In this document: piece by piece, positions 1 through 64,000 of the stretch
Position numbering within the stretch: position 1 is the stretch's first letter
Layout: each line of letters begins with the position of its first letter
Source of the DNA: Psammoneis japonica
Taxonomy: Eukaryota
Direction: 5' to 3'
DNA: 64,000 nt
Assembly: GCA_008632985.1 (NCBI GenBank)
Contig: QPGO01000017.1
Coordinates: forward strand, 186,001 to 250,000
Position numbers and translations under genes: made by a program
Notes under the pieces: model-generated
Told to the model about the DNA's origin: nothing
The model's database searches: none
Seen by the model: the letters and a program-made list of their open reading frames with translations, nothing else

Positions 1-1200
1 TGCAAGGCATTGAGCATCAGTTGCATCATCTTTGCTTGCCCTGTTGCTCATGTCATCTTTCCCATTGTTGTTCCCCTCCTTCATGCCAGCCTTTGAGCTC
101 CCCTTTGGCAGCTCCATTTTGTTGTTGCTTGTGCACAGATCAACAAAATTGAGAGACAGTTCTGTTTCGTCATCACTTGCACACACACCAGCAATTTTTT
201 TGTCGTTGCTTGCACATGGATCAGCGCAACCACAAGGATTTTTTGGAACTTTGGGAACACATGCTGCAACATCATCATGCAAAGCCCGAGGAATCATGCG
301 CTCTGGTGCAGGATGTTTTTGCAGGGCTGCATGATGAAGCTTCAATTCAATGGCACCAGCCAGTTGAGGTCTCATCCTCTTGGCTTCCCCTTTGCAACAT
401 GGCAGTGTGTTTCTTCTGCCAATCATTGTCCTTGCCTTTGGGCAATGCTTCAATTGGAAATGGGTCAGAGAATGCTGTCAATTGCTTTCCACTGCAACTT
501 GTTGCATTGCCATGTTCCGCTTTTCTGCAAAATGCTTGTGAGCTTGTTGCACATGTTCCTCATCATCCAGACGGCGCAAAACTTCTTGTTCATGTGTGTT
601 GCCCTCTATTGGCACTGTCCTGTGTTCCTTGTCACTTGTGCATTGACCATCATCAGGCTGCTGCATTTCATTGAAGCTTGCGCACGGGCAGATCAACAAA
701 ATTGCGAGGATTTTTTGGAACTTCGGCAGCACATGCTGCAACGTGCTGCAGCAGCGTCGTCACACAAAACCAAAGGAATCATGTGCTCTGTGCAGGATGT
801 TTCTGCAGGGCTGTGCAATGAAGTTTCAATTCAATGGCCTGCCAAATGAGGTCATTCTCTTGGTTTTCTCTTTGCAACATGACAGCGTGTTTCTTCAGCC
901 GTTCATTGTTCTTGCCTTCAGGCAATGCTTCAATTGGCAATGGGTGGGAGAGAATGCTGTCGATTGCTCTCCACTGCAACTTGTTGCATTGCCACATTCC
1001 ACTTTTCTGCAAAATCCTTGTGAGCTTGTTGCATGCATCCCTTGTTGCCCAGATGATGCAAAACCTCTTGTTCACGTGTGTCATTCTCCACCGGCATGAC
1101 AAGCAGGAGATGGGATGAAGGTGCTGCAAGGAGCTGCACTTGCACTCGTGCATTGAGCAACACAGCAACAACAACAGCAAGCGTTGTTCGCGTTGGAGTT
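1..1200. repeat. TpA/CpG-depleted degenerate repeat domain containing two diverged tandem ~470-bp units (probably an element relic)
   Basis: Units ~218-606 and ~691-1090 align throughout (e.g. ggattttttggaact...cacatgctgcaac; ccactgcaacttgttgcattgcca; ttttctgcaaaat..ttgtgagcttgttgca). Only about one TA dinucleotide seen in 1.2 kb. Overlapping Tyr-poor, Cys/His/Gln-rich ORFs in all frames. Family not identified. Confidence 0.75.
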
Positions 1201-1543
1201 TCGAGTGTGAGTGATGGAAGATCAAGATGGAAGCGAGTTGTTTTGAATGAGACGTCGTTTCAAACGAACTTTACGACGTCATTGTGACGTTGACGAACCG
1301 GATCTTTTTTTCTTACCGCCCGGCCGGCTGAGAGCTCGCAGGCAACCAGTCACCCATTTCGCTCATCTCAAATCAATCTTCTTGGCCAGTGCCATTCCGC
1401 ACTCTGCCAATCAACCACATCAAGAATCACGAGCAGCAGCAGCGAACCGAAGTGTGTCTTTGAGATATAGCGTGCATCGTGTGATAGTCTGAGGTTTCAC
1501 CATATCTAAAGGAATCGAATCGTCCACTGAGAGTAGTTTCAGC

Positions 1544-3646
1544 ATGAAGAAGTTGGTTGTCGGTGTGTGGATTACAGGGGCTGTTGCCAGCGGTGTTGCT
1601 GCCTTCACCGTCCTTGGTGCTAGCACTAGGAATGCCTTGAGATTCTCGCAAAGACAACCGCACTCGTTCGCCGTAACAAGGAGGTATCTCGCGGATCGTG
1701 TACAAACAAACAAGGCGGAGGAGATCCTCTCGAGTCGCAGTGCCGGTCCAGAGCTGACACGTTCCCAGGTAGAAAAGCTTACGGTGCCTCAACTGAAACA
1801 GCAGCTTCGCTTGTGCGGACTTAAAGTTGGTGGACGAAAAGTAGAACTGATAGATCGACTCTTGGCATTTTATGGCGAGGTGCCAGAGGTTGAGAATTAT
1901 GTTGAAGTTGATCAGCAAAACGAGAATTATGTTGAAGTTGATGTAGTAGATCAGCAAAACGATGCGAGAGATAGTAAGGCTCGTCGTTTTGCCAAGGAGA
2001 GGGGTAAGGAGTTGATTGATGTTACTGCGTATCTTGACGAGGACGATAAAGGCAAGGAAGTGAAGTCTTCTGTTCCCAAGGACGAAGCATCAAAGGACGA
2101 GCAAGACACTGAATCGTCAGGGAGCTCGCCTGAAGTGTGGGGCAGTCAAGCCAAGATCGTTGATGACTACGAGGGACGCACAGTTGTGATCGACAATCTG
2201 TCTCGCACGGTTGTTGAATTCATCGGATCAAATCAAACAGCAGTAAAGGCATATGTGGTGGCGAGTCGGGATGCACTCAAGGCATTTCTGGCTGGAGGTG
2301 AGAAAGGAAAGAACCAAACAAGCACGGCCGAAGTGCGACTTCGCGAGATTCAAACAAGAAGAGAACAAGCGGCAAAGATTCCTGTTCGGTCCTTGGAAGA
2401 GGATGCCGGGGTTGACGAGGGCGATGAGACGGGTATTTACGCTAATGTCATTGAGCGAGACTTGAGTGACTGGGGAAAATTTACGCAGACGGGTGCCCAA
2501 CTATCAGCGGCTGAAGTTCAGGGAGTCCTGCTGCTCAGTGATGTCTATGGAGCGTTTACAGAAGATACACGCGCACTGGCTGAAAAAATTGCCTTTGAAT
2601 GTCAGCCAGTTGTTGTTATGGTGCCAGATATGTTTCGAGAAGACGCGTGGAATGAGGAGTCTACTACGCGGGGTCTGGATGCTAAAGGCAGAAGCTATGA
2701 GCAGTGGAGAGCCACGCATTCCGATTTGAGAGTCAATATTGACATTCGAGCTGCTGCTGCCTGTCTGCGAGGACGCTACGGGGTCAGCTCAGTGGTGGTT
2801 TGGGGAACATGCTACGGAGGTGGAAGAGCTCTTGAAGCAGCATCGAACTATTTTCCGGAAGGAAGCGTTCACGATGTGGACGGAAGAATTGGTCCTCCGC
2901 CCGTCAATCCAATGGCTGCGATTGCCTGGTACCCAACGAGGTATAACGCGGAGTTACTCTTTGGGGGGAAAGACAAGCGACACGATACCATTGCAGATGA
3001 TGGAAATCGTACAGTTGCCATAATGTCTGTTTTTGCCGGTAAGGACACATTAGCTGGCGCAACTCCCCAGGACGCTGCAAAGCTCAAGTCTTTGTTGGAG
3101 ATGGACGAACGCGTCAATGATCACATGGTAAAGATATTTTCAGATCAGGGACACGGATTTGGTCATATTGGATTGGGCGCAAAAGCTACTAATGACGATG
3201 ACGACTTCGGCAGATTCGTTGACGAAGAGTTTGGCGGATCCGGACGGGTGTCAACGGACGGCGGCGATGCGGAAGTGGCTTGTCTTCTCTCCACTGCTTG
3301 GATGGAAACGTACAGCCGAATCTTTCTTCCAACCACCGGGCCTGCAGTGAGTAGGGACGAGAATGAAGTGGAATGGTCAAAATTGGAGATGAAGGACATA
3401 AGCAATGGGAGAACAAGGAACATAAGACAGGAAATCGAAGACGCTCTGGATAATTTCGTGGAAGAACCGCTTTCTGGGAGATATGTTGACCAGACTGATG
3501 AAGCGCAAGTGGAAGAGCTGCAACGGATACTGAGTGGAATGCAAGAGTCCGATACGCTGGACGAGCTCAAAATAAGCCCAGATGATGACATCAACACCAT
3601 GTATGCAAAACTCAAAGCCTCCGACGAGAACTTTCAAATATTCTAA
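1544..3646 (+). CDS. SAP-domain + dienelactone hydrolase (carboxymethylenebutenolidase-like) protein, probably plastid-targeted
   Basis: 700-aa ORF. Hydrophobic N-terminus ending in VAAF (ASAF-like), SAP motif KLTVPQLKQQLRLCGLKVGGRKVELIDRL, DLH motifs LLSDVYG, VPDMF, nucleophile WGTCYGG, catalytic His region QGHGFGH. Confidence 0.85.
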   Translation: MKKLVVGVWITGAVASGVAAFTVLGASTRNALRFSQRQPHSFAVTRRYLADRVQTNKAEEILSSRSAGPELTRSQVEKLTVPQLKQQLRLCGLKVGGRKVELIDRLLAFYGEVPEVENYVEVDQQNENYVEVDVVDQQNDARDSKARRFAKERGKELIDVTAYLDEDDKGKEVKSSVPKDEASKDEQDTESSGSSPEVWGSQAKIVDDYEGRTVVIDNLSRTVVEFIGSNQTAVKAYVVASRDALKAFLAGGEKGKNQTSTAEVRLREIQTRREQAAKIPVRSLEEDAGVDEGDETGIYANVIERDLSDWGKFTQTGAQLSAAEVQGVLLLSDVYGAFTEDTRALAEKIAFECQPVVVMVPDMFREDAWNEESTTRGLDAKGRSYEQWRATHSDLRVNIDIRAAAACLRGRYGVSSVVVWGTCYGGGRALEAASNYFPEGSVHDVDGRIGPPPVNPMAAIAWYPTRYNAELLFGGKDKRHDTIADDGNRTVAIMSVFAGKDTLAGATPQDAAKLKSLLEMDERVNDHMVKIFSDQGHGFGHIGLGAKATNDDDDFGRFVDEEFGGSGRVSTDGGDAEVACLLSTAWMETYSRIFLPTTGPAVSRDENEVEWSKLEMKDISNGRTRNIRQEIEDALDNFVEEPLSGRYVDQTDEAQVEELQRILSGMQESDTLDELKISPDDDINTMYAKLKASDENFQIF

Positions 3647-3894
3647 GCTGTCTCCGGCCTTTTCAAGCGCTGCCACTATGTACATTTTAATTTTCAGAAG
3701 GATACTCCTTAAAGGTCGCGTCGTGCAAGCCTTTACCCTTGCAAATCAAAAGTGCAAAAAGCGCTGGTATGTAGTTTGTATCGGAAATGAAAACTATGAT
3801 ATACAGTTTTGGACTATTCTGAGGTTTGATGGAATTTTCAACAAAACACACTTCGGTATCCATTCGCTTCCTGGTCTGGAACAAGAGCTCTACT

Positions 3895-6800
3895 CTAGCC
3901 GCGATTACGAGTTGTCAAAACAACTGCCTTCGCATAGTTCAGCTGATTCATCACCTGCGCGGTGATATCATCACAACTTGACTTCCCAAGCTGTCGCACC
4001 AAAGAATCTTGATTCGTGATATCTGAACAAAGAAGACGTCGAAGAGCTACTCCCGAGAAATCTGAATCGGCGCTTGGTTTCTCCGTCGGCGAAAGCCCCG
4101 AGAGCTTTGTTAATAACTGGAACGCACCGCGCGCGGTAAGCATAGGCACAACAGACATCAGAAATCCAGCCCTTTCCCGAAGTCTTGTATCCGATAGGTG
4201 TTCCTCTTCTTTGGCAGTTACCGATTCATCTTGAACACTTCTCACAGACGCTAGTACCCGTTGTGCTATGGAAGCAGACAGTGCCGGCGGTGTCAGAATT
4301 TGGTACTGGATGAGAGTTTGCTGGCTACCTTGTTCTCGAACGATAGAATTCTGAAGAGTTGCGATATCGGCAGAAATTGGTGCAGTGATATCGACATCAG
4401 CGCAAATCAGAACGTCAATCGTAGCAAACCGTCTTGTCGCCGCCAAGTGAATCAGGTGCAGGACAGACTCCTTCGACGGTGTTGAGGCCCATTCTGATAA
4501 ACGGCAAACAAGAATAGCTTTCCTACCCGGCAGTTCAATGTCGACACCAGCAAAGTCGACCAGGGGTGAGTCAACGACGCTGATCTTCTGACCGGTCATG
4601 GAAGCTTCATGAAACGTATCGGCCTGAAAATTGGTTTCGATGCTATCCAGCAAGGAAGCCGTCCATTGCCCAGAAACCAATTCAGAAACTGTCTCTCCCC
4701 ATGTTTGTAGAAAAGACTCAGAGCACAAAACTCCCAGGGTCGACGACGAGGGCATTTGCTTGTCTCCGACAGCATCCGCTTCAAGAGACGGCGCTGGTCC
4801 GATCTCGGATTGTACGACAGTATTCATGGTCGAGTCATTGTACGACCCAACACCGGACAATGCGCTCTTCTCCGTTACTAGTTCTCGGGTATGCTGTGGA
4901 GGATTGATAGCCCCAACCCTTCGAGTTACAACAGGCGTCGGATCGATGTCGATCGACGGCTTGGCTAGTGCTGGTGGTCTGGTATGCGACAAAGAAACTT
5001 CTCCAATTCTCTGAGTTTGTTCCTTCGCTGGTCGCAACATCCCGTTACATCTAGTAACAAGAGGCGTTGGATCGATTTCTACGGCGGGTCTAGCAATCGT
5101 CAGCATTGGCTCGTCCTTGGAAGCTTTGACCGAGTCAGCAATCGCGGGAGCGACACCTGAGAGAACCTGAGGTAGACTGTGCGAAGTATCACCCGGTAGC
5201 GAATCAATGGACGACATCTTTTGCTTTTTCTGTGAGCTAGTGGTGGTATCTCGCTTGCGATTCCTTTTCCTCTTGCTCTTCTTTTTCTTCTTCTTGTCTC
5301 TTTTCTCCTTCTTTCTCCTCTTCCTGCTTCGCTTAGATTCCAGATCAACTCTGTTGATATCTTCTGACGCAATTCGCTTCGTTGAGTCTTCACAGAGGGT
5401 CTGACAGTGAGTGCTTCCTATCGCAGTGCGAGGCATGACGGCATCTGTCGGTGGGGCTTCAGCTGACTGCAAATCGGTCGGAGATATCCAGCTGCAGTCA
5501 TCAAAGTCACTGACACTGGAGTTTGAGACGAGGGTGGCCTGCGATTGAGACAAGTGTCTTGCCCTGTCGAGCAGGTGGAGAAGTTCTGACCGAACCGACA
5601 ACGACATCTTTCCAACATTTTCCATGGAGTCAAATAGTGCAGCGATATCGAATTCTTGGTGGTCCCACGCAATGCTCGTTCTCTGAATCATGCAAAGGTC
5701 GTCGAACAACGAGGAAAGCGGTTGCCTGGGACAACACTCGGTGCTTTTGTAGCATCCTTCTTCTTTTTGCATCATTGACATCAACACTTCATTCGTACGC
5801 ATCTGCTGGCACAATGAAAGAGTGAGCCTAACAAACGAATCGTGAAACGCTGGGAGTGGTAGGTCGCATTCTGCACGGATTGCTTCATCAGACGGGGTCG
5901 AGCGAATCATAAGCATGTACCGCTTTTCGAATAAGCGTGGATCTACAAGCACGTTCGAACTCAAAGTCACATAGAAGTTGTTCCCGGACCTCATGCTTCG
6001 AATGTCGATGCAACCTGTGAAAATAACCTGCTTTGCCTTAGCCATGATCGCCTTCTTCGATGCTAGGCGATTGAAGCTCTTCTTGATCGATTTAGAATCA
6101 CGCTCACTCGATCTGTAATCAATCGTTTGTTCGCTTTCACCGGAGGCAACATCATACCATGAAGCCATCGGGTAGCCGCCAACTCGAGCTGTAAGGCTTT
6201 CAATCTCGTCGGGTGATGGTTTCGAGGCGACAAAAGACCTAACGTCGTCGATCATAGACTGCGAAAGAGAAGGTGGCTGTGGCTGTTTCCTAGTTTCGCT
6301 CGGGTGCGTCTCTATACGACCGTGATCCGCTGACTCGTAGACATGCGCGATGAGCATGGGATATGAGCGGCTTCGAACCTTCATCTTACTCCTCAACATA
6401 TCCGACAGGGTTGAAGTTGAGACATTCCGCCGTAGCCTTCCAATAGCTCCTCGCAGCTCCGGTCCAAAGTTCTTGGTCTTGCCAACGAGATCAAACATTG
6501 TAGTAGTCTGCGGTACTTCATCGCTTGAAGGTACCTTGTCGTCCAGAAAGTTTATGCATGGATCGTGTATGCCCGCTTCCTTGTACAGAGGTAGAGTCTT
6601 AAACTCGATTGAGTCCGTGGCTTTGTTGGCGGCGGTAGGGCGAAGTAAGTTCCGATCGAATTTGACTGAAGTCATGCATGGGATAGACTTCATGTTCTTC
6701 AAGAAGGCATATATTCTGGAATTACCTTTTTCGAATGAGAAATGCTCGGACCAAACACGCTCATTCGATATTCGAAGAAATCTGTCTTGGTTGTACTTTC

Positions 6801-8088
6801 CTGCACCCCCAAGTCTCGAGGAGGATGAAACGACGGAAGTTCAGTATCAGGGAGGACTCTGCCGTTCCAGTACGCCAAAGAAGTTTCGGTAGGCATGATG
6901 CATCCATCACGTGCGAGAGCATACCGTGAGATGTCCGCTGCAACCGAAGACGTGTCATCAGCCTGCGGAGAAGAATCGAGAGAAACGACAAAGTTGTGAA
7001 TATTTTCAACCCTTGAAATTGGGTCGAAACGATAGCGTTTGTTGGACGAGAACTTACATTCAACAGTACTGAGTCTCTGCAAATCTTCTCTGTTGGCCGC
7101 AGGGTGTTTCCGCGTGGAGGAAGCGGTGACAAGTCCTTTTGAGTAAGTATTCTCCAAAGCGAGCTTTCGAACGAGCTGCATCTTGCCAACTTCTTTAGCG
7201 GGTCGCCTCGATCTAAACGTTTTCGAGCACATCTGATATTGGCGACCCTTGACGAAATGATCTTGAACCGAGCTGCGAGAAATAGTACATCTCGTTCCTG
7301 AATTGATTTTTGATCAAGAAAGTTTTCTTCGATCGAGAGAAGTGGCTCCGGTGAATGGCGCAAGAACACCGAAAGTTCCGTAATACAGTCTGTATTTTTT
7401 GTGACCGAGCTACCAGTGTCATTAGCGCTGTTCGAATTCGTTTTGCCATCATCGATGATCGGTGTCGTTCCATCCCGCGCAAGTATTTGCCTAGATTTTT
7501 TGTTCGAAACACCAGCTTTGAAATCCGTCACGAAATGGATATCATCTTCTCTCTTATCAATTTTCAACGATGACAGTTGACGCCGAAGAAGTCCGGCATC
7601 TCTACCTGCCGCTTCGATGTTGCGCCTCGTGCATGCCGCTGGTGGAATTGTTGGGCCGAATAATGCTGATATGTTGGTGGTATCACAGTCTCGCTGATCA
7701 CTAGATGGAGATCTAGCGCACGAAGGAGTCACCTTTAAAAATAAAAGAGATGATGCATCATGGCGTTAGTCTCGGAATTTGCCGGCACGATGTATCAATG
7801 AATCAACGAACGTCAATCCCCAAGACGGCGCCGGCACGAATGACACGAAGCGTCACAACGTTACTGTACCTTTCTTTGATCTTTTATATGGGCAGGGGAC
7901 ATGCTGGAGTCTTCCAAAGTCGAAGGAATTGGTGATTCTACGTTCTCGACACCTTCGATTTCGATACCGCTACGTTGAAGCACGTCTCGGCTCAAATATG
8001 GTGTCCGCACGCGGATGTGACTGCGCACCTCATTGAAGTAACTCTGTGCCTCGGTGTGGTAATCGATGCACTTCGAACGAAACTTCAT
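3895..8088 (-). CDS. SHOC1/Zip2(MZIP2)-like meiotic XPF-domain protein (one intron ~7733-7869; two apparent frameshifts near ~7100-7230 and ~6700)
   Basis: Start MKFRSKCIDYH resembles the N-terminal IDY motif of SHOC1 proteins. In-frame GT-AG intron joins exon 1 to ORF 6761-7732. C-terminus has an ERCC4/XPF-like segment (VDIELPGRKAILVC) followed by an HhH-like FLMSVVPMLTARGAFQLL. Lys-rich NLS-like run. Three overlapping ORFs must be joined. Confidence 0.55.
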
Positions 8089-8467
8089 CGTCGATCCATT
8101 CGCGTCGTCGTTGTTGTTGTTGCTCCAATCTATATTTGAATGTCCAATGACACAACATCGGAACATCGTATCGCGTCGCGGTGCTCTGGGCGGTGCGTGA
8201 TGTCTGAATGCTCCGGGCGGGTTCTTATCGTGCGAGACGCGCGCAAAACATCACCCGGAACTAATGACGATGCCGACGCACAAAAGACAGACGAGAGCGA
8301 AAAAATGTCCATCCATCCGCCCGTCGTCCATCCGGGCCACAGCCCACAGCAACATGAAACACAAAGGTGGCCATGAATAAGAAGGAATCATCTTGTGCGC
8401 TTTCTGCCCTCGATAGAAACGCATCAACACACATACCCGGTCAGCTTTGTCTCCAGTTGACGGCAAA

Positions 8468-10102
8468 ATGCGTTGTGAACGCGTTTTCCTCTTCTGTACC
8501 TTACTGTTGCCCGGCGGTTGGACTTTGATACCCAAGCTTCCTCCAATCCGAGCAAGCGGCCTTTCTCTCAAGGCGGCACCAATTCCAATCGAAGGATCTG
8601 GATGGCCAGATCGCTTCCCTGCCAAGAAGCACTGTTCGAGATGTGGACTTTGCGAGACGACTTTTGTGAGTCATGTCGACAGCGCCTGTGCATTTCTAAA
8701 TGAAGGTATGGGTCGGATTGACAAGTTAGAAGAGCAAGTTCACGGCCGGAGACGAGACACTTCAACAATGGTATGGACTGACCATAGCAACTCACCAACA
8801 AGCATCGCGGAGGAAGCCAGATTTGGCGTTTTACAAGAGCCCGTGCGGCTTGCCAAGGGTGCAGGCGTTCCAAATGCTCAGTGGACGGGAGTTGTGACTG
8901 GAATAGCAATATCAATGTTGGAGTCCGAATTGGTCGATGCAGTTGTGTGTATTGCCAACGGAGGCGGAGAAGCTGATCAATGGAGCAATCCAGAACCCAT
9001 AATTGCCAAATCCGTTCAAGACGTTCTTCGGGGTAGGGGAGTCAAACCAGCGTTAGCACCAAGCCTTAGAATTTTGGACGAGGTGCAACGGGATCCATCA
9101 ATTAAGAAACTGTTGTTCTGTGGGGTTGGATGCTCAGTTCAAGGTGAGGAAGCGCCGTCTATCAGTGCCTTCGAATATCTTGACTGTTCCCACTTTCAAT
9201 CCTCACTTGTTGTTTATGCCTTTCAAAAAAGCATTTCGTGCTATCGAACACGAGCTGGGCCTTGAGGAGGTATATGTGCTGGGAACCAACTGTGCGGATA
9301 ATAGTCCTACCCCGGAAGCTGCGCGAGATTTTATCAAGAACGGAGTCAAAGTAGACGACGCGAACATTAGAGGATATGAGTTCATGCAGGTAAGCTTCAT
9401 GTTAAGACGACGCAGAGGCATTCTATGGTCTTTCTTCTGCATTGTAACTCACCGTTCACGTCTGCACCCGACGCAGGATTTCCGAGTCCACGTCAAAACA
9501 GACGGGAAGTACATTACCAAACCGTACTTTTCTCTTCCGGGAAGCATTGCTGAGGCATCAATTGCACCTTCTTGTCTTGCGTGCTTTGACTACACAAATG
9601 CGTTAGCAGACGTTGTCGTCGGGTACATGGGCGCCCCGTTGGAGTCAAATGCACGCATGGATACCTCCTTTCAAACATTGACAATTCGGAACGAGTTTGG
9701 ATCGGCTATGGTACAGGCTGCCGTCAATGCAAATCGCCTCGAGATTGGGAACGTAGCGGAAGGTCAAGGATCACATGAAAAGACTGCATCCGCCACGGTA
9801 GCATCAGACAGCATAATCCTTGCCATGACTGGCGGACAAGTGAAAGAACAAGGAATGCCACCTTTGATCGGAGAAGCAGTGGCTTTCGTCATGCGGGAAT
9901 TGGCCCGAAATCTATTAGCTTTGCCAGATACAGTATCGACTACCATATTCTGAGAAATTACTTGCACGTCCTTGATGAATGGGGTGAGGAGAGGGCGCAG
10001 ATTGCTTTACCACAATATGCTCGAGACATCGTCGAGCGCTACTTGGCTTCTGATGACAAGACAATGGAGACTCTGCGAGAGAAAGTTGTTTCGAAGCGGT
10101 GA
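8468..10102 (+). CDS. Coenzyme F420 hydrogenase beta-subunit family reductase (HCAR / BciB-type), 2 introns, one apparent frameshift at ~9897
   Basis: PAKKHCSRCGLC Fe-S motif, AQWTGVVTGIA, GVKPALAP, LFCGVGCSVQA, LGTNCADN, EFMQDFRVHVK, SCLACFDYTNALADVVVGYMG. After a one-base shift reads GIGPKSISFARYSIDYHILRNYLHV. Introns 9144-9231 and ~9390-9476. Confidence 0.85.
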
Positions 10103-10226
10103 ATAATATTAGCGTTGTCATTCAACAATGAACTATAATGAGAATGTGTCTCCGATTAACATACCATACCTGCTTGACATGTGACGTCGACCAGAATCGA
10201 ATGGAGCTTTCCACCATCATGAGCTA

Positions 10227-11192
10227 TCAGTCTGACTCTGAACCAGAACCGTACCCCCCTAAGAGTCCACCAAGACCGTTTCCACCATTGTCTGCCTTGG
10301 TGGCGGTGGTGCCTTTGGTCTTCTTCTTAGGTGGAGGAGGTTTTTGCGTTTCTCGTTTCCGCTTCACTTTGATCAATGACGCAACAGGTTTGTTTGTTTT
10401 TGCTTTTGCTTTTGTCAAGAGCTCCTCCTGCTGACGCTTCAACATCTCTGATTTTTGCTTCCTTTGTCTCTCAACAATTTTCTCATCTTCTTCGTCCAGT
10501 CGCTTGATCACACCGCTCGAGCTTTTCTTCACCCCAAATTTAATCTCCTTAACCAACGCCTCCTCTTCTGCAGTCAGCCCATTGTCATTCAACTCGACGC
10601 CTTCCTCTTGTTTGTTCCCTTCTCGAGCCATCATCACTGCTTTCGCTTCATCATCGAATCCCCCTGAACCTTTCGTCTTGGACATCAGATGCACGTGCCT
10701 CATATTCATCGCTTTTATTTCTTCCAAGTTGTCCATCTCTTCCATTTCTCGCTGGCTGTCAAGCACACGGTTCTCCAAGGCTTTCATCGGGTCCTCTTTT
10801 TCCTCTTCTTCCTTGTCCAGCTCCGCTGCTTCGTTTGTCTTGGCCTGATCTTTGTACACTTCATAGTTCCGTGTTGCTCCGCTCTCCATCTCGTAATCTG
10901 CGTTCTTGGGATCTGTCAGAAATGTTACTGGTCGAGAACATGCTGTACACTTTATATAAAATCGATATCTTTGAATACCCAAGTACTTTCCTTCAGGACC
11001 AGCCACTGACTCCTTCTTGCTATTGAACTTCCGGCCGCGGTACATAAAGGTCGAGCACGTGGAGCACTGAATCGAGAACGGCAGCATCATACGAACAGTG
11101 ACGAGTCCATCCTTGGGTTTCTTGCCACGGGGCACTAACGACGGATCAAAATCCGGTGGCACATACTTGTTTAGCACCTTTCTCTCACCCAT
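10227..11192 (-). CDS. YJU2: Splicing factor YJU2 (CCDC94/CWC16)
   Basis: Diagnostic N-terminus MGERKVLNKYVPPDFDP, VRMMLPFSIQCSTC, KFNSKKE, YLGIQRYRFYIKC, TDPKNADYEMESGATRN, DPMKALENR. Confidence 0.95.
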   Translation of the reverse strand: MGERKVLNKYVPPDFDPSLVPRGKKPKDGLVTVRMMLPFSIQCSTCSTFMYRGRKFNSKKESVAGPEGKYLGIQRYRFYIKCTACSRPVTFLTDPKNADYEMESGATRNYEVYKDQAKTNEAAELDKEEEEKEDPMKALENRVLDSQREMEEMDNLEEIKAMNMRHVHLMSKTKGSGGFDDEAKAVMMAREGNKQEEGVELNDNGLTAEEEALVKEIKFGVKKSSSGVIKRLDEEDEKIVERQRKQKSEMLKRQQEELLTKAKAKTNKPVASLIKVKRKRETQKPPPPKKKTKGTTATKADNGGNGLGGLLGGYGSGSESD

Positions 11193-11523
11193 GCTTTACT
11201 CAACTGTTGAAGTCTTGTCAAGGGGTCGTGCTGGTGGTTGGTGTGGTGTGTTTGTGTTTTACCGGCATCAGTATGGCTGGTCGGTACTCCGCTCCGCCCG
11301 TTGTACAGTAGCAATGTGCGTCTGCCTGCTGTCGCACTGCTTGTTAGTACGGTATTCTCGCGACTGGGTGTGCGGCAACCCACCGATAGGGCCCTAACAA
11401 ACCATGAGTGTGGCCCTCTCTAATAATTCTCTAATATACTAGCTAATGAAGGGATAGCTACTTTAGCTAGAGTAGAAGCACCGCAGCAAGAGTGAGCGTC
11501 ACTACGTGACGGATTTTTACTTT

Positions 11524-14500
11524 CTAGGAGTAGGTCTGTCGCACAGCTTCGGTGCATTCATGACGGAAAGGGCTCACATTCAAGCCATCAACGAAGAGCT
11601 CAAGTCTTGGTGCTTTGGAAGGACGTCTCTCGACAGAGAAACCTTCATTGAACATTTGAGCTATGTAAGCAACACGAGTCTCGGACGGGAGCAGTGAAAA
11701 GTACTGATTGGAGTAGAAATACTCTTCATTCTCCGTGTCAACCCGAACGCGCACCTGCAGGGCGACTTCTTTGTTTGGATTTGTTATTTCGACCGCATCA
11801 TGGGCATTGTTGACGCTCGCAATGCATTTCAATTGTAACTTTAACAGTCTCGTGGGATCATTTCTCCATTCGCCTAAGCTGGCAAAGTTTTGATGCGTTG
11901 AAGGGCTTGACATGTAGTAATCGTTGAAGGAGCAAGGAGACCGGCGACAAGCGTCTGTAGGAGCGCTTGAATGCAACGTAAGGCGGAGGTATGCAACTCC
12001 AAGTGTAGTTGAATCCGGATAGTTGAGTCGTGGTGTCTTCACACTGTACACTGAGTATGGCAACAGCTCTGACCCATCAATCGCATATTCTTTCGATACC
12101 AGCAATTCTCCATTGACATCCCACCACTGACACCGCACGGAAAAAGAAATTCCATCATAACTATGTGGTGATCTGTTGATGATCACAACAGATGTTTCCT
12201 TCTTCCAATTACCTAATTGAATGTGAAGTGCCTGTCCACCCTCTACAGCAGCATGGACTCCCCAGTATCCGCCGTTCGTTTCAAGCCACGAGTCATACAT
12301 AAAACCACGAAAAGAGGGCCAAGGCGATTGTGTTTTCCAAAAGATCATGGCGGTGTAATACTTCCACATGTATCGTTGATAGCCTTCGAAAAGTCCTTTA
12401 ACTTGGCTATACTGTGCCAGTTGAGCCTGAAAACAATACTCTGACATGTTTGTGGGAGATCCATACATGTAAATGTGATCGTGTCCAACATCATCGGTGT
12501 ACGAAAGTAGTTGTGGAACTCAAATGCAGATGGAATGTACCCATCATTCTTGGTGGGAAACCTTTCCAGGTCTTTCCCAGTCAGATACTTCAAAAGACCA
12601 CGATACGTTGGAGTGCTCGACGCTCCTACCTCTGGCTGGAATCCAAGTCGCAGCTTGCGGGCCAAGGTCTTGTTCCAGAACCTCAATCCAGGGTTACGTT
12701 GATAAAAGCGAAAGGGGCTGAGGAAGCAGTAAGGTCCATCCCTCGAGGCCAGCGCGTACGTCGGGTCGTAGTGGGTATAGTTCGAGGTAGAAGATGGAAT
12801 GTAGAACCGATCTGGATCCAGCTCGGATAGAAGTGTAGCTAGACCATCTGCAATGTCCCGTGGCGGACTCTTTTCCGCTGGGTAAAGCTCGTTTCCGCCA
12901 ACCCAGAGCAAAAGAGACGCATGGTTTCTCAACATACGCACCATATCCTTTGCGCAGGCCAAATAAACATTGTGATTCATAGGGCTATCGTAGGAGCCTG
13001 CCCACCTGCCATTGTTATCGCCAGTCATCCAAAACTCTTGCAGGACTAGCATCCCAGCTTCGTCCGCAGCGTCGTAGAATTCTGGCCGTTCAGTGATGCC
13101 GCCTCCCCAGATTCGGATAAGATTCAGTCCCATCCGTTTATGTAAATACACCTCGTTCCTGTAACGCGAAGACGAGGTTGAGTATCTGTGAAACTGGTCT
13201 GTTCCGATCCAATTACCTCCTTGAAGAAATATCTTCACTCCATTGCACAAAAAGATTCGGCCGTTGGTGATTGGATCGACAAATGTGGTGAATGTCCGAA
13301 GACCAAAGCGAATGGTCGTTTCGCTGTGAATAGTGCTGTGATTATTGCTCGTAACGGATACTTTCAAATGATACAAATGTGGCGTCCCGTAATTGTGTGG
13401 CCACCATGCAGAAGCATTTCTCATTCCTATCGGTGGCGACTGAACGCTGGTTTCACAGTGATCACCAACTAGCTTCACGCAGGTCATATCACCCACTGGA
13501 ATATGAATCGACGACGATTCATTTGTCTCTACTACCGTCGCAGTCACTGTGATACCCTTTTGGTCACTGTCAGCGAAACTTGACATGGATTTGTGGTGGA
13601 GAAGCTCGACAGAGACGCCGACAAATATCTGCTGGGGCATAGGTCGTGTTATATTGGTAAGCGTTCTGACATGAACATTTCGAACCGAAACGGTTGGGTC
13701 CGCAAAAACAAGACTGATTCTATCCCATAGACCAGTGTTGCGATCCGGTGTTCCTCTTATCCAGTCCCATCCTACGATTATTTCGACAACAGCATGAGAC
13801 GATTTTCCATAGCAAACAACAAACACACAAACCACAACACACCTGCAGCGTACTGTTGAATGGCAGCATTCTTTGCAATCTCGTGGTCTCCCCCTTGCTT
13901 TCCCGTTACTTTTCCGGATAGTCTGGTGGTTCGACAAGAATCGCCAGAGTCATAATGTCCTCCTGCTGCTGCAATCCTTGGCGCAACAAATAGGTCCATC
14001 GATGAAACATTCCAATGGCGTTGGGTTCGGAGTCAATAGGCCGCTCAGGGGGGATGGCATGCCCATTGTTGAACACAGAGGCTCGATAATTCATGGACCG
14101 TATCTTGAGTCTCATATCGCATGCCAGAGTGCCGTCAATTCCAAGAGACGAACTGTTCAAGGACGTTCGCCAGTAGAAGGTGTAATAGTCACGACCCACA
14201 ATATGAATGTCAGGAATCTGCTCCAGGTTTCTGTTGCTCCAAATATTTTTGATGCCATCAAACATATCATTCTGGACCATGTTTGTCAAGACAGTGCCAG
14301 GGACACTTGGTGCAGGAAAGCAGTCACTCGTGTACGCGTCATGCTCGTCAAATCGATGCAACGACACGTCATTGCCAGTTAGATTTCTCTTCGTCAGCTT
14401 CTGGTGGCTACACAAACTCCATTCCACTCTGTCTGAACCAATGCCAATTTCGATGTCATGAAAAAGACATGCATCCCCGTTCGAGAGCAATAACATTAGT

Positions 14501-14580
14501 GAGAAGGTGACCAACAAGAACAAACGCCGCAAACAAGCTCGTTCAAAGCCACAACAAAATAGAGCAATCTCGTGCGTCAT
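11524..14580 (-). CDS. Glycoside hydrolase family 2, endo-beta-mannosidase-like (one intron ~13772-13843; two apparent 1-nt frameshifts at ~13915 and ~12503)
   Basis: Signal peptide; VPGTVLT, GMFHR, GGDHEIAKN, GWDWI..PDRNTGLWD, WWPHNYG.P.LY, GGNWI, NLIRIWGGG..ERPEFY..DE.G.LV.QEFWMTGD, RNHASLLLWVGGNE, DGPY, PEVG, FWKTQSPWP.FRG.MYD. Confidence 0.88.
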
Positions 14581-15203
14581 TTCGAGTGATGTGGTGTTGT
14601 GGGTGGCAGTATAAGATGCTTAGACATAAAGATGGATCCAGCATTGACAAAGCAACGACAACGAACTGGTGATTTGGATTGCCATCATGTGGAGCTCAAT
14701 GGCGCTCATGGTCATGGCCGGATTTTTAGATTGTCGTAGCTACTATAATATTCATACCCGAAGATAGCTAACGATCATAAGTGGTGGTAGCGACTTACGA
14801 CTCGTCAGTCAGTCTTGCTTGCAATCTTGAGGAGTGAATCAATCATCGTCGAAGTGGGGAAATCCACAACAGCAACAAGAACCGTCGTACTTGTAAAGAT
14901 GAAAGATGATTATTGTACGGAGAGCTTACAGAAACTCCCTAAATAGAGATCTCTCTCTCTCTGTTACAGTCAGAAGCTAATGCCGAGCGAACGGTTGCAT
15001 TCATTTGTCGTACAAGCAAAGATTCTTCGTACCCTAATGCTACGGGTAGCAGCAAACTATGAAAATCAATTTTATTTCTGTTTTCTTTGGAATGATTTAT
15101 CTCTCGAAACAGCGACGATCACATGAAGATGCAAAGAAGAAAAAATGCTGTCTTATTCTACGGTGATATACGGTTCAGCGCGAAAAGTCAAAAGCGACTC
15201 GAC

Positions 15204-16929
15204 TCACTCATAGGTCCATGTGGTTGTACTCTTGTGCCACGAGCGACAGGGGTAAAAACTTGAACCCGTCCTCATCAGACTCATTCTTGACAGAAAATTC
15301 TTCAACGATTGTGTAAACTGCTTGAGACATGACGTGGGATCAGCCGCGCTGTTTTGTATATAGATAAACGAGCCACCCTGTTTGTCCGCCACGTCACATT
15401 TAATCTTTTCCATTTCAGTGCTTTCAAATGAGCTTGTAGTTGTGACAGAGACAAGCGTCGACCAGAATGCGATCTTCATGTGCAGCTTTGAAACCTGAGC
15501 AATAAGGGATGGGTTGCGGCTTTCAACGCGACACCACGTCGGTTTGACCGCCAAAACTTTGGTATATTCATTGAAAGTCTCCAACGCGTTATCGCTTGAG
15601 CAGGAAATGCAGATTGCGTGTCCCTTGGATGAGCAACTCTTATAACGTCTGGATATTTCTGCAGGTCGTCCAATGTCACAAAAATGTTGAGCGCGACCGC
15701 AACTGCGTTCTTGTCCTTGACTGCCAATTTCTCGCAAAGGGAATGGATAATTTCTTGCTTAGTATCAGGCTGTGTGTGAATAAAGTCTTTCATGTCAATG
15801 CAGAGCCCGATTCTTCTCGTATTGGGTTGCCCATGCGTGTAGCCCCATCCAAACAAATGCACGCCGAGGGGAGAAAGCGCATTGACGAGAGGAACACCCA
15901 ACACAGTTCCAGCCGCAACTAAAAAGAGCAAACCTGTCGTGACTAAATCTTGGGCAGAATAATCCTCATCCACAGAGACGGTTTCACCGATAAGTGCTTT
16001 GGCAAGCCTCGTCAGCTGCTCGTGTAGTCCTTCGCCATACTGGTCCACAAAGCGAACGAGCAGCACTACAAGGGGCGACACAAAGTATAGGAGTAGACCA
16101 GCAGTGTCCAGTGAGACCATGAGAAACTGCCCAGTTCCAACAGCGTACCACGTATCGGCCACTGCACAAAAGACAGCACTTAGTAGCGTCACGAGGAGAG
16201 ACGCAACGAGGAGCGGCAACAGAGCCAGAGGAGCAAACTGAATCGACAATGCGGCTTGGATCGTACAGGCAACAGAAATCGCTGTTAGAACTGCAGTTCC
16301 TTTTGTTTCATCGCTAATCAAAGCTCCATTCTTGTGACTTCTGTTTTTGAAATATAACCAGAGTATCAAAAACGTAGAGATACCTATGAACGTAGGAGCA
16401 ACGGTCGAGACGGCAGGTTCGTTGCTTGTTCAGGTTCCAAGATCAAAAGAATTGATCCTGCCATATAGAGAGCAGGGAATAAAGGCAAGGGAATATACGA
16501 CAAACGCATTCAGAAACGCCCTCGATGCAAAGTAACGTGTTAGCTTTCGAAAGGGCGGCATCTTGGTTGCGACTCCGACGGCGAGAGGTGCAGCAGCAAG
16601 GAGCACGGCAGACGCAACGGCTTCGTGAAGGTCGTCTATCTCCAGTACAAATCTCAAACACGTGGAAATAAGTACTGCTATTCCAAAGGTCAAGGCATGA
16701 GTCGATGAGTCGCAAGTCTCCACCATGGAGACGGCCGCAGATAAGGATCCCAAAGCTGCGCCAATGCTGTTTGCAAAGAGCACCTGTCGATTAGAAAAGT
16801 CTGTGCCACATGCCAATAGCGAAGCACTGAACAAATAAGCACAGCGACGCTTGAGAGAACACGTGGATGCTTCAAAGGATTCTGAAGCGGCGTGCCGCGT
16901 TCCCGGTCCGATTTAGCTGCGGCCGTCAT
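15204..16929 (-). pseudogene. Multi-pass membrane protein with C-terminal degenerate NodB/polysaccharide-deacetylase-like fold; disrupted reading frame
   Basis: Collinear ORFs 16430-16834, 15476-16369 and 15204-15737 encode many TM helices then HG..TRRIGLCID / LNIFVT / KGHAI / KPTWCR / KIAFWS. Two 1-nt shifts (~16835, ~15625) and an in-frame TGA at 16430-16432. Either a pseudogene or assembly errors. Confidence 0.45.
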
Positions 16930-17320
16930 GGTTCTCGTTGCTTTTTGGCTTTGTTGTCTGCGTCTTGCGTCACGCATGAGCCAATGCCCAATGCAATGAC
17001 ACTCGCACACGAGAGGCGTGCAAGAGTTGGATGGATACCATGGAGAGCGCGCGAACGACACGTCACAAACTGCCGCGGCGCGCGCGCGATCTTTGTGTAC
17101 GGACGCACGACGGATCGACGACTTTCCATATCTACTCAATCACGATTTTTTATTTGTTTTCGCGGCTGCACCAGCACGGACAGCGGCACCATTATTTGCG
17201 CTGTCATTCTCAACAACAAGACCTGCAGAGAGTCTCAATCCATACTTCACTTGTAGGTGCTGATCCACGACAAGAAGCCAAGGAAAAGGTAGTGGTTGAG
17301 TTAGACGAGCAGCGTTTGAA

Positions 17321-19912
17321 ATGGAGAACCCGTCCACGGAGCAGGCTCCACCGGCAAACGAGGAGGTTCCTCCCGCCGAGAGCGTGCCGCCGTCAGCATC
17401 AGTAGAGACCCAGGAATCAACAGACGACGCTGCTCCTCCTTCGGCCGTCCCAGGAGCACCGACAGATCCTCGTCTAAAGTCCGCTATTCCTTCTAGTAGT
17501 ACGACTGTCACTGCCGTGCCGCCAAGAGTACATGGCACGCCGGGACCCTCGGTTGGACTTCCCGAGGGTGTGACGGTTCCTCTGGCGATTGACCGTTCCC
17601 TCTTTCAGGGGAAGCTTTTGGATACCCTCAGCAGACTGCCTGTTCATCTCATCAACGAGGCATTGAACGAGTACGATGATGCCGTAAAGAATAAGGAGGG
17701 TCAGATCCGAAATCATGGCGCTTATCTGTGAGTCACTTTTGTTTGCTTATGAGTCTTTTCAGCAGATGCGATTCTACTTTTCTCACGTTTTGTTTACTAT
17801 TATTCGTTCTTGTAACAGGTACGGTGTCATTAAGCGGTATACAAGTGTACAGGAACGCGCTCTCAAGGGAGAAGGAACTGGCGGTTTGCCAATGGGACCT
17901 GACTTGACACCGGCTGTGAACGTAAGTTTGTGGTTTACCTGGATTGTGGATTGTGTTTACACGAGTGAAAAGTCGTCGTTCGGCAAACTCATAATTCTGA
18001 ACGATTCTTTCTTCGCAAAGGAGCGGCTCCAGAAGCTTGTTGACACCGGATTTTGTACTGAAGAAGAAATGAACGACAAGGTAAAGAGCAAGATTAGGAT
18101 GCTTGCGGAAAAGGATGCGATATTCGCCATTGACGAGTTGTCGTCGGTGGAACGTGCCCAGATTAGAAACTTTGGAAGTTATTTTATGGGGATTATCAAC
18201 CGTTACATGAGAGGGGAGAGAGATCCGTCCAAGGGATTCTCTCGCCACCGAGGAAACGTAAGCAACATGCTTTGTCTTGAGCGAGTTTGTGTCTAGAGGT
18301 TGTCTCTAACCCACCATCTCACTGTTGCGCGGTTCTTTCCAGAGCTCCTACGGCCACAAAGACGACCGCAGGCACGGTGACAGGGGCGAGCGGGACTATC
18401 GCCGACGTCGGGATGATTCTCCATCACGCGGGCGTTCCTACCAACAGGAGAGATATGGATATAGTGGTGGCGGGAATCATTATCGCAGGGATCGTTCCCG
18501 CGACCGCTATGATGACGATCGAAGGAACAACATGGGACGTAGTGACTATAGACGTAACACCACCAATGATCATCAGCATCATCGTGATTCGTTTCGTTCT
18601 CAACGATACGACGATCCTCGCAGCCAGCCTGCTTCTCTTCCAATGGGTCAGCAACCCCAAGGTGCATACAGTGCAGGAACCACCGCAGCTATTCCACCTC
18701 CTCCGCCTCCTCGTGGGACAGCACAGCCACCACCACAACTCGGTGCATATAATCAGCCGCAACAAACGCATTATATGAATATGCGACAGCAATCTCAGCC
18801 ACCACAGCAACAGCCCCACCAGGTCTTCCAGCAGCAGGTGCAACCTCCTCAACAACAACAGCAGCAGCAATATGTTCCACAGACCGTTCCCCAACAAAAT
18901 TCCATGCCCGGTGCGTATGCATCAGCACCAGCAAGTGTCCCGGGCGTGTATACGTCGTCTGCACCGTCCGGGGCCCCTGGATCTTATCCCTTGTCGTCAG
19001 CTTCAACAGGTGTTCTTCCGTCGGCTCCCGCAAACCCTAACATTTCCGGAGGGTATTCGTCGTCTGTTCCAGCCACTGGAGGATTCCCAACAGCTACTAC
19101 CGGTACATTCAACCCAGCGCAACAAAACGTCGTACCACAATCGAATTTTGCACAACAGCAACCCGTTGCGGGTAACCAGATGGCGACGCAGCAGCAAGCC
19201 TCGGCCCCTCAGAATTTTCTTGGGTCTCCATCCTTGACATCTCAAACTCCCGGCTGGCAATCGCAAGGACAGCAGCAGCAATTGCCACCTGATATTCTTG
19301 GTTTAGCTGATCGTGCTGCCTCTGCTGTACAAGCATTAGCCAGCCAGAACGCAGCGGCAGCTCCCACTCCAGCCCAAATGGCTCCGCCGTCGGTTCCAAC
19401 AGCAACTGCCCAAACCAACTATTACATGAATAATGCAGCCTCGCAACCTCCTCCACAGCTCTCTCAGTCTAGAGGACCACGCAAGACTGCTACTCTTGCC
19501 GAACTCCCGACTTTGGTGCAGTTTGCAGTCAAAAACCTCCAGGTGAGTCTACTCTGTAGTCAGAATGGAGTTCAAAGTAGTTGTTATTGCTTTACAAGTC
19601 ACGGTGAACTCAACTTGATTCCATTCTGCTGACATTCTGCAGGCTACGGGTCATGTTGACGGAGAGCTTGATGGGGGGATTCTCGCCATGATTAAAGAGC
19701 TCCCGGAGCAATCGGCTTTGGCGGCACTTGAGCGCTTCTCTTCTATAGATACCTCCACCATGCGAAACAAATCAGTAAGTCGATCCCCCCCCATGGACTG
19801 TCTCTTCAATCCGTTCCCGTGCTTACGCAGTCATTACCGTATGTTATTCCCCATTCAGGCGTACTTGGCTGGAATTCTTCGCCGCGACATTGAAAAGTCC
19901 AAGCGTTACTAG
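17321..19912 (+). CDS. hnRNP-Q acidic (NURR-like) domain repeat protein with RD-rich and Q/P-rich low-complexity region, ~6 exons
   Basis: Three helical units ending [20 protein letters not shown] and [18 protein letters not shown] introns at ~17728, ~17922, ~18258, ~19543, ~19776. Confidence 0.7.
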
Positions 19913-20377
19913 TGAAATGCTCTCCTGCTCTTACAGTGTGTTCTTGACCCTCGAACTACCAAACGGGCGTGCTGGCTGGTTCGAAACGATTCTCGCTGAA
20001 CGTGACGGCGTTAGTGGTGATAGGAGGCACTGATAGTGTCAAGCGACATGAGTAGTGCAACTTAGTCTAACTTTCTTTTTACGTGCAATTCCCTGCGCTT
20101 GCAGTTTATGTCTATCTTTCATTGCTTTCGAGTGCATTCTTCTGACTAATCTTGCAAAACTACGAAACACACACAACGTTGCTAAGTTGAGACGTCTATA
20201 TTATGCTATTCTTCTTCCCACTGAAAATCATAGCATGGACTAGCAGTTGCTGCATAAGCAAGATCCATGTGCTTGAAAGCATAGACGGAAGCTGCGGATG
20301 TGTCCGCGTTCTTTGGTAGTTCAGACTTATAAAACTGTTCTTGAGTTGAGTCGCAGCAACGGAAGGAACGGTGGTAT

Positions 20378-21493
20378 TTACCAGCTGCCGTTCTGCAGCG
20401 ACTTGGAAATGTGTGATGAATAGAGGTCGTCAGTCGACTTGGCTCGGAATGTATTCGAGACGGCTGGAATGTTAACTGAGACGGGAGAGCCTTGGTTGGA
20501 GGACTTCTTGGTGACAATGCCAACCTGGGCGGGAGGGTGTTGCACGTCAGACTTGGCCTCGTTGTGGAGGGCGCACTCTTCGCTTCTTTCGTAGAGCTTC
20601 CATAATCGACCACGAGCAGCTGCCAGCTCTTGACGCTCAATAGGAAGTTCCATGTCTTCAACGGAGGAAAAGACTTGCATCACGAGGGCGTTGCCAGTCC
20701 CAAACATGCCTTCGAGGGCGTTCAGAACGCATGCAACAGCAATCGTAGATGGGCGATGACCCACAAAGAAGTAGTCGCAGGCTGCTAGTTCAGCAAAGAA
20801 GGACGTGAGGTCGTAGAAGTCTGCAACGTCCGTAGTCGCCATGTCGAAGATGCCATCAGCAAACAAGAAGTCCAAGAGGAGTGCAGAAAACGCCACGGGA
20901 GTAGGCGGATAGAGGTTCCAGGATAGCGCTCGTAAGATGTGAGCCTCCATCTCCGCAACGTCCTTCATCTCAAATTCACCTCGGCTCAAGTCAGAGAGGA
21001 TCCCCAAGTCTCCCAACTTGTGAGGATGAATAACCTTGACTGCCATGTATAGAGTTGTTGTTGCAGCAAGCTTGAACATGCTGCGATCACAACTGCAGGT
21101 AGAGAGGAATCGGTCGAGGTAGGATAGCGAGACCGAGACCACTTCTCGATCAATGCGAAAGTAGTCAACGACCCGGTAGGACCACTCGCATATTTGCTCT
21201 CTGCAGAACTCATCAATCCTGTTGTCCGCAGTTCTTGATGCACTTCTTCGCTTGTTCATGAGCTGGTAGATGTCTGTTTGCCACGCTGTCATGCTCAGGT
21301 AGTCCCCACATTTGTAATTGGACTTACGTTCTTGGCAGAGAAGTGCTGCCAGTTGTTCGAACACCAGATCCCTCTGGTTCGATGATTGACTTACGTCTTC
21401 CATGTGAACATCACCACCTCCCCGTGGTGGCAATTGAAATGAACGAAGCCTCTTTTGCCTCTTTCGAGGACTCATGGTTAGTTTCAGCATCAT
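20378..21493 (-). CDS. Diatom-specific cyclin (dsCYC family)
   Basis: Cyclin N box CREQICEWSYRVVDYFRIDREVVSVSLSYLDRFL, FKLAATTTLYMAVK, LSRGEF...AEME.HIL.AL.W.LYPPT, ELAACDYFF...PS.IA.A; ends in the family-typical SPVSV. Confidence 0.9.
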   Translation of the reverse strand: MMLKLTMSPRKRQKRLRSFQLPPRGGGDVHMEDVSQSSNQRDLVFEQLAALLCQERKSNYKCGDYLSMTAWQTDIYQLMNKRRSASRTADNRIDEFCREQICEWSYRVVDYFRIDREVVSVSLSYLDRFLSTCSCDRSMFKLAATTTLYMAVKVIHPHKLGDLGILSDLSRGEFEMKDVAEMEAHILRALSWNLYPPTPVAFSALLLDFLFADGIFDMATTDVADFYDLTSFFAELAACDYFFVGHRPSTIAVACVLNALEGMFGTGNALVMQVFSSVEDMELPIERQELAAARGRLWKLYERSEECALHNEAKSDVQHPPAQVGIVTKKSSNQGSPVSVNIPAVSNTFRAKSTDDLYSSHISKSLQNGSW

Positions 21494-22268
21494 CCTCTAC
21501 AAGTACCAGATAGTTCAATGGCAGCGCCCTTGAATGATACTTCCACCCACGCTGGACCCCAACCAGCGCCTGAAAGATTCACAATTCGAAATAAAATGGG
21601 ATGAAATAGCGAGTCTCGCTGATCCCACGCTCCTCCAGTTCTCGTGGGAGTTGTGGATGAATGAGAAAATTTCAATTCCACACTTTTTGATGATTTGCTG
21701 TCGATCTTGTGAGCGACTCTGGCGGGACTGCCGGCGCGGGCAACCTTATCCTAGATTTCAGTACCACGTCTTACGTGAAGATCGTCTCGTGTAAAGAGTG
21801 TCGTTGGAAGTCGGAGACATTTTTCGATAATTTCAAACATAATCGCATATTTTAATAAGCCTATACAGATTCTAATTCTATACTACATTCAATATGGACT
21901 TAACTTCGATAGTACATCTATGACATATTAATTTCTGATTGTAAATCATAATGTGGGATATCGATTTCCTACGGGAGTCGATGGTATGAGTATATTAAGA
22001 TTGGGGTAATAACAAAAAAATTAACATGCGTAATCAAATATTCGGCCGTTTATCTCAGATCTTATTTGCGCGCTCCCATGACCTGTTGCGTATAGTGCAG
22101 TACAAGTCTTACATACACCCTCCCTTCGTATGTAAAAGTCGTTGGAAAAGTCGTTATTGCGCGGGTCTTGTGAGAACGCGATCTGCCACCACAAAACAAG
22201 ACTCACACCCGCCAACGTGGTTCGAGAAGCGCAACAGAAAAAGACAAACGAACGCCGCAGGACTAACA

Positions 22269-22414
22269 TTTGCATGCAAGAGAGGCGACGAGACACGCAG
22301 GACTTGGTTCAATCGCCAACGGCAACATCGTATGTGTAACGTTTGCATGCAAGAGAGGCGACGAGACACGCAGGACTTGGTTCAATCGCCAACGGCAACA
22401 TCGTATGTGTAACG
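22269..22414. repeat. Perfect 73-bp tandem duplication just upstream of GPN3
   Basis: tttgcatgcaagagaggcg...tcgtatgtgtaacg present twice head-to-tail (22269-22341, 22342-22414). Confidence 0.95.
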
Positions 22415-22438
22415 CATTCCTGGTCAGACTCAATCAAA

Positions 22439-23448
22439 ATGGGACGATGTGCAATTCAAATCGTAATGGTATGTACTGCGGTATGTTTCATGTTTCAGAC
22501 ATACTAAAGCGATAACGCAATCGTTGACTGACCGAGTCTCACACTTGTCACTAGGGACCGGCAGGTTCGGGTAAAAGTACCTATTGCCATGCTATACAAC
22601 AGCACTGTGCGACTCTAACCGGTTCAAGGCGTCGAAGAGTACATGTTGCAAACTTGGATCCAGCAGCCGAGACCTTTCGGTATGATGTGTCCTTTGATGT
22701 GCGAGACTTGATTTCCGTTGAGGATGTCATGGAAGAGCTCGGACTCGGGCCGAATGGATCACTGATTTATTGCATGGAATATCTTCTAGAGCACTTGGAG
22801 TGGCTACAGGATCATTTAGACGATTTCTTGGATGATGAGTACCTCATTCTGGACTGCCCAGGGCAGTTAGAGCTCTACACTCACGTTCCAGTTATGAAGC
22901 GAATATTAGATCGCCTAAGAATGTGGGGCTTTGAATCAAGCATGGTCAGCGTCTTTGTTGTCGACTCAACCTTTGTGTGCGACACGTCCAAGTTCATATC
23001 TGGAAGTCTGCTCTCTTTGAGTGCAATGATTGCCATGGAGCTGCCGCACGTGAACTTGTTATCCAAATGTGATCTTGTAGATGAGGACGCAATTGAGAAC
23101 ATGCTCAATGTCGAGAGCGCAACGCAATTGTGGGATATGGAAGAGTATCGACAGCAGATTGTACACGGCGAAGAAAGTTCCGAGACTGATACCCAGCAAC
23201 CGGAGGATCGGGAACGGAGACGTTTGATTGAACAGCAACGACGAAAAAGAACCAAACTGACAGAGGCGATTTGTTCCCTGTTAGATGACTACACTATGGT
23301 TTCGTTCCTACCTCTCAATATCACCAAGGAAGACAGCATTGATCATGTGCTGACGACAGTCGACCACACTATTCAGTATGGAGAGGACCTAGATGTCCGA
23401 GAAGCAGAAGGTGGCGACGAGTTTGGATCGGCAGAAGCATTAGGCTAA
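22439..23448 (+). CDS. GPN3: GPN-loop GTPase 3
   Basis: MGRCAIQIVM|intron ~22469-22554|GPAGSGKSTYC, NLDPAAE, GLGPNGSLIYCMEYL, DCPGQLELYTH, ELPHVNLLSKCDL, IQYGED. Confidence 0.93.
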
Positions 23449-23489
23449 ACTTAGAGAAGTCACACATCTTCCTCTTTTTCAAAATTGAG

Positions 23490-23616
23490 CGTTCGAATGA
23501 TGATTCTCAGGAGCTCCTGGTCGCTGAGTATTCAGAGTCTGCCGTCACGATCCCACTCTCTTACCCTCAAGTGAAAGTAACTTTCTTTATTAATGATGCC
23601 GTCGGGGCTTGACCTT
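23490..23616 (-). pseudogene. Degenerate copy of the 3' end of the aspartic protease gene
   Basis: Aligns to 32231-32423 (gaatga, ctggtc.ctgagt, cttaccctcaa, aaagtaa, tctttattaat.atgccgt, gggcttgacctt) with an internal deletion of roughly 70 nt. Confidence 0.85.
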
Positions 23617-24799
23617 GCTTGCTTCGCTTCGTGCCAAGTTTTTTGCGCCAGTTGGTGGTTCGGGTTCGCACAATCCTTGTCAACGGACATTAGGCCCCAC
23701 TTATCGAAGGCCTAGTCTCAGTGTGACTCTCAGCAGAAAAAAGGTGATGCTGCTACTTTTCTCTCTAGACAGACTCATCAGAAAAAGATCACACTGAAGC
23801 AAGCGCATGATGTTTGCACATGCGGTGCCGCAGTCCATCTCCATGTGGCGAGTGCGACTAGAAAAGTCGGACAGTGCCACAGTTAGTCGTCACAATGGTT
23901 TTCGAGCACATTGCAACTTGCTCTCAAGATTGATGCAGACTGCCACCCACCAGTGCTGTCTGGATAACCGTTGTTTGGTCAATCAAGCAGGCCACCATCT
24001 CAAAATAAAGAGTGGCTCCTCGTGGTGCCAGCAGCCACAGCACGCTGAAAAAAGCACCCCACAAAATCAAAGGACTGTCAAATGGACAAGAAGGCACAAT
24101 TGTCAGTTTTGATTACTTTTTTCCAGTGTCTGGACAGACATGAAAAGCTCCACAGCTTGACTTGAGAATTGTTTTAAACTGGTGGTTTTTGCCAACAATC
24201 AGCCAGAGGAGAGACTACTCACTGCACTTGTGAAAGTTGCACCATGTCTCAGCAAAACAAGTGTCTCAAGAAGGGGGAGCCACCACCATCTTTGAAACCC
24301 CAAATTTCTGCCAAGTGGGTGTGCGTCATGCAGAGAGAATGCATTTGCACGAAACTGGTCTCTGCCAGTCGCTCATTGAGAGAGGGCCATTTGAGAACAT
24401 TGAGCCTTGTGCACAGCAGCAAAACAAAACAAAAAGAACAAAGCTGCTGCTGTTTTGAGGATGGCATGCCGTTGCCTTCTCAAAGGCCTCAACAACTCTT
24501 CTTGCTTTCACAACTCTTTCATGCACCTGTTGTTTTACACACATTTTCTCTCTTGCCAGCAACACTTTTGTGTCCTCTCTCTGGAAGGAACAAACTCCTG
24601 ATCACACAAGCAATCATTCATCATTGGCCAAAGCCAAGAGTGAGACTTTCATGGGTGGCTTCATCAGTGGTCATCTGCTGTTGATGATGCTGTCGCAGGA
24701 GCTGTTGCATTAAAAAGATTCAATGTCAGGAGAGCAGACACTTGACTGAAGTGACCAGATCCCAGGTTGTTGAGCTGTTGCATCACACTCTGGTGCATT

Positions 24800-24849
24800 C
24801 TCTGTCTCTCTGTCTCTCTCTGTCACTGGCTTCCCACCCATTTGTGGTC

Positions 24850-24880
<31 letters not shown>

Positions 24881-24900
24881 TCTCTCTCTCTTTCTCTTTG
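24800..24900. repeat. (CT)n microsatellite / polypyrimidine tract
   Basis: tctctctctc runs, longest at 24851-24872. Confidence 0.9.
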
Positions 24901-26299
24901 TTTCTCAGCCCCACCCATGATGTTTGTGATGCAAGAAGTCAGCTCCAAACACAAAAAGAGAGTTGAGTGGCTGCAGATGGCTTTTAGAATTCAAAATTGC
25001 ACACTGCTCTGCACACTTGATGGACAATTTGCTGAGAGCCAAGAGGGTCAAAGTTTTTCCTCTTCAATCTTTGGCTTGGTGCCCATTTTTTCTCCAACAA
25101 TTCCTTGGTGGTGCTGGGGACCTCCTGCATGCTCCATGTGCCAACTCTCAAAAAGACCATCAGAAAACCAAACTGGCCAGCAAAACATTGCCACATTTTG
25201 GGTGCTCACTTGACATCTGGCATCTCTCAGCAGATCTCCCACCCTTGCTTGTTTGGGAGCTCTGCATTTGGAGGCATGAGGCACCCATTGCAAAAAACTC
25301 TAGACCAAAATCACAAACACACAATGAGCAGTGCTCTTTCCAACTGCCATGTTGCACACAAACTTCTGCACCTTGGCTCACACATCTGGAAGCTTTTCAC
25401 ACAACCAGCCATGACAAATGACCCAGGTGACACTGCCACAAAAATTGTTTTAACAAATCTGCCTTCTTGAACCTTGGCACACAAGGAGAGGAGTTGTCAT
25501 TGTCATCTTGCTGTGCACCAGCCACAGAGAGTGAAAAAACCATGCAGAGCAAGTCAGCTCCATTTTGCAAGTGCTTGTCCTGTCAAGCACTCAGAGCTTT
25601 TGTGCACTCTGTTGGGCTTGAGAGGACAATCAGAGGAGCACAAGTGGTCCAAAAAACTGTGTTTTTCCCTGTCACTGGTGGCATGTGTTTCCCCTTTCCT
25701 CTTTCCCACATGATGCTGTGGGGTGCAACAGACCTCCCAAGTTGGGAGTGAGAATGATGATGCACAATGACTGTTTTGCTGTTGCATGCCAAACAAACAA
25801 ACTTCACTGATGTCATTGCCACTGTTGCTCCCTTGTGGCAACAACCAAACAGCCAGGATTTTGGGAGAGTCAAGCCTCCCTGTGGACAGATGACAGGTTT
25901 GATGGAGCCAGTCTTTGTTGTTGAGCCAAATCAAGCAGTGCTTCTTGCATCCCAAAAACAGTGGCACACTTCTTCAACCACCCAAGAAAGATCCAGCAGC
26001 AGTCAGAAAAGAAGGGCTCACACTGCTGAGCCTGAGAGACACAAAAATGTCTGAATCTGAAAGCTGCTGCCAAGGCAACACTGGGCAAGAACATGAAATA
26101 AACAAGATGGACAGGTTTAAAAAAAAAACAGGTCTGAAATTGAAGTGCCATTGCTTCATTGCCAGCAGCACTGATGCTGGCTGACCCACACTTCCAGCAC
26201 ATGTGACAAGTGTGGCAGAAGGAGACACAAAGGCTGGCTGGGATGGGTGTTGCCTCCCAGCAATGCCCCACCAAAGCAGCTGGCAATGGAGTGGGCACC

Positions 26300-29200
26300 A
26301 TGAAGTGCAGTGCACTTTGTTGGTTTCTCAGTGCTTTCAATCTTGGTTTTAACATGGCGACCCAATTCTGAATTGCGGAGGGCCATGCACAATGTGTTCT
26401 TCCAGTGTGTTCATCAGAACTTCTCTGTCTTTGGCGTGGCAATCCTGGCATTTGTCATGTGTGGTGTTGAGTTTGGCTTCAGCCTGTTGGCATTGGGAAG
26501 ATTTGCAAGAATCTGCTGCATCATGTCCATGAAACACAGTGTTGTGCTCTCCTCCCAGAGTTCCCACCATGACCTCCACATGTGTGCAATCCGATCTGAA
26601 CAGCCCACACAGGGGGTGGTTGATTTTCTTTCAGGCACTGTTCCAGCAGGCCTGACTCATGCATCTGCATCTCTTGAAAGGTGTTTCACAAAGCAGAGAA
26701 ATGCCCATTGAGAACACTTGTCTCCATCTGATGTTGATCTGTGCTGCTCTCCACAGTGGATGAAGGAAGAGGAAGGGGCATGCATTGGTCTTGCACACCA
26801 TCTTGTTTCAAAGCCATGCCTCCAGAGACAACAAAAGGAAATCTTGCAATGGGAGCATGGTGTCTGCCTTGTTGTTCAGACCATGGAGAAAGGTTTGTCT
26901 CCAGGCTTTGTTGTTTTGACAGCAAAGGATGTGGTCCTTGTCCTCCATGGGATGCTCACATGCAAGGCAAAAATGTGGTTGTGCTGGGTTTTGTCAGTTG
27001 GCAATTTCATTTGGAGAGGGACAAGCAATTTTCATGAGTGAGCTTGATGGTGGACAACATGCTTCTTAGAGAATCTGCAGACAAGAGGGGATGAGTGGTC
27101 CAACTGATCTTGTCTGTGACTGATTTGTCCCAGCTGTTTTGTTCACGAGTGTGTTCCATGAGGAGCAGGGGCTGCAGCTGTGCACCGCATGGACACTTTT
27201 GGTCCAGCAGCAGTGACCATTCCATCCAGAAGGCTGACATGCACTTGGCAATGGGGGAATGGCATTGCTTGGGTTGTGTTGGATGAGCATTGACCTGCCA
27301 ATTTGTCAGCTTGCACATTGACCCAAGCATTCAGAGGAAGAGTTGATGTGGGAACTTGACAATCTTGATGGCCTTTAACCCACTGGGTGACAGGTGCTTG
27401 GCCCAGGGAGGAACTGTCAACTGAAAATGCAATCTTGGTGGAGGTCTGATGGATTTTGTTGACAACATCCCAGTCAGACAACAAGACATTGGCACCATGA
27501 TGCTGGAGATTGAAATCTTTCTCTGGGCTGGCTTGGTCAAGAGTTTTGACAGATGGTCTTGAGACTGACATGCAACTGAGAATGTTTGCCAGAGCACAGT
27601 TGTCACACCAGTCATCCAAGCCCTTGCAGTGTGTCACTTGACAGAATTCAAGGACCCAAGGTGCAAAATGCAAATGGGACAGCACTCCATGGGCTTCCAG
27701 TGATGAAGGGAACCATCCAAAGAGAGGCCCATCACAATCAAAAAAGGGAACTCCTTCAATCAAAAGACAAAGTCCACCCAAAAGTTGCACTTTGAAGGTG
27801 AATGACCCATCACTCCTGGATGCAGTGGGAGAGGACACCAGGTGTCCAACAAGATCATGAAGGGACATGTGAAACACAAGATCAAGGAACAGATTCTTGG
27901 ATTTGTCCCACAGTGGAAGAGCCTGCAGGCATTCACAAAACAAGTCAGGAAGAGGTGAGTGGGTTTCCAAAGAGAGCTGCAATTGGTGGCGGGATTGAAG
28001 CTGCTGACATTTGTCATCAAAGGAAGCAAAGAGCTCAGCTGGAGAGGAGTCTTCAGAAGGGGGTGGAACAGCCTCCATTTCATGCAGAGTCAATGCTTTC
28101 TCATTGTGGGCCAAAAAGAAGTCAAGACCCACTGGGGATCAAACACATGGGAGAAATGCACCAAGGCTTGCATTTGCATCTCTCAGAGGGGGAAACCAAA
28201 CAATCTCCCCCAAAGGAGCCCACAGTTTAGCAGCAGATTTGGGGCGGCACAGTGATTTGCATGAACAGATCCAGGAGCACTGTGCAAGGTGGCAAGGCCT
28301 CTCTTGTTCCATGTTGATGAGAGTGCTGACACTGCTCAGGCAAGCAGGATCCCCATGCATCTTGGACTCATCCAGCTCCAGTCCACAGGTGAGAGTGATC
28401 TCTGAAACAGTGAAAACCTTGAGGCACAATCTGCAACAGTTGATCTGGCCAGCAGATTTCCAAGGAAGAAAGTTGGACAGATTCCAGGGCCACATCCATT
28501 GAGTGTTGGTTGTTGTTTTTGGAGAAAAAGAACACTCCATCATCTGACCAGACTGTGTTTCCTCCAATCCTTTGCAAGAAGGAGCAAACTGACATGAACC
28601 ACAAGGACTTGCAGCGAGGGTGTGAGGAGTGGTCATGTCAGTTAAAAAACTGACACCCACTCCCAAGTGCAAAACTGAGTCAAAGCAATGTGAACTGCCA
28701 CATGTGGTTGATCACCAAAGACAAAAAAGTGGCACACACCTTGTGCATGATGCAACAGTTGTTGAAGCTGTGCAACACCTTGTTTGACATCTGACAATCA
28801 GAAGCTGCCACCTCCAAGCAACTGTGGGGACCACACAAAATAAGTCATTTGGTGTTCCCCTGTTGCAACCACATTTTGCATGAGTCACACAAGCACGGCC
28901 TTTTGTTGAATCTTGAGGAGGTTTTTGGCAGTGAAGTGAGAGTTGGCCAGGACAAAGGTTGCCAATGGCAAATGACATGCATGGTGACAGCACACCAAGA
29001 TTTAGTGCAATCAAGAGGAACCAAGCAAATGAAGAGAGCTTTGCCATCACTCTTTTTCTTGCTTTTGACACTTTGAATTGCTGCTTCAGCATGCCAGCAG
29101 GGGAAGAGTGAGGGTCTTGTGAGGAGCATGGGCTGACAATTGAGTGCTGCACCTGGAGGCAGTTCAGTTTGATGGACAGGTTTTGTTCATGCTTGGCCAC
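26300..29200 (-). mobile_element. 5'-truncated, degenerate non-LTR retrotransposon (Ambal-like LINE with RNase H)
   Basis: Ordered fragments across frames: HKTL..P.G..KQQF (end of RT), AKCGCNRGTP..GP..LGG, WFMSVCSFL, QINCCRLCLKVFTVSEI...G, QERP...W, PLGE.W, RNase H motifs SDGS / GP...SS.EAHG / WCDN / SDWDV / WVKGHQD / N..AD.LA, and C-terminal WELWE.HN..FHG.D. Confidence 0.75.
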
Positions 29201-29299
29201 AACTCTGGTGGCAACAAGGAATCAAAAAATGCACTTGCCAACAGCAGCATCAAGCCACAACTTGAGCAAGATCAGCAATGGATCTTTGGACACTCAGGC

Positions 29300-31000
29300 A
29301 ACCTTTGAGGGCCTTGCACTCCCTGGAGCAATGAGCTGGGATGTGTTGTCAGCTTCAAAGGTGCACGCTCCTGTTCTGACAGGGTCATGGTGTCCTCATT
29401 GCTTTGTGGCCTGCTGCTTGTGAGACTGCTGCCTGTCAAGTGGTTGACACACATGGTGCCTTGGAATCTGTGCTCTGAGCAAGCAAGTGAACACACCTCA
29501 CCCTGCACAAAAAGGTGTGACATTTGTCTTGCCACCAGCACAAGTCTCTTTGATGTCAAGGCATTCTTGGTGTCATTCATCCACAGGTTTGCAGCAGAGT
29601 TGTGCAAAATTGTTGCTCAGCACCAGGCAGCAAGAAGAAGAGCCACAGGTGAGGGACACACACAACAAGATCTAAGAAGCACTCTCTGCTGGCACCTCAA
29701 AAGGACTCTGCTTTTGTCTTGACCCCTGCAGAGAAGTCAGCATGATCATGCTGCCTTGATGAGAAGTTGTGGTCACAAACCATCATGGCTTGTGAAACTG
29801 CAAACAGCAGCTCTCCACAGGGGCCCCACTTCTTCCAGGAGTGGCAATGTGCTGCCAGTGCAACAAAATCTCCACCACAATGGCAAAAAGAGCAGTGTGC
29901 TTTTGCCCATCATCAGATGTCCAATGCCTCCCATCTGTGGGCAGCATCTCCTTTTGTGGAAGAAACTGCAGATCCTCATGATGATCTGGCTGACTTTGCT
30001 TTTGCTTCTGACAACTGCTTGTGTGGCACATTCATGGTGGAGAGAACAGCAAATGTGTGTGCAGTCAAGGCACACACACAGTTTTTCTTGTGGCTGAGCC
30101 AGTGGTTGGTGCAGCCACCTGGAGCACCAAAGAAAAGTCTGCCAAAGAGAGTCAAAGTGTGCTCCACTTTTTGTCTTTGAGGCCTTCTGCAAGGCAGCAA
30201 AGACAGGGAAAGGTGCAGCAACTGCCCCTCAAAAGACTGAGATGGCTGTCAAAAAGAAGCAACAATGCATCAAAACAACACAGAATGTCTCAAGTGCAGT
30301 GGAAGCTCTCACAGACCTGAGGCTCAACCAAGTGGATGACAGTGACTCTGGACACTGGGAATGATCTCAAGAAGAAGAGCATCTTCCTTGTGCTCAGCCC
30401 TGACCTGAGCTGGCACACACCCCACCCAAACTTGCTCCTTCTGTTTTCACATGCACTGCTGCAGTGTGCATGCTTTGTGACTGTGCACTTGTTCTGTGTG
30501 GCTGCAAGGGTTGTGGCTTGGCATGACAATTTCTGTGCACAATGTTCAGACTCACACCCACAAAATTTGGGAGATTTGCTTGTGGTTGTTGGCAGACACA
30601 CTGTGTGTTGTTGAAGAACAAACCAAATTTTTCTCAAGTGCAGCAACTCTTGATGCAAACTGCACACAAAGAATCACACATGTGCAGTCATTTTGACCAA
30701 GGCAAGACTCTGTGCAAACAAAGCACAAAAATGATTTTTGCATCTTGTCAAACATGTCACAGCAGATTTTTTGCTGATGATCACATCCCAATGCTGGGTG
30801 TTCTTTGCATGTGCATTGAGCATGCTGCAGTTGCCACACAAGATTGTTTGCCTCCCTTTTCTTGCCTGCTGGCCATTCTTCTGAAGAGCAAAAGAAAAAC
30901 AAAAGAGGTGACATTGGCGGGTCAGTCACTTCACTGTGGGTGGGTGTGGTCTGGTTGTTGAGAACACCTTTTTGCTGTTTTTTCATCTGCTCACAGCAGG
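29300..31000 (-). mobile_element. Possible degenerate hAT-type transposase relic
   Basis: Weak motifs in the expected order: BED-finger-like GNCSMLNAHAKNTQH (~30800), TRWxS-like CTNHWLS (~30100), dimerisation-like W...LVLVARQM...SLACSEHRF (~29480). Heavily mutated. Confidence 0.3.
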
Positions 31001-31666
31001 GGTGGCTTGTCGAACAGGAGCACCACAAAAATTGTGCAGGCATTGAAGCAATGCAGCAAATCAAGAGGGTGGTCGGGCACCACCAGAGAACTTGCAGCTG
31101 CCACTGAACATGCCACCCCCTGCTGGTTTGCTCTGTTGCCATGTCAGCCAACCCAAAGCAGCAACAAAAACACTGGGCACAACTCGAACAAAAAGGGCAG
31201 GCCGGCACTGCTGCGCCAGTGGTGCAACAGACACCCAGCTCCACAACCACTGGGTGCTTGGGGATCACCACAAGGTTGTTTCACCACCAACCATCAAGGC
31301 TTGCAATGACTTTTCACCACTGCTGGTGCCAAGGATCCATGCAGCAGCCAAGAGACCTCATGGGAGGTCAGCTCCAACCAAGTGGCAAAAAAATGTGTTC
31401 CACAGCTGTTCCCAAGAGTCAAAAGAGGACTTTGGATGTTGCTGTGTGTCCAAACATTGCACACTCCAGGTGACTGCACTTGAACCTTGTGCAAGGCATC
31501 AACAAACAAGGTGAGACAATGCCAAGTTGTTGCTTTGGCTCTGGAAAAGTGAGTTGTCGTCTCCGACAATGACTCCTCCCACCACACCATCCACAGGAGG
31601 GTGGGTGCACACTGGGAGTGAGGGCTGTTCTCCCATCAGAATCACCATTGCATCAATGCAGCAGCA

Positions 31667-32190
31667 ATGTGTGTGGATTTGAGTCCAGCATGGCATGGTG
31701 AGCATCATTGCCATCAACTCCACTTTTGTGCATTGCATGTCAAAGCTCGCATCTGGGAGTCTGCTCTCCTTGAGCACCATGATTGTCACCACAGAGCCAA
31801 CAAATGTGATCCTGCTTGTGAAAATGCCACTGAAAACACACTCAATGTCAAGAGCTCAATGCAATTGTGGAATGTGGAAGAGCATTGGCAGCATCAGATT
31901 GTGCATGGGCATGAAAGTCTCCGCGAGACTTTTGCCCAGCAACCAGTGGTTCAGGAGGAACAGACACATTTGATTGAACAACAATGATGAAAAAGAAGCA
32001 AACTGACCAAGCAACGTGATTTGTTCTTTGTTGGATGGTTTGTTCTCACCTCTCAATGTCACTAAGGAAGACAGCATTGATCATGTGCTGATGACAGTCG
32101 ACCACACTATTCAGTGTGGAGAGGACCTAGACGTCCGAGAAGCAGAACGCGACGACGAGTCTGGATCGGCAGAAGCACTGGGCTTGACTT
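31667..32190 (+). pseudogene. Degenerate duplicate of the 3' half of GPN3
   Basis: MVSIIAINSTFVHCMSKLASGSLLSLSTMI vs MVSVFVVDSTFVCDTSKFISGSLLSLSAMI; NTLNVKSSMQLWNVEE vs NMLNVESATQLWDMEE; 32049-32145 nearly identical to 23311-23408. Frameshifts and TGA stops. Confidence 0.95.
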
Positions 32191-32240
32191 AATCCTAGAA
32201 ATATGACAAATCTAGGAAAGAAATTTTAATGCTTGAATGA

Positions 32241-33653
32241 TTATCGGGAACTGCTGGTCACTGAGTTTCCACAGTCTGCAGTCGCGATCCCCACTCGCTT
32301 ACCCTCAACGTCAAAGTAAATGTCTTTATTAATCATGCCGTTGGCTCCAATAACCGCACCCTCAGCTTCATCCACGTAAACTCGATTTATTAATTCCTCT
32401 GTACCAGACCAGGGCTTGACCTTACCTGTTTCATCCAGCGGTACTCCTTCCATGAACGACTCTGGGAACAACGTAAAGGGGACTCCTTTGCTTTTGTCGT
32501 TGTTGATTTCATGGCCAAGACCACCGCCAGTCGCGAAACCTCCGCTCGCCAAAACAAAGTTTATTCGGGGCAGCGTGAGGAACTCATCGAATGTGTATAG
32601 TCGCGTGCGCTTCTCGTAGTCCATGCCAGTGACCTGCTTCCAAGCTTTCTTAAAACTGCCCTCGACTGCTTGCGGGAGATAAGTGTCGGTTGTCCCGCTA
32701 TCGAGAATAGTGCCCTTACCACTTGCAAATGCTGTGAGTTCACTAGCAAGCCACCAACTTTGCAAGGAAGCTTCTCGGCATGCCACGCAAACGTGTCCAA
32801 CCCTCACCTCCAATACGGCGACACTATACCAACTCTTGGCGGTCTTCACCAAGGGCGAGAATTTCATTGGTTCCAGATGTCTTGATGTCAGAGCACCACC
32901 GAGTGAAAAATGTCCACCAGCAGCTGTGAGGCACATGGAAAACGCGTTCCGTGGTATTGATCCCAATTGGTACATAGCTTGGATGACAGACGTGTCATGC
33001 ATTGCCAAACCCAGAATCCCATCAGCATACTGCTTTGTAAATAATCCCGTCTCTTGGGTTTGACATCCAAATGCATATGGGATCGCCATACGCATAAACG
33101 ACTCATAGCTCTCCTCCTCTTCAGGGGATCCAAACCAAACAATGTCCTCGGTTTCATACGCTCGCCACGAAGATCCCTCTGTGTACTTTTGAGACAAGTG
33201 ACATTTGTTGTCACGCGGTGAACAAGTAGCAATGTCTTCCAAGAAACATTTCCCGCACTCTGGTATTACGTCGGTAGTGCTCACGGCTGGATCAAAGAAA
33301 CTCGATGTGTGCTTCCCACACTGTCGGCAGGGTCGACACGGAAATGCCATGAGTCGAGAGCCCGTGTCAACAATGAGGGCCTGTCTTTGCGGTGGTGATC
33401 CCACGTATACGTAAACATGGTGAGTCCCTGAAGTTGCATGAAGCGGAACTGTCAAGGAAGCCTCTTGTACTTCAAAGGTTTCCGATTCACCAGTCTGTGA
33501 ACGAAGAGTCTCAGTGTCAATGGCGAGCTCCGAGTCACCACCCCGAAGACTCGCAAGCCGTCGTCCGGTTGTAGGTATGACTGCCAATCTCACAACAAGC
33601 CCCGTGCAAATCAGAATCAACAACAAGTCGGTGCGTATTCGAAGCCAACCCAT
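32241..33653 (-). CDS. A1-family aspartic protease (plasmepsin V/APCB1-like), secreted or ER
   Basis: Signal anchor; catalytic LIVDTGS and ILDSGTT; flap YTEGSSW; FGCQ..ETGLF..QYADGILGL; C-terminal VIGAN...FD...RVGIA.ADC. Confidence 0.93.
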   Translation of the reverse strand: MGWLRIRTDLLLILICTGLVVRLAVIPTTGRRLASLRGGDSELAIDTETLRSQTGESETFEVQEASLTVPLHATSGTHHVYVYVGSPPQRQALIVDTGSRLMAFPCRPCRQCGKHTSSFFDPAVSTTDVIPECGKCFLEDIATCSPRDNKCHLSQKYTEGSSWRAYETEDIVWFGSPEEEESYESFMRMAIPYAFGCQTQETGLFTKQYADGILGLAMHDTSVIQAMYQLGSIPRNAFSMCLTAAGGHFSLGGALTSRHLEPMKFSPLVKTAKSWYSVAVLEVRVGHVCVACREASLQSWWLASELTAFASGKGTILDSGTTDTYLPQAVEGSFKKAWKQVTGMDYEKRTRLYTFDEFLTLPRINFVLASGGFATGGGLGHEINNDKSKGVPFTLFPESFMEGVPLDETGKVKPWSGTEELINRVYVDEAEGAVIGANGMINKDIYFDVEGKRVGIATADCGNSVTSSSR

Positions 33654-34063
33654 GTTGATTTTCTTCTTGGGTGTCAGATTGGCAAAGTTCGCAATCTTAC
33701 TTGTTAGACGTCATCGACGAGCGCCACGACCACGACGGCGGCGACCACCATTTTCTGTTTGATATTTTTGATTTTTTTGTGCCGTGATCCGATTTCCAGA
33801 TTGGTGACCGAACGATATATTAGATAAATATGTATGAATATTAATTACATTATTTTAATAAATAAGGGTGATGTCACAACGGAAAAAGCATTCATTCGCA
33901 ATGTCCTCCGTGTTTTGCCGCTCGGCGGACGCAGCACGCATGGCGGCGGCAAGAAGAGAGCGCAGTTTTTTCCTTCAGGCGTGAACTGTTGAAAGCTTTT
34001 GATAGGTCGCTTCGCCCCTCTTGCTCATCCTCATGCTTATTTTTCAATTTGGAGTTGGAAAGA

Positions 34064-37000
34064 ATGGAGGCACTAGGTCGAGTAGATGAACGACCGGAGG
34101 TCGAAGTCGGAGCATCAGCTTCTGACAGAACGTTAGGCAGCGACGGCGACGTGCACACACCGCTCGAGGACTTTTCAGCGACGCGTCGACGTAGTAGCTT
34201 CACAGTGGAAAGTTTGGGAGACAGCGCATCGAGTGTTACAACTAGTGATGGCGAGGTTGCGGGGGCTGTCGAGTCTTCCGAGGATATTGAGGAAGGAGCT
34301 GCACCCAAGGGACCCAGAAATCGACGGCGTTCGAGTGTCTCTGTAAGGAGCAGTAGCGGCCAGTCATATTCCTCTGCACAGTCATACGGTAGCGAATCGA
34401 CACACAGGCAACGAGGACGACGACGAACCAATATGGGAAAGCAGTCAGGCAGCGGAAGTAGTGGTGCTGATGGCGATTCTCACTCTATCGAGGAGTCATC
34501 AAGTAGCGTGATAGGAAACGCTGGAAGAGTTGGAAAGTCCGTACGGAGAGCCAGTATTAACTTAGCGTCCGTAGCTGGATCATCATTTGATATCTCCTCT
34601 AGGACGCTGAGCTCTGCCGTAGAGACTCTTGGTAAGGAAACGAGCGATTGGGAAAACGTGGCAGCCGCGGCTTCAATTGTAGCGGTAGCTGAGGGCGGCG
34701 GACAACGCAAGCACATGCTTTTCTCTGTCAAGGATAAAGTGCTAGTATTCTTGACTCTGCTAAATCATACCAACCAAGAAGATGAACAAGAAGATTTCAC
34801 CGTCAACCCCGTAAACAAATTCGGTTTCCCCAAGGGGAGTGGCAAGGCGATCCATGAACAGCAGGGGCCCTACAACTACGTGCTCTGTACCGTGTTAAAG
34901 GTACACTTCGATGAGGATGATCGATACTACACTGTTGCAAGGGCCGACACGGGGACGGAACAACGTGCGGACTCAGGTAAGCCATCTTCCTTGCATGCTT
35001 TCTTCCTGAGTAATATCGATTGCTAAGTTTGTTCCTTTCGTGCTTTAACGAAAAGCTTGGATGGAACCACTGAGATCTGTACATGGATTGGAAGAGGCCA
35101 TGAAAGCGGCAAAGCAAACTGGCAGGTCTATCTCGATGGAGGATTCAATGGAAAAGCCGAATCGAGGACTGAAGAAGTACTTCGATAGATGCATCATGTC
35201 TATTCATAGCTATGTGAAGAAGGTTTTGCTTCCATTTTATCGCAGAATCCGCCTAAGCGCGAAAGAAAAATTGACGCACGTCTTACAGGGAGACAACCCG
35301 TTTGCCTGTAAATTCAGATTCACGTCTATCAATTTTTTGGTACTCTGCAGTTTCATCTACCTATTCCTTGAGGTCATACAGTATTCCTTTTTCCCGTCGA
35401 GTTGGGATTATGGCCTGACTATTGTTTCACTGTATGTTCGAGTTTGCAAATTTGCTTGACTCTTTCTTTTCCATGTATATCGTTCTCGTGCTAAACGTTC
35501 CTTTTGTCCATACAGGGTTGCGTGGTGCGTCCTAGTTCTTGAGCTTTTCTTTGAATGGGCAATTAGGCCTTCGGATTACTTCGCAAAGATTACATCAGAG
35601 TTGGCCTATGCTCCTTCGACAGCCCGCCATATTAACAGGTTTCATTTGGTGACTGAATCAATTGCCTTACTGCTGTTTATTCCTCAATTCGATTGTATTG
35701 CCACCGGTCAATGTGGAAAAGCCACGATTTTCACTACGCTCGATGCAGCGTTAGCCGCAATCCTTGGGCCAGACCTGTCAGATGCCGTTTACGGTAGAGT
35801 TGTTATCGGACTTTCTGGGTTTCGTTTTGTTGGACTCGTTCGTCACTGGAAGGAGATGTGGCTTACCCACACCTTCACAGACCACGATGCTGCCCTTGAC
35901 TACAGGTTCTTGCACGACCTGCTCATAAAGCGTTGGGTACCCGGTTCGAAACCATCTTTTCGTCAACAAAAGCTTCAGGAGAAGTCAGAGGTGAGTGCTG
36001 CCGGAGTCTATCGCCAGCGAGAATCATAGGTGGAGTTTTTCTCATCGTGCTCTCGTTTGCACCTCACTATCGACGACTAGGATGACGAATACACGTACGC
36101 TGACGTAGCAGAGCCAGAGATGAGCGAAGAAAACCAAGAGTTAACGAAAGCTGCAACAATTGGAACTGCTCTCATGGTTGTGAACTCGCATCGATTCATG
36201 GTTATATTGTAAGTGAACGGCATTCAAGTGCTTCAAAAGTCATTTTCTTACCTCTCATTTATGGCTACGCCTCCCCTGTCAACAGAGTTTCCATCATGAC
36301 TTTGCTACCAATGATCATGGTACTCGAAGGAGTCAACAATGTTTCTCCGAAAGCTGTGGACCTTTTGCAAGTGAACAACGTAGTAGCTGGAGACGATTGC
36401 GCCTACTTTGGCACCGCCGTCCGCTCTTGGCTGCGGACCTTCGCCCTTGTTCAGACGAACTCTAATACGAGGTTTGATGAGGACACTTACGTGCTTTGGG
36501 CTCAAGTGCTCCCGGTACGATGTAGTTTTCAGGACGAAGATGGTGTAATTACACGATGTCGAGATCTTCTCCTTTCTGCGCCAGATGAAACGATTAAAAA
36601 AACCTGTGAATTCTGGGCGGATGGACCGAATGCATCGGAAGCAACACCAGAGTTCTTTGCTGATCGTATGGATGTACGAGTTGGAGGAATCGTCACTATT
36701 GTCGCCGATAACGTCACCAACGTAGAGAATGTCACAGCTGGCGATTTCTATGTCCGTGTCATGTTCAACCAAAACAACGTTGTGACACTGACGTGAGTAG
36801 CTTTCTTTCTTTGTCCCGTTAGGTTTCTACGTGTATATATTTTCTCACTCTCGTCTGTTGTTTCTTCACCAGAAACTTTACTTTGTTCCTGCTACTTCTG
36901 TCCTTTCTCTGTTTCACGCTTTGGGGTTTATCTGTGTTGAGGTTCGATGCGCGACGTCTTGTCCTTGATCCTCTTCAACGAATGCTAAAGATAGTTATCC

Positions 37001-38583
37001 GATGTAAGTATTGCGAATCAGCGAATCGTGGTGTCAAGAAGGGTTTCTGGTCTTCTTTGTTGCTCAAACAATACATCTCTTCTTGCTCCTTGTGAACACT
37101 CATAGATGCGGAGAACCCCCTCGCAAAGACGCCAAGACAGAGAACTTACACGAACCGCCAACATAATGAGGTCGGGGACTCAAGTACAAAGCAACTTGGA
37201 AACTACGAAACCGAACAGCTCATTAATGCAATCACCAAGATCGCAGACCTTTTGAGGAAGTGCTGGGGTATCGCTGGAGCAGATATTATCTCTTCAACTC
37301 TCGCAAGGAGCCGAGAAGGAAAAAGTGCTGTCTTCAATGTCACCGCGAAAGGCAAACGAGTCTATGCGCTGTTTGGCTTTGTCGGCATCATTGGATTTAG
37401 TGAGCTCTTACGTGCTCTCGACCGCGATGTCATGATATTGATTAACGACGTGGCCAAAGTGGTCCACGACAACGTCTTTCGGTGGGGCTTGGGGGATTCC
37501 GGACAGTGCAACAAGAATCTTGGTGGTGCGTTTCTCATGGTTTATCGAATTGGCGATTTCGATGAAGTCCGTGAGAGACAGAAGAGAGCTACAGATGTTG
37601 TTTTCGAGGCAAGAGACAAAGGAATTAGGAAGAAGACTTCAAATTTGCGTCGTCGGAAGGGGCACAGCAGCCATGGTCAGACCGTAGGCAGTCGCGACCG
37701 ACGGAGTGCAATGTACGACGATACTCTTGCACTCGCTTCTTTGCCAGGTATCCAGTCATTCACAGATCGGGCACTACTCGGGATGCTGAAGGCGTTTGCT
37801 GGCCTATATCGAGAGCAGAATCTCCAGAGATGGTGCAGAGACTTTCGTCTTGGGGCGGGAGTTGGAGCATTCTCCGTTGAGATAATGGTTGGAATGGATG
37901 CCGGCTGGGCAGTGGAGGGTGCTGTCGGTAGCGAGTACAAAATTGATGCGACTTACTTGTCGCCACACGTCAACATGGCCGCTCGAATGATGACAGCTAG
38001 TCAGCAATATGGTGTTACAATACTTATGAGCCAAGCAGTCGAAGAATTGCTGTCGGTGACTGCGCGGTCCAAGCTTCGCCACCTGGATACAGTTTTTGTA
38101 AAAGGGAGTCAGGTGAAGCAAAGAATATTCACGTACGACGCCAAGAGCGCAGGAGTTGATTTCTTCTTGTTTGACAAGAGCGACGAGCAAGCTGACCAGG
38201 ACTCAGAGAATTACACTCAGCAAATATGGGACGTGGATCAAGATCTCATTTCCATGAGACAGCATGTGACGGAGAAGTTCCAGAACAAGTTCGAGAGGGG
38301 TAAGAGACAATACCTGGCTGGTAATTGGAAAGCTGCCATTGAAACTCTGAAAGAGGCTGATGATATTATGATTTTAACAGTTCTCGAGGAAGGCTACATC
38401 GACTACAACCCGGACGAGATCGACCCGAGGATCTTCGATCGCAAGAACGTGAGTGACGAATTTTTACGAATGAGGCAAGACCTGGGAGATGGTGCATGCA
38501 AGACGCTGATCAAATACATGGAAAATCGAAAGGGCAAGCCCCCTCCAGATTGGGACGGTGTTCGCCCATTGACAAGCAAGTAA
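34064..38583 (+). CDS. Multi-exon membrane class III nucleotidyl cyclase (Paramecium/Plasmodium AC-alpha-like), metal-binding Asp residues apparently lost
   Basis: TM exons, then YETEQLINAITKIADLL, GIAGADII, GKRVYALFGFVGIIGFS, IN.VA.VVH, NKNLGGAFLMV, GWAVEGAVGSEYKIDATYLSPHVNMAARM, VKGS, GACKTLIKYM, PPDWDGVRPLTSK. Confidence 0.85.
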
Positions 38584-38617
38584 TTGGGACGGTGTTCGCC
38601 CATTGACAAGCAAGTAA
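38549..38617. repeat. Perfect 34-bp tandem duplication spanning the cyclase stop codon
   Basis: attgggacggtgttcgcccattgacaagcaagta twice. Confidence 0.95.
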
Positions 38618-38818
38618 GACAATAGTGAATTTATTCATTGTGTTGTGCTGACCGAAACTGAAGTAGATGAAATGCAGTGGATACCAATAGTCATTCAATA
38701 AGGTAGATAGGCATGAGAGAGTTGGAGTAAAAAAGCATTGCAGAGACCTCCTGTCTAAGCTCGTTTTGATTAGAAGTACTAATTGGGCGGTGACGGTGGC
38801 AGTTCCAACTGATCTATA

Positions 38819-39340
38819 TCAAACATTTCCCGACTCGTCCGACATCTGCTGGTGTTCCTTCTCTAATTCAGCAATTTTGTTGTCAATCGTCCTTCCGAAA
38901 TTCTCAAGATTTGTTTCATTTTCCTGCATGCTGTCTTTCAACTCGCCGATAGAGGTTCGTAGCTGAGAGAGCCTATCTTGAAATTGCAGTGTCCATTCCG
39001 ACATCCCATCGCCTTCGGTTTCCTGGCTCTCCTGCGCCAACTTGGATTCTAGTGCCTTTTGTTCCTCCGCTACAGAAGCCACGGAACGAGCACTCCACGC
39101 GAGCATCTCTTCTATAGACATGTTTTCAACCGATTCCACAGTGAGTTCATTGCTCGTACTTCCAAAAGCGTCTAGATTCTGCTGGTGGCTGGGTTGGGGA
39201 GGTGGTGGAGGCACAGGCGACGGTTGTGGCGGCTGCGGGGGTGGCGGCGATTCGTCGAACCAAGAGTTGTGCTGCTCCGTTGAGTCTGCAGAAACGCTAC
39301 CAGCATGGGTTGCAACGTTGGACCACATCGTGAATGCCAA
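38819..39340 (-). CDS. Hypothetical Pro-rich / coiled-coil protein (ends uncertain)
   Basis: 173-aa ORF with PPPPQPP tract and heptad-like acidic C-terminus; no family recognised. Confidence 0.5.
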   Translation of the reverse strand: MAFTMWSNVATHAGSVSADSTEQHNSWFDESPPPPQPPQPSPVPPPPPQPSHQQNLDAFGSTSNELTVESVENMSIEEMLAWSARSVASVAEEQKALESKLAQESQETEGDGMSEWTLQFQDRLSQLRTSIGELKDSMQENETNLENFGRTIDNKIAELEKEHQQMSDESGNV

Positions 39341-39838
39341 TGAAGGAAAGACGGAATTGCTATGGCCGAGTCGTCACACGAGAACAGCAGCTTGTATGGC
39401 ATACCATATGGCGGCCTTCAGCGGCTTTGGCAGTCATCGTATCTGCGTTGTTGCGCATTTTCGTTTTTTTCTCCACCCATCCCGCCCTGTTAAAGGACAG
39501 ACGCTTAATTATAACCTAAATCAATGATTACAGTAATCAATTTCACAAATAATTATTCACATGGATACAGAAACTCAATATAACATTATCTGTGAATAAA
39601 TAGGTAAATCTCTCACAAGTACACTTAAACAGTGTATATGAGTGTATGATATCAAACAACCATTCATTTTAATATCTGCCAACGACTACGCCATACAATT
39701 GCTACATACACAACGAATATACTGACAAATCCGTAAAAGGATTTTGATTTGAATTCCTCCAACGGCCGGCGTGCTCTCAACAAAACTGCCGTTTGCTTCC
39801 AAGCGAAGAGACATCACAAGAGAACGAACGCGAGCACC

Positions 39839-42800
39839 ATGGCAAGCGATACAACGGGATTTCCTATCCCGGCGTCTCTGCAGGATCTAGAACGCGATCC
39901 TTACAACCTTCTTCCGTACCCGATCGATTTTGATGATGACGACGAGGCGGCTCGAGCAGATTCCTTCAACGCATTGGTGCATTTAGTCGAACAGGGCAAT
40001 CGTTCCTTGATGAGTGGGGGGATTTCGCTCTTTGAGAAGACGAACAGTGAAGATGAACAGTGGATGGACGAGGATCGAGTCCAGGCGCTCTATACCCTAG
40101 TAAGGTGGGTAAAGATATCACGCGTGCAGGTATTTTGCCGTATACATACTCTCTTCTCACCGACATGTGTTTGTTCGTTTCGCGGATACTTCAGAAAGTC
40201 GTCTTCAATAGCTCCAGGAACAAGAAAGCGACTCGTTGCAGCTCTCTGTCAGGCAGTAGAGGGACTGTCTAGCATTCTTGCTACATCTGCGCAAGATGCA
40301 TCGACCGAGGAGCCAGATCCATCCAACCAAGTCGTCGTACCTCAAGAATTCCGTGACGCGTTTGCCTGTCACTTGTACATGCTTTTTTCGATCATGTTTT
40401 TTACTGAGTCAGAAGCAAAAGGAGGAAAGGGACTTGGTGGTAAGGCTGTGGCTAGTCGGTCCGATGACAAGAATGAGACGGCCGAGGTGATATCTTCGAG
40501 AGCAGCTTGTGCACAGGCAATGCTCGCTGCAGCCCAGTCAATGGGAAAGCACAAATCAAGGCTTTGGAAAAGGGGAGTCCCAGACGAAGCTGTCATTGGT
40601 TTGCCGTGTCGAATCGCTTACCAAATGTTGGAGGGTGCGACCGGTGTCGTCGCAAGGAAAGCAGCGTCTGCCGACGAAGCTCTGGCGATGATATCGGCAA
40701 CTGTGGACTCTGCAGACTGTCTACTTGGTACCGTCGTGGCGGCACTGATGGATCTGCTTCATTCCTTTGAGCACATTGCTCCATTGGTTGCCGAACTTTG
40801 TGATATGTCCACAGATGCTAATAATCGTCTTGCAATTGAGTTACTCAGGGAGATTGAACGCCTCGATACCGCTTCAACTTCTAGTTCCCACGATACCGGC
40901 GGAAAGGCGAGCGGGGTACGAAATGTTGCGCCATTCATAAGCGAGATCGCTGCCGTCCGGCCTCGCGTTGTCCTATCGAACATTTCTTTGATTCTTCCGC
41001 ACCTTGATTCAGAGCCTTACAGTCTGCGATCTGCAATCGTGGTGGCCATTGGCCGCATTCTTGCTAATATCGGTGAGACCGAAAGAGTTGAAAGGACTTC
41101 GAACCTAGGGAATATGGAAGAAGCGAGCTCGGAAGAGAATAGCACGCTAAACCTGACAAAGTCGCGTGATGCTCTCTTTGATGTATTATCAAAAAGGGTT
41201 CACGACGTGAGCTCCTTCACGAGGGCAGCTGTACTAAAGGCGTTTAACGGTCTCACTCAGAACCAATCGATTCCGCTTGAGAAAGTGAACTCTGTTACCG
41301 CTCTTGCCATTGATAGGCTCAAAGATAAAACTGTCATGGTTCGAAGGACAGCTATGCAGGTATGTAAGCTTGCCTGCTAATTCTAATCATGTTGGAACTG
41401 AAACTAACAAACCGTTTTCGTTTGCTGTCGCTCAGCTTCTGACGTCGCTGCTCGAAAATAACCCGTTTCTGGGTTCTTTAGATCCCGAACCTTACAAACG
41501 CAAGTTATCGGAGCTATTTGAGTTTATCAGATCAAACCTTCCGACCGATATCAAGGAAGCGTACGAGAGCGCTTTGGCTGATGCAGGCGATGACGCAGAC
41601 TCTGAGATTCTCCGGGAAGTTGACCACGCTGCAGTTAGTGCAGCTGTAGCGGAGGGCATTTCAAAGGATCTATCTGTGGACCTCACGGAAGAAGAGAAGA
41701 ACTTTTGCTCCAAGTGTAAGGCAGTTGAATTCTCTCAGGCAGCGCTTGATTTCATTGAACTATTTGAGCTGTCCCATCAAACATTCCAAGGCATGCTCCT
41801 TTCGGCGACTTCGAGCGACGTCACCGAAGCACTCCGATTCTTTGTTCGGGCCCGACATTTTCAACTTCCGTGCGCAATTACAGGAGTTAAACATGCCCTT
41901 CCACTCATGTGGTCAACTGAACCTGCAATCAAGGACGAGGTTCTGAAGACATTCGTCGAAGTTTTCATTGCAGTACCAGGGACTGACGGAAAGGAACCTC
42001 TCCCAGACAACAAGATAGCACACAACCTTCTTGTTCTAGCTGGGCGCGCATCACTAAGCGAGCAAGCTTCCATCGAAGAAGCTCTTGGCAAGCTTGTGAG
42101 GGATGAAGTCATCCCCGTTGATGTTTTTCTTATCCTATGGTCAATAGCTTCAAAAGCTTCTGGAGAGGCTAGAGCCGCGGCAATGCTAGTCTTGTCAATG
42201 GCAGCCAGTGCCAACCCTAGTATTGTCGACAGTGCAAGCCGATTGAGATTGCTTCTAGAGTCTGGTCTTGGAGATTATACAGAAGAGCACCGAGATTGGC
42301 GGACGGCTCGTTCTGCTGCTTGCGCGCTCCAGCGAATCGCAAAGGTCAACGCCGAGCCCGCATCCGCAAGATTTATTGTTTTGGAGCAAATTGTTGATCG
42401 GCTCTGCGCCATCGTGAGGGGCGATTGGTGCATAGACAGCAGTAGTAAAGATACGCGAATGTGGTTCTCGACAGCTGAACAAGCTATTGATGCTCTGTTT
42501 GTCGTTTGTCCAGAGCCAGAAGTTACAAGCGCCGCCATTATCAGGGAAATGGCCACCGCCACATTTGGAAACGACGAGAACGATGCACCGTCATGTCATT
42601 CGCAACGGCTCGCGCGGTTCTTTTTTGTGGTTGGACACGTAGCCTTGAAGCTGCTTGTATATACTGAATCAATCAGTGCTTCGGTGCGACGGGGAAACGC
42701 CAACAAGTCTCTGAAGATGCAAGAAATGGCGGATAACGACAAGGTACAAAGACAATCTTTACCACAAGATTCTTCTACCGAGGAAGATGAAGATGCCATT

Positions 42801-43976
42801 GAAGAAGAGTTGGGAATTGCGGCAGAGGTTGAAGCTGAGAACGAAAGAAAGCTTGCCGACATATCCGAGAAAGAGATTGTAAGTCGCGGTCTAATTGGCG
42901 TGTATGGACCACTACTAGTAAGGGTCGTGGGAAACGATGGCGGATGCTTCAATTCCGAGATTCTAGTGCAGAGTGCTACTTTGGGGCTCTGCAAGTTGAT
43001 GTGCATTTCAAGTTCTTTCTGCGAGAAGCATCTTCCACTTCTTTTCACAGCTCTTGCAAATGCTCCGTCGGAAGATACAACGCTCAGAGCAAACACCGTG
43101 GTCGCTCTTGGTGATCTCGCTTTCAGGTTTCCCAACGAGGTGGAACCGTACACACCACGCCTCTACGCTTGCCTTCGTGACAGCTCCACCAAGGTTAGGC
43201 GCCACACATTGATGGTGCTCACCCACCTAATTCTCAACGATATGGTAAAGGTGAAAGGGCAGGTCTGCGAAATTGCCATGTCTTTGCAAGATGACGATGC
43301 CAGGATCCGCGATATGTCAAGACTTCTCTTCCACGAGCTCAGCAAACGAAGCAACAACCCGATCTACAACCTCCTTCCAGATATTGTCAGCCAGCTCAGC
43401 CAAATGTCTCTCAGGAAAGAGAGTTTTCGAACTATCATGTCGTTCTTGTTGGGATTCATCAAGAAGGAACGTCAGATCGAGATGCTTGTGGAAAAGCTAT
43501 GCCACCGTTTTCCAAAGTGCACCACAATATCACAGAAAGCTGACATTGCCTTTTGCCTAGCGCAACTGAAAATGAGCGAGAAATCAATCAAAGCTCTGAA
43601 TGATCTATTCAAGCTCTATAAGGACGCACTCTTCGACGACGATGTGCGAAAGAGCTTCGTTTCCATTGTCACAAAAACCAGGAAAACAGCAAAGCCCGAG
43701 TCAAAGGAGTGTCTTGACGAGTGGGATGCTAAACTGAACGAGCACGCCGCGGTGGGAGTGGAAAATGAACTAGCCGGTCAGAAGGCAGAGCGCGCAAAGT
43801 CGAAGGCTTCGAAACGAGCGGCTCGGAAGAAAAAGGGGCAGGCAAAAGAGTCTCTGTGTGACGAGGACAAAGAAAATGAGACACAGGTGCATCGCCCGCG
43901 CACCAAGTCGAGCAGACCTAGATCAACACGAAGACGAACTGGCTCAGCTTCACTGGCCAAAGGGAACAGGGGTTGA
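39839..43976 (+). CDS. NCAPD2: Condensin I complex subunit 1 (CAP-D2/Cnd1)
   Basis: HEAT repeats: ESEPYSLR-like segment, RVHDVSSFTR, RLKDKTVMVRR, LLENNPF, SDVTEA, ATLGLCKLMCISSSFCEKHL, RANTVVALGDLAFRFPN, VLTHLILNDMVKVKGQ, IYNLLPDIVSQLS. Introns ~40104-40194 and ~41360-41435. Confidence 0.95.
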
Positions 43977-44414
43977 GTAAACACTCAAAACTAAGGGAGG
44001 TAGGCTATGTACTGTACCGTTGGTTTGGGGCACTCGAGCTATACTGTAGGAAAATCTTTTCGATTGTGCTTGGCTTTGGTATGCATGTTTCACACTTTAA
44101 AGTTTCGATAGAACGCCTTTGCAGAACCGCTTTGTGTTTGTTCAAGTCTACTACGAGGTTTCTACCGTACCGTTCTCGTCAAACATATTCCGGTTTGATC
44201 CCTACATGTACGGTATAAGGATCGATTAGAAGACCCGGAGGATATGGAATGTGAAGACATCATGGTCTGTTTTGTCAGGGTAGACCTGCGTTTGGTGCGG
44301 CAGCACAGACAGCCACCAAAGTCCACTCAACTTTTATCATCATTGGTGTTGGTGGGCTCACAATCCGTAGGTACCGTAGGCTCTAGATATACAGGTCCCG
44401 GCAGCTATTAGGGT

Positions 44415-44830
44415 AGAGATGATCTACCGCAGTACTTTTAGCTACGATAGTCTACCGGGACCGTGCGTTTCTTGCTACGTACAAAATAGAAAAGACCATA
44501 CCGGTAGCATGCGTATATCTCTAAACTATCTATGGGTACGAGTAAGTGAGTAGTACCGTAGAGAGAAGTGCAGCTAGGTCCCTACCATAGCAAGGATTCG
44601 GTCCCTCTACGTCGTAAATGCCGTGGTTGAAGAGATGATCTACCACAGTACTTCTAGCTAGTCTACCGGGACCGTGCTTTTCTTGCTACGTACAAACTCT
44701 AGAAAAGACCATGTCGCTAGCATGGTAAATCTCTAGTAGACTATCTATGGGTACGAGTAGAGTAGTACCGTAGAGAACTGTACAGCCAGGTCCCTACCAT
44801 AGCAAGGACTTGGTCCCTCTACATCGTAAA
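44415..44830. repeat. Diverged ~215-bp tandem duplication, non-coding, TpA-rich
   Basis: agagatgatctacc...aggtccctaccatagcaagga...ggtccctctac.tcgtaaa at 44415-44618 and 44632-44830. Confidence 0.9.
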
Positions 44831-45531
44831 GTTAGTAGAGGGCCCTCTCGCTCTACCTACACAGTAGAAGTAATTACACATGCTCGCTCGTGTTGACAAG
44901 AGCAAGAAATACAGTACAGTATGAAAATTGTGAGCAAAACTGCCTGTCCAACGAACGACAAATAGAAGTATATATAAATATATATGTGCATTGATATTCC
45001 TTTGCAAAATCTTCTGTTTTTATAAAGTTATCATCTATATATACGTGGAAAACTAAATAGTTTGCTACAAAATGAATATGTGTATACTTAGTACAATCGC
45101 TACGCTTCGAATTCGGCAGGCAGGATACGATCTCTCTCTATCTTCTATCAATCAAAGTACAGTACCAGGCCACGCGTAGAAATCACGTGGCGGTACAACT
45201 GCCCCCCCCCGCCCGCGCTTCATTCGGTCACACAATTTTTTCATGCTCGTGAGTTTCACGTTTTGCTTTTTGTCATATCGTCGCAACATTGTCCCCTACG
45301 TTCCCTAGTTTGCGCGTTACCCAACCACTATATCCTTGTTGAAAAGGTAGTCAGTTGTAAGTGAGTTTCGCTTTGCCATGTAATTTGTTTGACGGATGAT
45401 ACATTCAGGTCGAGTCGTTCTCTCCTTTTTTGTGGGTATACTGCGCTCCTCGTACACTTCTACGTAGTTTCTTCAACTCACAACTCACGTGCATTTCGCC
45501 CGCATGCACAGCTCGATTAACTATTTCGACA

Positions 45532-48500
45532 ATGTTTGGTCCCGGCCAGTTCGATGATGCTTCTGAAGATTCGGAAGAGATGGACCTTCAAAGGAGGGCC
45601 GCTCTTGGGTATGTGAGACCAAGAGCGGATGCTACCGGAAGGCAGACCATGTTCATGTCAGGCCTTGGAGCAAACGGTTCTCCGTACTACCAGGGGCAAC
45701 CCCACGCTGCTTCCCCTTATCATCGCCCATATCTAGCACAGCAGGGAGCTTACGCAGCCATGCACTCACCAAACGACGCTATCGCTCACTATGGACAAAG
45801 CCCGGGGTTTGCCTATTCTGCCGGTGCCGGAGTCAGTCCAGACCAAAGGCAATTATACCCACCACAATATTCAGTTCCTACCGCTGCTTCCCCATCGCAT
45901 CATGATTTCAGTTCGTATCACTATGGGCGGCAGACGCAAGACATGGCTCAGGCCGCTCTCATGGAAAGGGCGTACGTCCGCGGTCTCGCGGAGGGCGATG
46001 AGCTTGCTGCCAGGTTGCTGCCCGGAACCGTCGGCGACGCGGATTCACCTTCTGGACTCTCTTTCATGTCAAAAGCGCAGTCAAAGCCTTCCCCGACGAA
46101 AACACCAAGCTCGGGAGCAAGGACTGGCAGGGGTGGTGGCAGGGGCGGTCGTGGTCGTGGCCGTGGAGCAGGTCGAGGAGGACGTGGCGGTAGAGGTGCC
46201 GGAAAACAATCTTCCGCAACAAAAAGGAAACCAGATCCTGAACTGCCGCCGTCGCCTGATGCCGATTCGATTAAGTGGTTTCCAGGGTGCGTGCCACTGG
46301 GTTTACCAGAGGACAAGTTCTGGTTGAGTGAATTACAGGTGTATCTCCGTTCCAACTTCGCCGAGGCCTTTGGAGCTACGGAGCAAGGTACGCCGAAACC
46401 TGCTCTAGTGCTGTTTTTCTTTTGCTTGCGACATTTTTCTAATTATTTTTTTGTGTTGATCAGACATCGCTGCTCCAATGCACGGTCGAAACAAGCCGAT
46501 TGCTCTAGGACAAGTCGGAATTAGATGCATTCATTGCAAAAACGACCCGCCGAGCGATCGTGGGCAACAGGCAACCTCATACCCAAGTCTTATCAGTGGT
46601 ATTTACAACTCAGTCCAGCAGATGTTGCGCCTACATTTTGATTGCTGTGTCTCAATGCCCGAAGAGGTACGACACAAAATTGAGTCCCTCAAGGTTTCTA
46701 GTTCCGCGAGAGGAGGGCGCAAACAGTACTGGATTGACTCAGCCAAGAGACTTGGTCTTGTTGACACGCCGCATGGTATCCATTTTGGCCGTGACCCCTA
46801 TGGGCCTGTACCGCCTATTCCCGATCTGTTACAGAATCTAGACGTCGTGGCTGAAGAGGAAAACAAAGCCGCTGAAGGTGCCGTTGGTGACTCTCCGCAG
46901 AGTCAGAAAGAAGAGGCTGCGCCTCAAGACGAAGCCAACGTTGTTGTTCCGGTCGAGGAAACCTACCCTCTAGTCCTCCCGGAAGACAAGCCATTGATAT
47001 CCGACTACCTTTACCTAACCCTTGAACAAATGCAACCATGCAGCCTAATGGAAGCAGACAAGGTAGGGTGTTACAAGAGTCGCGATGTTGGATTCTGCGG
47101 ACTGGCATGTAAACACTGTATCGGCCAAGCGGGTTGCGGCAGAGTAAGTGTTTCATCAGTATCTTGGTGACAGCAATGTTGCATCCTGGCGTTTCCTCAT
47201 CGTTGTCTCCTTCTTGCCAATTCTCGCCAGTATTTCCCTGCGTCTGAAGCATCATTGAGTCAAACGACGACATCTCAGACCATAATGAACCATGTTCGGA
47301 ATTGTAGGCGATGTCCAATTGAGATTCGAGAGAATCTCGAATTAATGAAGCGTGCGAGAATGGGACCAGACGGGAAGCGAGCCGATAAGCCGAAACACGG
47401 GGGGCGAAAGGTTTTCTTTCGCCGTTTATGGTGTAGAATACAAAAGCTGCCCATGGACGAAGAGGCGAAATCAGGAAGGAAGAAAGGTTCAGGGACGTGG
47501 TCGCGAAAGAAAGCCTCATCTCCAAGGAAAGGTGGAAGGAAGCGTTCGGCATCGCATTCTTCCGATGACTCAAGCTCAAGCGAGTTTGACGAGTATGGAA
47601 ACCCCATTGATTCGTCAAGCGACGAGGAGACCGAGACTGAGGACGACGATACTTCCTCAGAGGATGAGAGTGACATCGCAGCAGAACAGATTTTGGCTTC
47701 TAAAAGGAAGACAAAGAAAGCCGCGAGTAGGAAAAAGAAAATCATTGCGTGGCACGAAGGATGCGTTCGCCTCACGAAAACCGACGATCCTCATTGGCTG
47801 TCAGAAATGCAATGCTACGTGAGGAGTGAACTTGTTGAAGTTTTCAGTTTTGGGAAGAGAGATAGTCTTGCTGGCAACGGCGGCCGGAAGGAACCGTCGA
47901 TTGGCCAATGTGCGGTTCGATGCGTGTTCTGCAAATCGCTGGAGGAATCTGAGCGACCCCATGGCTATATGCACTTCCCGGATTCCCTATCAACGATTCA
48001 CGTGAAAATCAATGATATGATTCGCCTTCATTTTCCCTCGTGTCCGTCCATGCCCGTTGATGTGAGAGACACTTTCAAGTCTCTGCGAGGATTTGGGGCA
48101 AAGGCTCTCGGGGACTCACAGCAGTACTGGATTGATGCCGCTCGAGATATTGGTCTTTCGAACACTGCTCCGGACACGGGCTCATGGGGAATAACATTCT
48201 GTCGAAATCCCTTAGATCCCAGCCCTGCGGATGAACTGGACAGAGAAGTAGCTAGTGGTGTGACTACTACTCAGGGCCGGTTTTCTTTCGTCCGTCCGGA
48301 AGATCGGGGTATTTGCACAGATCACGCAACGCTTTTACTCCGTCAAGTGAAGCCATGCCGTTTCAAGAAGAGCGACCAACGTGGTGGTCAAGGTCGCGGT
48401 CGCGATCGTGCGTTAGGCTTTCCTGGCTTATGTTGCAGGCATTGTGTATCAAGAAACAAAGCTAGGTATTTCCCGGTTTCGTCGAAGAATCTGACTGACA

Positions 48501-48994
48501 ATACGGCGAATTCGCTGCAGGCACACATTGCCACCTGTTCTCGGTGTCCCGAACCTATTAGAGCGTCATTGGCCTACTTGCTTCATCGAAGTGCGCTGCA
48601 GAAAGCTGAATTGAGTGGGAGCTGGAAAAAGACCTTCTTCAAGCGTGTTTGGGACAGGCTCCATGTCGAACGCGCATGGACCGCTGCCGATTCTGGAAAC
48701 ACCAAAGATCAAGATAGTGTATCATCCTCTTCTGTTGACCACAACGATGACTTAGAGAGTAGGAATGGATCTCTTGGTGACAGTGATGACGAGGAACTTG
48801 GAGAAGACATGTCCGACTTGATCAAGGCGGCAGCTATCTGGTTGTTGGAACAGGACGAAAGCAACGAGACGTTGTCTAGAACCCGTTCCAGAGCCCGTGG
48901 CCTCCCTAGCAAGAGGCCGCTTCCGTTTTCTTCGGGGAAAGCGCGCAGCAAAGCGGCTCTTACATCGAAGAGGCGGCGAGTTCATTTTCCATGA
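45532..48994 (+). CDS. Diatom-type hypothetical nuclear protein with four Cys/His (GxxCxHC...P...H...C) repeat domains
   Basis: QVGIRCIHC..YPS..HFDCC..QYWIDSAKRLGL; GLACKHC..YFP..HVRNCRRCP; CAVRCVFC..HFPSC..QYWIDAA; GLCCRHC..YFP..HIATC.RCP. RGG-rich and acidic tracts. Introns ~46388-46463 and ~47144-47230. Confidence 0.8.
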
Positions 48995-49387
48995 GTTGTT
49001 TGTTAGTTTTCTTTCGTCAGAGTTAAAATGTCAACTAGGTGCTTCAGCTGATTGGAGATGCTGTAGCTCCTTATAGCGGCGAGAGAGACTCTCTAGCAAT
49101 AAAAGTAATCTACTGGTAGAGAGTTAAATGTACCGGTACTACAAATAGAGTGCGAGAAGTCGGCCTGATAACCTTACTTTCTACTCTAGCTAGAGAGAGT
49201 ATTAAAAATAGCTGAACGACGCGACGTTGGAGTGCGGGCGGGAGAAAATGCATGAGTGGTCTGTGCGTGGTCGCTTTTCGCCGCGACAATGGCACAAACT
49301 TGCAACGAAACCAACGAAACGCGTCTTCGTCGCCGCTCACCAAGCCTATTGTTTTGTCCATCTGTTCATGTATGAGAGAAGTGTACA

Positions 49388-50127
49388 ATGATGTTTTGCC
49401 TTACTTGTAGGGAGATGCTCGTTGGGAGCATCTGCCTGTTGTTTGCATTCCACGCGGTTGCATATGCACCGACAGCTGTTGTCCATCGTGCAGTTTGTCA
49501 TCGACGAAGTCTTCAATCTCCACGCACACCACCGAGTTTTGCGATTCAAAGAGCTTTGGTATTAAAGGCGTCCAATGACAATGGACTCTCGGACGAGGAG
49601 AAGATCACAGGAGAGCTTTCGGAATCGGACCAGAAAATCCTTGGTGTTGCTGGGTGTGTTTCATCATTTATTACTCTGTACTCGGAATACGTTCTTAAGG
49701 AAACCGGATGCGGGTTGAACGCCGGGCCATATGGCCTTGTAGGAGCTGCAGAAGGTTTAAGCTACCTTGGAGTTGCTGGGATTGGCGCATTCTCATTGTA
49801 CAAAAAGTTCAAGACGGTAAGTTGGCTCGCCCCGAACGTCTGCAGGTAGTTTTCTTTTTTTTTTTTGTCAAATGTGCTGTCTCGCCATGCATCATCTACT
49901 CTGGATTGCGAAAATCAACCCCATCCATTGTGCATTGTTGCTGGTTTGTGTTTTCTTCTGTCGCACAGGGTAGCGGGTTACCTTCTGGTCCTGGGGGTTT
50001 GCTGGGTGCAGCTGAAGGACTGTCTTTCGTGGCGATCTCCGCTGGTCTAATAGTTTTGATCCTTCAGGTAATTAACTACGGCTACATTCCAAATGCAGTG
50101 CCAATGGAAGGAGGAATGTGTAGTTAG
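49388..50127 (+). CDS. Small conserved plastid membrane protein with duplicated GLxxGPxGLxGAAEGLS motif
   Basis: Signal peptide + AVAYAP; TGCGLNAGPYGLVGAAEGLSYL and GSGLPSGPGGLLGAAEGLSF; intron ~49817-49968; start codon uncertain (49388 or 49415). Confidence 0.75.
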
Positions 50128-50405
50128 GAGCAACCTATTAACTCAAGGCTTCTCTCTCTAGCTAGAAGGAGGAACACATGCAATTCAGTGTGTTGTTTCT
50201 TTCTACAATATCTCTTTCTCGTGATGTCGCTATCGTTTTCTGCCTATTTTCAACAAATGCCTCGAGCACGAATCGCAATAGGGTTGCTAGTCCTAGCTAG
50301 AAGCCACGTCATAAACTCCCAACAGAATCGGAAACGGAGAATACATGAAACACGAACAAATATACATCTTTGATGCAGATTCTTAAACAAGAAACAAGGG
50401 CACTC

Positions 50406-50836
50406 CTACTTCGACGCTGGAATGACAACAACCGTATCCTTCTTGGAGGTTGGGGCTTCTGGAACTAGTCGCATACAGAGACGTGCAGGAGAACGGATAT
50501 GAGATAGAACGAGAACAAAGGAAACAGCAGGTTAGCAATCAGAGACGAAATCCCACTCATGATTCATGATAGAGCACGTATACTCGACGACGTGTATAAG
50601 TATGTACCTTTCTTTATCTGGCCGTCTTCAACCGACCCACGCCAAAAGGGAATCCTTTTCTTGCTGGAAACCTCGTTCACGGCTTTGCCTTGACGCTTCA
50701 ATTCTTCGGCATGTTCGCGCTCGTACATGCCTCCGTCGTGGATATGTTTTACAGCCCACAACGACGCATTCTCTGTACCATACACTCCGATAAGGAGTGA
50801 TGATGCACAAACGACAAACGCTTGACGCCACAACAT
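50406..50836 (-). CDS. Small hypothetical secreted protein (2 exons)
   Basis: MLWRQAFVVCASSLLIGVYG signal-like start; probable intron ~50475-50607; short last exon VPEAPTSKKDTVVVIPASK*. Confidence 0.4.
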
Positions 50837-51216
50837 GGTTTTAGGTATCAATGAATTCTTTTGGGTTTTTGTTCCGAGTTTTTGAAGCGATCTTGAATCT
50901 GGTGTCATCGCCACAAAGCACGGAGGCGACGAGCGAAAGAGGCAGACGCGAGACGCGAACTTTCCTCGCGGCGGTGACACTCAACAAGCTGCGACGTAAA
51001 ATTAGTACTGACTTCTACGTACATGTAGCTTCGTGTTGAGTGACGGCGACACAGAGAATCGTTTGTCTGTGAAACTTGTGTTTCGTGACCGAATGTAGAT
51101 TTTTTTCGGCAAATGATGAGGAGTCTGCGCAGGTGGGTGCCGGTGCTGCCGCAAAAAATCACGACACAAGAGAGATCAATGGCCAGATATTCGACTGCTG
51201 TACTCAATAGACCAAC

Positions 51217-54200
51217 ATGGTGGTTGCGGAGGTACCGCTATGGGTGGTTCACCCTGGATCAAACAATGACAGTGCATTAAGAGCGAGGGCTGTAGCTTCA
51301 GCGTCTCTTGAAAAGAACGGAGGCAGTCATCTGTCTGATCGAGCTCAGCGCTCCTTGTCATTGCTCGAATCAGGTGGAGGTGGCAAGTGTGCCATCTACA
51401 GCGTCGATATGAATCCTCAAGGAACTCGGTTCGCAACAGGAGGCGGGGATTGTACGGTTCGAATATGGAATGCTTCGAGCCTCTTTTCCAAGCATCGGGG
51501 AAACATCGATCCGTCGGGTACTTATGAGAGTTCAGAGTCGTCCGATGCGCCCAGTAGCAGCGAAGCTAGTCGTGCACAAGAGGAGTCAAGCAGTGAAGGG
51601 GTAGGGGGAAAGGAGGTTATTCATGACTTAAATAGTGTTGTAAGGCGCAAGAAGGATGGATCTACACCTCAAAAACCAAACAGAAGAGCACCTGACGGAG
51701 GCAAACTACCCGACACCCCTTCACGATCTTCTCCATCAAAAGCCAATCACTCTGCTTCGAATCATCGGCTTTTATGTACCTTACCAGCTCATACCGGCTC
51801 ATCTGTTTTGTCAGTTCGCTTTTCGACCAATGGAGACTATCTGGCATCAGCTGGGGATGATGCTGTCGTATGTATTTATGCTCGATCGTCGGCTTCTAGC
51901 TTTGGGAACCTGACAGATCATTCTGTGGAGCAGTGGTCGCGAATCAAACTCTGTCGGGGTCACAACCTTGACGTTGTTGGACTAGCGTGGGCGCCTGATG
52001 ATTCACACCTTGTCAGCTGTTCCTTGGATTCGGACACACCCATCATTGTGTGGAGACTGACGGATCTGGCCACGGAAAAAAAGAACAGCGTTTTGTGCAA
52101 TCCGTACAAAGTACTGGGAAAAGGCATTCATACCTCCACCGTCAAGGGTGTTACCTTTGATCCTGCTGGCAGTTATCTGGCTTCGTCTGGTGACGATCCT
52201 GCCGTTTGTATATGGCGAGCCCACGATGACTGGGGACTAGAACGCCGCGTGGACTCAAGCTCTGGGATCTTTCGCAGTTGGAAACAAGGAGACGAAGATT
52301 TATTCGAATTGTCAAGTCAAACCATATTTCGTCGGCTTAGCTGGTCCACAGATGGATCTTATATCTGTAGCACGAATGCAACGGTCAAGAATAAGCATGT
52401 AGCCTCCACCATTAGCAGAGAGGGGTGGAGCGTCAGCAGCAGCCAGTCGACGGCATCGGGTGCAGCGAACCTTGTCGGACACAAGCAACCGATAGCCGTG
52501 AGCCGTCATTCGAGACAGTTGCTAGGCGCGAAGAAGACATCAACAGGGGAAAATCAAGACCCTGATCTTGATGACGAGCCAGAGTACGCCACCCTTTTGG
52601 CACTGGGGGACAAGAGGGGATTCGTGACGGTTTGGAGTACGAGAAAGTCGCGGCCGATTTTCAAGCTCCAGTGTAGTGAGAGCAAATGCACCGTCACAGA
52701 TTTGTCCTGGGGGAGACCAGAGAACGGAACTGATATGGTTTTATTGGTTTCGCTTCTGGATGGGCATATCGTAGCGTTGCGATTTGGGGTTCCGGGAGAG
52801 TTGGGGAATGTACTCAGTAGCAGGGATCAGGCAAGAGTCTTTCAACTTCGATATGGTCTAGATATTGAAGATGACTACGGCTCGGGGCGGAGACGGATGT
52901 TCGTCGGTGACAATTCAGGCCCAAAGCTTATCGAGAACGCGTTACAAATGACTCTAGAGGAAGAAGACAATCATAATGGTAACTTTGATGCCGAAGATGA
53001 CAGTGAGATCGGAGCGCCTTTTCGATCGAGCGAAGACGAGAACACGGCTGAACCTCCGCTGATAAATCAAGTCGAGAGCCGTTCGAAAACGACAGGTAAA
53101 AAGCGAGTACGACCTGTCCTCATGAGTGTGGATGACGACAGAAACAACTTCCTAAAGAAGAATAGACTATCCCAGAACGGGATTTCAAACCGTCCGGAAG
53201 CAAATGAAGAGCAAATTTCTGATCCATTAGCTGATGCACTGGAATCGGCTGCTAAAGCAGCATCGGCAGCCGAGCGACTCAGCTACGCCGCCACTTCCAA
53301 ACGTGATGGGACGCAGACTAGCCCAAGAAGAGACGTTGCTGTGGAAGGAATGCGTTCAAATAATCGAGAAGCTGGCGGCTCCGAGTCGCGCCGACATATA
53401 GACATTGCGTCTGATCCTCGGTCAGAAGCAGTCCATCTTCCACACAGTACCAATAGAATCCATTCGATTGACCTCCCTTTGATTTCCCAAGAAAGAGCGA
53501 TGTCCATCGCCGACGGGACGGATTGTACAATCGTCGCCGACTGTACAAATTCAAATCGAGTTCCATCCGGATCTTCGGGTGTAGCACTGTCATGCACAAG
53601 ACTGTCCATAAGCAAGCGTGGAAGAAGCGAGTGGTACGACGAAATAGCTGGGACGTCATGCTCTTGTATTGCAGCAGCCTCGAGGATGCTTGCGGTGGGC
53701 ACTAGCGATGGCTGTGTCTATTTGTACGGTACATCACCGACAATGGGCTGGATTACGGGTGTCGCTTTTCGATCCCACCCACCACTTGTTTTTGGAAGTG
53801 CAGTTGTTTCTCTTCAACTGATAGAAAAGAACTTGAACCAGACAGAGAACGGCGGAGAGGAACCTTCGCCTTTAGAGATGCTCGTGGTAACCGCAGATGG
53901 AACGTTTGGAGTTTACAGCATTGTCCCCGTATGCAAGGTTCATTTCAAGGGATCAATCTTGCCTGCAATGACACATGTATCACTTTCTTCATCGAATGGC
54001 GCTATATTTCCAAAACTCGCTCGAATCCAGAAGACTGAGACTGGTCAGCTCCTTCTCATTCTCTCTGTGCCAAGCAGTGGAACACGATCAGCGTCTGATG
54101 ACCAGATTGGTCGAAACGAGGCTAGAAGCAACAGCTCATCTTCTTCCGTTGGAGTGGGCGGTTCTCTACAGGCTTTTGTGTACAATCTTTCATTGGAATT

Positions 54201-54783
54201 GTGGATGAGAGTATCAGACAGCCGGTTCGTCCTTTCAGATTTTTACAGCATGCTACCCGCATCAAGCACCGCCGGCAGTGTTCACGGTATCCTGTCAAAG
54301 GTGGAAGACGTGGTTCGCGGTGGTTCTGCATTTTCTTCTCTCAAGCCTTCTCATCATCGAGGACGTCACTCACCTCATATCAACGCACCTGCCATATACA
54401 ATCATGCCGAAGATGAACATGATAATATACCGACGAGGACACATTGTGAAGATCGAATGGCCTGTGCTTTGGCCTTGGGTTCCGCGAATGAGTTTGAGCA
54501 CTGGTTTTCGCTGCTTGTCCGCACCCTATCAAGTACTGGTCAGGCCAACCATCTCCGCCTCGTGGTAGACATGCTTCTTGGGACTGCGGTTTCGAGTATA
54601 GAAGATGAAGTGGAAGAAAGCGTCAGTACGAACACTGCGTGCTGGTGGCTGTCGTCAGCTACGAAGGTTTTAAATCTAAATCGCAAAGAGTTGGTTGAGA
54701 GGATTGTGCTGAAAGAAATGAGCAAAAACCGAGCCCTACAACGTTTGACAAATGAAATCTCAATGGAACTGAAGTCTCTATGA
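51217..54783 (+). CDS. HIRA: Histone chaperone HIRA/Hir1
   Basis: P.WV.H start; WD40 repeats AIYSVD..RFATGGGD, GHNLDVVGLAWAPD, VKGVTFDPAGSYLAS, FRRLSWSTDG, LVGH, DLSW; B-domain GKKRVRPV; C-terminal Hira domain HCEDRMACALALGS..EF..W. Confidence 0.95.
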   Translation: MVVAEVPLWVVHPGSNNDSALRARAVASASLEKNGGSHLSDRAQRSLSLLESGGGGKCAIYSVDMNPQGTRFATGGGDCTVRIWNASSLFSKHRGNIDPSGTYESSESSDAPSSSEASRAQEESSSEGVGGKEVIHDLNSVVRRKKDGSTPQKPNRRAPDGGKLPDTPSRSSPSKANHSASNHRLLCTLPAHTGSSVLSVRFSTNGDYLASAGDDAVVCIYARSSASSFGNLTDHSVEQWSRIKLCRGHNLDVVGLAWAPDDSHLVSCSLDSDTPIIVWRLTDLATEKKNSVLCNPYKVLGKGIHTSTVKGVTFDPAGSYLASSGDDPAVCIWRAHDDWGLERRVDSSSGIFRSWKQGDEDLFELSSQTIFRRLSWSTDGSYICSTNATVKNKHVASTISREGWSVSSSQSTASGAANLVGHKQPIAVSRHSRQLLGAKKTSTGENQDPDLDDEPEYATLLALGDKRGFVTVWSTRKSRPIFKLQCSESKCTVTDLSWGRPENGTDMVLLVSLLDGHIVALRFGVPGELGNVLSSRDQARVFQLRYGLDIEDDYGSGRRRMFVGDNSGPKLIENALQMTLEEEDNHNGNFDAEDDSEIGAPFRSSEDENTAEPPLINQVESRSKTTGKKRVRPVLMSVDDDRNNFLKKNRLSQNGISNRPEANEEQISDPLADALESAAKAASAAERLSYAATSKRDGTQTSPRRDVAVEGMRSNNREAGGSESRRHIDIASDPRSEAVHLPHSTNRIHSIDLPLISQERAMSIADGTDCTIVADCTNSNRVPSGSSGVALSCTRLSISKRGRSEWYDEIAGTSCSCIAAASRMLAVGTSDGCVYLYGTSPTMGWITGVAFRSHPPLVFGSAVVSLQLIEKNLNQTENGGEEPSPLEMLVVTADGTFGVYSIVPVCKVHFKGSILPAMTHVSLSSSNGAIFPKLARIQKTETGQLLLILSVPSSGTRSASDDQIGRNEARSNSSSSSVGVGGSLQAFVYNLSLELWMRVSDSRFVLSDFYSMLPASSTAGSVHGILSKVEDVVRGGSAFSSLKPSHHRGRHSPHINAPAIYNHAEDEHDNIPTRTHCEDRMACALALGSANEFEHWFSLLVRTLSSTGQANHLRLVVDMLLGTAVSSIEDEVEESVSTNTACWWLSSATKVLNLNRKELVERIVLKEMSKNRALQRLTNEISMELKSL

Positions 54784-55145
54784 AACGGATTATTGTAAGG
54801 CTTTAGATGGATAAGAAATCTACAGTATGGCGCTTCTTTTCAATACACCTGGATCTCGAGCGAAAGATAAATTCGAAAATGGGTCTGCTGTCTGTCTTTG
54901 TCCGTTAAAATCTTGCTACGTGCCTCGAATACCGAGTTTGCGCATGTAGGAACGTACAATGAAATTCTACCATCGTAGATCTCAGTATTAGTCCTACGTC
55001 AAACGAACACCTGAACGATTATTTTATTCATCGTGGGTTGTTGGTTGCCGCTTCTTCTCCGCATTTTTCGTTGTTTTTGTGTTGGTGTTGCGTTGCGTTG
55101 CTGTTTCTTAAAAAGACTCTCGTTCAGCTCGACGTAGTTCGCAAC

Positions 55146-57869
55146 ATGGAGCGCCGTCGAATGGCTGATCGCCTGAGATTCGTGGAGCGTATGAGAATGG
55201 ATCGAGACAGAGATGTAGTGGCCGTACTGATCAACGGAGCCGAAGCGCCTCATGCGGACGAGGACGCAAACCTTGAAGCACGGGAGATGGATCGAATTTC
55301 GAGCGTGTTGTTTGAGCTGGTTCGCGACGGATGTTCTTGTGGATCGCTCTTGGAGAACGGCTGCGGTCGGACGGTTGCTCACTGCGAAGCAAATACGGAT
55401 CAAGCGTTTTATGCAGCGCCGCGTACAGGACGTACGCCGCTGCATGAGGCTTGTCTGAGGAATGCCTGTCGTCACGTGGTGAAGGCGCTGCTGACTGCGA
55501 ACCCAACGGCGTCTACGGAAATCGACCACGCGGGAAACACGCCGCTGCATCTGCTCTTTGTCGACTTTTCGTACTTATCGATTTCCCCGGAGGAAGTAGA
55601 CGAGACGGTGAAGGATCTTCTGGATGTGAATCCCGGTGTGATTGCGGCCACAACGAACGCAGAAGGATACGCGCCTCTGCATATGGCCTGCGTGGCACCC
55701 GAGTCCATGATTAGAGCTGAGATGTTGACACGCATCATTGCAGCCAGTCCTGCAACTGCTCGTGCGTTCAATAGTCGTTCTCAGACAGCGCTCTCGCTCT
55801 ACTGTAGCCGTCGAAACTCTTCGGTGGAGCTTGCTCGAATTCTCTTTGACGCGAATCCTGCGGCTGCCAATGTGCTTGATATTAGTGGATGGACCCCCTT
55901 GCACCATGCGGCAAATGCTACCAATGTCAATCTTATTCGTTTTCTTGTAGAAAGCTCGCCGGAGGCAGCAAGGATTCGAACACACCCTCACGGACGCACG
56001 GCTCTTCATCTATTGTGCCAGCAGAGTCCACGCGACGTTCATCTTCCGGCGATTGAAGCGCTGCTCAGAGCTGCGCCCGATGCCGTGGTTGCCGCCGACC
56101 ATACCAATTCCAGTAATCCTCTACACGTTGTATGCCAGAGTCCGAGACAGCGACTTAGTGTGATTCGAATGATTACTGAGACAAACCCAAACGCGGCAGC
56201 AATGACTGATGTTGAAGGATACACTCCCCTACATTTTGCCTGTGAAATGGGCGCAGACGCGGAGATTATTCAATACTTTTTGACAGTGTACCGTCCAGCG
56301 TCAGCAAAGGTATCGAGGAAGCAGGATACTCCCTTGCACATTGCTTGCAGCGCCAATGTTTCTGCAGATGCTGTCCGTCTTTTGATTGAGGCTAACACGG
56401 ATGCTTTAACAATGACAAATGACTATGGCTACACGCCACTCCATTGTGTGTGTCGAGCGTATCAGCCCCGTGTGGGGATTGTCCAGGCATTGTTGGAAGC
56501 TTGTCCCATGAGCGTTACCCTTCGTACGCACGGTGGCGAAACTCCGGTCCACTTGGCCTGTTCGTCTGGAGCCTATGTCAGTGTATTAGATATTCTCACA
56601 AAGGCTCAGAACTCCATGAGTGACGAAGGACACACCATCAAGGTTGGGGCAAAGCGGCGAATGACAAACAAGGTTGGCAACACGCCGTTGCATGAAGGTC
56701 CGTTCGCAAAAATGTAGATGTTGCTGTTGGGATTGACTGGAAACTCAACCTTTTCCTTTGTCTCGTTTTTCGCAGCATGCTTTCGTGGCAGTTCTTTTGA
56801 ACACATCGAAACTCTTGCGAAGTCGAATCCCGAATGGATTGTTATTCGAAATAATGCGGGCTACACGCCTCTTCAACTTATTTGCAAGGGAGGTCGGCTT
56901 GACGAACGAATCGTAAACACCTTTTCACGAATCCGTGGGCCTCAAGTGTTTTCCGTTGTTGACAGCCATGGACACACGCCACTCCATTCCGCCTGTCGGG
57001 AAGGGACTCACGTATCGGCCATCCAGTCTTTGATTCAAGCTTATCCAGAAGCGTTGCACGAGAAGACGTCTTACGGAGATACTCCCTTGCATCTAGCGTG
57101 CTTTCGTGGCGCAGACGTGGAGACTGTATGCCTGGTGGCGGAAGCGAGCGCTGATGGAAGTCTATCACCTGTGTTGAAGCCGAATCACTCCGGTCAGACT
57201 CCGCTGGGAATCGCAATGGATGAGTTCCAATCCGTATGCAGAGGAACTGGCTTTTGTTGCGTATCAGGCTCCTTCAACACTGCTCAGGAACGGTCGTTTG
57301 GGGTTCTGAAAGCGTTGGTGAAGTTGATCTACTACGGCACGTCACGGGAAGTACTCAGCGACGAGACACCGACGAGCTTGGTGAAAGCATGTGTATCGCT
57401 GCATCGTCAGGATATTCGATTGGATCCCGCCTTTATCCGTCGTGCAATTCACCATCATCCAGAAGAAGTGCGAATGATGGATAAGCAAGGCAACTATCCC
57501 CTTCACATTGAAGCCAGCATTCCCATTGAGAAGATGTCTCTTCTTGACTCTCAGTTTCGCGGGTGTTGTCTTGGAAAGTGTCACTCCAGAGTGGGGGTCT
57601 TGGGAATGCTTTTGGAATCTTTTCCCGAGGCGATGGAAACAAAAAACGCAGAGGGCGAGTTTCCATTGAGCCTCATGATCCGCAACGGTCGACCATGGGA
57701 CCAGAGCTTTGTCGTGGCTATTCGCAAGTTCCCTCCAGCGCTGCACTGGTACAAGGGAATGGACGACAAGCTTTTGCCACGTATCTTGGCTCTTGTGGCC
57801 AAGGATTGTGGAACGCAGACCCTCTATGAGCTCATCAACAGCAGACCTGATGCGGCCAAGCGTCGATAA
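55146..57869 (+). CDS. Ankyrin-repeat protein
   Basis: More than a dozen G.TPLH.AC-type repeats; intron ~56698-56775 joins the two ORFs. Confidence 0.9.
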
Positions 57870-58174
57870 GCGGGGATACCGAGTGGAACAGCGCCTCTAT
57901 GTTAACTGTGGCGTGAGCACCACTCTGGCAATGCGTGGTTGGCTGATAAGTCTCTACCCAGGTATGATCGTACTGTATTTCAGGGTAAATATAGATAGCA
58001 GCTTTATATTATTATGTTACATGGTCTTTGCATTTCATAGCTTAAAAAAATTTGAAATGCAAGATATTATGTACATCAGCTCGAAGACACCACGTCTTCG
58101 AGCCAGTAGCAATAGCAACGCGCACACGGTAGTACCGCAAGATACAACATGTTGATATGCTGTGACAAGGTCCG

Positions 58175-58873
58175 TTAATGGTCGTCCAAAGGAAAGACCA
58201 TAACGTGGCCGCACTCGTCATAAGAACCACAAGGATCTGTAGCGTCTTCTTCTATTTCAGTTTCTTGAATGGCGTCAGGTAGCATGCTTTTGTTAAGACG
58301 ATCACCATTCGCATTTGTATTGGAATCGTACGTCGTAAGTCTAGCTTGTTGCTTTCGACGTGACTGAGTTATGAGATTGTACATGTTCCAAGTGCGCAAG
58401 TCACACACTCGCTGAAGGTATTCTGACGTGCCACTCGAGTGAGCAATCGACATTTCTATCGGATCAGTCGAGGTTCTACTGGATCGACTCGGAGGGCATT
58501 TCATAGGGAGGGAGATGCAATGGTTTGCGGCCGTTCCCATTTCCGCTTTCCTCACTTCTTTGCGACTCCCCGTACGGCTTCTCGCGAGAATGTTGCGGTT
58601 TGAAGTCTTTGTAGGATGAACAACAGACTTTGCGTGTGACCTCCACATCCCTCTCCAGTCAGTAGACGACGAGCGCTCAATCTCTGATCTCTTTCTTGAA
58701 GGCTTACTATTACTCGACTGCATCTCCTCTGGAGCGGCGAATGAATTTTCCCTGACGTCCGATACAACCAACGGTTTCACGTGAGGAGGATCACTCGGTT
58801 CGAGTGATGCCATTGAAGACGATGCACTGGAAGAAGTGCTCTCAAGACCGTTGTTAGACCACGACGCACCCAT
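58175..58873 (-). CDS. Hypothetical Ser-rich protein with DxxTWxMYxxIxxxR motif
   Basis: CDLRTWNMYNLITQSR and terminal VFPLD resemble a recurrent diatom hypothetical family; function unknown. Confidence 0.6.
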   Translation of the reverse strand: MGASWSNNGLESTSSSASSSMASLEPSDPPHVKPLVVSDVRENSFAAPEEMQSSNSKPSRKRSEIERSSSTDWRGMWRSHAKSVVHPTKTSNRNILARSRTGSRKEVRKAEMGTAANHCISLPMKCPPSRSSRTSTDPIEMSIAHSSGTSEYLQRVCDLRTWNMYNLITQSRRKQQARLTTYDSNTNANGDRLNKSMLPDAIQETEIEEDATDPCGSYDECGHVMVFPLDDH

Positions 58874-59337
58874 ACTCGTTCCCAACGGTGGAATCAAAAT
58901 AGCATTGAGTGACTTATGAGTATGATGTGAGGTTCAACGGCTTCGCCAGTGCCGGTTTGACTGCAAAATAACAATTGCCGTACTGTATGTGACAGGTCGC
59001 GCCGTCCTTTTGACGGGGTAGTTTGTGGCCCGTGGTGATCGAGCCGGTCCCGAAAAACAGATGGCGGAAGCTGACACGATATTGAACTCTTGACGTCCCA
59101 CACGTGGCACTTCAAGTTGACGTCATGTTGCGATTAAATTTGCATTCAAATGGCGGTGTCAATTGCACATGGAAAAGAAATAATGTGGATTTACATGGAC
59201 AAAACAAAAGTACGACTACATAGACTATCAGAAAAGTCCTTCTCAATAACCCGAAGGAAGGCAGTATGATATCCATCATGACTTAAACACGTCACAAATG
59301 CCGGCAGGTCAAATAGTGCCATAGGGGAAGCAAGGGA

Positions 59338-60341
59338 CAGAAAACGTATCCGCGGTATGGTAAGTGCGGTCATAACGGCGGTATGGAAATCTGATTGGAC
59401 AAACGACGTCAGCTAAAAACTTTGTTGTTCACAATAAGTAATGTTGACATCATTATTGCCCCCCCAGCTACAACCGGTACGGTAGCCGCACGCACGCAAT
59501 CTACCTACAGTACGGTACGTACAGTACTGTACACTGTATCAGACGCATCACGTCAAGTACTTCTACTGAAGCCGCGCCTACATAGAATTGTTTTTGTGCA
59601 AGTCGCCATGGCGGTGTGTGGTTGTTTTGGACAACTTCTCTCTACTTTATGACTGTAGAAGTAGCATCAATCGATAATATGAAGTAGTTATGATACGTGT
59701 CGAGAAGGAAATGGTGACGCTTTGCGTACTTCTTTCCAAAATGGACCTGTTGCATTGAAAGAATTTTTCAGGTCTTTTCTTGCATCGCAGATGGCCATGC
59801 ATAAGGTCCCTAAACTAGATCTCTATGACACAGAAACTGCCATAGAGAGTAATTTAGATATAGCGGATTGAACGGTGTTATATGTAAGCTAAATGATTTT
59901 AGTATAGGTGGACTAAATGGCCCGAGAAGGACGGTGCAAAACTTTCTACTTGAAAGTTGAAGAAATTATCCCTTAAGAGTGTCGGACTTGCATTGAACAA
60001 AAAAGAGAAACAACGAACACATACTATCAAGAATACTGCGGTTCTAATGGTGTTATTTTTATGCTCACCAGTCCGAAAATTGCCGCTGTCATGGGCGGTT
60101 CGTGCTGTTTGCGTACACAGTGTGTTGTCTTTTTTCACGTCTCTTGGCTCTTGGGGGACTTGAGAATTTTTGAAGTTGCTCGGCGGCGGCGACGCACGCC
60201 GGGCCGAATAAATGGTGGGGTAAGGATGATGTCATCTTTACTTAATGTGAAGAGTAAATTTCATAGCTGACGTCGTTTGTCCAATCAGATTTCCATACCG
60301 CCGTTATGACCGCACTTACCATACCGCGGATACGTTTTCTG
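59338..60341. mobile_element. Non-autonomous TIR DNA transposon (MULE/Mutator-like MITE), recent insertion
   Basis: Perfect 78-bp terminal inverted repeats (59338-59415 / 60264-60341, starting cagaaaacgtatccgcgg) and identical 9-bp direct repeat agcaaggga on both flanks (59329-59337, 60342-60350). No transposase ORF. Confidence 0.93.
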
Positions 60342-60559
60342 AGCAAGGGAGGCGCGGGGGAAAGTAGGGCCCTACCGTGGTACCATGAGGGGGAGGCACA
60401 GGGCGGGGCGGCAGGCCGCAGGGGCATCCTGTTTTATCGATGACGTGTTACCGGCACTGACTGTGCTTTGTGTTGCATTGCTCCATTTCGTGGGCAGCGG
60501 TCGAAGTTGACAACTAAGAAAGACATGACAACATTCAAAACTCGGAAACTAATTAGACA

Positions 60560-63500
60560 ACTGCCAACAACCTGATGGAGGGGGGGAGGGGGCAAAAGAA
60601 ACACACACAACATCATCATCACACATCGCCACACCTGCATGGCGAAAATTTGCGCAATTGTTGCACTGCATCAATGTGCTCTCATTGCCCAGCTCAGCAC
60701 ATGGGCGGCACAGCACCTCAAAGTTTGGGCACCTTGCTGCTCCTTCTGCACACAGCCAAGCAAGCAAGCTCTTTTCCTGAGCCCAAAAGTCAGAGCTCGT
60801 GCACCGCGACACTGAGCTTCCCTGGTCCTCCCAGAGCCGCCAGAGCTGAGCTTTTTTCTCAGACAACACTTGAAAAGCACAGCTCACTACCTGCAGCATT
60901 CCAAAAAGATGTTGTGCCATTTCAGCAATTTTCTGTGAGCTGGCTGCTTCAACAAAAAGAAGCGGTGCCTGCTGGCTTTAAGACCCCCCGCCCCGCCAAA
61001 CAAAATGTCGTTGGTTTTGTCAGCACCAGCAAAGATGCACTCAGCCCAAAGCTGCAAAAAATGAGAGTTGATTGAGTCATCTTTGAAAACTCAAGAGACC
61101 ACACATTTAAGAGCGAAAGCACCAGTTCTGTCAGCAACGTTTTGAATCAAATGACTGAGTGCACACGACCACAGCTTGCCAAGAGCCACCCCTCGCACAA
61201 TTGCTGGTGCAGACAGAGGATTGGAGAAAAAGAGGAAGACAAAGAAGCACAAAGTTTGTGAGGGAGCAGGTGCAAGCAGTGTGCAACAAAAACTGAGTTT
61301 CTCTTTGTGCTGGCAACCTTCAGTGATGGCCAGCAGCCAGCTCGCAAATGCAAGAGCTCACATGAGCAAACTGGCCAGTGGCAACAAGAGGAGAAATCCA
61401 GATGAAAACATCTCAGCAAAGGGGCAAGAGTGCAACTCAAGCAGAAGGAGCTTTGTGGGGCAATGTTTGGTCAGCTGCAAAAATGTGTGAGGCAGCTGTG
61501 CAGTGCTGAAGGGGGGGATGTTGAGCCGGCAAGTCAATGTCACCAAAAGGGAGTCCCACAAGGTTTCCTGTGCTGCTTGGCACACTTGCCTTGGCAAATT
61601 GTGAGGGCCGTGGGTTGCCAAAAGTTGTCAGTGAAAACTTCAAACTCTCAATGCAACAGGTGCCTGGCAACGCCAAATGACAAACCAAACATTTCACTCT
61701 CCAAAGAGTGAGATGAAACTGAGAAGTGAGAGATCCAACTTTGCTCACAATGAGTTGCCGAAAATCCATGTCAGGAGCCAAAGCATTGTTTCTTCACATG
61801 CCCAGGCCCTTTGCATTTCCCATGATCTGGATGTTCCAACAGAAAACAATGCACAAACTCAAAATTTGGGGGATGACTTCAGCCAGCTGCCAGCTGAAAA
61901 AAGTCTTCTGCTCATCAGTGCATTTGGGGGTTTTGTCAGTGCTTTGTTGTGTGCAAAAAAAGACATCTGGGCTGGTCTGTCCAGCATTTGCTGAATCTGT
62001 CCAAAACCCCCAAACATGCTGACTGACTGAGACTCTTTGTGCAAATTCTGTGCAAGATTTTTCAGCCAGCAGCTGGCTGGAGATGCTCCCCAGAGATTGC
62101 TCACCCTTTTCTTTGGCAGCACATCAGCTGGAAGAAGGGAGAGTGTTTCAGCCATTGGCTGGCTCAAATGTCTTTTCTTCATTTTGCTTTTGAGCCATGA
62201 ATGTGCTGGCTGTGTTGATGGGAGATTTTCTTTGATGTTCAACAAAGCTCAAAACATTTGTTTTTCTGTGCAAAAAAGGGCATGCGTGTGCCACTTGAGT
62301 CTGGAGCAAGTCCTCTGAGAGGGAAAAAGAGCACAGCTTTGTGGGGGGTGGAACACTTCTGCTCATTTGGCCCCAATCTCATTTCACTGAAAACACTGTG
62401 AAAGACTGCTTGCCTCTTCCATCTCATCAAAATGGCAACACAGCTGCACTTGAAATGGCCAACAGGTCTGCTTGCCAATCTTGCTGGACTTCCCTGTCTG
62501 CTTGTGTTTGTTTTCAAATGCATGGCTTGATGTCACATGTCAAGGTGCAACTCAGATTTCCCCTCAAGATTTGGCACAAGCTGCCACATTGGATCGATGC
62601 AAAACAATGCAATGGGTTGTCCAAAGCCAACCATCTGTTGCCCAAATTTGTCATGATTGTCAAAAAAGGCAGCAAAGGCAGGAATGTCTGAATGAGCACA
62701 AGCAACAATGGTTGCACAGCTGGCAATGCAGTGAATGCCAAAGTGCTGGTCACCAACCAACACTCTGGCATTGTGGTCTTTTGGCAAAGATTCAAGGTGC
62801 TGTGAGAGAGGCTCCAACCTTCATTTTAAGCAAACACACTGGCCCACATGCATGCCTTTGCTTTGGTGCTCATTGCTTTTGGTTGGCCAGCCAAAGACAC
62901 AGCAATCTTCAGCACAATGATGCCAATGCCAGCAGCAGCAACAAATGCCTCAAGAGCATCCAAATGGTCAACACATGTTAAAAACACCCAGTGAAATGCT
63001 CCATCCACAACTGCACGCAGTTCATTTGCAGTGCCAGGTGGACAAGAGGAGTGACCATCATTGACAACAAGGTCTTGATGCACAGACTTGAGGACTGAGA
63101 TGTCTCATGCTTTTTTTCATGGCTGAACTTGTGCCAACCATTTCTTGGAGCATCTTTGGTGGCAAGCAACTTGGAGCAGTTCATGAAGAAACGCTCTTGC
63201 AGGAAAAGCTGGCTGGCACATTTCCATCATAGACTCGCTGCTCTGAGATCTGGAACAAGTGAGTGGTTGTGACAGCACCTTCACAAGCTCTGATGTTTCT
63301 TCAGTCAAGTCAACACTTCTCAGTGCAGCAAAAGCATTTCATTGATTTCTTTCATGCCAAAGCAACTCTGAGGCTTGCAGCAAGGAAATCTTGCTCAGCA
63401 CTGGTGCCTCTCCGAGCCTGTCAACAAAAAAGCTGCAAGCTCTTCTCTGTAATTTCATTGCCTCAGCATGATGCACAAACCACCAAGTTGCAGAATTTGT

Positions 63501-64000
63501 CACCACTTCCAATCAATGCTAAAATGAGGTCAAAAGAATCCTTGCCCATCACTGCACCTCTCTGGGGAAATAAACCAAGCCTGATTTAAAGTGCCGCCAC
63601 ACCTTTGCCCAGCAACGCTGGTGCTGGCCAACCCCCCCCACACCTCCAGCACACCCTGCAAGGGATGAGGCACCTGAGCCATTGTCTCCCAGGGGAGACG
63701 CCCAATTGAAATGGCTGGAAATGGCGTGTTTGCCATGTGCCAACAACTTCTTTGCTTCCTTCAAACTTTGCTGCAGGTGGGGCCAAACCATGGAAATCCA
63801 GCTCTGGATGCAAGTGGTGGAGAATGTCTGATGTTCTTCTGCCAAATCTGGCAAAACTCCTCAATCTTTGGCCAAGTGCTCTTGTCGCTCATTGCAAATT
63901 GCCATCAATTCATCTTTGGCCATGCGCCCATGAGATGACTTGCAAGAATCTACACTGTGGCCATGCATGAGCTGATTGTGTTTTCTCCTCCCACAATTCC
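60560..64000. repeat. TpA/CpG-depleted degenerate domain (probable element relic, runs off the window)
   Basis: Same composition as 24100-32050: TA nearly absent, CG fading with distance from the edge, many short Tyr-free ORFs. Element family not identified. Confidence 0.7.

Follow-up and report, generated by a model that had tools for sequence, protein, structure and literature searches.

Probable TpA-specific hypermutation alongside CpG decay in intergenic blocks of the diatom Psammoneis japonica

What removes both TpA and CpG from discrete blocks of a diatom genome? We analysed a window of 64,000 nucleotides from Psammoneis japonica (assembly GCA_008632985.1, contig QPGO01000017.1, positions 186,001 to 250,000), in which three domains are depleted in both dinucleotides (Table 1). 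With expected counts taken from base composition, the pooled domains contain 30 TA against 845 expected and 85 CG against 726, while TG and CA are present at about 1.8 times expectation. This confirms the depleted blocks reported in a preliminary description of the sequence, which was essentially right on their coordinates and on a count of about a dozen TA. In domain 2, observed/expected counts are 18/535 for TA (o/e 0.03), 28/459 for CG (0.06), 881/484 for TG (1.82) and 930/507 for CA (1.83). Domain 1 contains TA at 1/80 and CG at 24/68 (o/e 0.35), with TG at 1.70 and CA at 2.16, and domain 3 contains TA at 11/230 (0.05) and CG at 33/199 (0.17), with TG at 1.83 and CA at 1.67. The remaining 49.5 kb of the window gives ratios of 0.61 for TA, 1.01 for CG, 1.12 for TG and 1.15 for CA. 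Sliding a 1-kb frame along the sequence gives a TA o/e of 0.00-0.10 within the domains and 0.36-1.33 elsewhere.

Table 1. Positions of the depleted domains and associated features within the window.
Feature	Position	Strand	Remarks
Domain 1	1..1200	.	Cut by window start; TA gone, CG loss partial
Two diverged tandem copies in domain 1 (235-599, 707-1081)	235..1081	+	80% identical
Left duplication copy, functional 3' end of GPN-loop GTPase gene	22922..23605	+	Normal composition, ancestral-like state
Domain 2	24100..32050	.	Intergenic block of 7950 b almost without TA and CG
Decayed LINE-type (non-LTR) retrotransposon remnant	26385..28986	-	5'-truncated or 5'-eroded; tblastn with relatives
331-aa open frame, RNase-H-like region of LINE polyprotein, without Tyr	27146..28138	-	Relatives, conserved blocks
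Right copy of ~680-b duplication, pseudo-copy of GPN-loop GTPase 3' end	31670..32344	+	Straddles domain 2 border
Aspartyl-protease gene, right neighbour bounding domain 2	32244..33710	-	Pfam TAXi_N 1.2e-22, Asp 5e-15
Domain 3	60560..64000	.	Cut by window end; TA and CG depleted

If TA and CG are turned into TG/CA, the total of pyrimidine-purine steps should stay the same, and in domain 2 it roughly does (1857 observed, 1985 expected). The right edge of domain 2 falls between 32015 and 32063, while its left edge is gradual, at about 23900-24700. Domain 1 ends near 1200; in domain 3 the TA edge lies at ~60560 and CG declines more gradually. TG and CA in the window number 879 and 929 (runs-test z -1.1). 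The surviving TA lie in TTAA context at 12/28, compared with 66/1985 in normal DNA (p 9e-11), a surplus that could be due in part to TA having formed anew and not to its protection.

No Pfam families were found across most of the domain DNA. Within domain 2, tblastn with 12 full-length relatives matched their residues ~1044-1891 (of ~1930) to the LINE remnant, whose 3' part coincides with a multi-copy stretch at 26137-27537. A Pfam scan of 10 relatives gave Exo_endo_phos in 2, RVT_1 in 2, a weak RNase_H in 1, zf-RVT in 1 and nothing in 4. For the 331-aa frame, 52 relatives were found with E<=1e-3, the best at 1.1e-14, and the blocks SDGS ... VKGHQD ... DAD.LAG are visible as conserved in the alignments. 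In composition it has Y at 0/331, with 4 R, 14 C and 19 H; the first 12 relatives contain 2.6-4.7% Tyr. At conserved-Tyr columns the residue is kept in 0/4, the remnant reading C, H, L and T, and EAYG of the relatives appears as EAHG. A transposon origin is thereby demonstrated for only ~2.6 of the ~12.6 kb of domain DNA. Calling these blocks repeat domains is accurate only in part: by depth domain 2 is single-copy (read-derived contigs at ~63-68, compared with 59-73 in the flanks), and it includes the LINE remnant and some multi-copy pieces.

The direction of change can be read from a duplication that crosses the domain 2 border. The left copy belongs to a GPN-loop GTPase gene that has Pfam ATP_bind_1 at 6.5e-73 over 22555-23445, a spliced run X2 contig over 22323-23455 and its best named relative in Ditylum (73%). 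The aspartyl-protease gene on the other side of the block is likewise spanned by a run X2 contig (32210-33756). The two duplication copies are 73% identical. Inside the domain, the right copy keeps 0/8 TA and 1/20 CG of the left copy; the 8 TA read TG at 4, CA at 3 and CT at 1, and the 20 CG read TG at 9, CA at 7 and something else at 3. Summed, these conversions amount to 13 TG and 10 CA. Beyond the border, 8/12 TA and 7/13 CG are kept, and TG/CA is found at 3/12 TA and 5/13 CG, which may represent a shift of the edge or a contribution of ordinary decay. Polarised dinucleotide sites from the window itself number only 28. Of the 89 substitutions that separate the paralogues inside the domain, 59 fall outside a TA or CG context, and the block is simply old and diverged as well. 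The host-gene fragment is converted up to a border of ~50 b and the functional paralogue 8 kb away is untouched, which argues that targeting is by place and not by homology or sequence origin. Domain 1 demonstrates conversion in a similar manner. Its tandem copies differ most often by CA in one and TG in the other (11/23 adjacent double differences), transitions make up 58/68 single differences, and CG is set against TG/CA at 13 sites. With the LINE remnant and the LINE copies described below, the paralogue pair and the tandem copies bear out the preliminary proposal of a domain-confined, polarised conversion of both TA and CG to TG/CA, and they indicate that the depletion is caused by mutation and not by intrinsic composition.

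A larger substitution spectrum was obtained from environmental contigs that belong to a different diatom lineage. Among 57 metagenome loci with LINE relatives, whole-locus TA o/e was below 0.2 in 5 and a 1-kb window fell below 0.15 in 8; in two loci, L052 and L012, the depletion edges fall inside the contig. One TA-depleted contig bears a diatom-specific gene with 61% identity to Seminavis. In 6 affected loci, A>G changes were observed after T at 95/358 (26.5%), after A at 41/990 (4.1%), after C at 60/1587 (3.8%) and after G at 31/1175 (2.6%), demonstrating the specificity for TpA. Affected copies had converted 23/33, 16/34, 16/34, 12/31, and 10/19 and 14/28 TA sites, the last two counts belonging to one element represented by two loci, while other copies with similar neutral divergence had converted 0/34, 1/23 and 2/34. 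The process is thus on or off between sister copies. At 16/34 TA sites one copy reads TG and another CA, which implies independent hits, and all conversions together give 44 TG and 43 CA, demonstrating symmetry between the two strands. Action at TTA/TAA/TTAA was weaker, with 22/61 sites converted compared with 69/110 VTAB sites (p 0.0013). Fisher tests on these copies overstate independence, because the copies are related by descent: L027 and L049 represent a single element, and L012 and L024 are close to each other. Like neighbouring events numbered 49/78 (within-lineage permutation p 0.07), weakly suggesting strand-coordinated patches, which are typical of single-strand deaminases.

The TA process can be told apart from CpG decay. 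In domain 1 TA is gone and CG stays at o/e 0.35, and conversion of TA and of CG across the LINE copies is not correlated (Spearman 0.26, p 0.42), with 0-2 of 34 TA converted in copies that had 16-39% of their CG converted. The second mutator postulated in the preliminary description is supported by both observations. Dead, at least partly transposon-derived intergenic blocks have probably been hit in place by CpG decay and by an independent TpA hypermutation, that is, by two context-specific transition processes that would both end at TG/CA. One would be ordinary CpG decay, CG to TG/CA, as expected where 5-methylcytosine is deaminated in diatom repeats that carry CpG methylation. The other would be a TpA-specific A:T to G:C hypermutation, giving TA to TG on one strand and TA to CA on the other. 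It may be triggered where chromatin is silent or methylated. A plausible chemistry is that an enzyme deaminates the adenine of 5'-TpA-3' in DNA to hypoxanthine, which is read as G, an assignment that falls somewhat short of probable.

The statement that no such system had been described is now outdated. Mettrop et al. (2026 preprint, bioRxiv 10.64898/2026.01.13.699255) report that silent viruses integrated in the genome of Bigelowiella natans undergo hypermutation from TpA to TpG/CpA. Two regions of integrated viral DNA there account for 231/302 new mutations in mutation-accumulation lines, all of them at TpA, and the authors propose an ADAT2-like enzyme. The spectrum is identical, with TpA alone changing to TpG or CpA by strand; in both cases the change stays within certain single-copy regions of foreign origin, and both are on/off, between lines in B. 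natans and between copies here. The hosts differ, a chlorarachniophyte (rhizarian) there and a diatom (stramenopile) here, as do the targets, a giant-virus/virophage insert there and a LINE-containing intergenic block with a captured host-gene fragment here. The degree differs as well, with TpA at Rho 0.45 in the B. natans NCLDV region and saturation here (TA o/e 0.01-0.05). Near-complete CpG loss co-occurs here, whereas 'CpG' appears 0 times in the preprint main text, in which neither the weaker action at TTA/TAA/TTAA nor a ~50 b border in duplicated host sequence was found. New mutations were directly observed in B. natans, while the diatom process is inferred from fixed differences.

The main alternative chemistry places the modification on the thymine of TpA and not on the adenine: a TET/JBP-type dioxygenase would oxidise T (5-methyluracil) to 5hmU/5fU in silent DNA, and 5fU mispairs with G, giving T to C. 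The 5mC of CpG and the T of TpA would in that case both be 5-methylpyrimidines at self-complementary pyrimidine-purine steps. Both losses have the same geometry, a transition of the 5' pyrimidine in a palindromic YpR step, and the balance of TG and CA in the LINE copies is consistent with modification of a palindromic site on one strand or the other. TpA is favoured by base J in kinetoplastid telomeres and by 5hmU in dinoflagellates, and 5-formyluracil is reportedly mutagenic, causing T to C. The uncorrelated TA and CG losses between copies speak against one enzyme for both, and the 15 papers found to pair 'diatom' with '5-hydroxymethyluracil' all concern, by their titles, dinoflagellates. We consider thymine oxidation unlikely, although the present data do not distinguish T-side from A-side chemistry. 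Error-prone repair, in which 5mC-derived T:G mismatches would draw in mismatch repair together with a polymerase of the Pol-eta type that makes WA to WG patch errors, was an option of the preliminary description. It would explain why both losses occupy the same domains of the window and why TA and CG o/e correlate over the 57 environmental loci (Spearman +0.73). However, A>G after A is not above that after C and is far below that after T, the domains show no shortage of AA (o/e 1.18-1.36), and the independence of the two conversions within one LINE family and the third of expected CG retained in domain 1 also oppose it; we regard this reading as highly improbable.

An artefact, with TA and CG really present in heavily modified DNA and mis-called in sequencing or polishing, is more improbable still. 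Run X1 contigs cover domain 2 in 4 long pieces, three without any difference and one with 1, at a flank-like word depth of ~63; 0-1 differences per 2-7 kb piece are unlike noisy reads. Agreement with the assembly leaves the sequence standing, although X1, the sole run with this DNA, has no platform on record and may be the assembly's own source, which keeps the check at the window from being independent. Independent support is given by related elements, not by the window locus. The signature recurs in other assemblies, under three distinct record prefixes. Moreover, the domain differs from its paralogue by indels and by substitutions outside TA/CG, and the remnant protein has matching amino-acid shifts. 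A composition poor in TA and CG from the start, as by selection against UpA/CpG in RNA, has a parallel in RNA viruses and some elements, described as moderately CpG- and UpA-poor. For the segments tested it is refuted, and overall it is barely credible: the LINE relatives are not TA-free, having normal Tyr/Arg content and TA o/e of 0.47-0.59 in intact ~1850-aa copies, the sister copies range from 0/34 to 23/33 TA converted, the host-gene fragment is converted solely in its in-domain part, and the same sites are resolved differently in the domain 1 tandem copies. Equally hard to credit is RNA editing before insertion, in which ADAR-like A to I changes in LINE transcripts would be fixed by reverse transcription. 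ADAR favours sites where the edited A has U on its 5' side (bioRxiv 10.64898/2026.01.13.699255, Discussion), and the L027 + L049 element has 14 TG and 4 CA on the sense strand. Sense-strand-only changes are predicted, yet the LINE copies as a whole are balanced; the host-gene fragment, which is not retroposed, underwent conversion in place to both TG and CA, A>G after A is not elevated, and the B. natans mutations arise in integrated single-copy DNA (bioRxiv 10.64898/2026.01.13.699255).

Ordinary 5mC decay in vertebrates, plants and diatoms resembles the present case in turning CG into TG/CA on both strands, and in repeat-rich unexpressed blocks that lie beside unmethylated gene-rich ones; for Cyclotella cryptica, methylation is described mainly at CpG, in blocks of repeats that reach 30 kb. 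It accounts for the CG half alone, since it cannot yield A:T to G:C, and TA loss here is more complete than CG loss and independent of it. Fungal RIP is likewise a mutational genome defence in which context-specific transitions ruin repeats and leave a dinucleotide footprint. RIP is homology-dependent, hits both duplicate copies and changes C to T mainly at CpA, so that TpA is created. Here TpA is destroyed by an A:T to G:C change, the functional duplicate is unchanged and the border falls within the stretch of homology. The defence polynucleotide deaminases (AID/APOBEC, ADAR, ADAT2) share clustered transitions, a one-base context rule and a target of foreign or repeated nucleic acid. AID/APOBEC act on DNA and ADAR on dsRNA, and ADAT2 is reported to edit DNA. 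APOBEC, however, makes C to T and not A to G, and the ADAR pattern, with 5' U about equal to A and one RNA strand, does not fit these data. The blocks described here are a new, saturated example of TpA hypermutation, in a diatom, in transposon-derived DNA and combined with CpG decay, of a TA-targeted footprint so far reported once, in an unrelated alga, Bigelowiella natans.

Three blocks of the window, located in sliding 1-kb windows, have TA and CG near zero and TG+CA nearly doubled. The sliding windows and dinucleotide tables agree here with the preliminary description, which had reported domains stripped of TA and CG. The remaining twelve dinucleotides have observed/expected (o/e) ratios of 0.71-1.61, with AA in the domains at 1.18-1.36. 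The rest of the window, 49.5 kb, has a TA o/e of 0.61 and a CG o/e of 1.01. Pyrimidine-purine steps across domain 2 add up to about the number expected (1857 observed, 1985 expected), which fits conversion of TA and CG to TG/CA and not avoidance. TA loss can precede CG loss, as in domain 1 and in two of the environmental loci considered below (L054 and L012). The domain sequence is complex and not simple repeat, except for one CT microsatellite. Elsewhere, the sole TA-enriched stretch of the window contains a tandem duplication, and an inverted repeat just left of domain 3, in TA-rich surroundings, may be a small unconverted terminal-inverted-repeat element.

Features of the window and of related environmental loci (TA, CG, TG and CA counts as observed/expected; X1, DNA run; X2, transcriptome-like run)
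Feature	Position	Details
Domain 1	1-1200	TA 1/80, CG 24/68
Domain 2	24100-32050	TA 18/535, CG 28/459, TG 881/484, CA 930/507
Domain 2, left edge	roughly 23900-24700	graded
Domain 2, right edge	within 32015-32063	
Domain 3	60560-64000	TA 11/230, CG 33/199
HCAR-like FrhB N- and C-terminal domains	8417-9262, 9057-9950	overlapping frames
Tandem 78-b unit	22264-22414	98.7% identity; just 5' of the last GTPase exon; X1 contigs end there
GTPase intron	22467-22554	86 b; GT..AG, skipped (spliced out) in X2 contig
Duplication, left copy	22922-23605	functional 3' end of the GPN-loop GTPase, normal composition
Duplication, right copy	31670-32344	pseudo-copy, straddles right border of domain 2; 73% identity to left copy
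CT/CTCTT microsatellite	24795-24907	in domain 2; breakpoint of read-derived contigs
LINE remnant	26385-28986 (-)	residues about 1044-1891 of about 1930
Longest open frame of domain 2	27146-28138 (-)	331 aa
TA-enriched stretch	44000-45500	TA o/e 1.2-1.33
Tandem duplication	44415-44618, 44631-44830	85% identity; within the TA-enriched stretch
Inverted repeat, 129 b	59338-59466, 60213-60341	90% identical, about 750 b between; surroundings TA o/e 0.87-0.90
Environmental LINE frame, L010	2-5560	unbroken, 1853 aa; TA o/e 0.47
Environmental LINE frame, L003	2-5533	unbroken, 1844 aa; TA o/e 0.59
TA-rich stretch, L054	2250-3350	TA o/e 1.2-1.7; adjoins TA-free stretch

Three polarised tests, on a duplicated host-gene fragment, on tandem copies and on a LINE remnant, all point to mutation and not to intrinsic composition. 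The frames flanking the domains belong to ordinary eukaryotic genes (GPN-loop GTPase, aspartyl protease, HIRA, condensin Cnd1, Yju2, cyclin and HCAR-like FrhB; the split FrhB frames are presumably one gene with an intron or frame change). The best named relatives of the GTPase are all from diatoms (Ditylum at 73%; Skeletonema, Cyclotella, Nitzschia and Phaeodactylum at about 62%), which places the organism among diatoms, and the collection searched gave no near-identical protein. Comparing the window with itself matched the 3' end of this gene to a second copy, so that the domain border runs through a homologous stretch while the functional paralogue is unaltered. Within the domain, the 8 TA sites of the left copy read TG (4), CA (3) or CT (1) in the right copy, and the 20 CG sites read TG (9), CA (7), another dinucleotide (3) or CG (1). 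The 294 b of the right copy beyond the border kept TA at 8 of 12 sites and CG at 7 of 13. Conversion of this host-gene fragment was therefore determined by its location.

The same direct duplication, about 680 b long, brackets the whole 8-kb insert. It comprises the junction where the GPN-loop GTPase and aspartyl-protease genes meet 3' end to 3' end, and in each duplicate one gene end is functional and the other is a pseudo-end in decay. The arrangement resembles a target duplication of great length, or else a tandem duplication filled later by insertions.

The tandem copies in domain 1 differ mainly by transitions (58 of 68 single differences). CA in one copy against TG in the other is the commonest mismatch, accounting for 11 of 23 adjacent double differences, which implies that the same ancestral sites were resolved independently. 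At 13 further sites one copy has CG and the other TG or CA.

The longest open frame of domain 2 barely exceeds the chance length when TGA is the only stop (about 0.1 expected), and was taken as real because of its homologues: 52 relatives reach E<=1e-3, with a best value of 1.1e-14. These are LINE-type polyproteins; among 10 that were scanned, Pfam families were Exo_endo_phos (2), RVT_1 (2), weak RNase_H (1) and zf-RVT (1), with nothing in 4. All relatives looked up (10 clusters) are metagenome-derived. A tblastn search with 12 LINE polyproteins delimited the remnant and gave no match in the domains beyond it. No Pfam family passed the threshold in the remnant, nor could APE and RT parts of its own be located; its assignment as a LINE (non-LTR) element comes through homology to APE endonuclease/reverse transcriptase polyproteins. 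Tyr is absent from its 331 residues, among which are 4 Arg, 14 Cys and 19 His; in the first 12 relatives Tyr makes up 2.6-4.7% and Arg 1.6-7.4%. At all 4 columns where Tyr is conserved the remnant has another residue; for example, it reads EAHG where relatives have EAYG. Among the 119 open frames of at least 70 aa in the three domains no Pfam match passed the threshold, and the best sub-threshold matches were at chance level, including a faint SH3_retrovirus at 25036-25467; no family was found either in 12 whole frames whose stops were read as X. LINE homology covers the remnant only; about 10 of the 12.6 kb of domain DNA (domain 1, domain 3, 24100-26100 and 29000-31670) matched neither the LINE polyproteins nor any Pfam family.

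We evaluated whether the sequence is real from assembled reads. The word depth of contigs from the DNA run X1 was about 63-68 across domain 2 vs 59-73 in the flanks. Depth is raised at 24269-24735 and 26137-27537, a sign that these pieces are multi-copy, with diverged relatives elsewhere. X1 covers domain 2 in four long pieces with 0, 0, 0 and 1 differences; this agreement argues against noisy or mis-called reads, with the qualification that X1, from the only study found to contain this DNA, is possibly the assembly's own source and so not independent of it. Inside domain 2 an X1 contig has, at full depth, G for A at 28355 and an extra T behind 28515, which are possible assembly or strain differences. 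No run recorded as RNA was found to contain this DNA. Contigs from run X2, which resembles a transcriptome from the same sample, lie on flanking genes only, with none over 23802-32207, although contigs cannot show absence of transcription.

Support independent of the window assembly came from environmental loci. An alignment of the remnant and four relatives was used to retrieve 57 metagenome loci; the window gave no blastn match to them, and the link is at the protein level only. Similarly named records may represent one campaign, and independent sources were counted as record prefixes (three), not loci. TA o/e ranged from 0.09 to 0.89, falling below 0.2 over the whole locus in 5 of 57 and below 0.15 in a 1-kb window in 8 of 57, and its correlation was -0.85 with TG+CA and +0.73 with CG. 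The most extreme 1-kb window had TA at 0.01, CG at 0.23 and TG+CA at 1.92. Several of these contigs have internal edges. In L052, TA of 0.3-0.56 and CG of about 0.9 drop to 0.00-0.04 and about 0.23 within about 500 b, and in L012 composition is normal again ahead of a 606-aa frame. The named relatives of that frame are all diatoms (Seminavis at 61%, then Nitzschia, Cylindrotheca, Epithemia and Mayamaea), which indicates that the same footprint occurs in another diatom, one related to raphid pennates. Two loci with unbroken LINE frames, L010 and L003, may be intact representatives of the family to which the converted, decayed copies belong. In L054, opposite extremes of TA content occur within 1 kb.

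Twelve of the loci are copies of one LINE family, 85-93% identical, with TA o/e of 0.11-0.45. Taking the majority state of each column as reference, for counting only, gave 34 majority TA and 53 majority CG sites. Conversion of TA to TG/CA was high in six copies (L024 23/33, L048 16/34, L055 16/34, L049 14/28, L012 12/31 and L027 10/19) and low in six (L017 0/34, L044 1/23, L015 2/34, L016 2/15, L011 4/34 and L010 5/34), against background transitions at other A/T sites of 1.8-6.5% in all 12. Counted on both strands of the six affected loci, A>G changes occurred at 95/358 sites after T (26.5%), and at 41/990 after A, 60/1587 after C and 31/1175 after G (2.6-4.1% for non-T). CG was converted at 16-39% in all copies and did not track TA conversion (Spearman 0.26, p 0.42); bases of majority CG carried transitions at 8-17% vs 1-5% at other G/C sites. 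Because L027 and L049, at a neutral distance of 0, amount to a single element, and the closest relative of L024 is L012, the affected copies represent about four independent lineages. By neutral distance these are interspersed with unaffected copies. At 16 of the 34 TA sites one copy has TG and another CA, which requires independent hits.

Products were balanced between strands, with 44 TG vs 43 CA in the sense-oriented loci of the family, and strand runs were absent from domain 2 (879 TG vs 929 CA, z -1.1). Neighbouring events in the family were alike in 49 of 78 cases (p 0.015 vs 0.5; p 0.07 by within-lineage permutation) and strand imbalance between lineages gave p 0.23; strand-coordinated patches of TA events are suggestive only. 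Flanking bases also mattered. Surviving TA in the window domains lies in TTAA in 12/28 cases vs 66/1985 in normal DNA (p 9e-11), and in TTA or TAA in 23/28 vs 678/1985. In the LINE family, VTAB sites were converted at 69/110 vs 22/61 for TTA/TAA/TTAA (p 0.0013, with sites not fully independent).

The preliminary description had proposed a second mutator, targeted to domains and acting at TpA, and this core inference is well supported by the paralogue, tandem-copy and LINE comparisons. Its view that the spectrum was undescribed is outdated, as the same spectrum has been reported in Bigelowiella natans (bioRxiv 10.64898/2026.01.13.699255). That 2026 preprint, on one rhizarian alga, was the one report found in our literature searches on context-specific A:T->G:C nuclear hypermutation. 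In mutation-accumulation lines, Mettrop et al. found 302 new nuclear point mutations, of which 231 lay in two regions of integrated viral DNA, where the rate was about 6e-7 per site per generation; with a single exception these were A->G or T->C, those all on TpA, and the TpA mutations were confined to some lines (bioRxiv 10.64898/2026.01.13.699255). The authors propose an adenosine deaminase, with an ADAT2-like candidate, and the words 'diatom', 'CpG' and 'TTAA' each have 0 occurrences in their main text (bioRxiv 10.64898/2026.01.13.699255). The B. natans system is defined by a transcriptionally silent target and by de novo mutations at about 1e-7 to 1e-6 per site per generation in the integrated DNA, whereas the evidence here consists of fixed differences only. 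Four other hallmarks of TpA hypermutation are found here. The A:T->G:C change is specific to TpA (7/8 TA to TG/CA in-domain, and A>G after T in the LINE family) and on both strands (near-equal TG and CA in the family and domain 2). It falls in delimited, single-copy DNA that is at least partly foreign-derived, with sharp edges, flank-like depth except over sub-stretches, and a LINE remnant inside, and it is not constitutive, sister LINE copies of similar background transition rate (1.8-4.4%) having from 0/34 to 23/33 TA converted. CpG decay is present as well, with CG to TG/CA on both strands and TG/CA excess (16/20 CG in-domain and 13 tandem-copy sites). The footprint is an extreme new case of B. 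natans-type TpA hypermutation, in diatoms, in at least partly transposon-derived intergenic DNA, on top of CpG decay.

Several known processes predict other patterns. Fungal RIP changes C to T at CpA, makes TpA and mutates both copies of a duplication; here TpA is lost, not gained, and the left duplication copy is intact and functional. Pol-eta-type WA->WG synthesis, an option raised in the preliminary description, needs A>G at both TA and AA, and does not fit 41/990 at AA vs 95/358 at TA or the AA o/e of 1.18-1.36. ADAR-type hyperediting via retroposition predicts changes on the transcript strand only, yet the LINE family has 44 TG vs 43 CA, and the host-gene fragment was converted in place with 13 TG vs 10 CA. 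GC-biased gene conversion was rejected, as it would not be specific to TpA and would leave CG in place. For a TpA-specific mutator, the trigger would be silent or methylated chromatin. The chemistry may be adenine deamination at TpA, to which we give nearly an even chance; thymine oxidation at the same dinucleotide would be improbable.

CpG methylation is known in repeats from other diatoms. The Cyclotella cryptica methylome account places methylation chiefly at CpG and in blocks of repeats as long as 30 kb, next to gene-rich blocks that are unmethylated. Mutation accumulation in P. tricornutum shows a GC->AT bias with CG the most mutable context; 'TpA' has 0 occurrences in the available text of that paper, which neither supports nor excludes a TpA process in this species (PMC6604790).

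A mutation bias of GC->AT is near-universal, and A:T->G:C hypermutation goes the opposite way. The saturated footprint, on retrotransposon-derived DNA of two distantly related diatoms, suggests that many ecologically dominant algae have the process, and our results suggest that it acts on transposons besides viruses and is aimed by genomic place, not sequence. Blocks free of TA and CG escape homology-based repeat and gene annotation (0 Pfam matches in 12.6 kb) and skew dinucleotide-based statistics. Handles toward the enzyme are offered by taxa with vs without the footprint, the VTAB flank rule, the border of about 50 b and the on/off sister copies, and a natural TpA-specific DNA adenine editor, if true, would be of interest for base editing. 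We tentatively propose, with confidence somewhat short of even, that a dedicated DNA-editing defence, guided by chromatin, is common to diatoms and chlorarachniophytes. TpA would be erased from silenced invaders by enzymatic A->I conversion (or T-oxidation) with VTAB preference, possibly in strand-wise episodes and switched locus by locus, by a kind of enzyme not yet known on double-stranded eukaryotic DNA; such a defence would be widespread in SAR algae and have gone unnoticed. Together with CpG methylation decay it would bring invaders to an end point lacking both TA and CG, where silenced DNA would have no TAA or TAG stops, no Tyr codons, no TATA-like or AATAAA-like signals and no TA or TTAA transposon targets.

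Follow-up and report, generated by a model that had tools for sequence, protein, structure and literature searches.

The window analyzed in this study is a stretch of 64,000 bp from the diatom Psammoneis japonica (contig QPGO01000017.1, positions 186,001 to 250,000), in which three domains strongly depleted in both TpA and CpG were identified. Domain B (24010..32060), as delimited by per-kb counts and by the edge positions of TA and CG, carries 19 TpA and about 30 CpG in 8,051 bp. Domain A (1..1271; 1 TpA and 29 CpG) is truncated by the window start and domain C (60560..64000; 11 TpA) by the window end; no strand is assigned to any of the three. The depleted set amounts to 12,763 bp, the remaining 51,237 bp of the window being used as the background, and on a 1-kb scale eleven consecutive windows, grouped into three blocks, showed a TA observed/expected ratio of 0.10 or less. 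The edges of the domains are sharp and adjoin working genes. At the edge of domain A the loss of TpA extends about 200 bp beyond that of CpG, and between 60560 and 61800 of domain C the CpG loss is only partial. Domain B, which encloses the interval 24170-29680 of the original prediction, is flanked by two convergent expressed genes. The contigs of run X2, which skip GT..AG introns, span neighboring genes including 22554-23455 and 32210-33756; none of them was found between 24004 and 32007, a lack of cover that is not evidence of silence.

Depletion in the three domains amounts to about 94% for TpA and 88% for CpG, with a corresponding increase in TpG and CpA. A total of 30 TpA are left against about 511 expected from the density in the rest of the window. 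The TA dinucleotide fraction is 0.0024 in the domains and 0.0400 outside, and the CG fraction is 0.0072 and 0.0598, respectively. The combined loss of TA and CG (0.090) is approximately balanced by the gain of CA and TG (0.0835), with inside/outside ratios of 0.06 for TA, 1.66 for CA, and 1.52 for TG; the G+C content is 48.1% inside and 48.7% outside. No 500-bp bin showed a local strand bias of TG versus CA at p<0.01, and thus there is no sign of coupling to the direction of transcription or replication. Among 19 metagenome loci of related diatoms (177,244 bp), no 500-bp window had a TA observed/expected ratio below 0.2, but these loci, which were found with a condensin gene query at 56-62% protein identity, are gene-rich contigs of distant relatives and are little informative either way.

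The DNA of domain B is recognizable by homology as a decayed LINE-type retrotransposon. Its longest open frame (27143..28138, minus strand; 331 aa), predicted by HMMER search to be a post-RT segment with RNase-H-like sequence, yielded 52 homologues at E<=1e-3 (best 1e-14), and the long ones among them bear Exo_endo_phos, RVT_1, or RNase_H. By tblastn, the homologues were placed collinearly on 29142..26385, which represents the C-terminal two-thirds (APE endonuclease, RT, and RNase H) of a decayed LINE-type ORF (26385..29142, minus strand). The Tyr content of the 52 homologues is 1.0-6.2%; in the 331-aa frame, the conserved Tyr is kept at none of six positions, the codons now being TGT, TGC, CAT, TTT, CTG, and ACA. 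A segment of domain C (63561..64000, minus strand), from the C-terminal region of the same LINE family, is homologous to 26116-26564 of domain B, with a score of 128.5 in purine/pyrimidine-coded local alignment (at most 74 for shuffles), and tblastn of the homologue P0137 matches 63959-63666 therein. Domain A contains two tandem copies (198-614 and 666-1096; 198..1096, plus strand), aligned with each other, in which TG and CA alternate at shared sites; the pairs of pyrimidine-purine steps include 13 CA/TG, 15 CG versus TG or CA, and one TA/CA. Six-frame read-through of all three domains, with stops as X, gave no Pfam family, and the sole Pfam match of the scanned ORFs at E<=10, VWA_N2, was judged to be due to chance. 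A purine/pyrimidine-coded k-mer search of domain B detected no LTR-like or terminal inverted repeats.

A duplication of 0.7 kb, identified by RY-coded k-mers and alignments, has one copy outside domain B and the other across its right edge. The unmutated copy, R_L (22922..23639, plus strand), contains the 3' end of a GPN-loop GTPase gene (22555-23448; Pfam ATP_bind_1 at 6.5e-73) and a relic of the 3' end of a protease gene. The left part of the second copy, R_R (31670..32377, plus strand), is located inside domain B up to about 32060 and is hypermutated, whereas its right part, the working 3' end of that protease gene, which encodes an aspartic protease (32241-33710, minus strand), is not. Inside the domain, R_R retains none of the 10 TpA of R_L that align with it, and 20 of the 21 CpG compared in this way are altered as well, with mostly TG or CA in their place; outside the domain, 7 of 11 TpA and 7 of 15 CpG were kept. 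As judged by this comparison of the two copies, the hypermutation must have occurred in place, and the TG/CA alternation between the tandem copies of domain A points the same way. Since the host-gene relic in the domain was rewritten and its duplicate 8.7 kb away was spared, the process appears to be domain-wise, and is determined neither by sequence origin nor by repeats per se.

The same pair of paralogues allowed the specificity of the changes to be estimated. In the mutated copy, A>G was found at 9 of 18 TpA adenines (one per site being the maximum) against 19 of 180 other adenines (Fisher p=1.3e-4), the latter consisting of 8/56 at ApA, 5/61 at CpA, and 6/63 at GpA. Outside the domain, A>G was found at 2 of 22 TpA adenines and 14 of 134 other adenines, the non-TpA rates being equal inside and outside. 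Likewise, C>T was more frequent at CpG (18/42) than at other cytosines (17/134; p=8e-5), and both strands were affected, the 21 aligned CpG of R_L (42 bases) showing 10 C>T along with 8 G>A. At positions other than TA and CG, the in-domain pair carries 55 further substitutions per 314 positions (17.5%), indicating that the stretch is old and that some of the surviving TpA may be newly arisen. TG<->CA double swaps are present between R_L and R_R, and the two copies also differ by indels and transversions. GC-biased gene conversion, against which the original prediction had argued, was rejected: the G+C content is flat, the conversion of CpG to TpG/CpA, which is just as strong, goes in the opposite direction (GC to AT), and the A>G excess, which under a general process might have been shared equally by ApA, CpA, and GpA, is limited to TpA.

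The loss of CpG, which the original prediction omitted, is co-extensive with that of TpA. The CpG observed/expected ratio falls to 0.00-0.09 in the domain cores, and the ratios of CpG tetramers are in the range 0.06-0.20, with only a small dependence on the flanks. The ratio of surviving TA to CG, however, varies among sub-domains (chi-square 28.2, p=1.1e-5), and the TpA loss extends past the CpG loss at two edges, together indicating the presence of two arms. The CpG arm is presumably a separate, methylation-linked deamination of cytosine, and may favor T-C-G>T-T-G.

The 30 remaining TpA, all from one 64-kb window, are distributed unevenly with respect to the flanking bases: 12 are in TTAA, 12 in TTAB or VTAA, and six in VTAB, compared with 72, 646, and 1,333, respectively, in the background. 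The share of TTAA is thus 12/30 against 72/2,051 (binomial p=1.7e-10), that of TTA or TAA context 24/30 against 718/2,051 (Fisher OR 7.4, p=7e-7), and RTAY, which accounts for 655 of the 2,051 background sites, is absent. The ancestral contexts of TpA were represented in these comparisons by the host background or by the flanks of in-domain TG/CA steps, instead of by an element consensus; with the null taken from the flanks of 2,874 in-domain TG/CA steps (6.6% TxxA), the bias was still significant (TTAA, p=2e-7; TTA/TAA, p=3e-4). The surviving TTAA, as taken from the list of TpA and without strand, are located at 24174..24177, 24710..24713, 25450..25453, 26117..26120, 26349..26352, 27375..27378, and 28642..28645 in domain B, and at 60978..60981, 61107..61110, 62826..62829, 62978..62981, and 63586..63589 in domain C. 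No TTAA is present in 1-1271 plus 29681-32060 against 5.1 expected (Poisson P=0.006), indicating that the protection is strong but neither absolute nor uniform. Three ATAA survivors are located within A-runs.

The original prediction had stated that the survivors between 24170 and 29680 are almost all in TTA or TAA context, and this was borne out: the 17 TpA of the interval consist of seven TTAA, eight TTAB or VTAA, and two with neither, the last two, CTAC (24216) and CTAG (25301), being the exceptions missing from the 15 TpA listed there. The bias was replicated among the 13 TpA beyond this interval, of which five are TTAA (p=5e-5) and nine are in TTA or TAA context (p=0.013). The symmetrized tetramer density relative to the background decreases from 0.67 for TTAA and 0.15 for CTAA/TTAG to 0.05 for GTAA/TTAC and ATAA/TTAT, 0.04 for CTAC/GTAG and CTAG, 0.03 for ATAG/CTAT, and zero for ATAT, ATAC/GTAT, and GTAC, and the survival of NTAN in the window is far from proportional to the background. 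CTA, GTA, TAC, and TAT are essentially gone and AA runs persist, as predicted; the triplet ratios are 0.02 for ATA/TAT, 0.02 for GTA/TAC, 0.06 for CTA/TAG, and 0.18 for TTA/TAA, and the ratio for AAA/TTT is 1.48.

An additive per-strand model, with rates of 0.26 for a T flank against 2.13, was fitted to these counts and was superior to a uniform rate (LRT p=2.6e-12). It predicts 10.7, 14.7, and 4.7 survivors for TTAA, half-protected, and unprotected sites, respectively, in comparison with 12, 12, and 6 observed, and by this fit a T flank slows the loss of TpA about 8-fold per strand. The flank rule is graded and spans more than 4 bp: C is an intermediate flank (1.44 vs 2.6; p=0.018 for a four-parameter against a two-parameter model), of 36 T-flanked half-sites, 22 have a further T at the second flank, compared with 28% in the background (p=4.5e-5), and TTTAA plus TTAAA number 15 inside against 41 outside, giving a density ratio of 1.47. 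The proposal that TTA blocks one strand and TTAA both is in agreement with the two-strand model. The accompanying proposal of V-T-A as the target stands less well, as the survivors fit V-T-A and T-A-B alike; the blocking base is either a T at position -2 relative to the target A or an A directly 3' of it (+1), both of which are compatible with the survivors. The product counts lean toward A at +1 (target T-A-B) over T at -2, the gains being 341 for TTGB+VCAA and 108 for TCAB+VTGA, though these counts are confounded by CpG-derived products and ancestral composition. The sole TTA with a known ancestor (23282) is mutated and is now TTG. Among the TpA sites with an R_L ancestor, three are informative for this position, two favoring +1 and one favoring -2, and the conserved Tyr codons offer three usable sites, none of which is T-flanked.

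Taking all these observations together, an 8-kb decayed LINE-type insertion in the diatom nuclear genome, and at least two other stretches, were probably hypermutated in place by a domain-wise process that reads the flanking bases. Self-complementary pyrimidine-purine steps would all be driven to TpG/CpA, the TpA arm acting by A>G and the CpG arm by C>T, each on either strand. The TpA event on each strand would be slowed about 8-fold by 5' T (equivalent to 3' A on the TpA of the other strand) and somewhat by C (or G), and the effects of the two strands would add, so that TTAA, above all TTTAA/TTAAA, would become almost immune and RTAY would be erased. What the sequence itself demonstrates is the depletion with its mass balance, the retrotransposon origin, the change in place, its restriction to TpA and CpG, and the context bias together with the per-strand fit. 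Beyond these, the TpA arm would represent enzymatic adenine deamination in DNA, by analogy with that proposed for Bigelowiella natans (Mettrop et al. 2026; bioRxiv 10.64898/2026.01.13.699255), and the flank rule would reflect the enzyme's own preference. Tentatively, and with considerable doubt, this may be extended to a domain-targeted DNA-editing defense of diatoms, in which a CpG cytosine arm would work beside a genuine adenine deaminase of DNA, or a deaminase complex, with a footprint of 4-6 bp; for this adenine arm T-A followed by a pyrimidine would be preferred and the junctions of T-runs and A-runs would be immune.

The enzyme preference raised in the original prediction was retained as a likely reading, and yet identical survivors would be left if TTAA were shielded or if the junctions of T-runs and A-runs had a protective DNA structure. 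If the mutator is context-blind and TTAA-type sites are shielded by modification, by a bound protein, or by stiff T-run/A-run junctions that resist base flipping, the richness of the survivors in runs (second flank T in 22/36; TTTAA/TTAAA undepleted) is understandable, and the uneven protection among sub-domains is what a chromatin- or modification-dependent shield could give. The graded effect of the flanks (T<C<A,G) and the additivity of strands are, however, as expected of an enzyme that reads its flanks, and the sequence gives no hint of a TTAA-specific factor; we regard shielding as unlikely, noting that DNA structure would act through the enzyme and is therefore difficult to tell apart from a preference of the enzyme. 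Quite unlikely is a different chemistry, in which a base modification at TpA (oxidized thymine or N6-methyladenine, for instance) gives rise to the TpA arm as a by-product, through mispairing or error-prone repair. Both TpA and CpG are self-complementary, as is typical of the marks of symmetric DNA-modifying enzymes, the CpG arm is most simply linked to 5-methylcytosine, and T>C and A>G are indistinguishable in double-stranded DNA. To our knowledge, no TpA-directed modification is known in diatoms, and in the sole experimental precedent the authors interpreted the mutations, without proof, as A-deamination; the present sequence does not separate the two chemistries.

The remaining TpA might instead be young, having arisen from TG/CA or A/T runs by ordinary mutation, the excess of TTAA being a matter of availability. 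The old age of the domain (17.5% other substitutions and TG<->CA double swaps) and the three ATAA survivors within A-runs agree with this view, but it is very unlikely, because T..A flanks are found at 6.6% of the 2,874 in-domain TG/CA steps against 40% of TpA (p=2e-7), and because TpA that persist in these contexts alone would require context-dependent removal even on the assumption that every one of them is new. An element born poor in CpG and UpA, like many RNA viruses and cytoplasmic RNAs, or one purged of these steps by selection, would need no mutation in place, and joint suppression of CpG and UpA is described for RNA viruses (PMC3829696). This origin is hardly credible for the domains, in which the relic of the host GTPase gene was converted and its copy outside was not, the tandem copies resolved shared sites differently, none of the six conserved Tyr codons is kept against 1.0-6.2% Tyr in the homologues, and the observed/expected ratios of 0.0-0.1 are far past known avoidance. 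Equally improbable is an artifact of sequencing or assembly, in which TG/CA would be miscalls of modified bases. Some base callers can be misled by heavy modification of DNA, but the differences between the paralogues include indels and transversions and a consistent TG or CA at each site, unlike random miscalls. Over the domain, each piece of the k-mer contigs from run X1, at a word depth of about 60, agrees with the window except for 0-1 differences, though X1 is possibly the window's own source and thus not independent; in 20 kb, these contigs differ by four single letters, none of which is an allelic variation that orients the mutations.

A literature search, carried out mostly outside the subscription journals, found no precedent in diatoms, and the sole precedent found for natural adenine hypermutation in DNA is the 2026 preprint on B. 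natans. The TpA>TpG/CpA signature is here near completion in a diatom, which belongs to an algal lineage that is ecologically dominant and unrelated to B. natans; it is accompanied by the loss of CpG and is found only in sharp-edged retrotransposon domains beside working genes. The flank rule, with TTAA nearly immune, RTAY erased, and the strands additive, would provide the first quantitative specificity profile of such a process, by which biochemists could pair a candidate deaminase with its footprint and annotators could recognize and date edited elements that are missed by protein-domain searches. A natural adenine editor acting on double strands with a defined context would be of interest to the base-editing field. 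If the DNA-editing defense of diatoms is true, the fingerprint of TTAA immunity would permit the enzyme to be identified, and together with Bigelowiella, TpA editing of invading DNA would be an old and widespread immunity of the SAR supergroup.

Several known systems share parts of this pattern. Methylation-driven CpG decay of silenced transposons, known in vertebrates and plants, likewise affects the two strands and depends little on the flanks in turning CpG into TpG/CpA, but the present domains lose more CpG and carry the TpA arm in addition. 5mC occurs on diatom transposons, and diatoms carry RID-like DNMT4 genes (PMC9998398). RIP of Neurospora and other fungi resembles the present process as an in-place transition hypermutation of transposons, serving as a defense and leaving long, stop-riddled, and unrecognizable coding sequences. 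Fungal RIP was nevertheless rejected, because it enriches TpA through CpA->TpA whereas TpA is here reduced to 0.06 of the background, and because it is set off by duplication and mutates both duplicates whereas R_L is intact and R_R is altered only in the domain; moreover, it is without an A>G arm.

The A>I chemistry of ADAR, of TadA and ADAT2-3, and of the TadA-derived DNA base editors would yield A>G. The tRNA target of ADAT is U33-A34, with U directly 5' of A, and the preference of ADAR for the 3' neighbor is G>C~A>U. ADAR-type editing was rejected because this 3' G preference is at variance with TAG/CTA being the second most protected triplet (0.06, against 0.02 for TAC and TAT), and because ADAR and ADAT are naturally RNA enzymes while the changes here became fixed in both strands of the DNA, including the host-derived relic. 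The preference of ADAR for U/T directly 5' of the target A is cited in the B. natans preprint (bioRxiv 10.64898/2026.01.13.699255). APOBEC3 is similar in that a deaminase drives flank-dependent transition hypermutation of retroelements, and the possible T-C-G>T-T-G preference of the CpG arm would be a further resemblance. Its target, however, is the cytosine of cDNA that is still single-stranded and not yet integrated, so that one strand is affected, whereas the changes here are post-integration, on both strands, and include adenine.

The closest system is that of the chlorarachniophyte B. natans, for which the text of the preprint describes A>G/T>C changes that arose de novo exclusively at TpA of integrated viral DNA, with 231 de novo TpA mutations in its Table S2, an episodic mutation rate measured at about 1000-fold above the background, an ADAT2-like candidate, and an enrichment of reverse-transcriptase and endonuclease domains in TpA-poor genes (bioRxiv 10.64898/2026.01.13.699255). 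As far as the preprint text goes, the two systems differ in host, a rhizarian there and a diatom (stramenopile) here; in CpG, which is here lost alongside TpA and as a word does not occur in that text; and in extent, with a TA observed/expected ratio of 0.0-0.1 here against 0.45 in their NCLDV region. A flanking-base rule is absent from its main text, though its Table S2 and Figure 2B may carry one. Both systems share, within the same scope, the restriction of A>G/T>C to TpA leading to TpG/CpA (9/18 vs 19/180 in the paralogue pair), the loss of TpA with gain of CpA and TpG in clustered windows, and targets that are foreign or transposon-derived, here of LINE type, though the host-gene relic inside the domain was altered as well.

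TpA and CpG steps were converted domain-wide into TpG and CpA after integration, and the TpA arm of this conversion depended on the flanking bases. A total of 12,763 bp was depleted in three stretches with gene-dense surroundings, 1-1271 (domain A), 24010-32060 (domain B) and 60560-64000 (domain C), where TpA fell to 0-7 per kb and CpG to 0-18 per kb, against 22-101 and 44-94 per kb elsewhere in the window, and TpG and CpA reached 1.6-2.1 times expectation. Compared with the rest, the dinucleotide fraction of TA plus CG was lower by 0.090 and that of CA plus TG higher by 0.0835. Since this loss and gain nearly match and G+C was steady (48.1% in the domains, 48.7% outside), the balance fits conversion of TA and CG to TG/CA.

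All TpA left in the domains were counted, with the remaining 51,237 bp as the comparison set. Among the 30 survivors, 12 were TTAA, 12 were TTAB or VTAA, and six carried neither flank; the corresponding numbers in the rest were 72, 646 and 1,333. The original prediction, drawn from 24170-29680 inside domain B, that survivors are nearly all in TTA or TAA context was borne out over the three domains (24 of 30 vs 35% in the rest; Fisher odds ratio 7.4, p = 7e-7), and its list of survivors for that interval named 15 of the 17 TpA, the two omitted (CTAC at 24216, CTAG at 25301) being exceptions to the pattern. TTAA made up 40% of survivors vs 3.5% of background TpA (binomial p = 1.7e-10), and RTAY, 32% of background TpA, was found at none of the 30. 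NTAN survival in this window thus departed from background frequencies, the relative density being 0.67 for TTAA, 0.15 for CTAA/TTAG and 0-0.05 for all other tetramers. The context analysis as a whole covers one 64-kb window and 30 surviving TpA, compared either with host background or with the flanks of in-domain TG/CA steps.

Because the pattern had been drawn from 24170-29680, the domains outside this interval were tested separately, and of the 13 TpA left there, five were TTAA (p = 5e-5) and nine TTA or TAA (p = 0.013). Protection of TTAA is not absolute: the stretches 1-1271 and 29681-32060 contained no TTAA against 5.1 expected (P = 0.006). They also show the deepest overall TpA loss, in keeping with a small but non-zero rate at protected sites.

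The claim that TTA blocks one strand and TTAA both was examined by a Poisson model, in which the event rate on each strand is set by the base 5' of that strand's T and the two rates are summed. With two parameters (rate 0.26 with a T flank and 2.13 with any other), the model predicted 10.7, 14.7 and 4.7 TTAA, half-sites and others, against 12, 12 and 6 observed, better than a uniform rate (p = 2.6e-12) and in agreement with the claim. A four-rate fit (A 2.7, C 1.44, G 2.55, T 0.25) brought a modest gain (p = 0.018), placing the C flank as intermediate. The second base outward was T in 22 of the 36 T-flanked survivor half-sites (61%), compared with 28% in the background (p = 4.5e-5) and 30% at in-domain TG/CA steps (p = 1e-4), and TTTAA plus TTAAA were undepleted (15 in the domains, 41 outside; density ratio 1.47). 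The model fit and the second-flank effect altogether indicate that the flank rule is real, strand-additive, graded and longer than the tetramer.

Since all changes in question are transitions, the window was compared with itself in a purine/pyrimidine alphabet, which revealed a 0.7-kb direct duplication. Each copy supplies one gene with its working 3' end and keeps a relic of the other's: in the left copy, R_L (22922-23639), the GTPase end is the working one and the protease end the relic, and in the right copy, R_R (31670-32377), these roles are exchanged. The edge of domain B (~32060) cuts through R_R. Left of this edge, all 10 aligned R_L TpA were altered in R_R (5 TG, 4 CA, 1 CT), as were 20 of 21 aligned CpG (10 C>T, 8 G>A, 4 transversions); right of it, 7 of 11 TpA and 7 of 15 CpG were kept. 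Inside the domain, A>G per adenine was 9/18 at TpA, the maximum possible with one change per site, vs 8/56 at ApA, 5/61 at CpA and 6/63 at GpA, so that the equal excess at AA, CA and GA that would speak against a sequence-specific mutator was not seen; outside, it was 2/22 at TpA and 14/134 at other adenines. In domain A, tandem copies at 198-614 and 666-1096 alternate between TG and CA at 13 sites and differ by CG vs TG/CA at 15, each copy having independently resolved the same ancestral steps. The process thus acts on resident DNA and targets the domain regardless of the sequence within, and the untouched state of R_L shows that duplication is not its trigger.

In this duplication the GPN-loop GTPase and aspartic protease genes, which are convergent, abut at their 3' ends, and each gene relies on a different copy for its working end. 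The two copies bracket the 8-kb retrotransposon domain, and their length greatly exceeds that of an ordinary target-site duplication. At 31711-31713, 31731-31732, 31775-31776 and 31839-31840, TG steps of R_L are replaced by CA in R_R. Such double changes are as expected if ordinary transitions refeed TG/CA to TA/CG, followed by random resolution, and imply long residence under the process.

The survivors cannot orient the flank rule, TTA and TAA being the same site read from opposite strands, and the products were therefore compared. If T two bases before the target A blocks (V-T-A), TTAB yields TCAB; if A directly after it blocks (T-A-B), TTAB yields TTGB. The in-domain excess over background expectation was 341 for TTGB plus VCAA vs 108 for TCAB plus VTGA, fed by losses of 149 TpA and 281 CpG half-sites, so that the V-T-A reading requires CpG-derived products to supply more TTG-type sites than CpG were lost. 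The sole TTA with a known ancestor (23282) became TTG, and by our reading of the alignment the three informative ancestral sites in R_L gave two for the 3' rule and one for the 5' rule. Conserved Tyr codons included no T-flanked case. We lean to the view that blocking comes from a purine, A in particular, on the 3' side of the target adenine, so that an A-run shields its own first A, with the caveat that CpG-derived products and uncertain ancestral composition confound product counts. Of the predicted V-T-A target, the T-flank effect itself stands, and the products lean towards T-A-B instead. The asymmetry between xTG-type and xCA-type gains, 341 vs 108 with 5' T, is reversed with 5' A (133 vs 240) and 5' G (167 vs 299) and absent with 5' C; a preference of the CpG arm for T-C-G>T-T-G may account for part of it.

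A Pfam search of the domains' 18 read-through frames identified no family. The longest frame in domain B (27143-28138, minus strand, 331 aa) detected 52 proteins by HMMER at E<=1e-3 (best 1e-14, 31-36% identity). Among the nine best or longest of these, five carry a Pfam domain (two Exo_endo_phos, two RVT_1, one RNase_H) and four carry none. By tblastn the 52 homologues are collinear on 29142..26385 of the minus strand, one mapping to 63959..63666 in domain C, and 26116-26564 of domain B is homologous to 63561-64000 of domain C in purine/pyrimidine code (128.5 vs <=74 for shuffles). Taken together, these results identify the domains as decayed copies of a LINE-type retrotransposon family. Tyrosine makes up 1.0-6.2% of the homologues, and six positions of consensus Tyr are occupied locally by the codons TGT, TGC, CAT, TTT, CTG and ACA. 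Short pieces of 26162-28934 have look-alikes of <90% identity on other contigs of the sequencing run X1, and X1 word depth climbs to 143-175 over 26005-27338, as would fit a repeat family with further copies dispersed through the genome. The X1 contig over this part shows two differences from the window, A>G at 28355 and an additional T after 28515. A 129-nt inverted repeat (59338-59466 and 60213-60341, 90% complementary, arms separated by 746 nt), undepleted in TA and CG and located ~220 bp to the left of domain C, looks like a small terminal-inverted-repeat element.

The window itself is diatom nuclear DNA. The ORF at 41289-43976 has its closest named relatives in Nitzschia, Cylindrotheca, Mayamaea, Conticribra and Cyclotella (~58-62% identity), with up to 72% identity to metagenome proteins, and other long ORFs encode ordinary eukaryotic proteins (HIRA, a cyclin, ankyrin proteins, an aspartic protease, a GPN-loop GTPase). 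The condensin subunit 1 gene consists of this ORF (Cnd1) and an overlapping one at 39737-41380 (Cnd1_N), probably with an intron or frame change between them. A 73-bp tandem repeat (22264-22414, 2.1 copies, 98% identical) lies immediately upstream of the GTPase gene and is matched by a 73-letter X1 contig at ~2x depth; the one kb of the window in which TpA is over-represented (101 TA, observed/expected 1.33) holds a 212-bp tandem repeat (44415-44830, 1.9 copies, 85% matches).

TpA and CpG losses occupy the same domains and differ in intensity. Surviving TA:CG was 1:29 in 1-1271, 18:18 in 24010-29680, 0:12 in 29681-32060, 8:12 in 61801-64000 and 3:21 in the remaining sub-domain (chi-square 28.2, p = 1.1e-5). 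TpA loss extends 0.2-1.2 kb beyond CpG loss at two edges, TpA being already gone and CpG partly lost in 60560-61800 and 1075-1271, and CpG survival by tetramer (0.06-0.20) shows little flank dependence. Based on these differences, the two arms are read as two activities recruited to one silent domain, not as a single enzyme. The TpA arm would be deamination of DNA adenine, A>I being read as G, with the flank rule as the enzyme's own property, and the CpG arm may be deamination of 5-methylcytosine or a RID-like activity. Diatom transposons are methylated via DNMT5a, and RID-like DNMT4 genes of uncertain function occur in many diatoms (PMC9998398).

Two alternatives concern this mechanism: a shield on TTAA, explaining the survivors in place of an enzyme preference, is rather improbable, and a modification-and-repair route for the TpA arm slightly more so. 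That the remaining TpA are new mutations is very unlikely, because under a second null, free of host composition, T..A flanks occur at only 6.6% of the 2,874 in-domain TG/CA steps (TTAA p = 2e-7), and the survivors are thus not merely fresh TG/CA mutations. Hardly credible is an element born poor in TpA and CpG, since R_R is changed only inside the domain and the tandem copies of domain A resolved differently; a sequencing artefact is just as implausible, being contradicted by X1 contigs that match the window, X1 possibly being the window's own source. Conversion in place by two activities remains the preferred reading.

Among known processes, fungal RIP and ADAR-type editing each fail the defining feature tested here, as does GC-biased gene conversion, which the original prediction had likewise set aside. 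A literature search for a diatom precedent found none, and 177 kb of related-diatom contigs contained no such depleted domain. The closest known case is the TpA hypermutation of integrated viral DNA in B. natans (bioRxiv 10.64898/2026.01.13.699255). There, adenine deamination is proposed, not proven, with an ADAT2-like candidate, and the preprint's main text gives no flanking-base rule. In both cases foreign DNA shows A>G/T>C changes at TpA only, and the long-term signature is poor in TpA and rich in CpA and TpG. The present case differs in its diatom host, its near-complete TpA loss and the accompanying loss of CpG, which the preprint's main text does not mention.

Follow-up and report, generated by a model that had tools for sequence, protein, structure and literature searches.

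Results

A duplicated segment between two convergent genes

The window analyzed here is a 64,000-nt stretch of a Psammoneis japonica contig (QPGO01000017.1, positions 186,001 to 250,000 of the forward strand; assembly GCA_008632985.1), and all coordinates below are counted from its first letter. It contains two intact genes in convergent orientation, two copies of a segment that includes the 3' end of each of them, and three domains in which the dinucleotides CG and TA are nearly absent:

22439-23448, plus strand: intact gene for a predicted GPN-loop GTPase 3 (GPN3), with exon 1 at 22439-22468, an intron (GT..AG) at 22469-22554 and exon 2, including the stop codon, at 22555-23448
32241-33710, minus strand: intact gene for a predicted aspartyl protease, convergent with GPN3
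22922-23605, plus strand: copy A of the duplicated segment, of normal composition, made up of the last 527 nt of GPN3, the 3' flanking sequence and a decayed remnant of the protease 3' end (~23500-23605)
31670-32344, plus strand: copy B of the duplicated segment, made up of a GPN3 pseudogene part (31670-32187) and, as the remainder, the functional 3' terminus of the protease gene
31670-32115: converted part of copy B, with the last converted sites at 32092 (CG to TG) and 32115 (TA to TG)
~24050-32100 (~8 kb): main domain nearly without CG and TA and rich in TG and CA, with a gradual left edge (~24000-24550) and a sharp right edge
1 to ~1250: second such domain, cut by the start of the window
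~60550-64000: third such domain, cut by the end of the window
26385-29142, minus strand: retrotransposon-like ORF relic in the main domain, located by the homology of the ORF at 27146-28138 and by tblastn
63666-63986, minus strand: C-terminal end of a related retrotransposon ORF, in the third domain

The gene at 22439-23448 is predicted to encode a complete GPN-loop GTPase. Its translation matches the Pfam family PF03029 (GPN/ATP_bind_1) with E = 6.5e-73 (245.9 bits, against a cut-off of 27), reads MGRCAIQIVM in exon 1, the same as the orthologue consensus, and carries both the P-loop GPAGSGKST and the Gly-Pro-Asn loop, which are invariant across 17 aligned sequences. Its best matches are to diatom proteins annotated as GPN-loop GTPase 3; the orthologue of Ditylum brightwellii comes closest, with 73% protein identity. 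Directly upstream of the GPN3 start, a 73-bp unit is present 2.1 times at 98% identity (22264-22414), which may represent a duplication in the promoter region. The protease gene was assigned from matches of its product to TAXi_N (E = 1.2e-22) and Asp (E = 5e-15).

Copies A and B are 73% identical over the full segment, and local alignment, blastn and MAFFT agree on the sites. An earlier note, drawn up from the letters of the window, had listed 11 short examples of dinucleotide differences between GPN3 and copy B, and all 11 are present in the alignment as written. Past 23605 and 32344 the duplication could not be followed, with extension scores no higher than those of shuffled sequence and no real match in a MAFFT check; the homology thus ends at the limits given, on the left as on the right. 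The GPN3 part of copy B retains the C-terminal 175 codons only, in which the family domain is no longer covered by an open frame, and contains two in-frame CGA-to-TGA stops and several indels; judged by these lesions, this part is the fragment of a pseudogene. Conversely, the unconverted sequence at the right of copy B supplies the 3' end of the protease gene. This arrangement would follow from the duplication of a ~680-bp segment that reached from the 3' half of GPN3 across the spacer into the 3' end of the convergent protease gene; the two copies of this segment would now stand on either side of ~8 kb of transposon-derived DNA. Each gene would have retained whichever copy completes it (A for GPN3, B for the protease), and the spare halves would have decayed.

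Domains depleted of CG and TA and their content

Between 24000 and 32100 there are 31 CG and 20 TA in total. In 1-kb steps, the domains show CG and TA at ~0-0.3 of expectation and TG and CA at 1.6-2.2, while G+C remains steady at ~0.48. Pooled over 24500-32000, 61100-64000 and 1-600, the ratios of observed to expected counts are 0.08 for CG, 0.03 for TA and 1.82 for TG, as compared with 1.01, 0.61 and 1.13, respectively, outside the domains. We simulated the random conversion, 50:50 to TG or CA, of all CG and TA in the ordinary DNA of the window, and the resulting profile can be set against that of the domains (TG 1.94 simulated versus 1.82 observed, AT 0.91 versus 0.77, GC 1.08 versus 1.24). 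Because the simulation reproduces the domain profile, simple conversion accounts for most of the composition.

The edges of the two depletions differ, with 1 TA and 26 CG in 1-1250 and 6 TA and 18 CG in 60500-61249. The TA-erasing activity thus seems more complete, or wider-reaching, than the CG-erasing one. The first domain also contains a tandem duplication of ~470 bp with 80% identity (707-1081 versus 235-599). Just to the left of the third domain lies a 129-bp inverted repeat with 90% identity (59338-59466 and 60213-60341), which may be the remnant of an unconverted DNA transposon; the stretch between its arms is TA-rich, with observed/expected values of 0.85-1.10 in 59500-59999. Elsewhere, a 212-bp unit is repeated in tandem at 44415-44830 (1.9 copies, 85% identity), and the 1-kb stretch that holds it is the sole one in the window in which TA is over-represented (1.33).

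With TA gone, TGA is the sole possible stop codon, and the domains are consequently full of long spurious ORFs; 65 ORFs of at least 80 residues overlap 23800-33500. For the longest ORF in the main domain (27146-28138, minus strand), 52 relatives were found at E <= 1e-3 (best E = 1.1e-14), matched mostly inside proteins of 900-1900 residues. Pfam searches on seven of these 52 relatives found Exo_endo_phos (AP-endonuclease) above the cut-off in one, RVT_1 below the cut-off in one, RNase_H below the cut-off in one and nothing in the remaining four. By tblastn, 63 of 64 HSPs fall on the minus strand of 26385-29142, one of them, in the interval 27146-28711, running for 1,281 nt in a single frame. 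Tyrosine makes up 0% of the residues of the ORF, versus 3.6% in its relatives. Only the region C-terminal to RT is recognizable by homology in this relic, and Pfam searches of the window frames returned no match for RT or endonuclease domains in the relic itself. To judge from its relatives, the relic is probably non-LTR retrotransposon-like. Together with the related ORF end in the third domain, this homology marks the domains as transposon graveyards, the element type probably being a non-LTR retrotransposon.

No family at E <= 0.01 was found by Pfam searches of 23 of the 36 domain ORFs of at least 100 residues, nor in a six-frame translation of two domains in which stops were replaced by X; the six-frame scan misses even the GPN3 fragment and is hence insensitive. 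For most of the main domain (24050-26385 and 29142-31670), no origin was identified.

The ends of the two relics (26115-26564 and 63560-64000, both minus strand) align with a score of 138 when recoded as purines and pyrimidines, against at most 60 in 30 shuffles, whereas as plain DNA only ~80 nt of the same pair align. As they align far better when recoded, the two ends differ mainly by transitions. We considered the two relics as a second before/after test and rejected them, given that they are too diverged (~55-60% identity) and that a recoded alignment biases the count. Neither blastn self-comparison nor a search with 30-mer purine/pyrimidine seeds found another converted copy of window sequence.

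Before/after comparison within the duplicate

For the comparison of the two copies, the alignment was split at 32100, intact copy A served as the reference, and only those CG and TA that align without gaps were counted (five more CG/TA of copy A fall in alignment gaps). Copy A keeps 32 CG and 20 TA across this ungapped aligned segment, and their counterparts in copy B are distributed as follows:

Up to 32100, 21 CG of copy A: 2 kept, 9 TG, 7 CA, 3 other
Up to 32100, 9 TA of copy A: 0 kept, 5 TG, 3 CA, 1 CT
Up to 32100, all other sites: 52 of 348 changed (15%)
Beyond 32100, 11 CG of copy A: 6 kept
Beyond 32100, 11 TA of copy A: 7 kept

Inside the domain, 28 CG and TA have been lost (19 of 21 CG and 9 of 9 TA), of which 24 became TG or CA. 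The sample is small (9 TA, 21 CG). The difference in loss between the inside and the outside of the domain, within one and the same duplicate, is significant for both dinucleotides (Fisher p = 0.01 for CG and 0.005 for TA). Counted per site, positions in TA changed in 11 of 20 cases inside the domain, as against 27 of 197 other A/T positions (Fisher's exact test, p = 6e-5), and positions in CG in 22 of 45 cases, as against 25 of 151 other G/C positions (p = 4e-5); an excess of change at TA and CG over other sites is what the earlier note had anticipated. To the right of 32100 there is no such excess, either for TA (4 of 22 versus 19 of 106, p = 1) or for CG (5 of 22 versus 18 of 88, p = 0.78). 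The background rate of 52 in 348 predicts that 72% of dinucleotides should be kept, under which the retention of none of nine TA has a probability of ~1e-5.

Inside the domain, AA was kept in 24 of 32 cases versus 0 of 9 for TA, CA was kept in 23 of 32 with a single change of CA to TA, and CG was converted after every 5' base (A, C, G and T). Both outcomes are balanced in copy B (5 TG versus 3 CA from TA, 9 versus 7 from CG), and across the domain TG makes up 48.5% of TG+CA. The heterogeneity of TG and CA (chi2/df 0.9-1.2 at 100-500 bp) does not exceed that of ordinary DNA, and there is no clustering. New CG and TA that arose in copy B are scarce as well, with 2 per 431 aligned bases inside the domain versus 11 per 244 outside (p = 4e-4). 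Since new sites are also missing, the process either outlasted most other decay of copy B or is still running. Hence, of the earlier statement that the gene fragment was "converted once", the conversion stands, and the one-off event does not.

Direction of change

As outgroups, we used 16 of 120 listed diatom orthologues, comprising top hits and named species; one partial seventeenth protein was left out. The two copies differ at 75 codons, 26 of them synonymously and 49 nonsynonymously. At the 49 amino-acid differences, the outgroups match the intact copy in 41 cases and the decayed copy in 3, with 5 ties, which supports placement of the changes on the decayed copy and agrees with the pseudogene branch named in the earlier note. 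Those TA-derived changes that affect conserved residues are all assigned to the decayed copy: TAT to TGT (Tyr to Cys), where all 16 outgroups have Tyr; ATC to GTC after T (Ile to Val) and ATA to GCA (Ile to Ala), with Ile in 13 of 16 outgroups each; and GTA to GCT, with Val in 12 of 16. This polarity rests on protein outgroups, the closest being 73% identical, and synonymous changes are polarized by composition only, so that the polarity of the synonymous changes GTA to GTG and TTA to TTG, and of three TA changes that affect weakly conserved residues, is not firm.

The edge of conversion and the reality of the sequence

The first unconverted sites in copy B are found at 32099 (CG), 32108 (TA) and 32128 (TA), interleaved with the last converted ones. 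The conversion therefore ends within ~25 bp near 32100, at a distance of ~140 bp from the stop codon of the protease gene. One continuous duplicate is thus converted up to ~32100 and ordinary beyond it, in accordance with the earlier view that the bias is mutational and was acquired in place. The accompanying statement that it was "not inherited from a TE" holds insofar as the bias was acquired in host DNA, and needs qualification insofar as the domain itself contains transposon relics.

The dead protease fragment beside copy A, which lies outside the domains, keeps TA at 23529, 23562, 23578, 23588 and 23591 and CG at 23543, 23548, 23600 and 23603. Loss of function alone is hence not the cause of conversion. 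Nor is being duplicated, since conversion is absent from copy A and from the rightmost 244 bp of copy B. The functional copy had been described as untouched, and this extends to its non-functional 3' flank and the adjoining protease fragment.

Reads of public run X1 assemble into a 10,427-nt contig (word depth 63) that reproduces 29500-33500 with 0 differences. The assembly may itself derive from this run, for which no library type is recorded; the agreement excludes miscalls from noisy reads and is not independent. By arithmetic on record coordinates, ~28150-32100 lies within one k=31 contig whose depth equals that of single-copy genes. A second run, X2, whose kind is not on record, covers 32048-32191 (in the form of copy A) and 32210-33500 and does not reach left of 32048, the part without cover being no evidence. 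Its contigs of 1,547 and 1,047 nt are approximately of the sizes of the protease and GPN3 mRNAs, and the protease contig ends at 32210, 31 nt beyond the stop codon. If X2 is RNA, the edge of conversion would lie ~100 bp beyond the transcript end.

Discussion

A position-bound mutation process at the edge of a transposon domain

The comparison of the two copies shows a process that is mutational and acts at the level of DNA, in place, strand-symmetrically and site by site, and that is bounded by position and independent of duplication. We consider it likely that the GPN3 half of the duplicate was swept by such an in-place process converting CG and TA to TG and CA. The spare GPN3 half adjoins the transposon-relic domain, and its first ~430-445 bp would have been swept by the same process that shaped the domain, through single-site transitions, on one strand or the other, by which CpG and TpA, both of them self-complementary pyrimidine-purine steps, become TpG or CpA. 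Such a process would require neither duplicated nor non-functional sequence, would have acted late or may still be acting, and would best be seen as spreading ~430 bp from transposon relics into host DNA.

We conjecture that the domain represents silenced, methylated chromatin, in which case the conversion edge would correspond to a chromatin boundary located in the likely 3' end of the protease transcription unit. CpG loss would then be due to deamination of 5-methylcytosine; by our own estimate, CpG decay at 15-20 times the background would suffice for the observed CG retention. TpA loss requires an excess that is comparable or larger, and could be due to a second activity restricted to the silenced chromatin of the domain. 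Two chemistries are conceivable for it, both conjectural: deamination of adenine or methyladenine after T, or oxidation of the methyl group of thymine, which would then mispair with G. The palindromic nature of TA prevents a distinction between the two from sequence alone. That the TA-free zones are wider and cleaner than the CG-poor zones speaks against an origin of the TA activity as a by-product of CpG repair, and it may be a separate process; overall, we give two separate processes for TA and CG the same chance as a single one.

Alternative explanations

The duplicate could instead have been mutated by a RIP-like, duplication-triggered premeiotic process, with the RID-related DNMT4 as the candidate enzyme. 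Copy B is indeed a duplicate, and RIP can leak into flanking DNA, but copy A is untouched, its non-functional flank included, and so are the rightmost 244 bp of copy B, which are duplicated to the same degree. Moreover, ~28150-32100 is found at single-copy-gene depth in one k=31 contig, the window holds no second copy of any domain sequence even when coded as purines and pyrimidines, and TA is destroyed here, whereas Neurospora RIP creates it. Diatom DNMT4 does group with fungal RID (PMC9998398); taken together, we regard a RIP-like origin as unlikely. The fragment's position next to retrotransposon-bearing DNA could also point to its capture by a mobile element, editing as RNA or cDNA in the manner of an ADAR or APOBEC, and insertion in an already converted state, the more so as ADARs prefer A after U. 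This is very unlikely in view of the continuity of the duplicate, whose converted sequence passes without interruption into the unconverted part and then into the intact protease gene. Editing by way of RNA or cDNA would mark one strand, in runs, and we find both strands affected equally and without clustering; CG is converted in all 5' contexts rather than in the TC/CC pattern of APOBEC, and newly arisen CG and TA are missing too.

Even less probable, in our assessment, is the ordinary neutral decay of a CpG-methylated pseudogene, with TA loss reflecting chance or a genome-wide bias. The estimate given above would allow CpG decay alone to produce roughly the observed CG retention, and TA is somewhat under-represented in general (0.61 in the window outside the domains). 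Neutral decay nevertheless fails to account for the loss of all nine TA (p ~1e-5 under the local background), eight of which turned specifically into TG or CA, for the TA kept by unconstrained DNA just outside the domain, or for the presence of only 20 TA in 24000-32100. We attach next to no weight to an artefact of assembly or base calling, in which modified bases would be misread as their transition partners. Long-read base callers do misread methylated motifs, but the k-mer contig at depth 63 reproduces domain and flank with 0 differences, fully methylated CG would yield mixed calls, including TA, and copy B additionally has indels and 15% other substitutions. Just as negligible appears a selective purge of CG and TA as dinucleotides recognized by a nuclease or sensor. 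Joint suppression of CpG and UpA is known from RNA viruses and cytoplasmic mRNAs (PMC3829696). The domain, however, is without an intact gene (no Pfam family in six frames), and the sole ORF for which relatives exist is a relic. A depletion as deep as 0.03 also far exceeds that in the viral cases, and it is implausible that selection should act separately on hundreds of sites in dead DNA. An in-place, position-bound mutation process remains our preferred reading.

Comparison with known mutation systems

Fungal RIP changes C to T only, mainly at CpA, which creates TpA; it needs duplication and mutates both copies. The P. japonica domain resembles the product of ascomycete RIP in that dense transitions disable transposon-derived DNA and spill into host sequence, and in the presence of compositionally distinct, gene-poor blocks beside normal genes. 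It differs in that domain TA falls to 0.03 and A:T to G:C changes occur, in that copy A and half of copy B are spared, and in that the extent is positional, ending at ~32100 inside the duplicate and spanning ~8 kb that have no second copy in the window. Hence, none of three hallmarks of RIP was found, neither a CpA target raising TpA, nor mutation of both copies, nor an extent set by homology, and the contrast with fungal RIP drawn in the earlier note is borne out by the 32 CG and 20 TA that copy A keeps.

In basidiomycetes, C-to-T hypermutation in CpG context is concentrated in transposons (PMC3318451). The present domain is alike in its C-to-T changes at CpG in transposon DNA. The target in the basidiomycete study is reportedly TpCpG; unlike such TCG-type hypermutation, conversion here affects CG after A, C, G and T alike, with an added TpA component. 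The CpG half resembles methylation-driven CpG decay as in vertebrates and plants, which occurs in methylated, transcriptionally silent regions and turns CG into TG or CA on both strands, site by site. Such transitions on both strands are seen in copy B (9 TG and 7 CA among 21 CG). Methylation-driven decay leaves TpA alone, however, and the depletion here (CG 0.08, TA 0.03) is deeper than the vertebrate genome average. In somatic hypermutation, polymerase eta causes A-to-G changes at WA motifs in the course of the repair of deaminated cytosine and thereby couples cytosine deamination with A to G at TA. Polymerase eta also mutates AA, whereas AA is kept in 24 of 32 cases here and TA in 0 of 9, and the TA-free zones of the window reach beyond the CG-poor ones.

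To our knowledge, transposon-directed hypermutation is well described in fungi only, with cytosine alone involved. For diatoms, CpG methylation of transposons is documented (PMC9998398 and PMC2806351), and the RID-related DNMT4 is described without a known function (PMC9998398). No paper on joint conversion of CG and TA to TG and CA in diatoms or other algae was found in a literature search that left subscription journals and preprint supplements outside. The CpG half of the process is ordinary, and the TpA half appears to be undescribed. A GPN3-profile scan of metagenomes, covering 25 loci and 206,551 bases, gave no 1-kb stretch with both CG and TA below 0.25; only one of the 25 loci is diatom-like (68% identity), and the scan says nothing on other diatoms.

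Implications

The in-place conversion process preferred here may in turn reflect a dedicated, chromatin-targeted DNA-editing defence that clears transposon domains of CpG and TpA through transitions affecting either strand, a possibility that we put forward tentatively and hold to be rather less probable than its absence. One candidate would be a deaminase acting on 5-methylcytosine before G and on adenine after T; another would be a dioxygenase attacking the methyl group of both 5-methylpyrimidines, 5-methylcytosine and thymine. If true, this would be a homology-independent hypermutation system distinct from RIP, and the first natural process known to target A:T pairs of nuclear DNA.

A host gene fragment whose starting sequence is known shows directly that DNA in a transposon domain loses every TpA and nearly every CpG. 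The duplicate is a ready assay locus for the conversion process. Purine/pyrimidine recoding recovers homology between converted relics, and may serve generally to regain repeat families in such genomes. Even as a mere chromatin-dependent bias, the process renders the affected domains invisible to similarity searches, and transposon ages and the repeat content of such genomes would be misjudged. Should the TpA half be the work of an enzyme, this enzyme would be a natural A:T-to-G:C DNA editor and constitute a novel type of genome defence.
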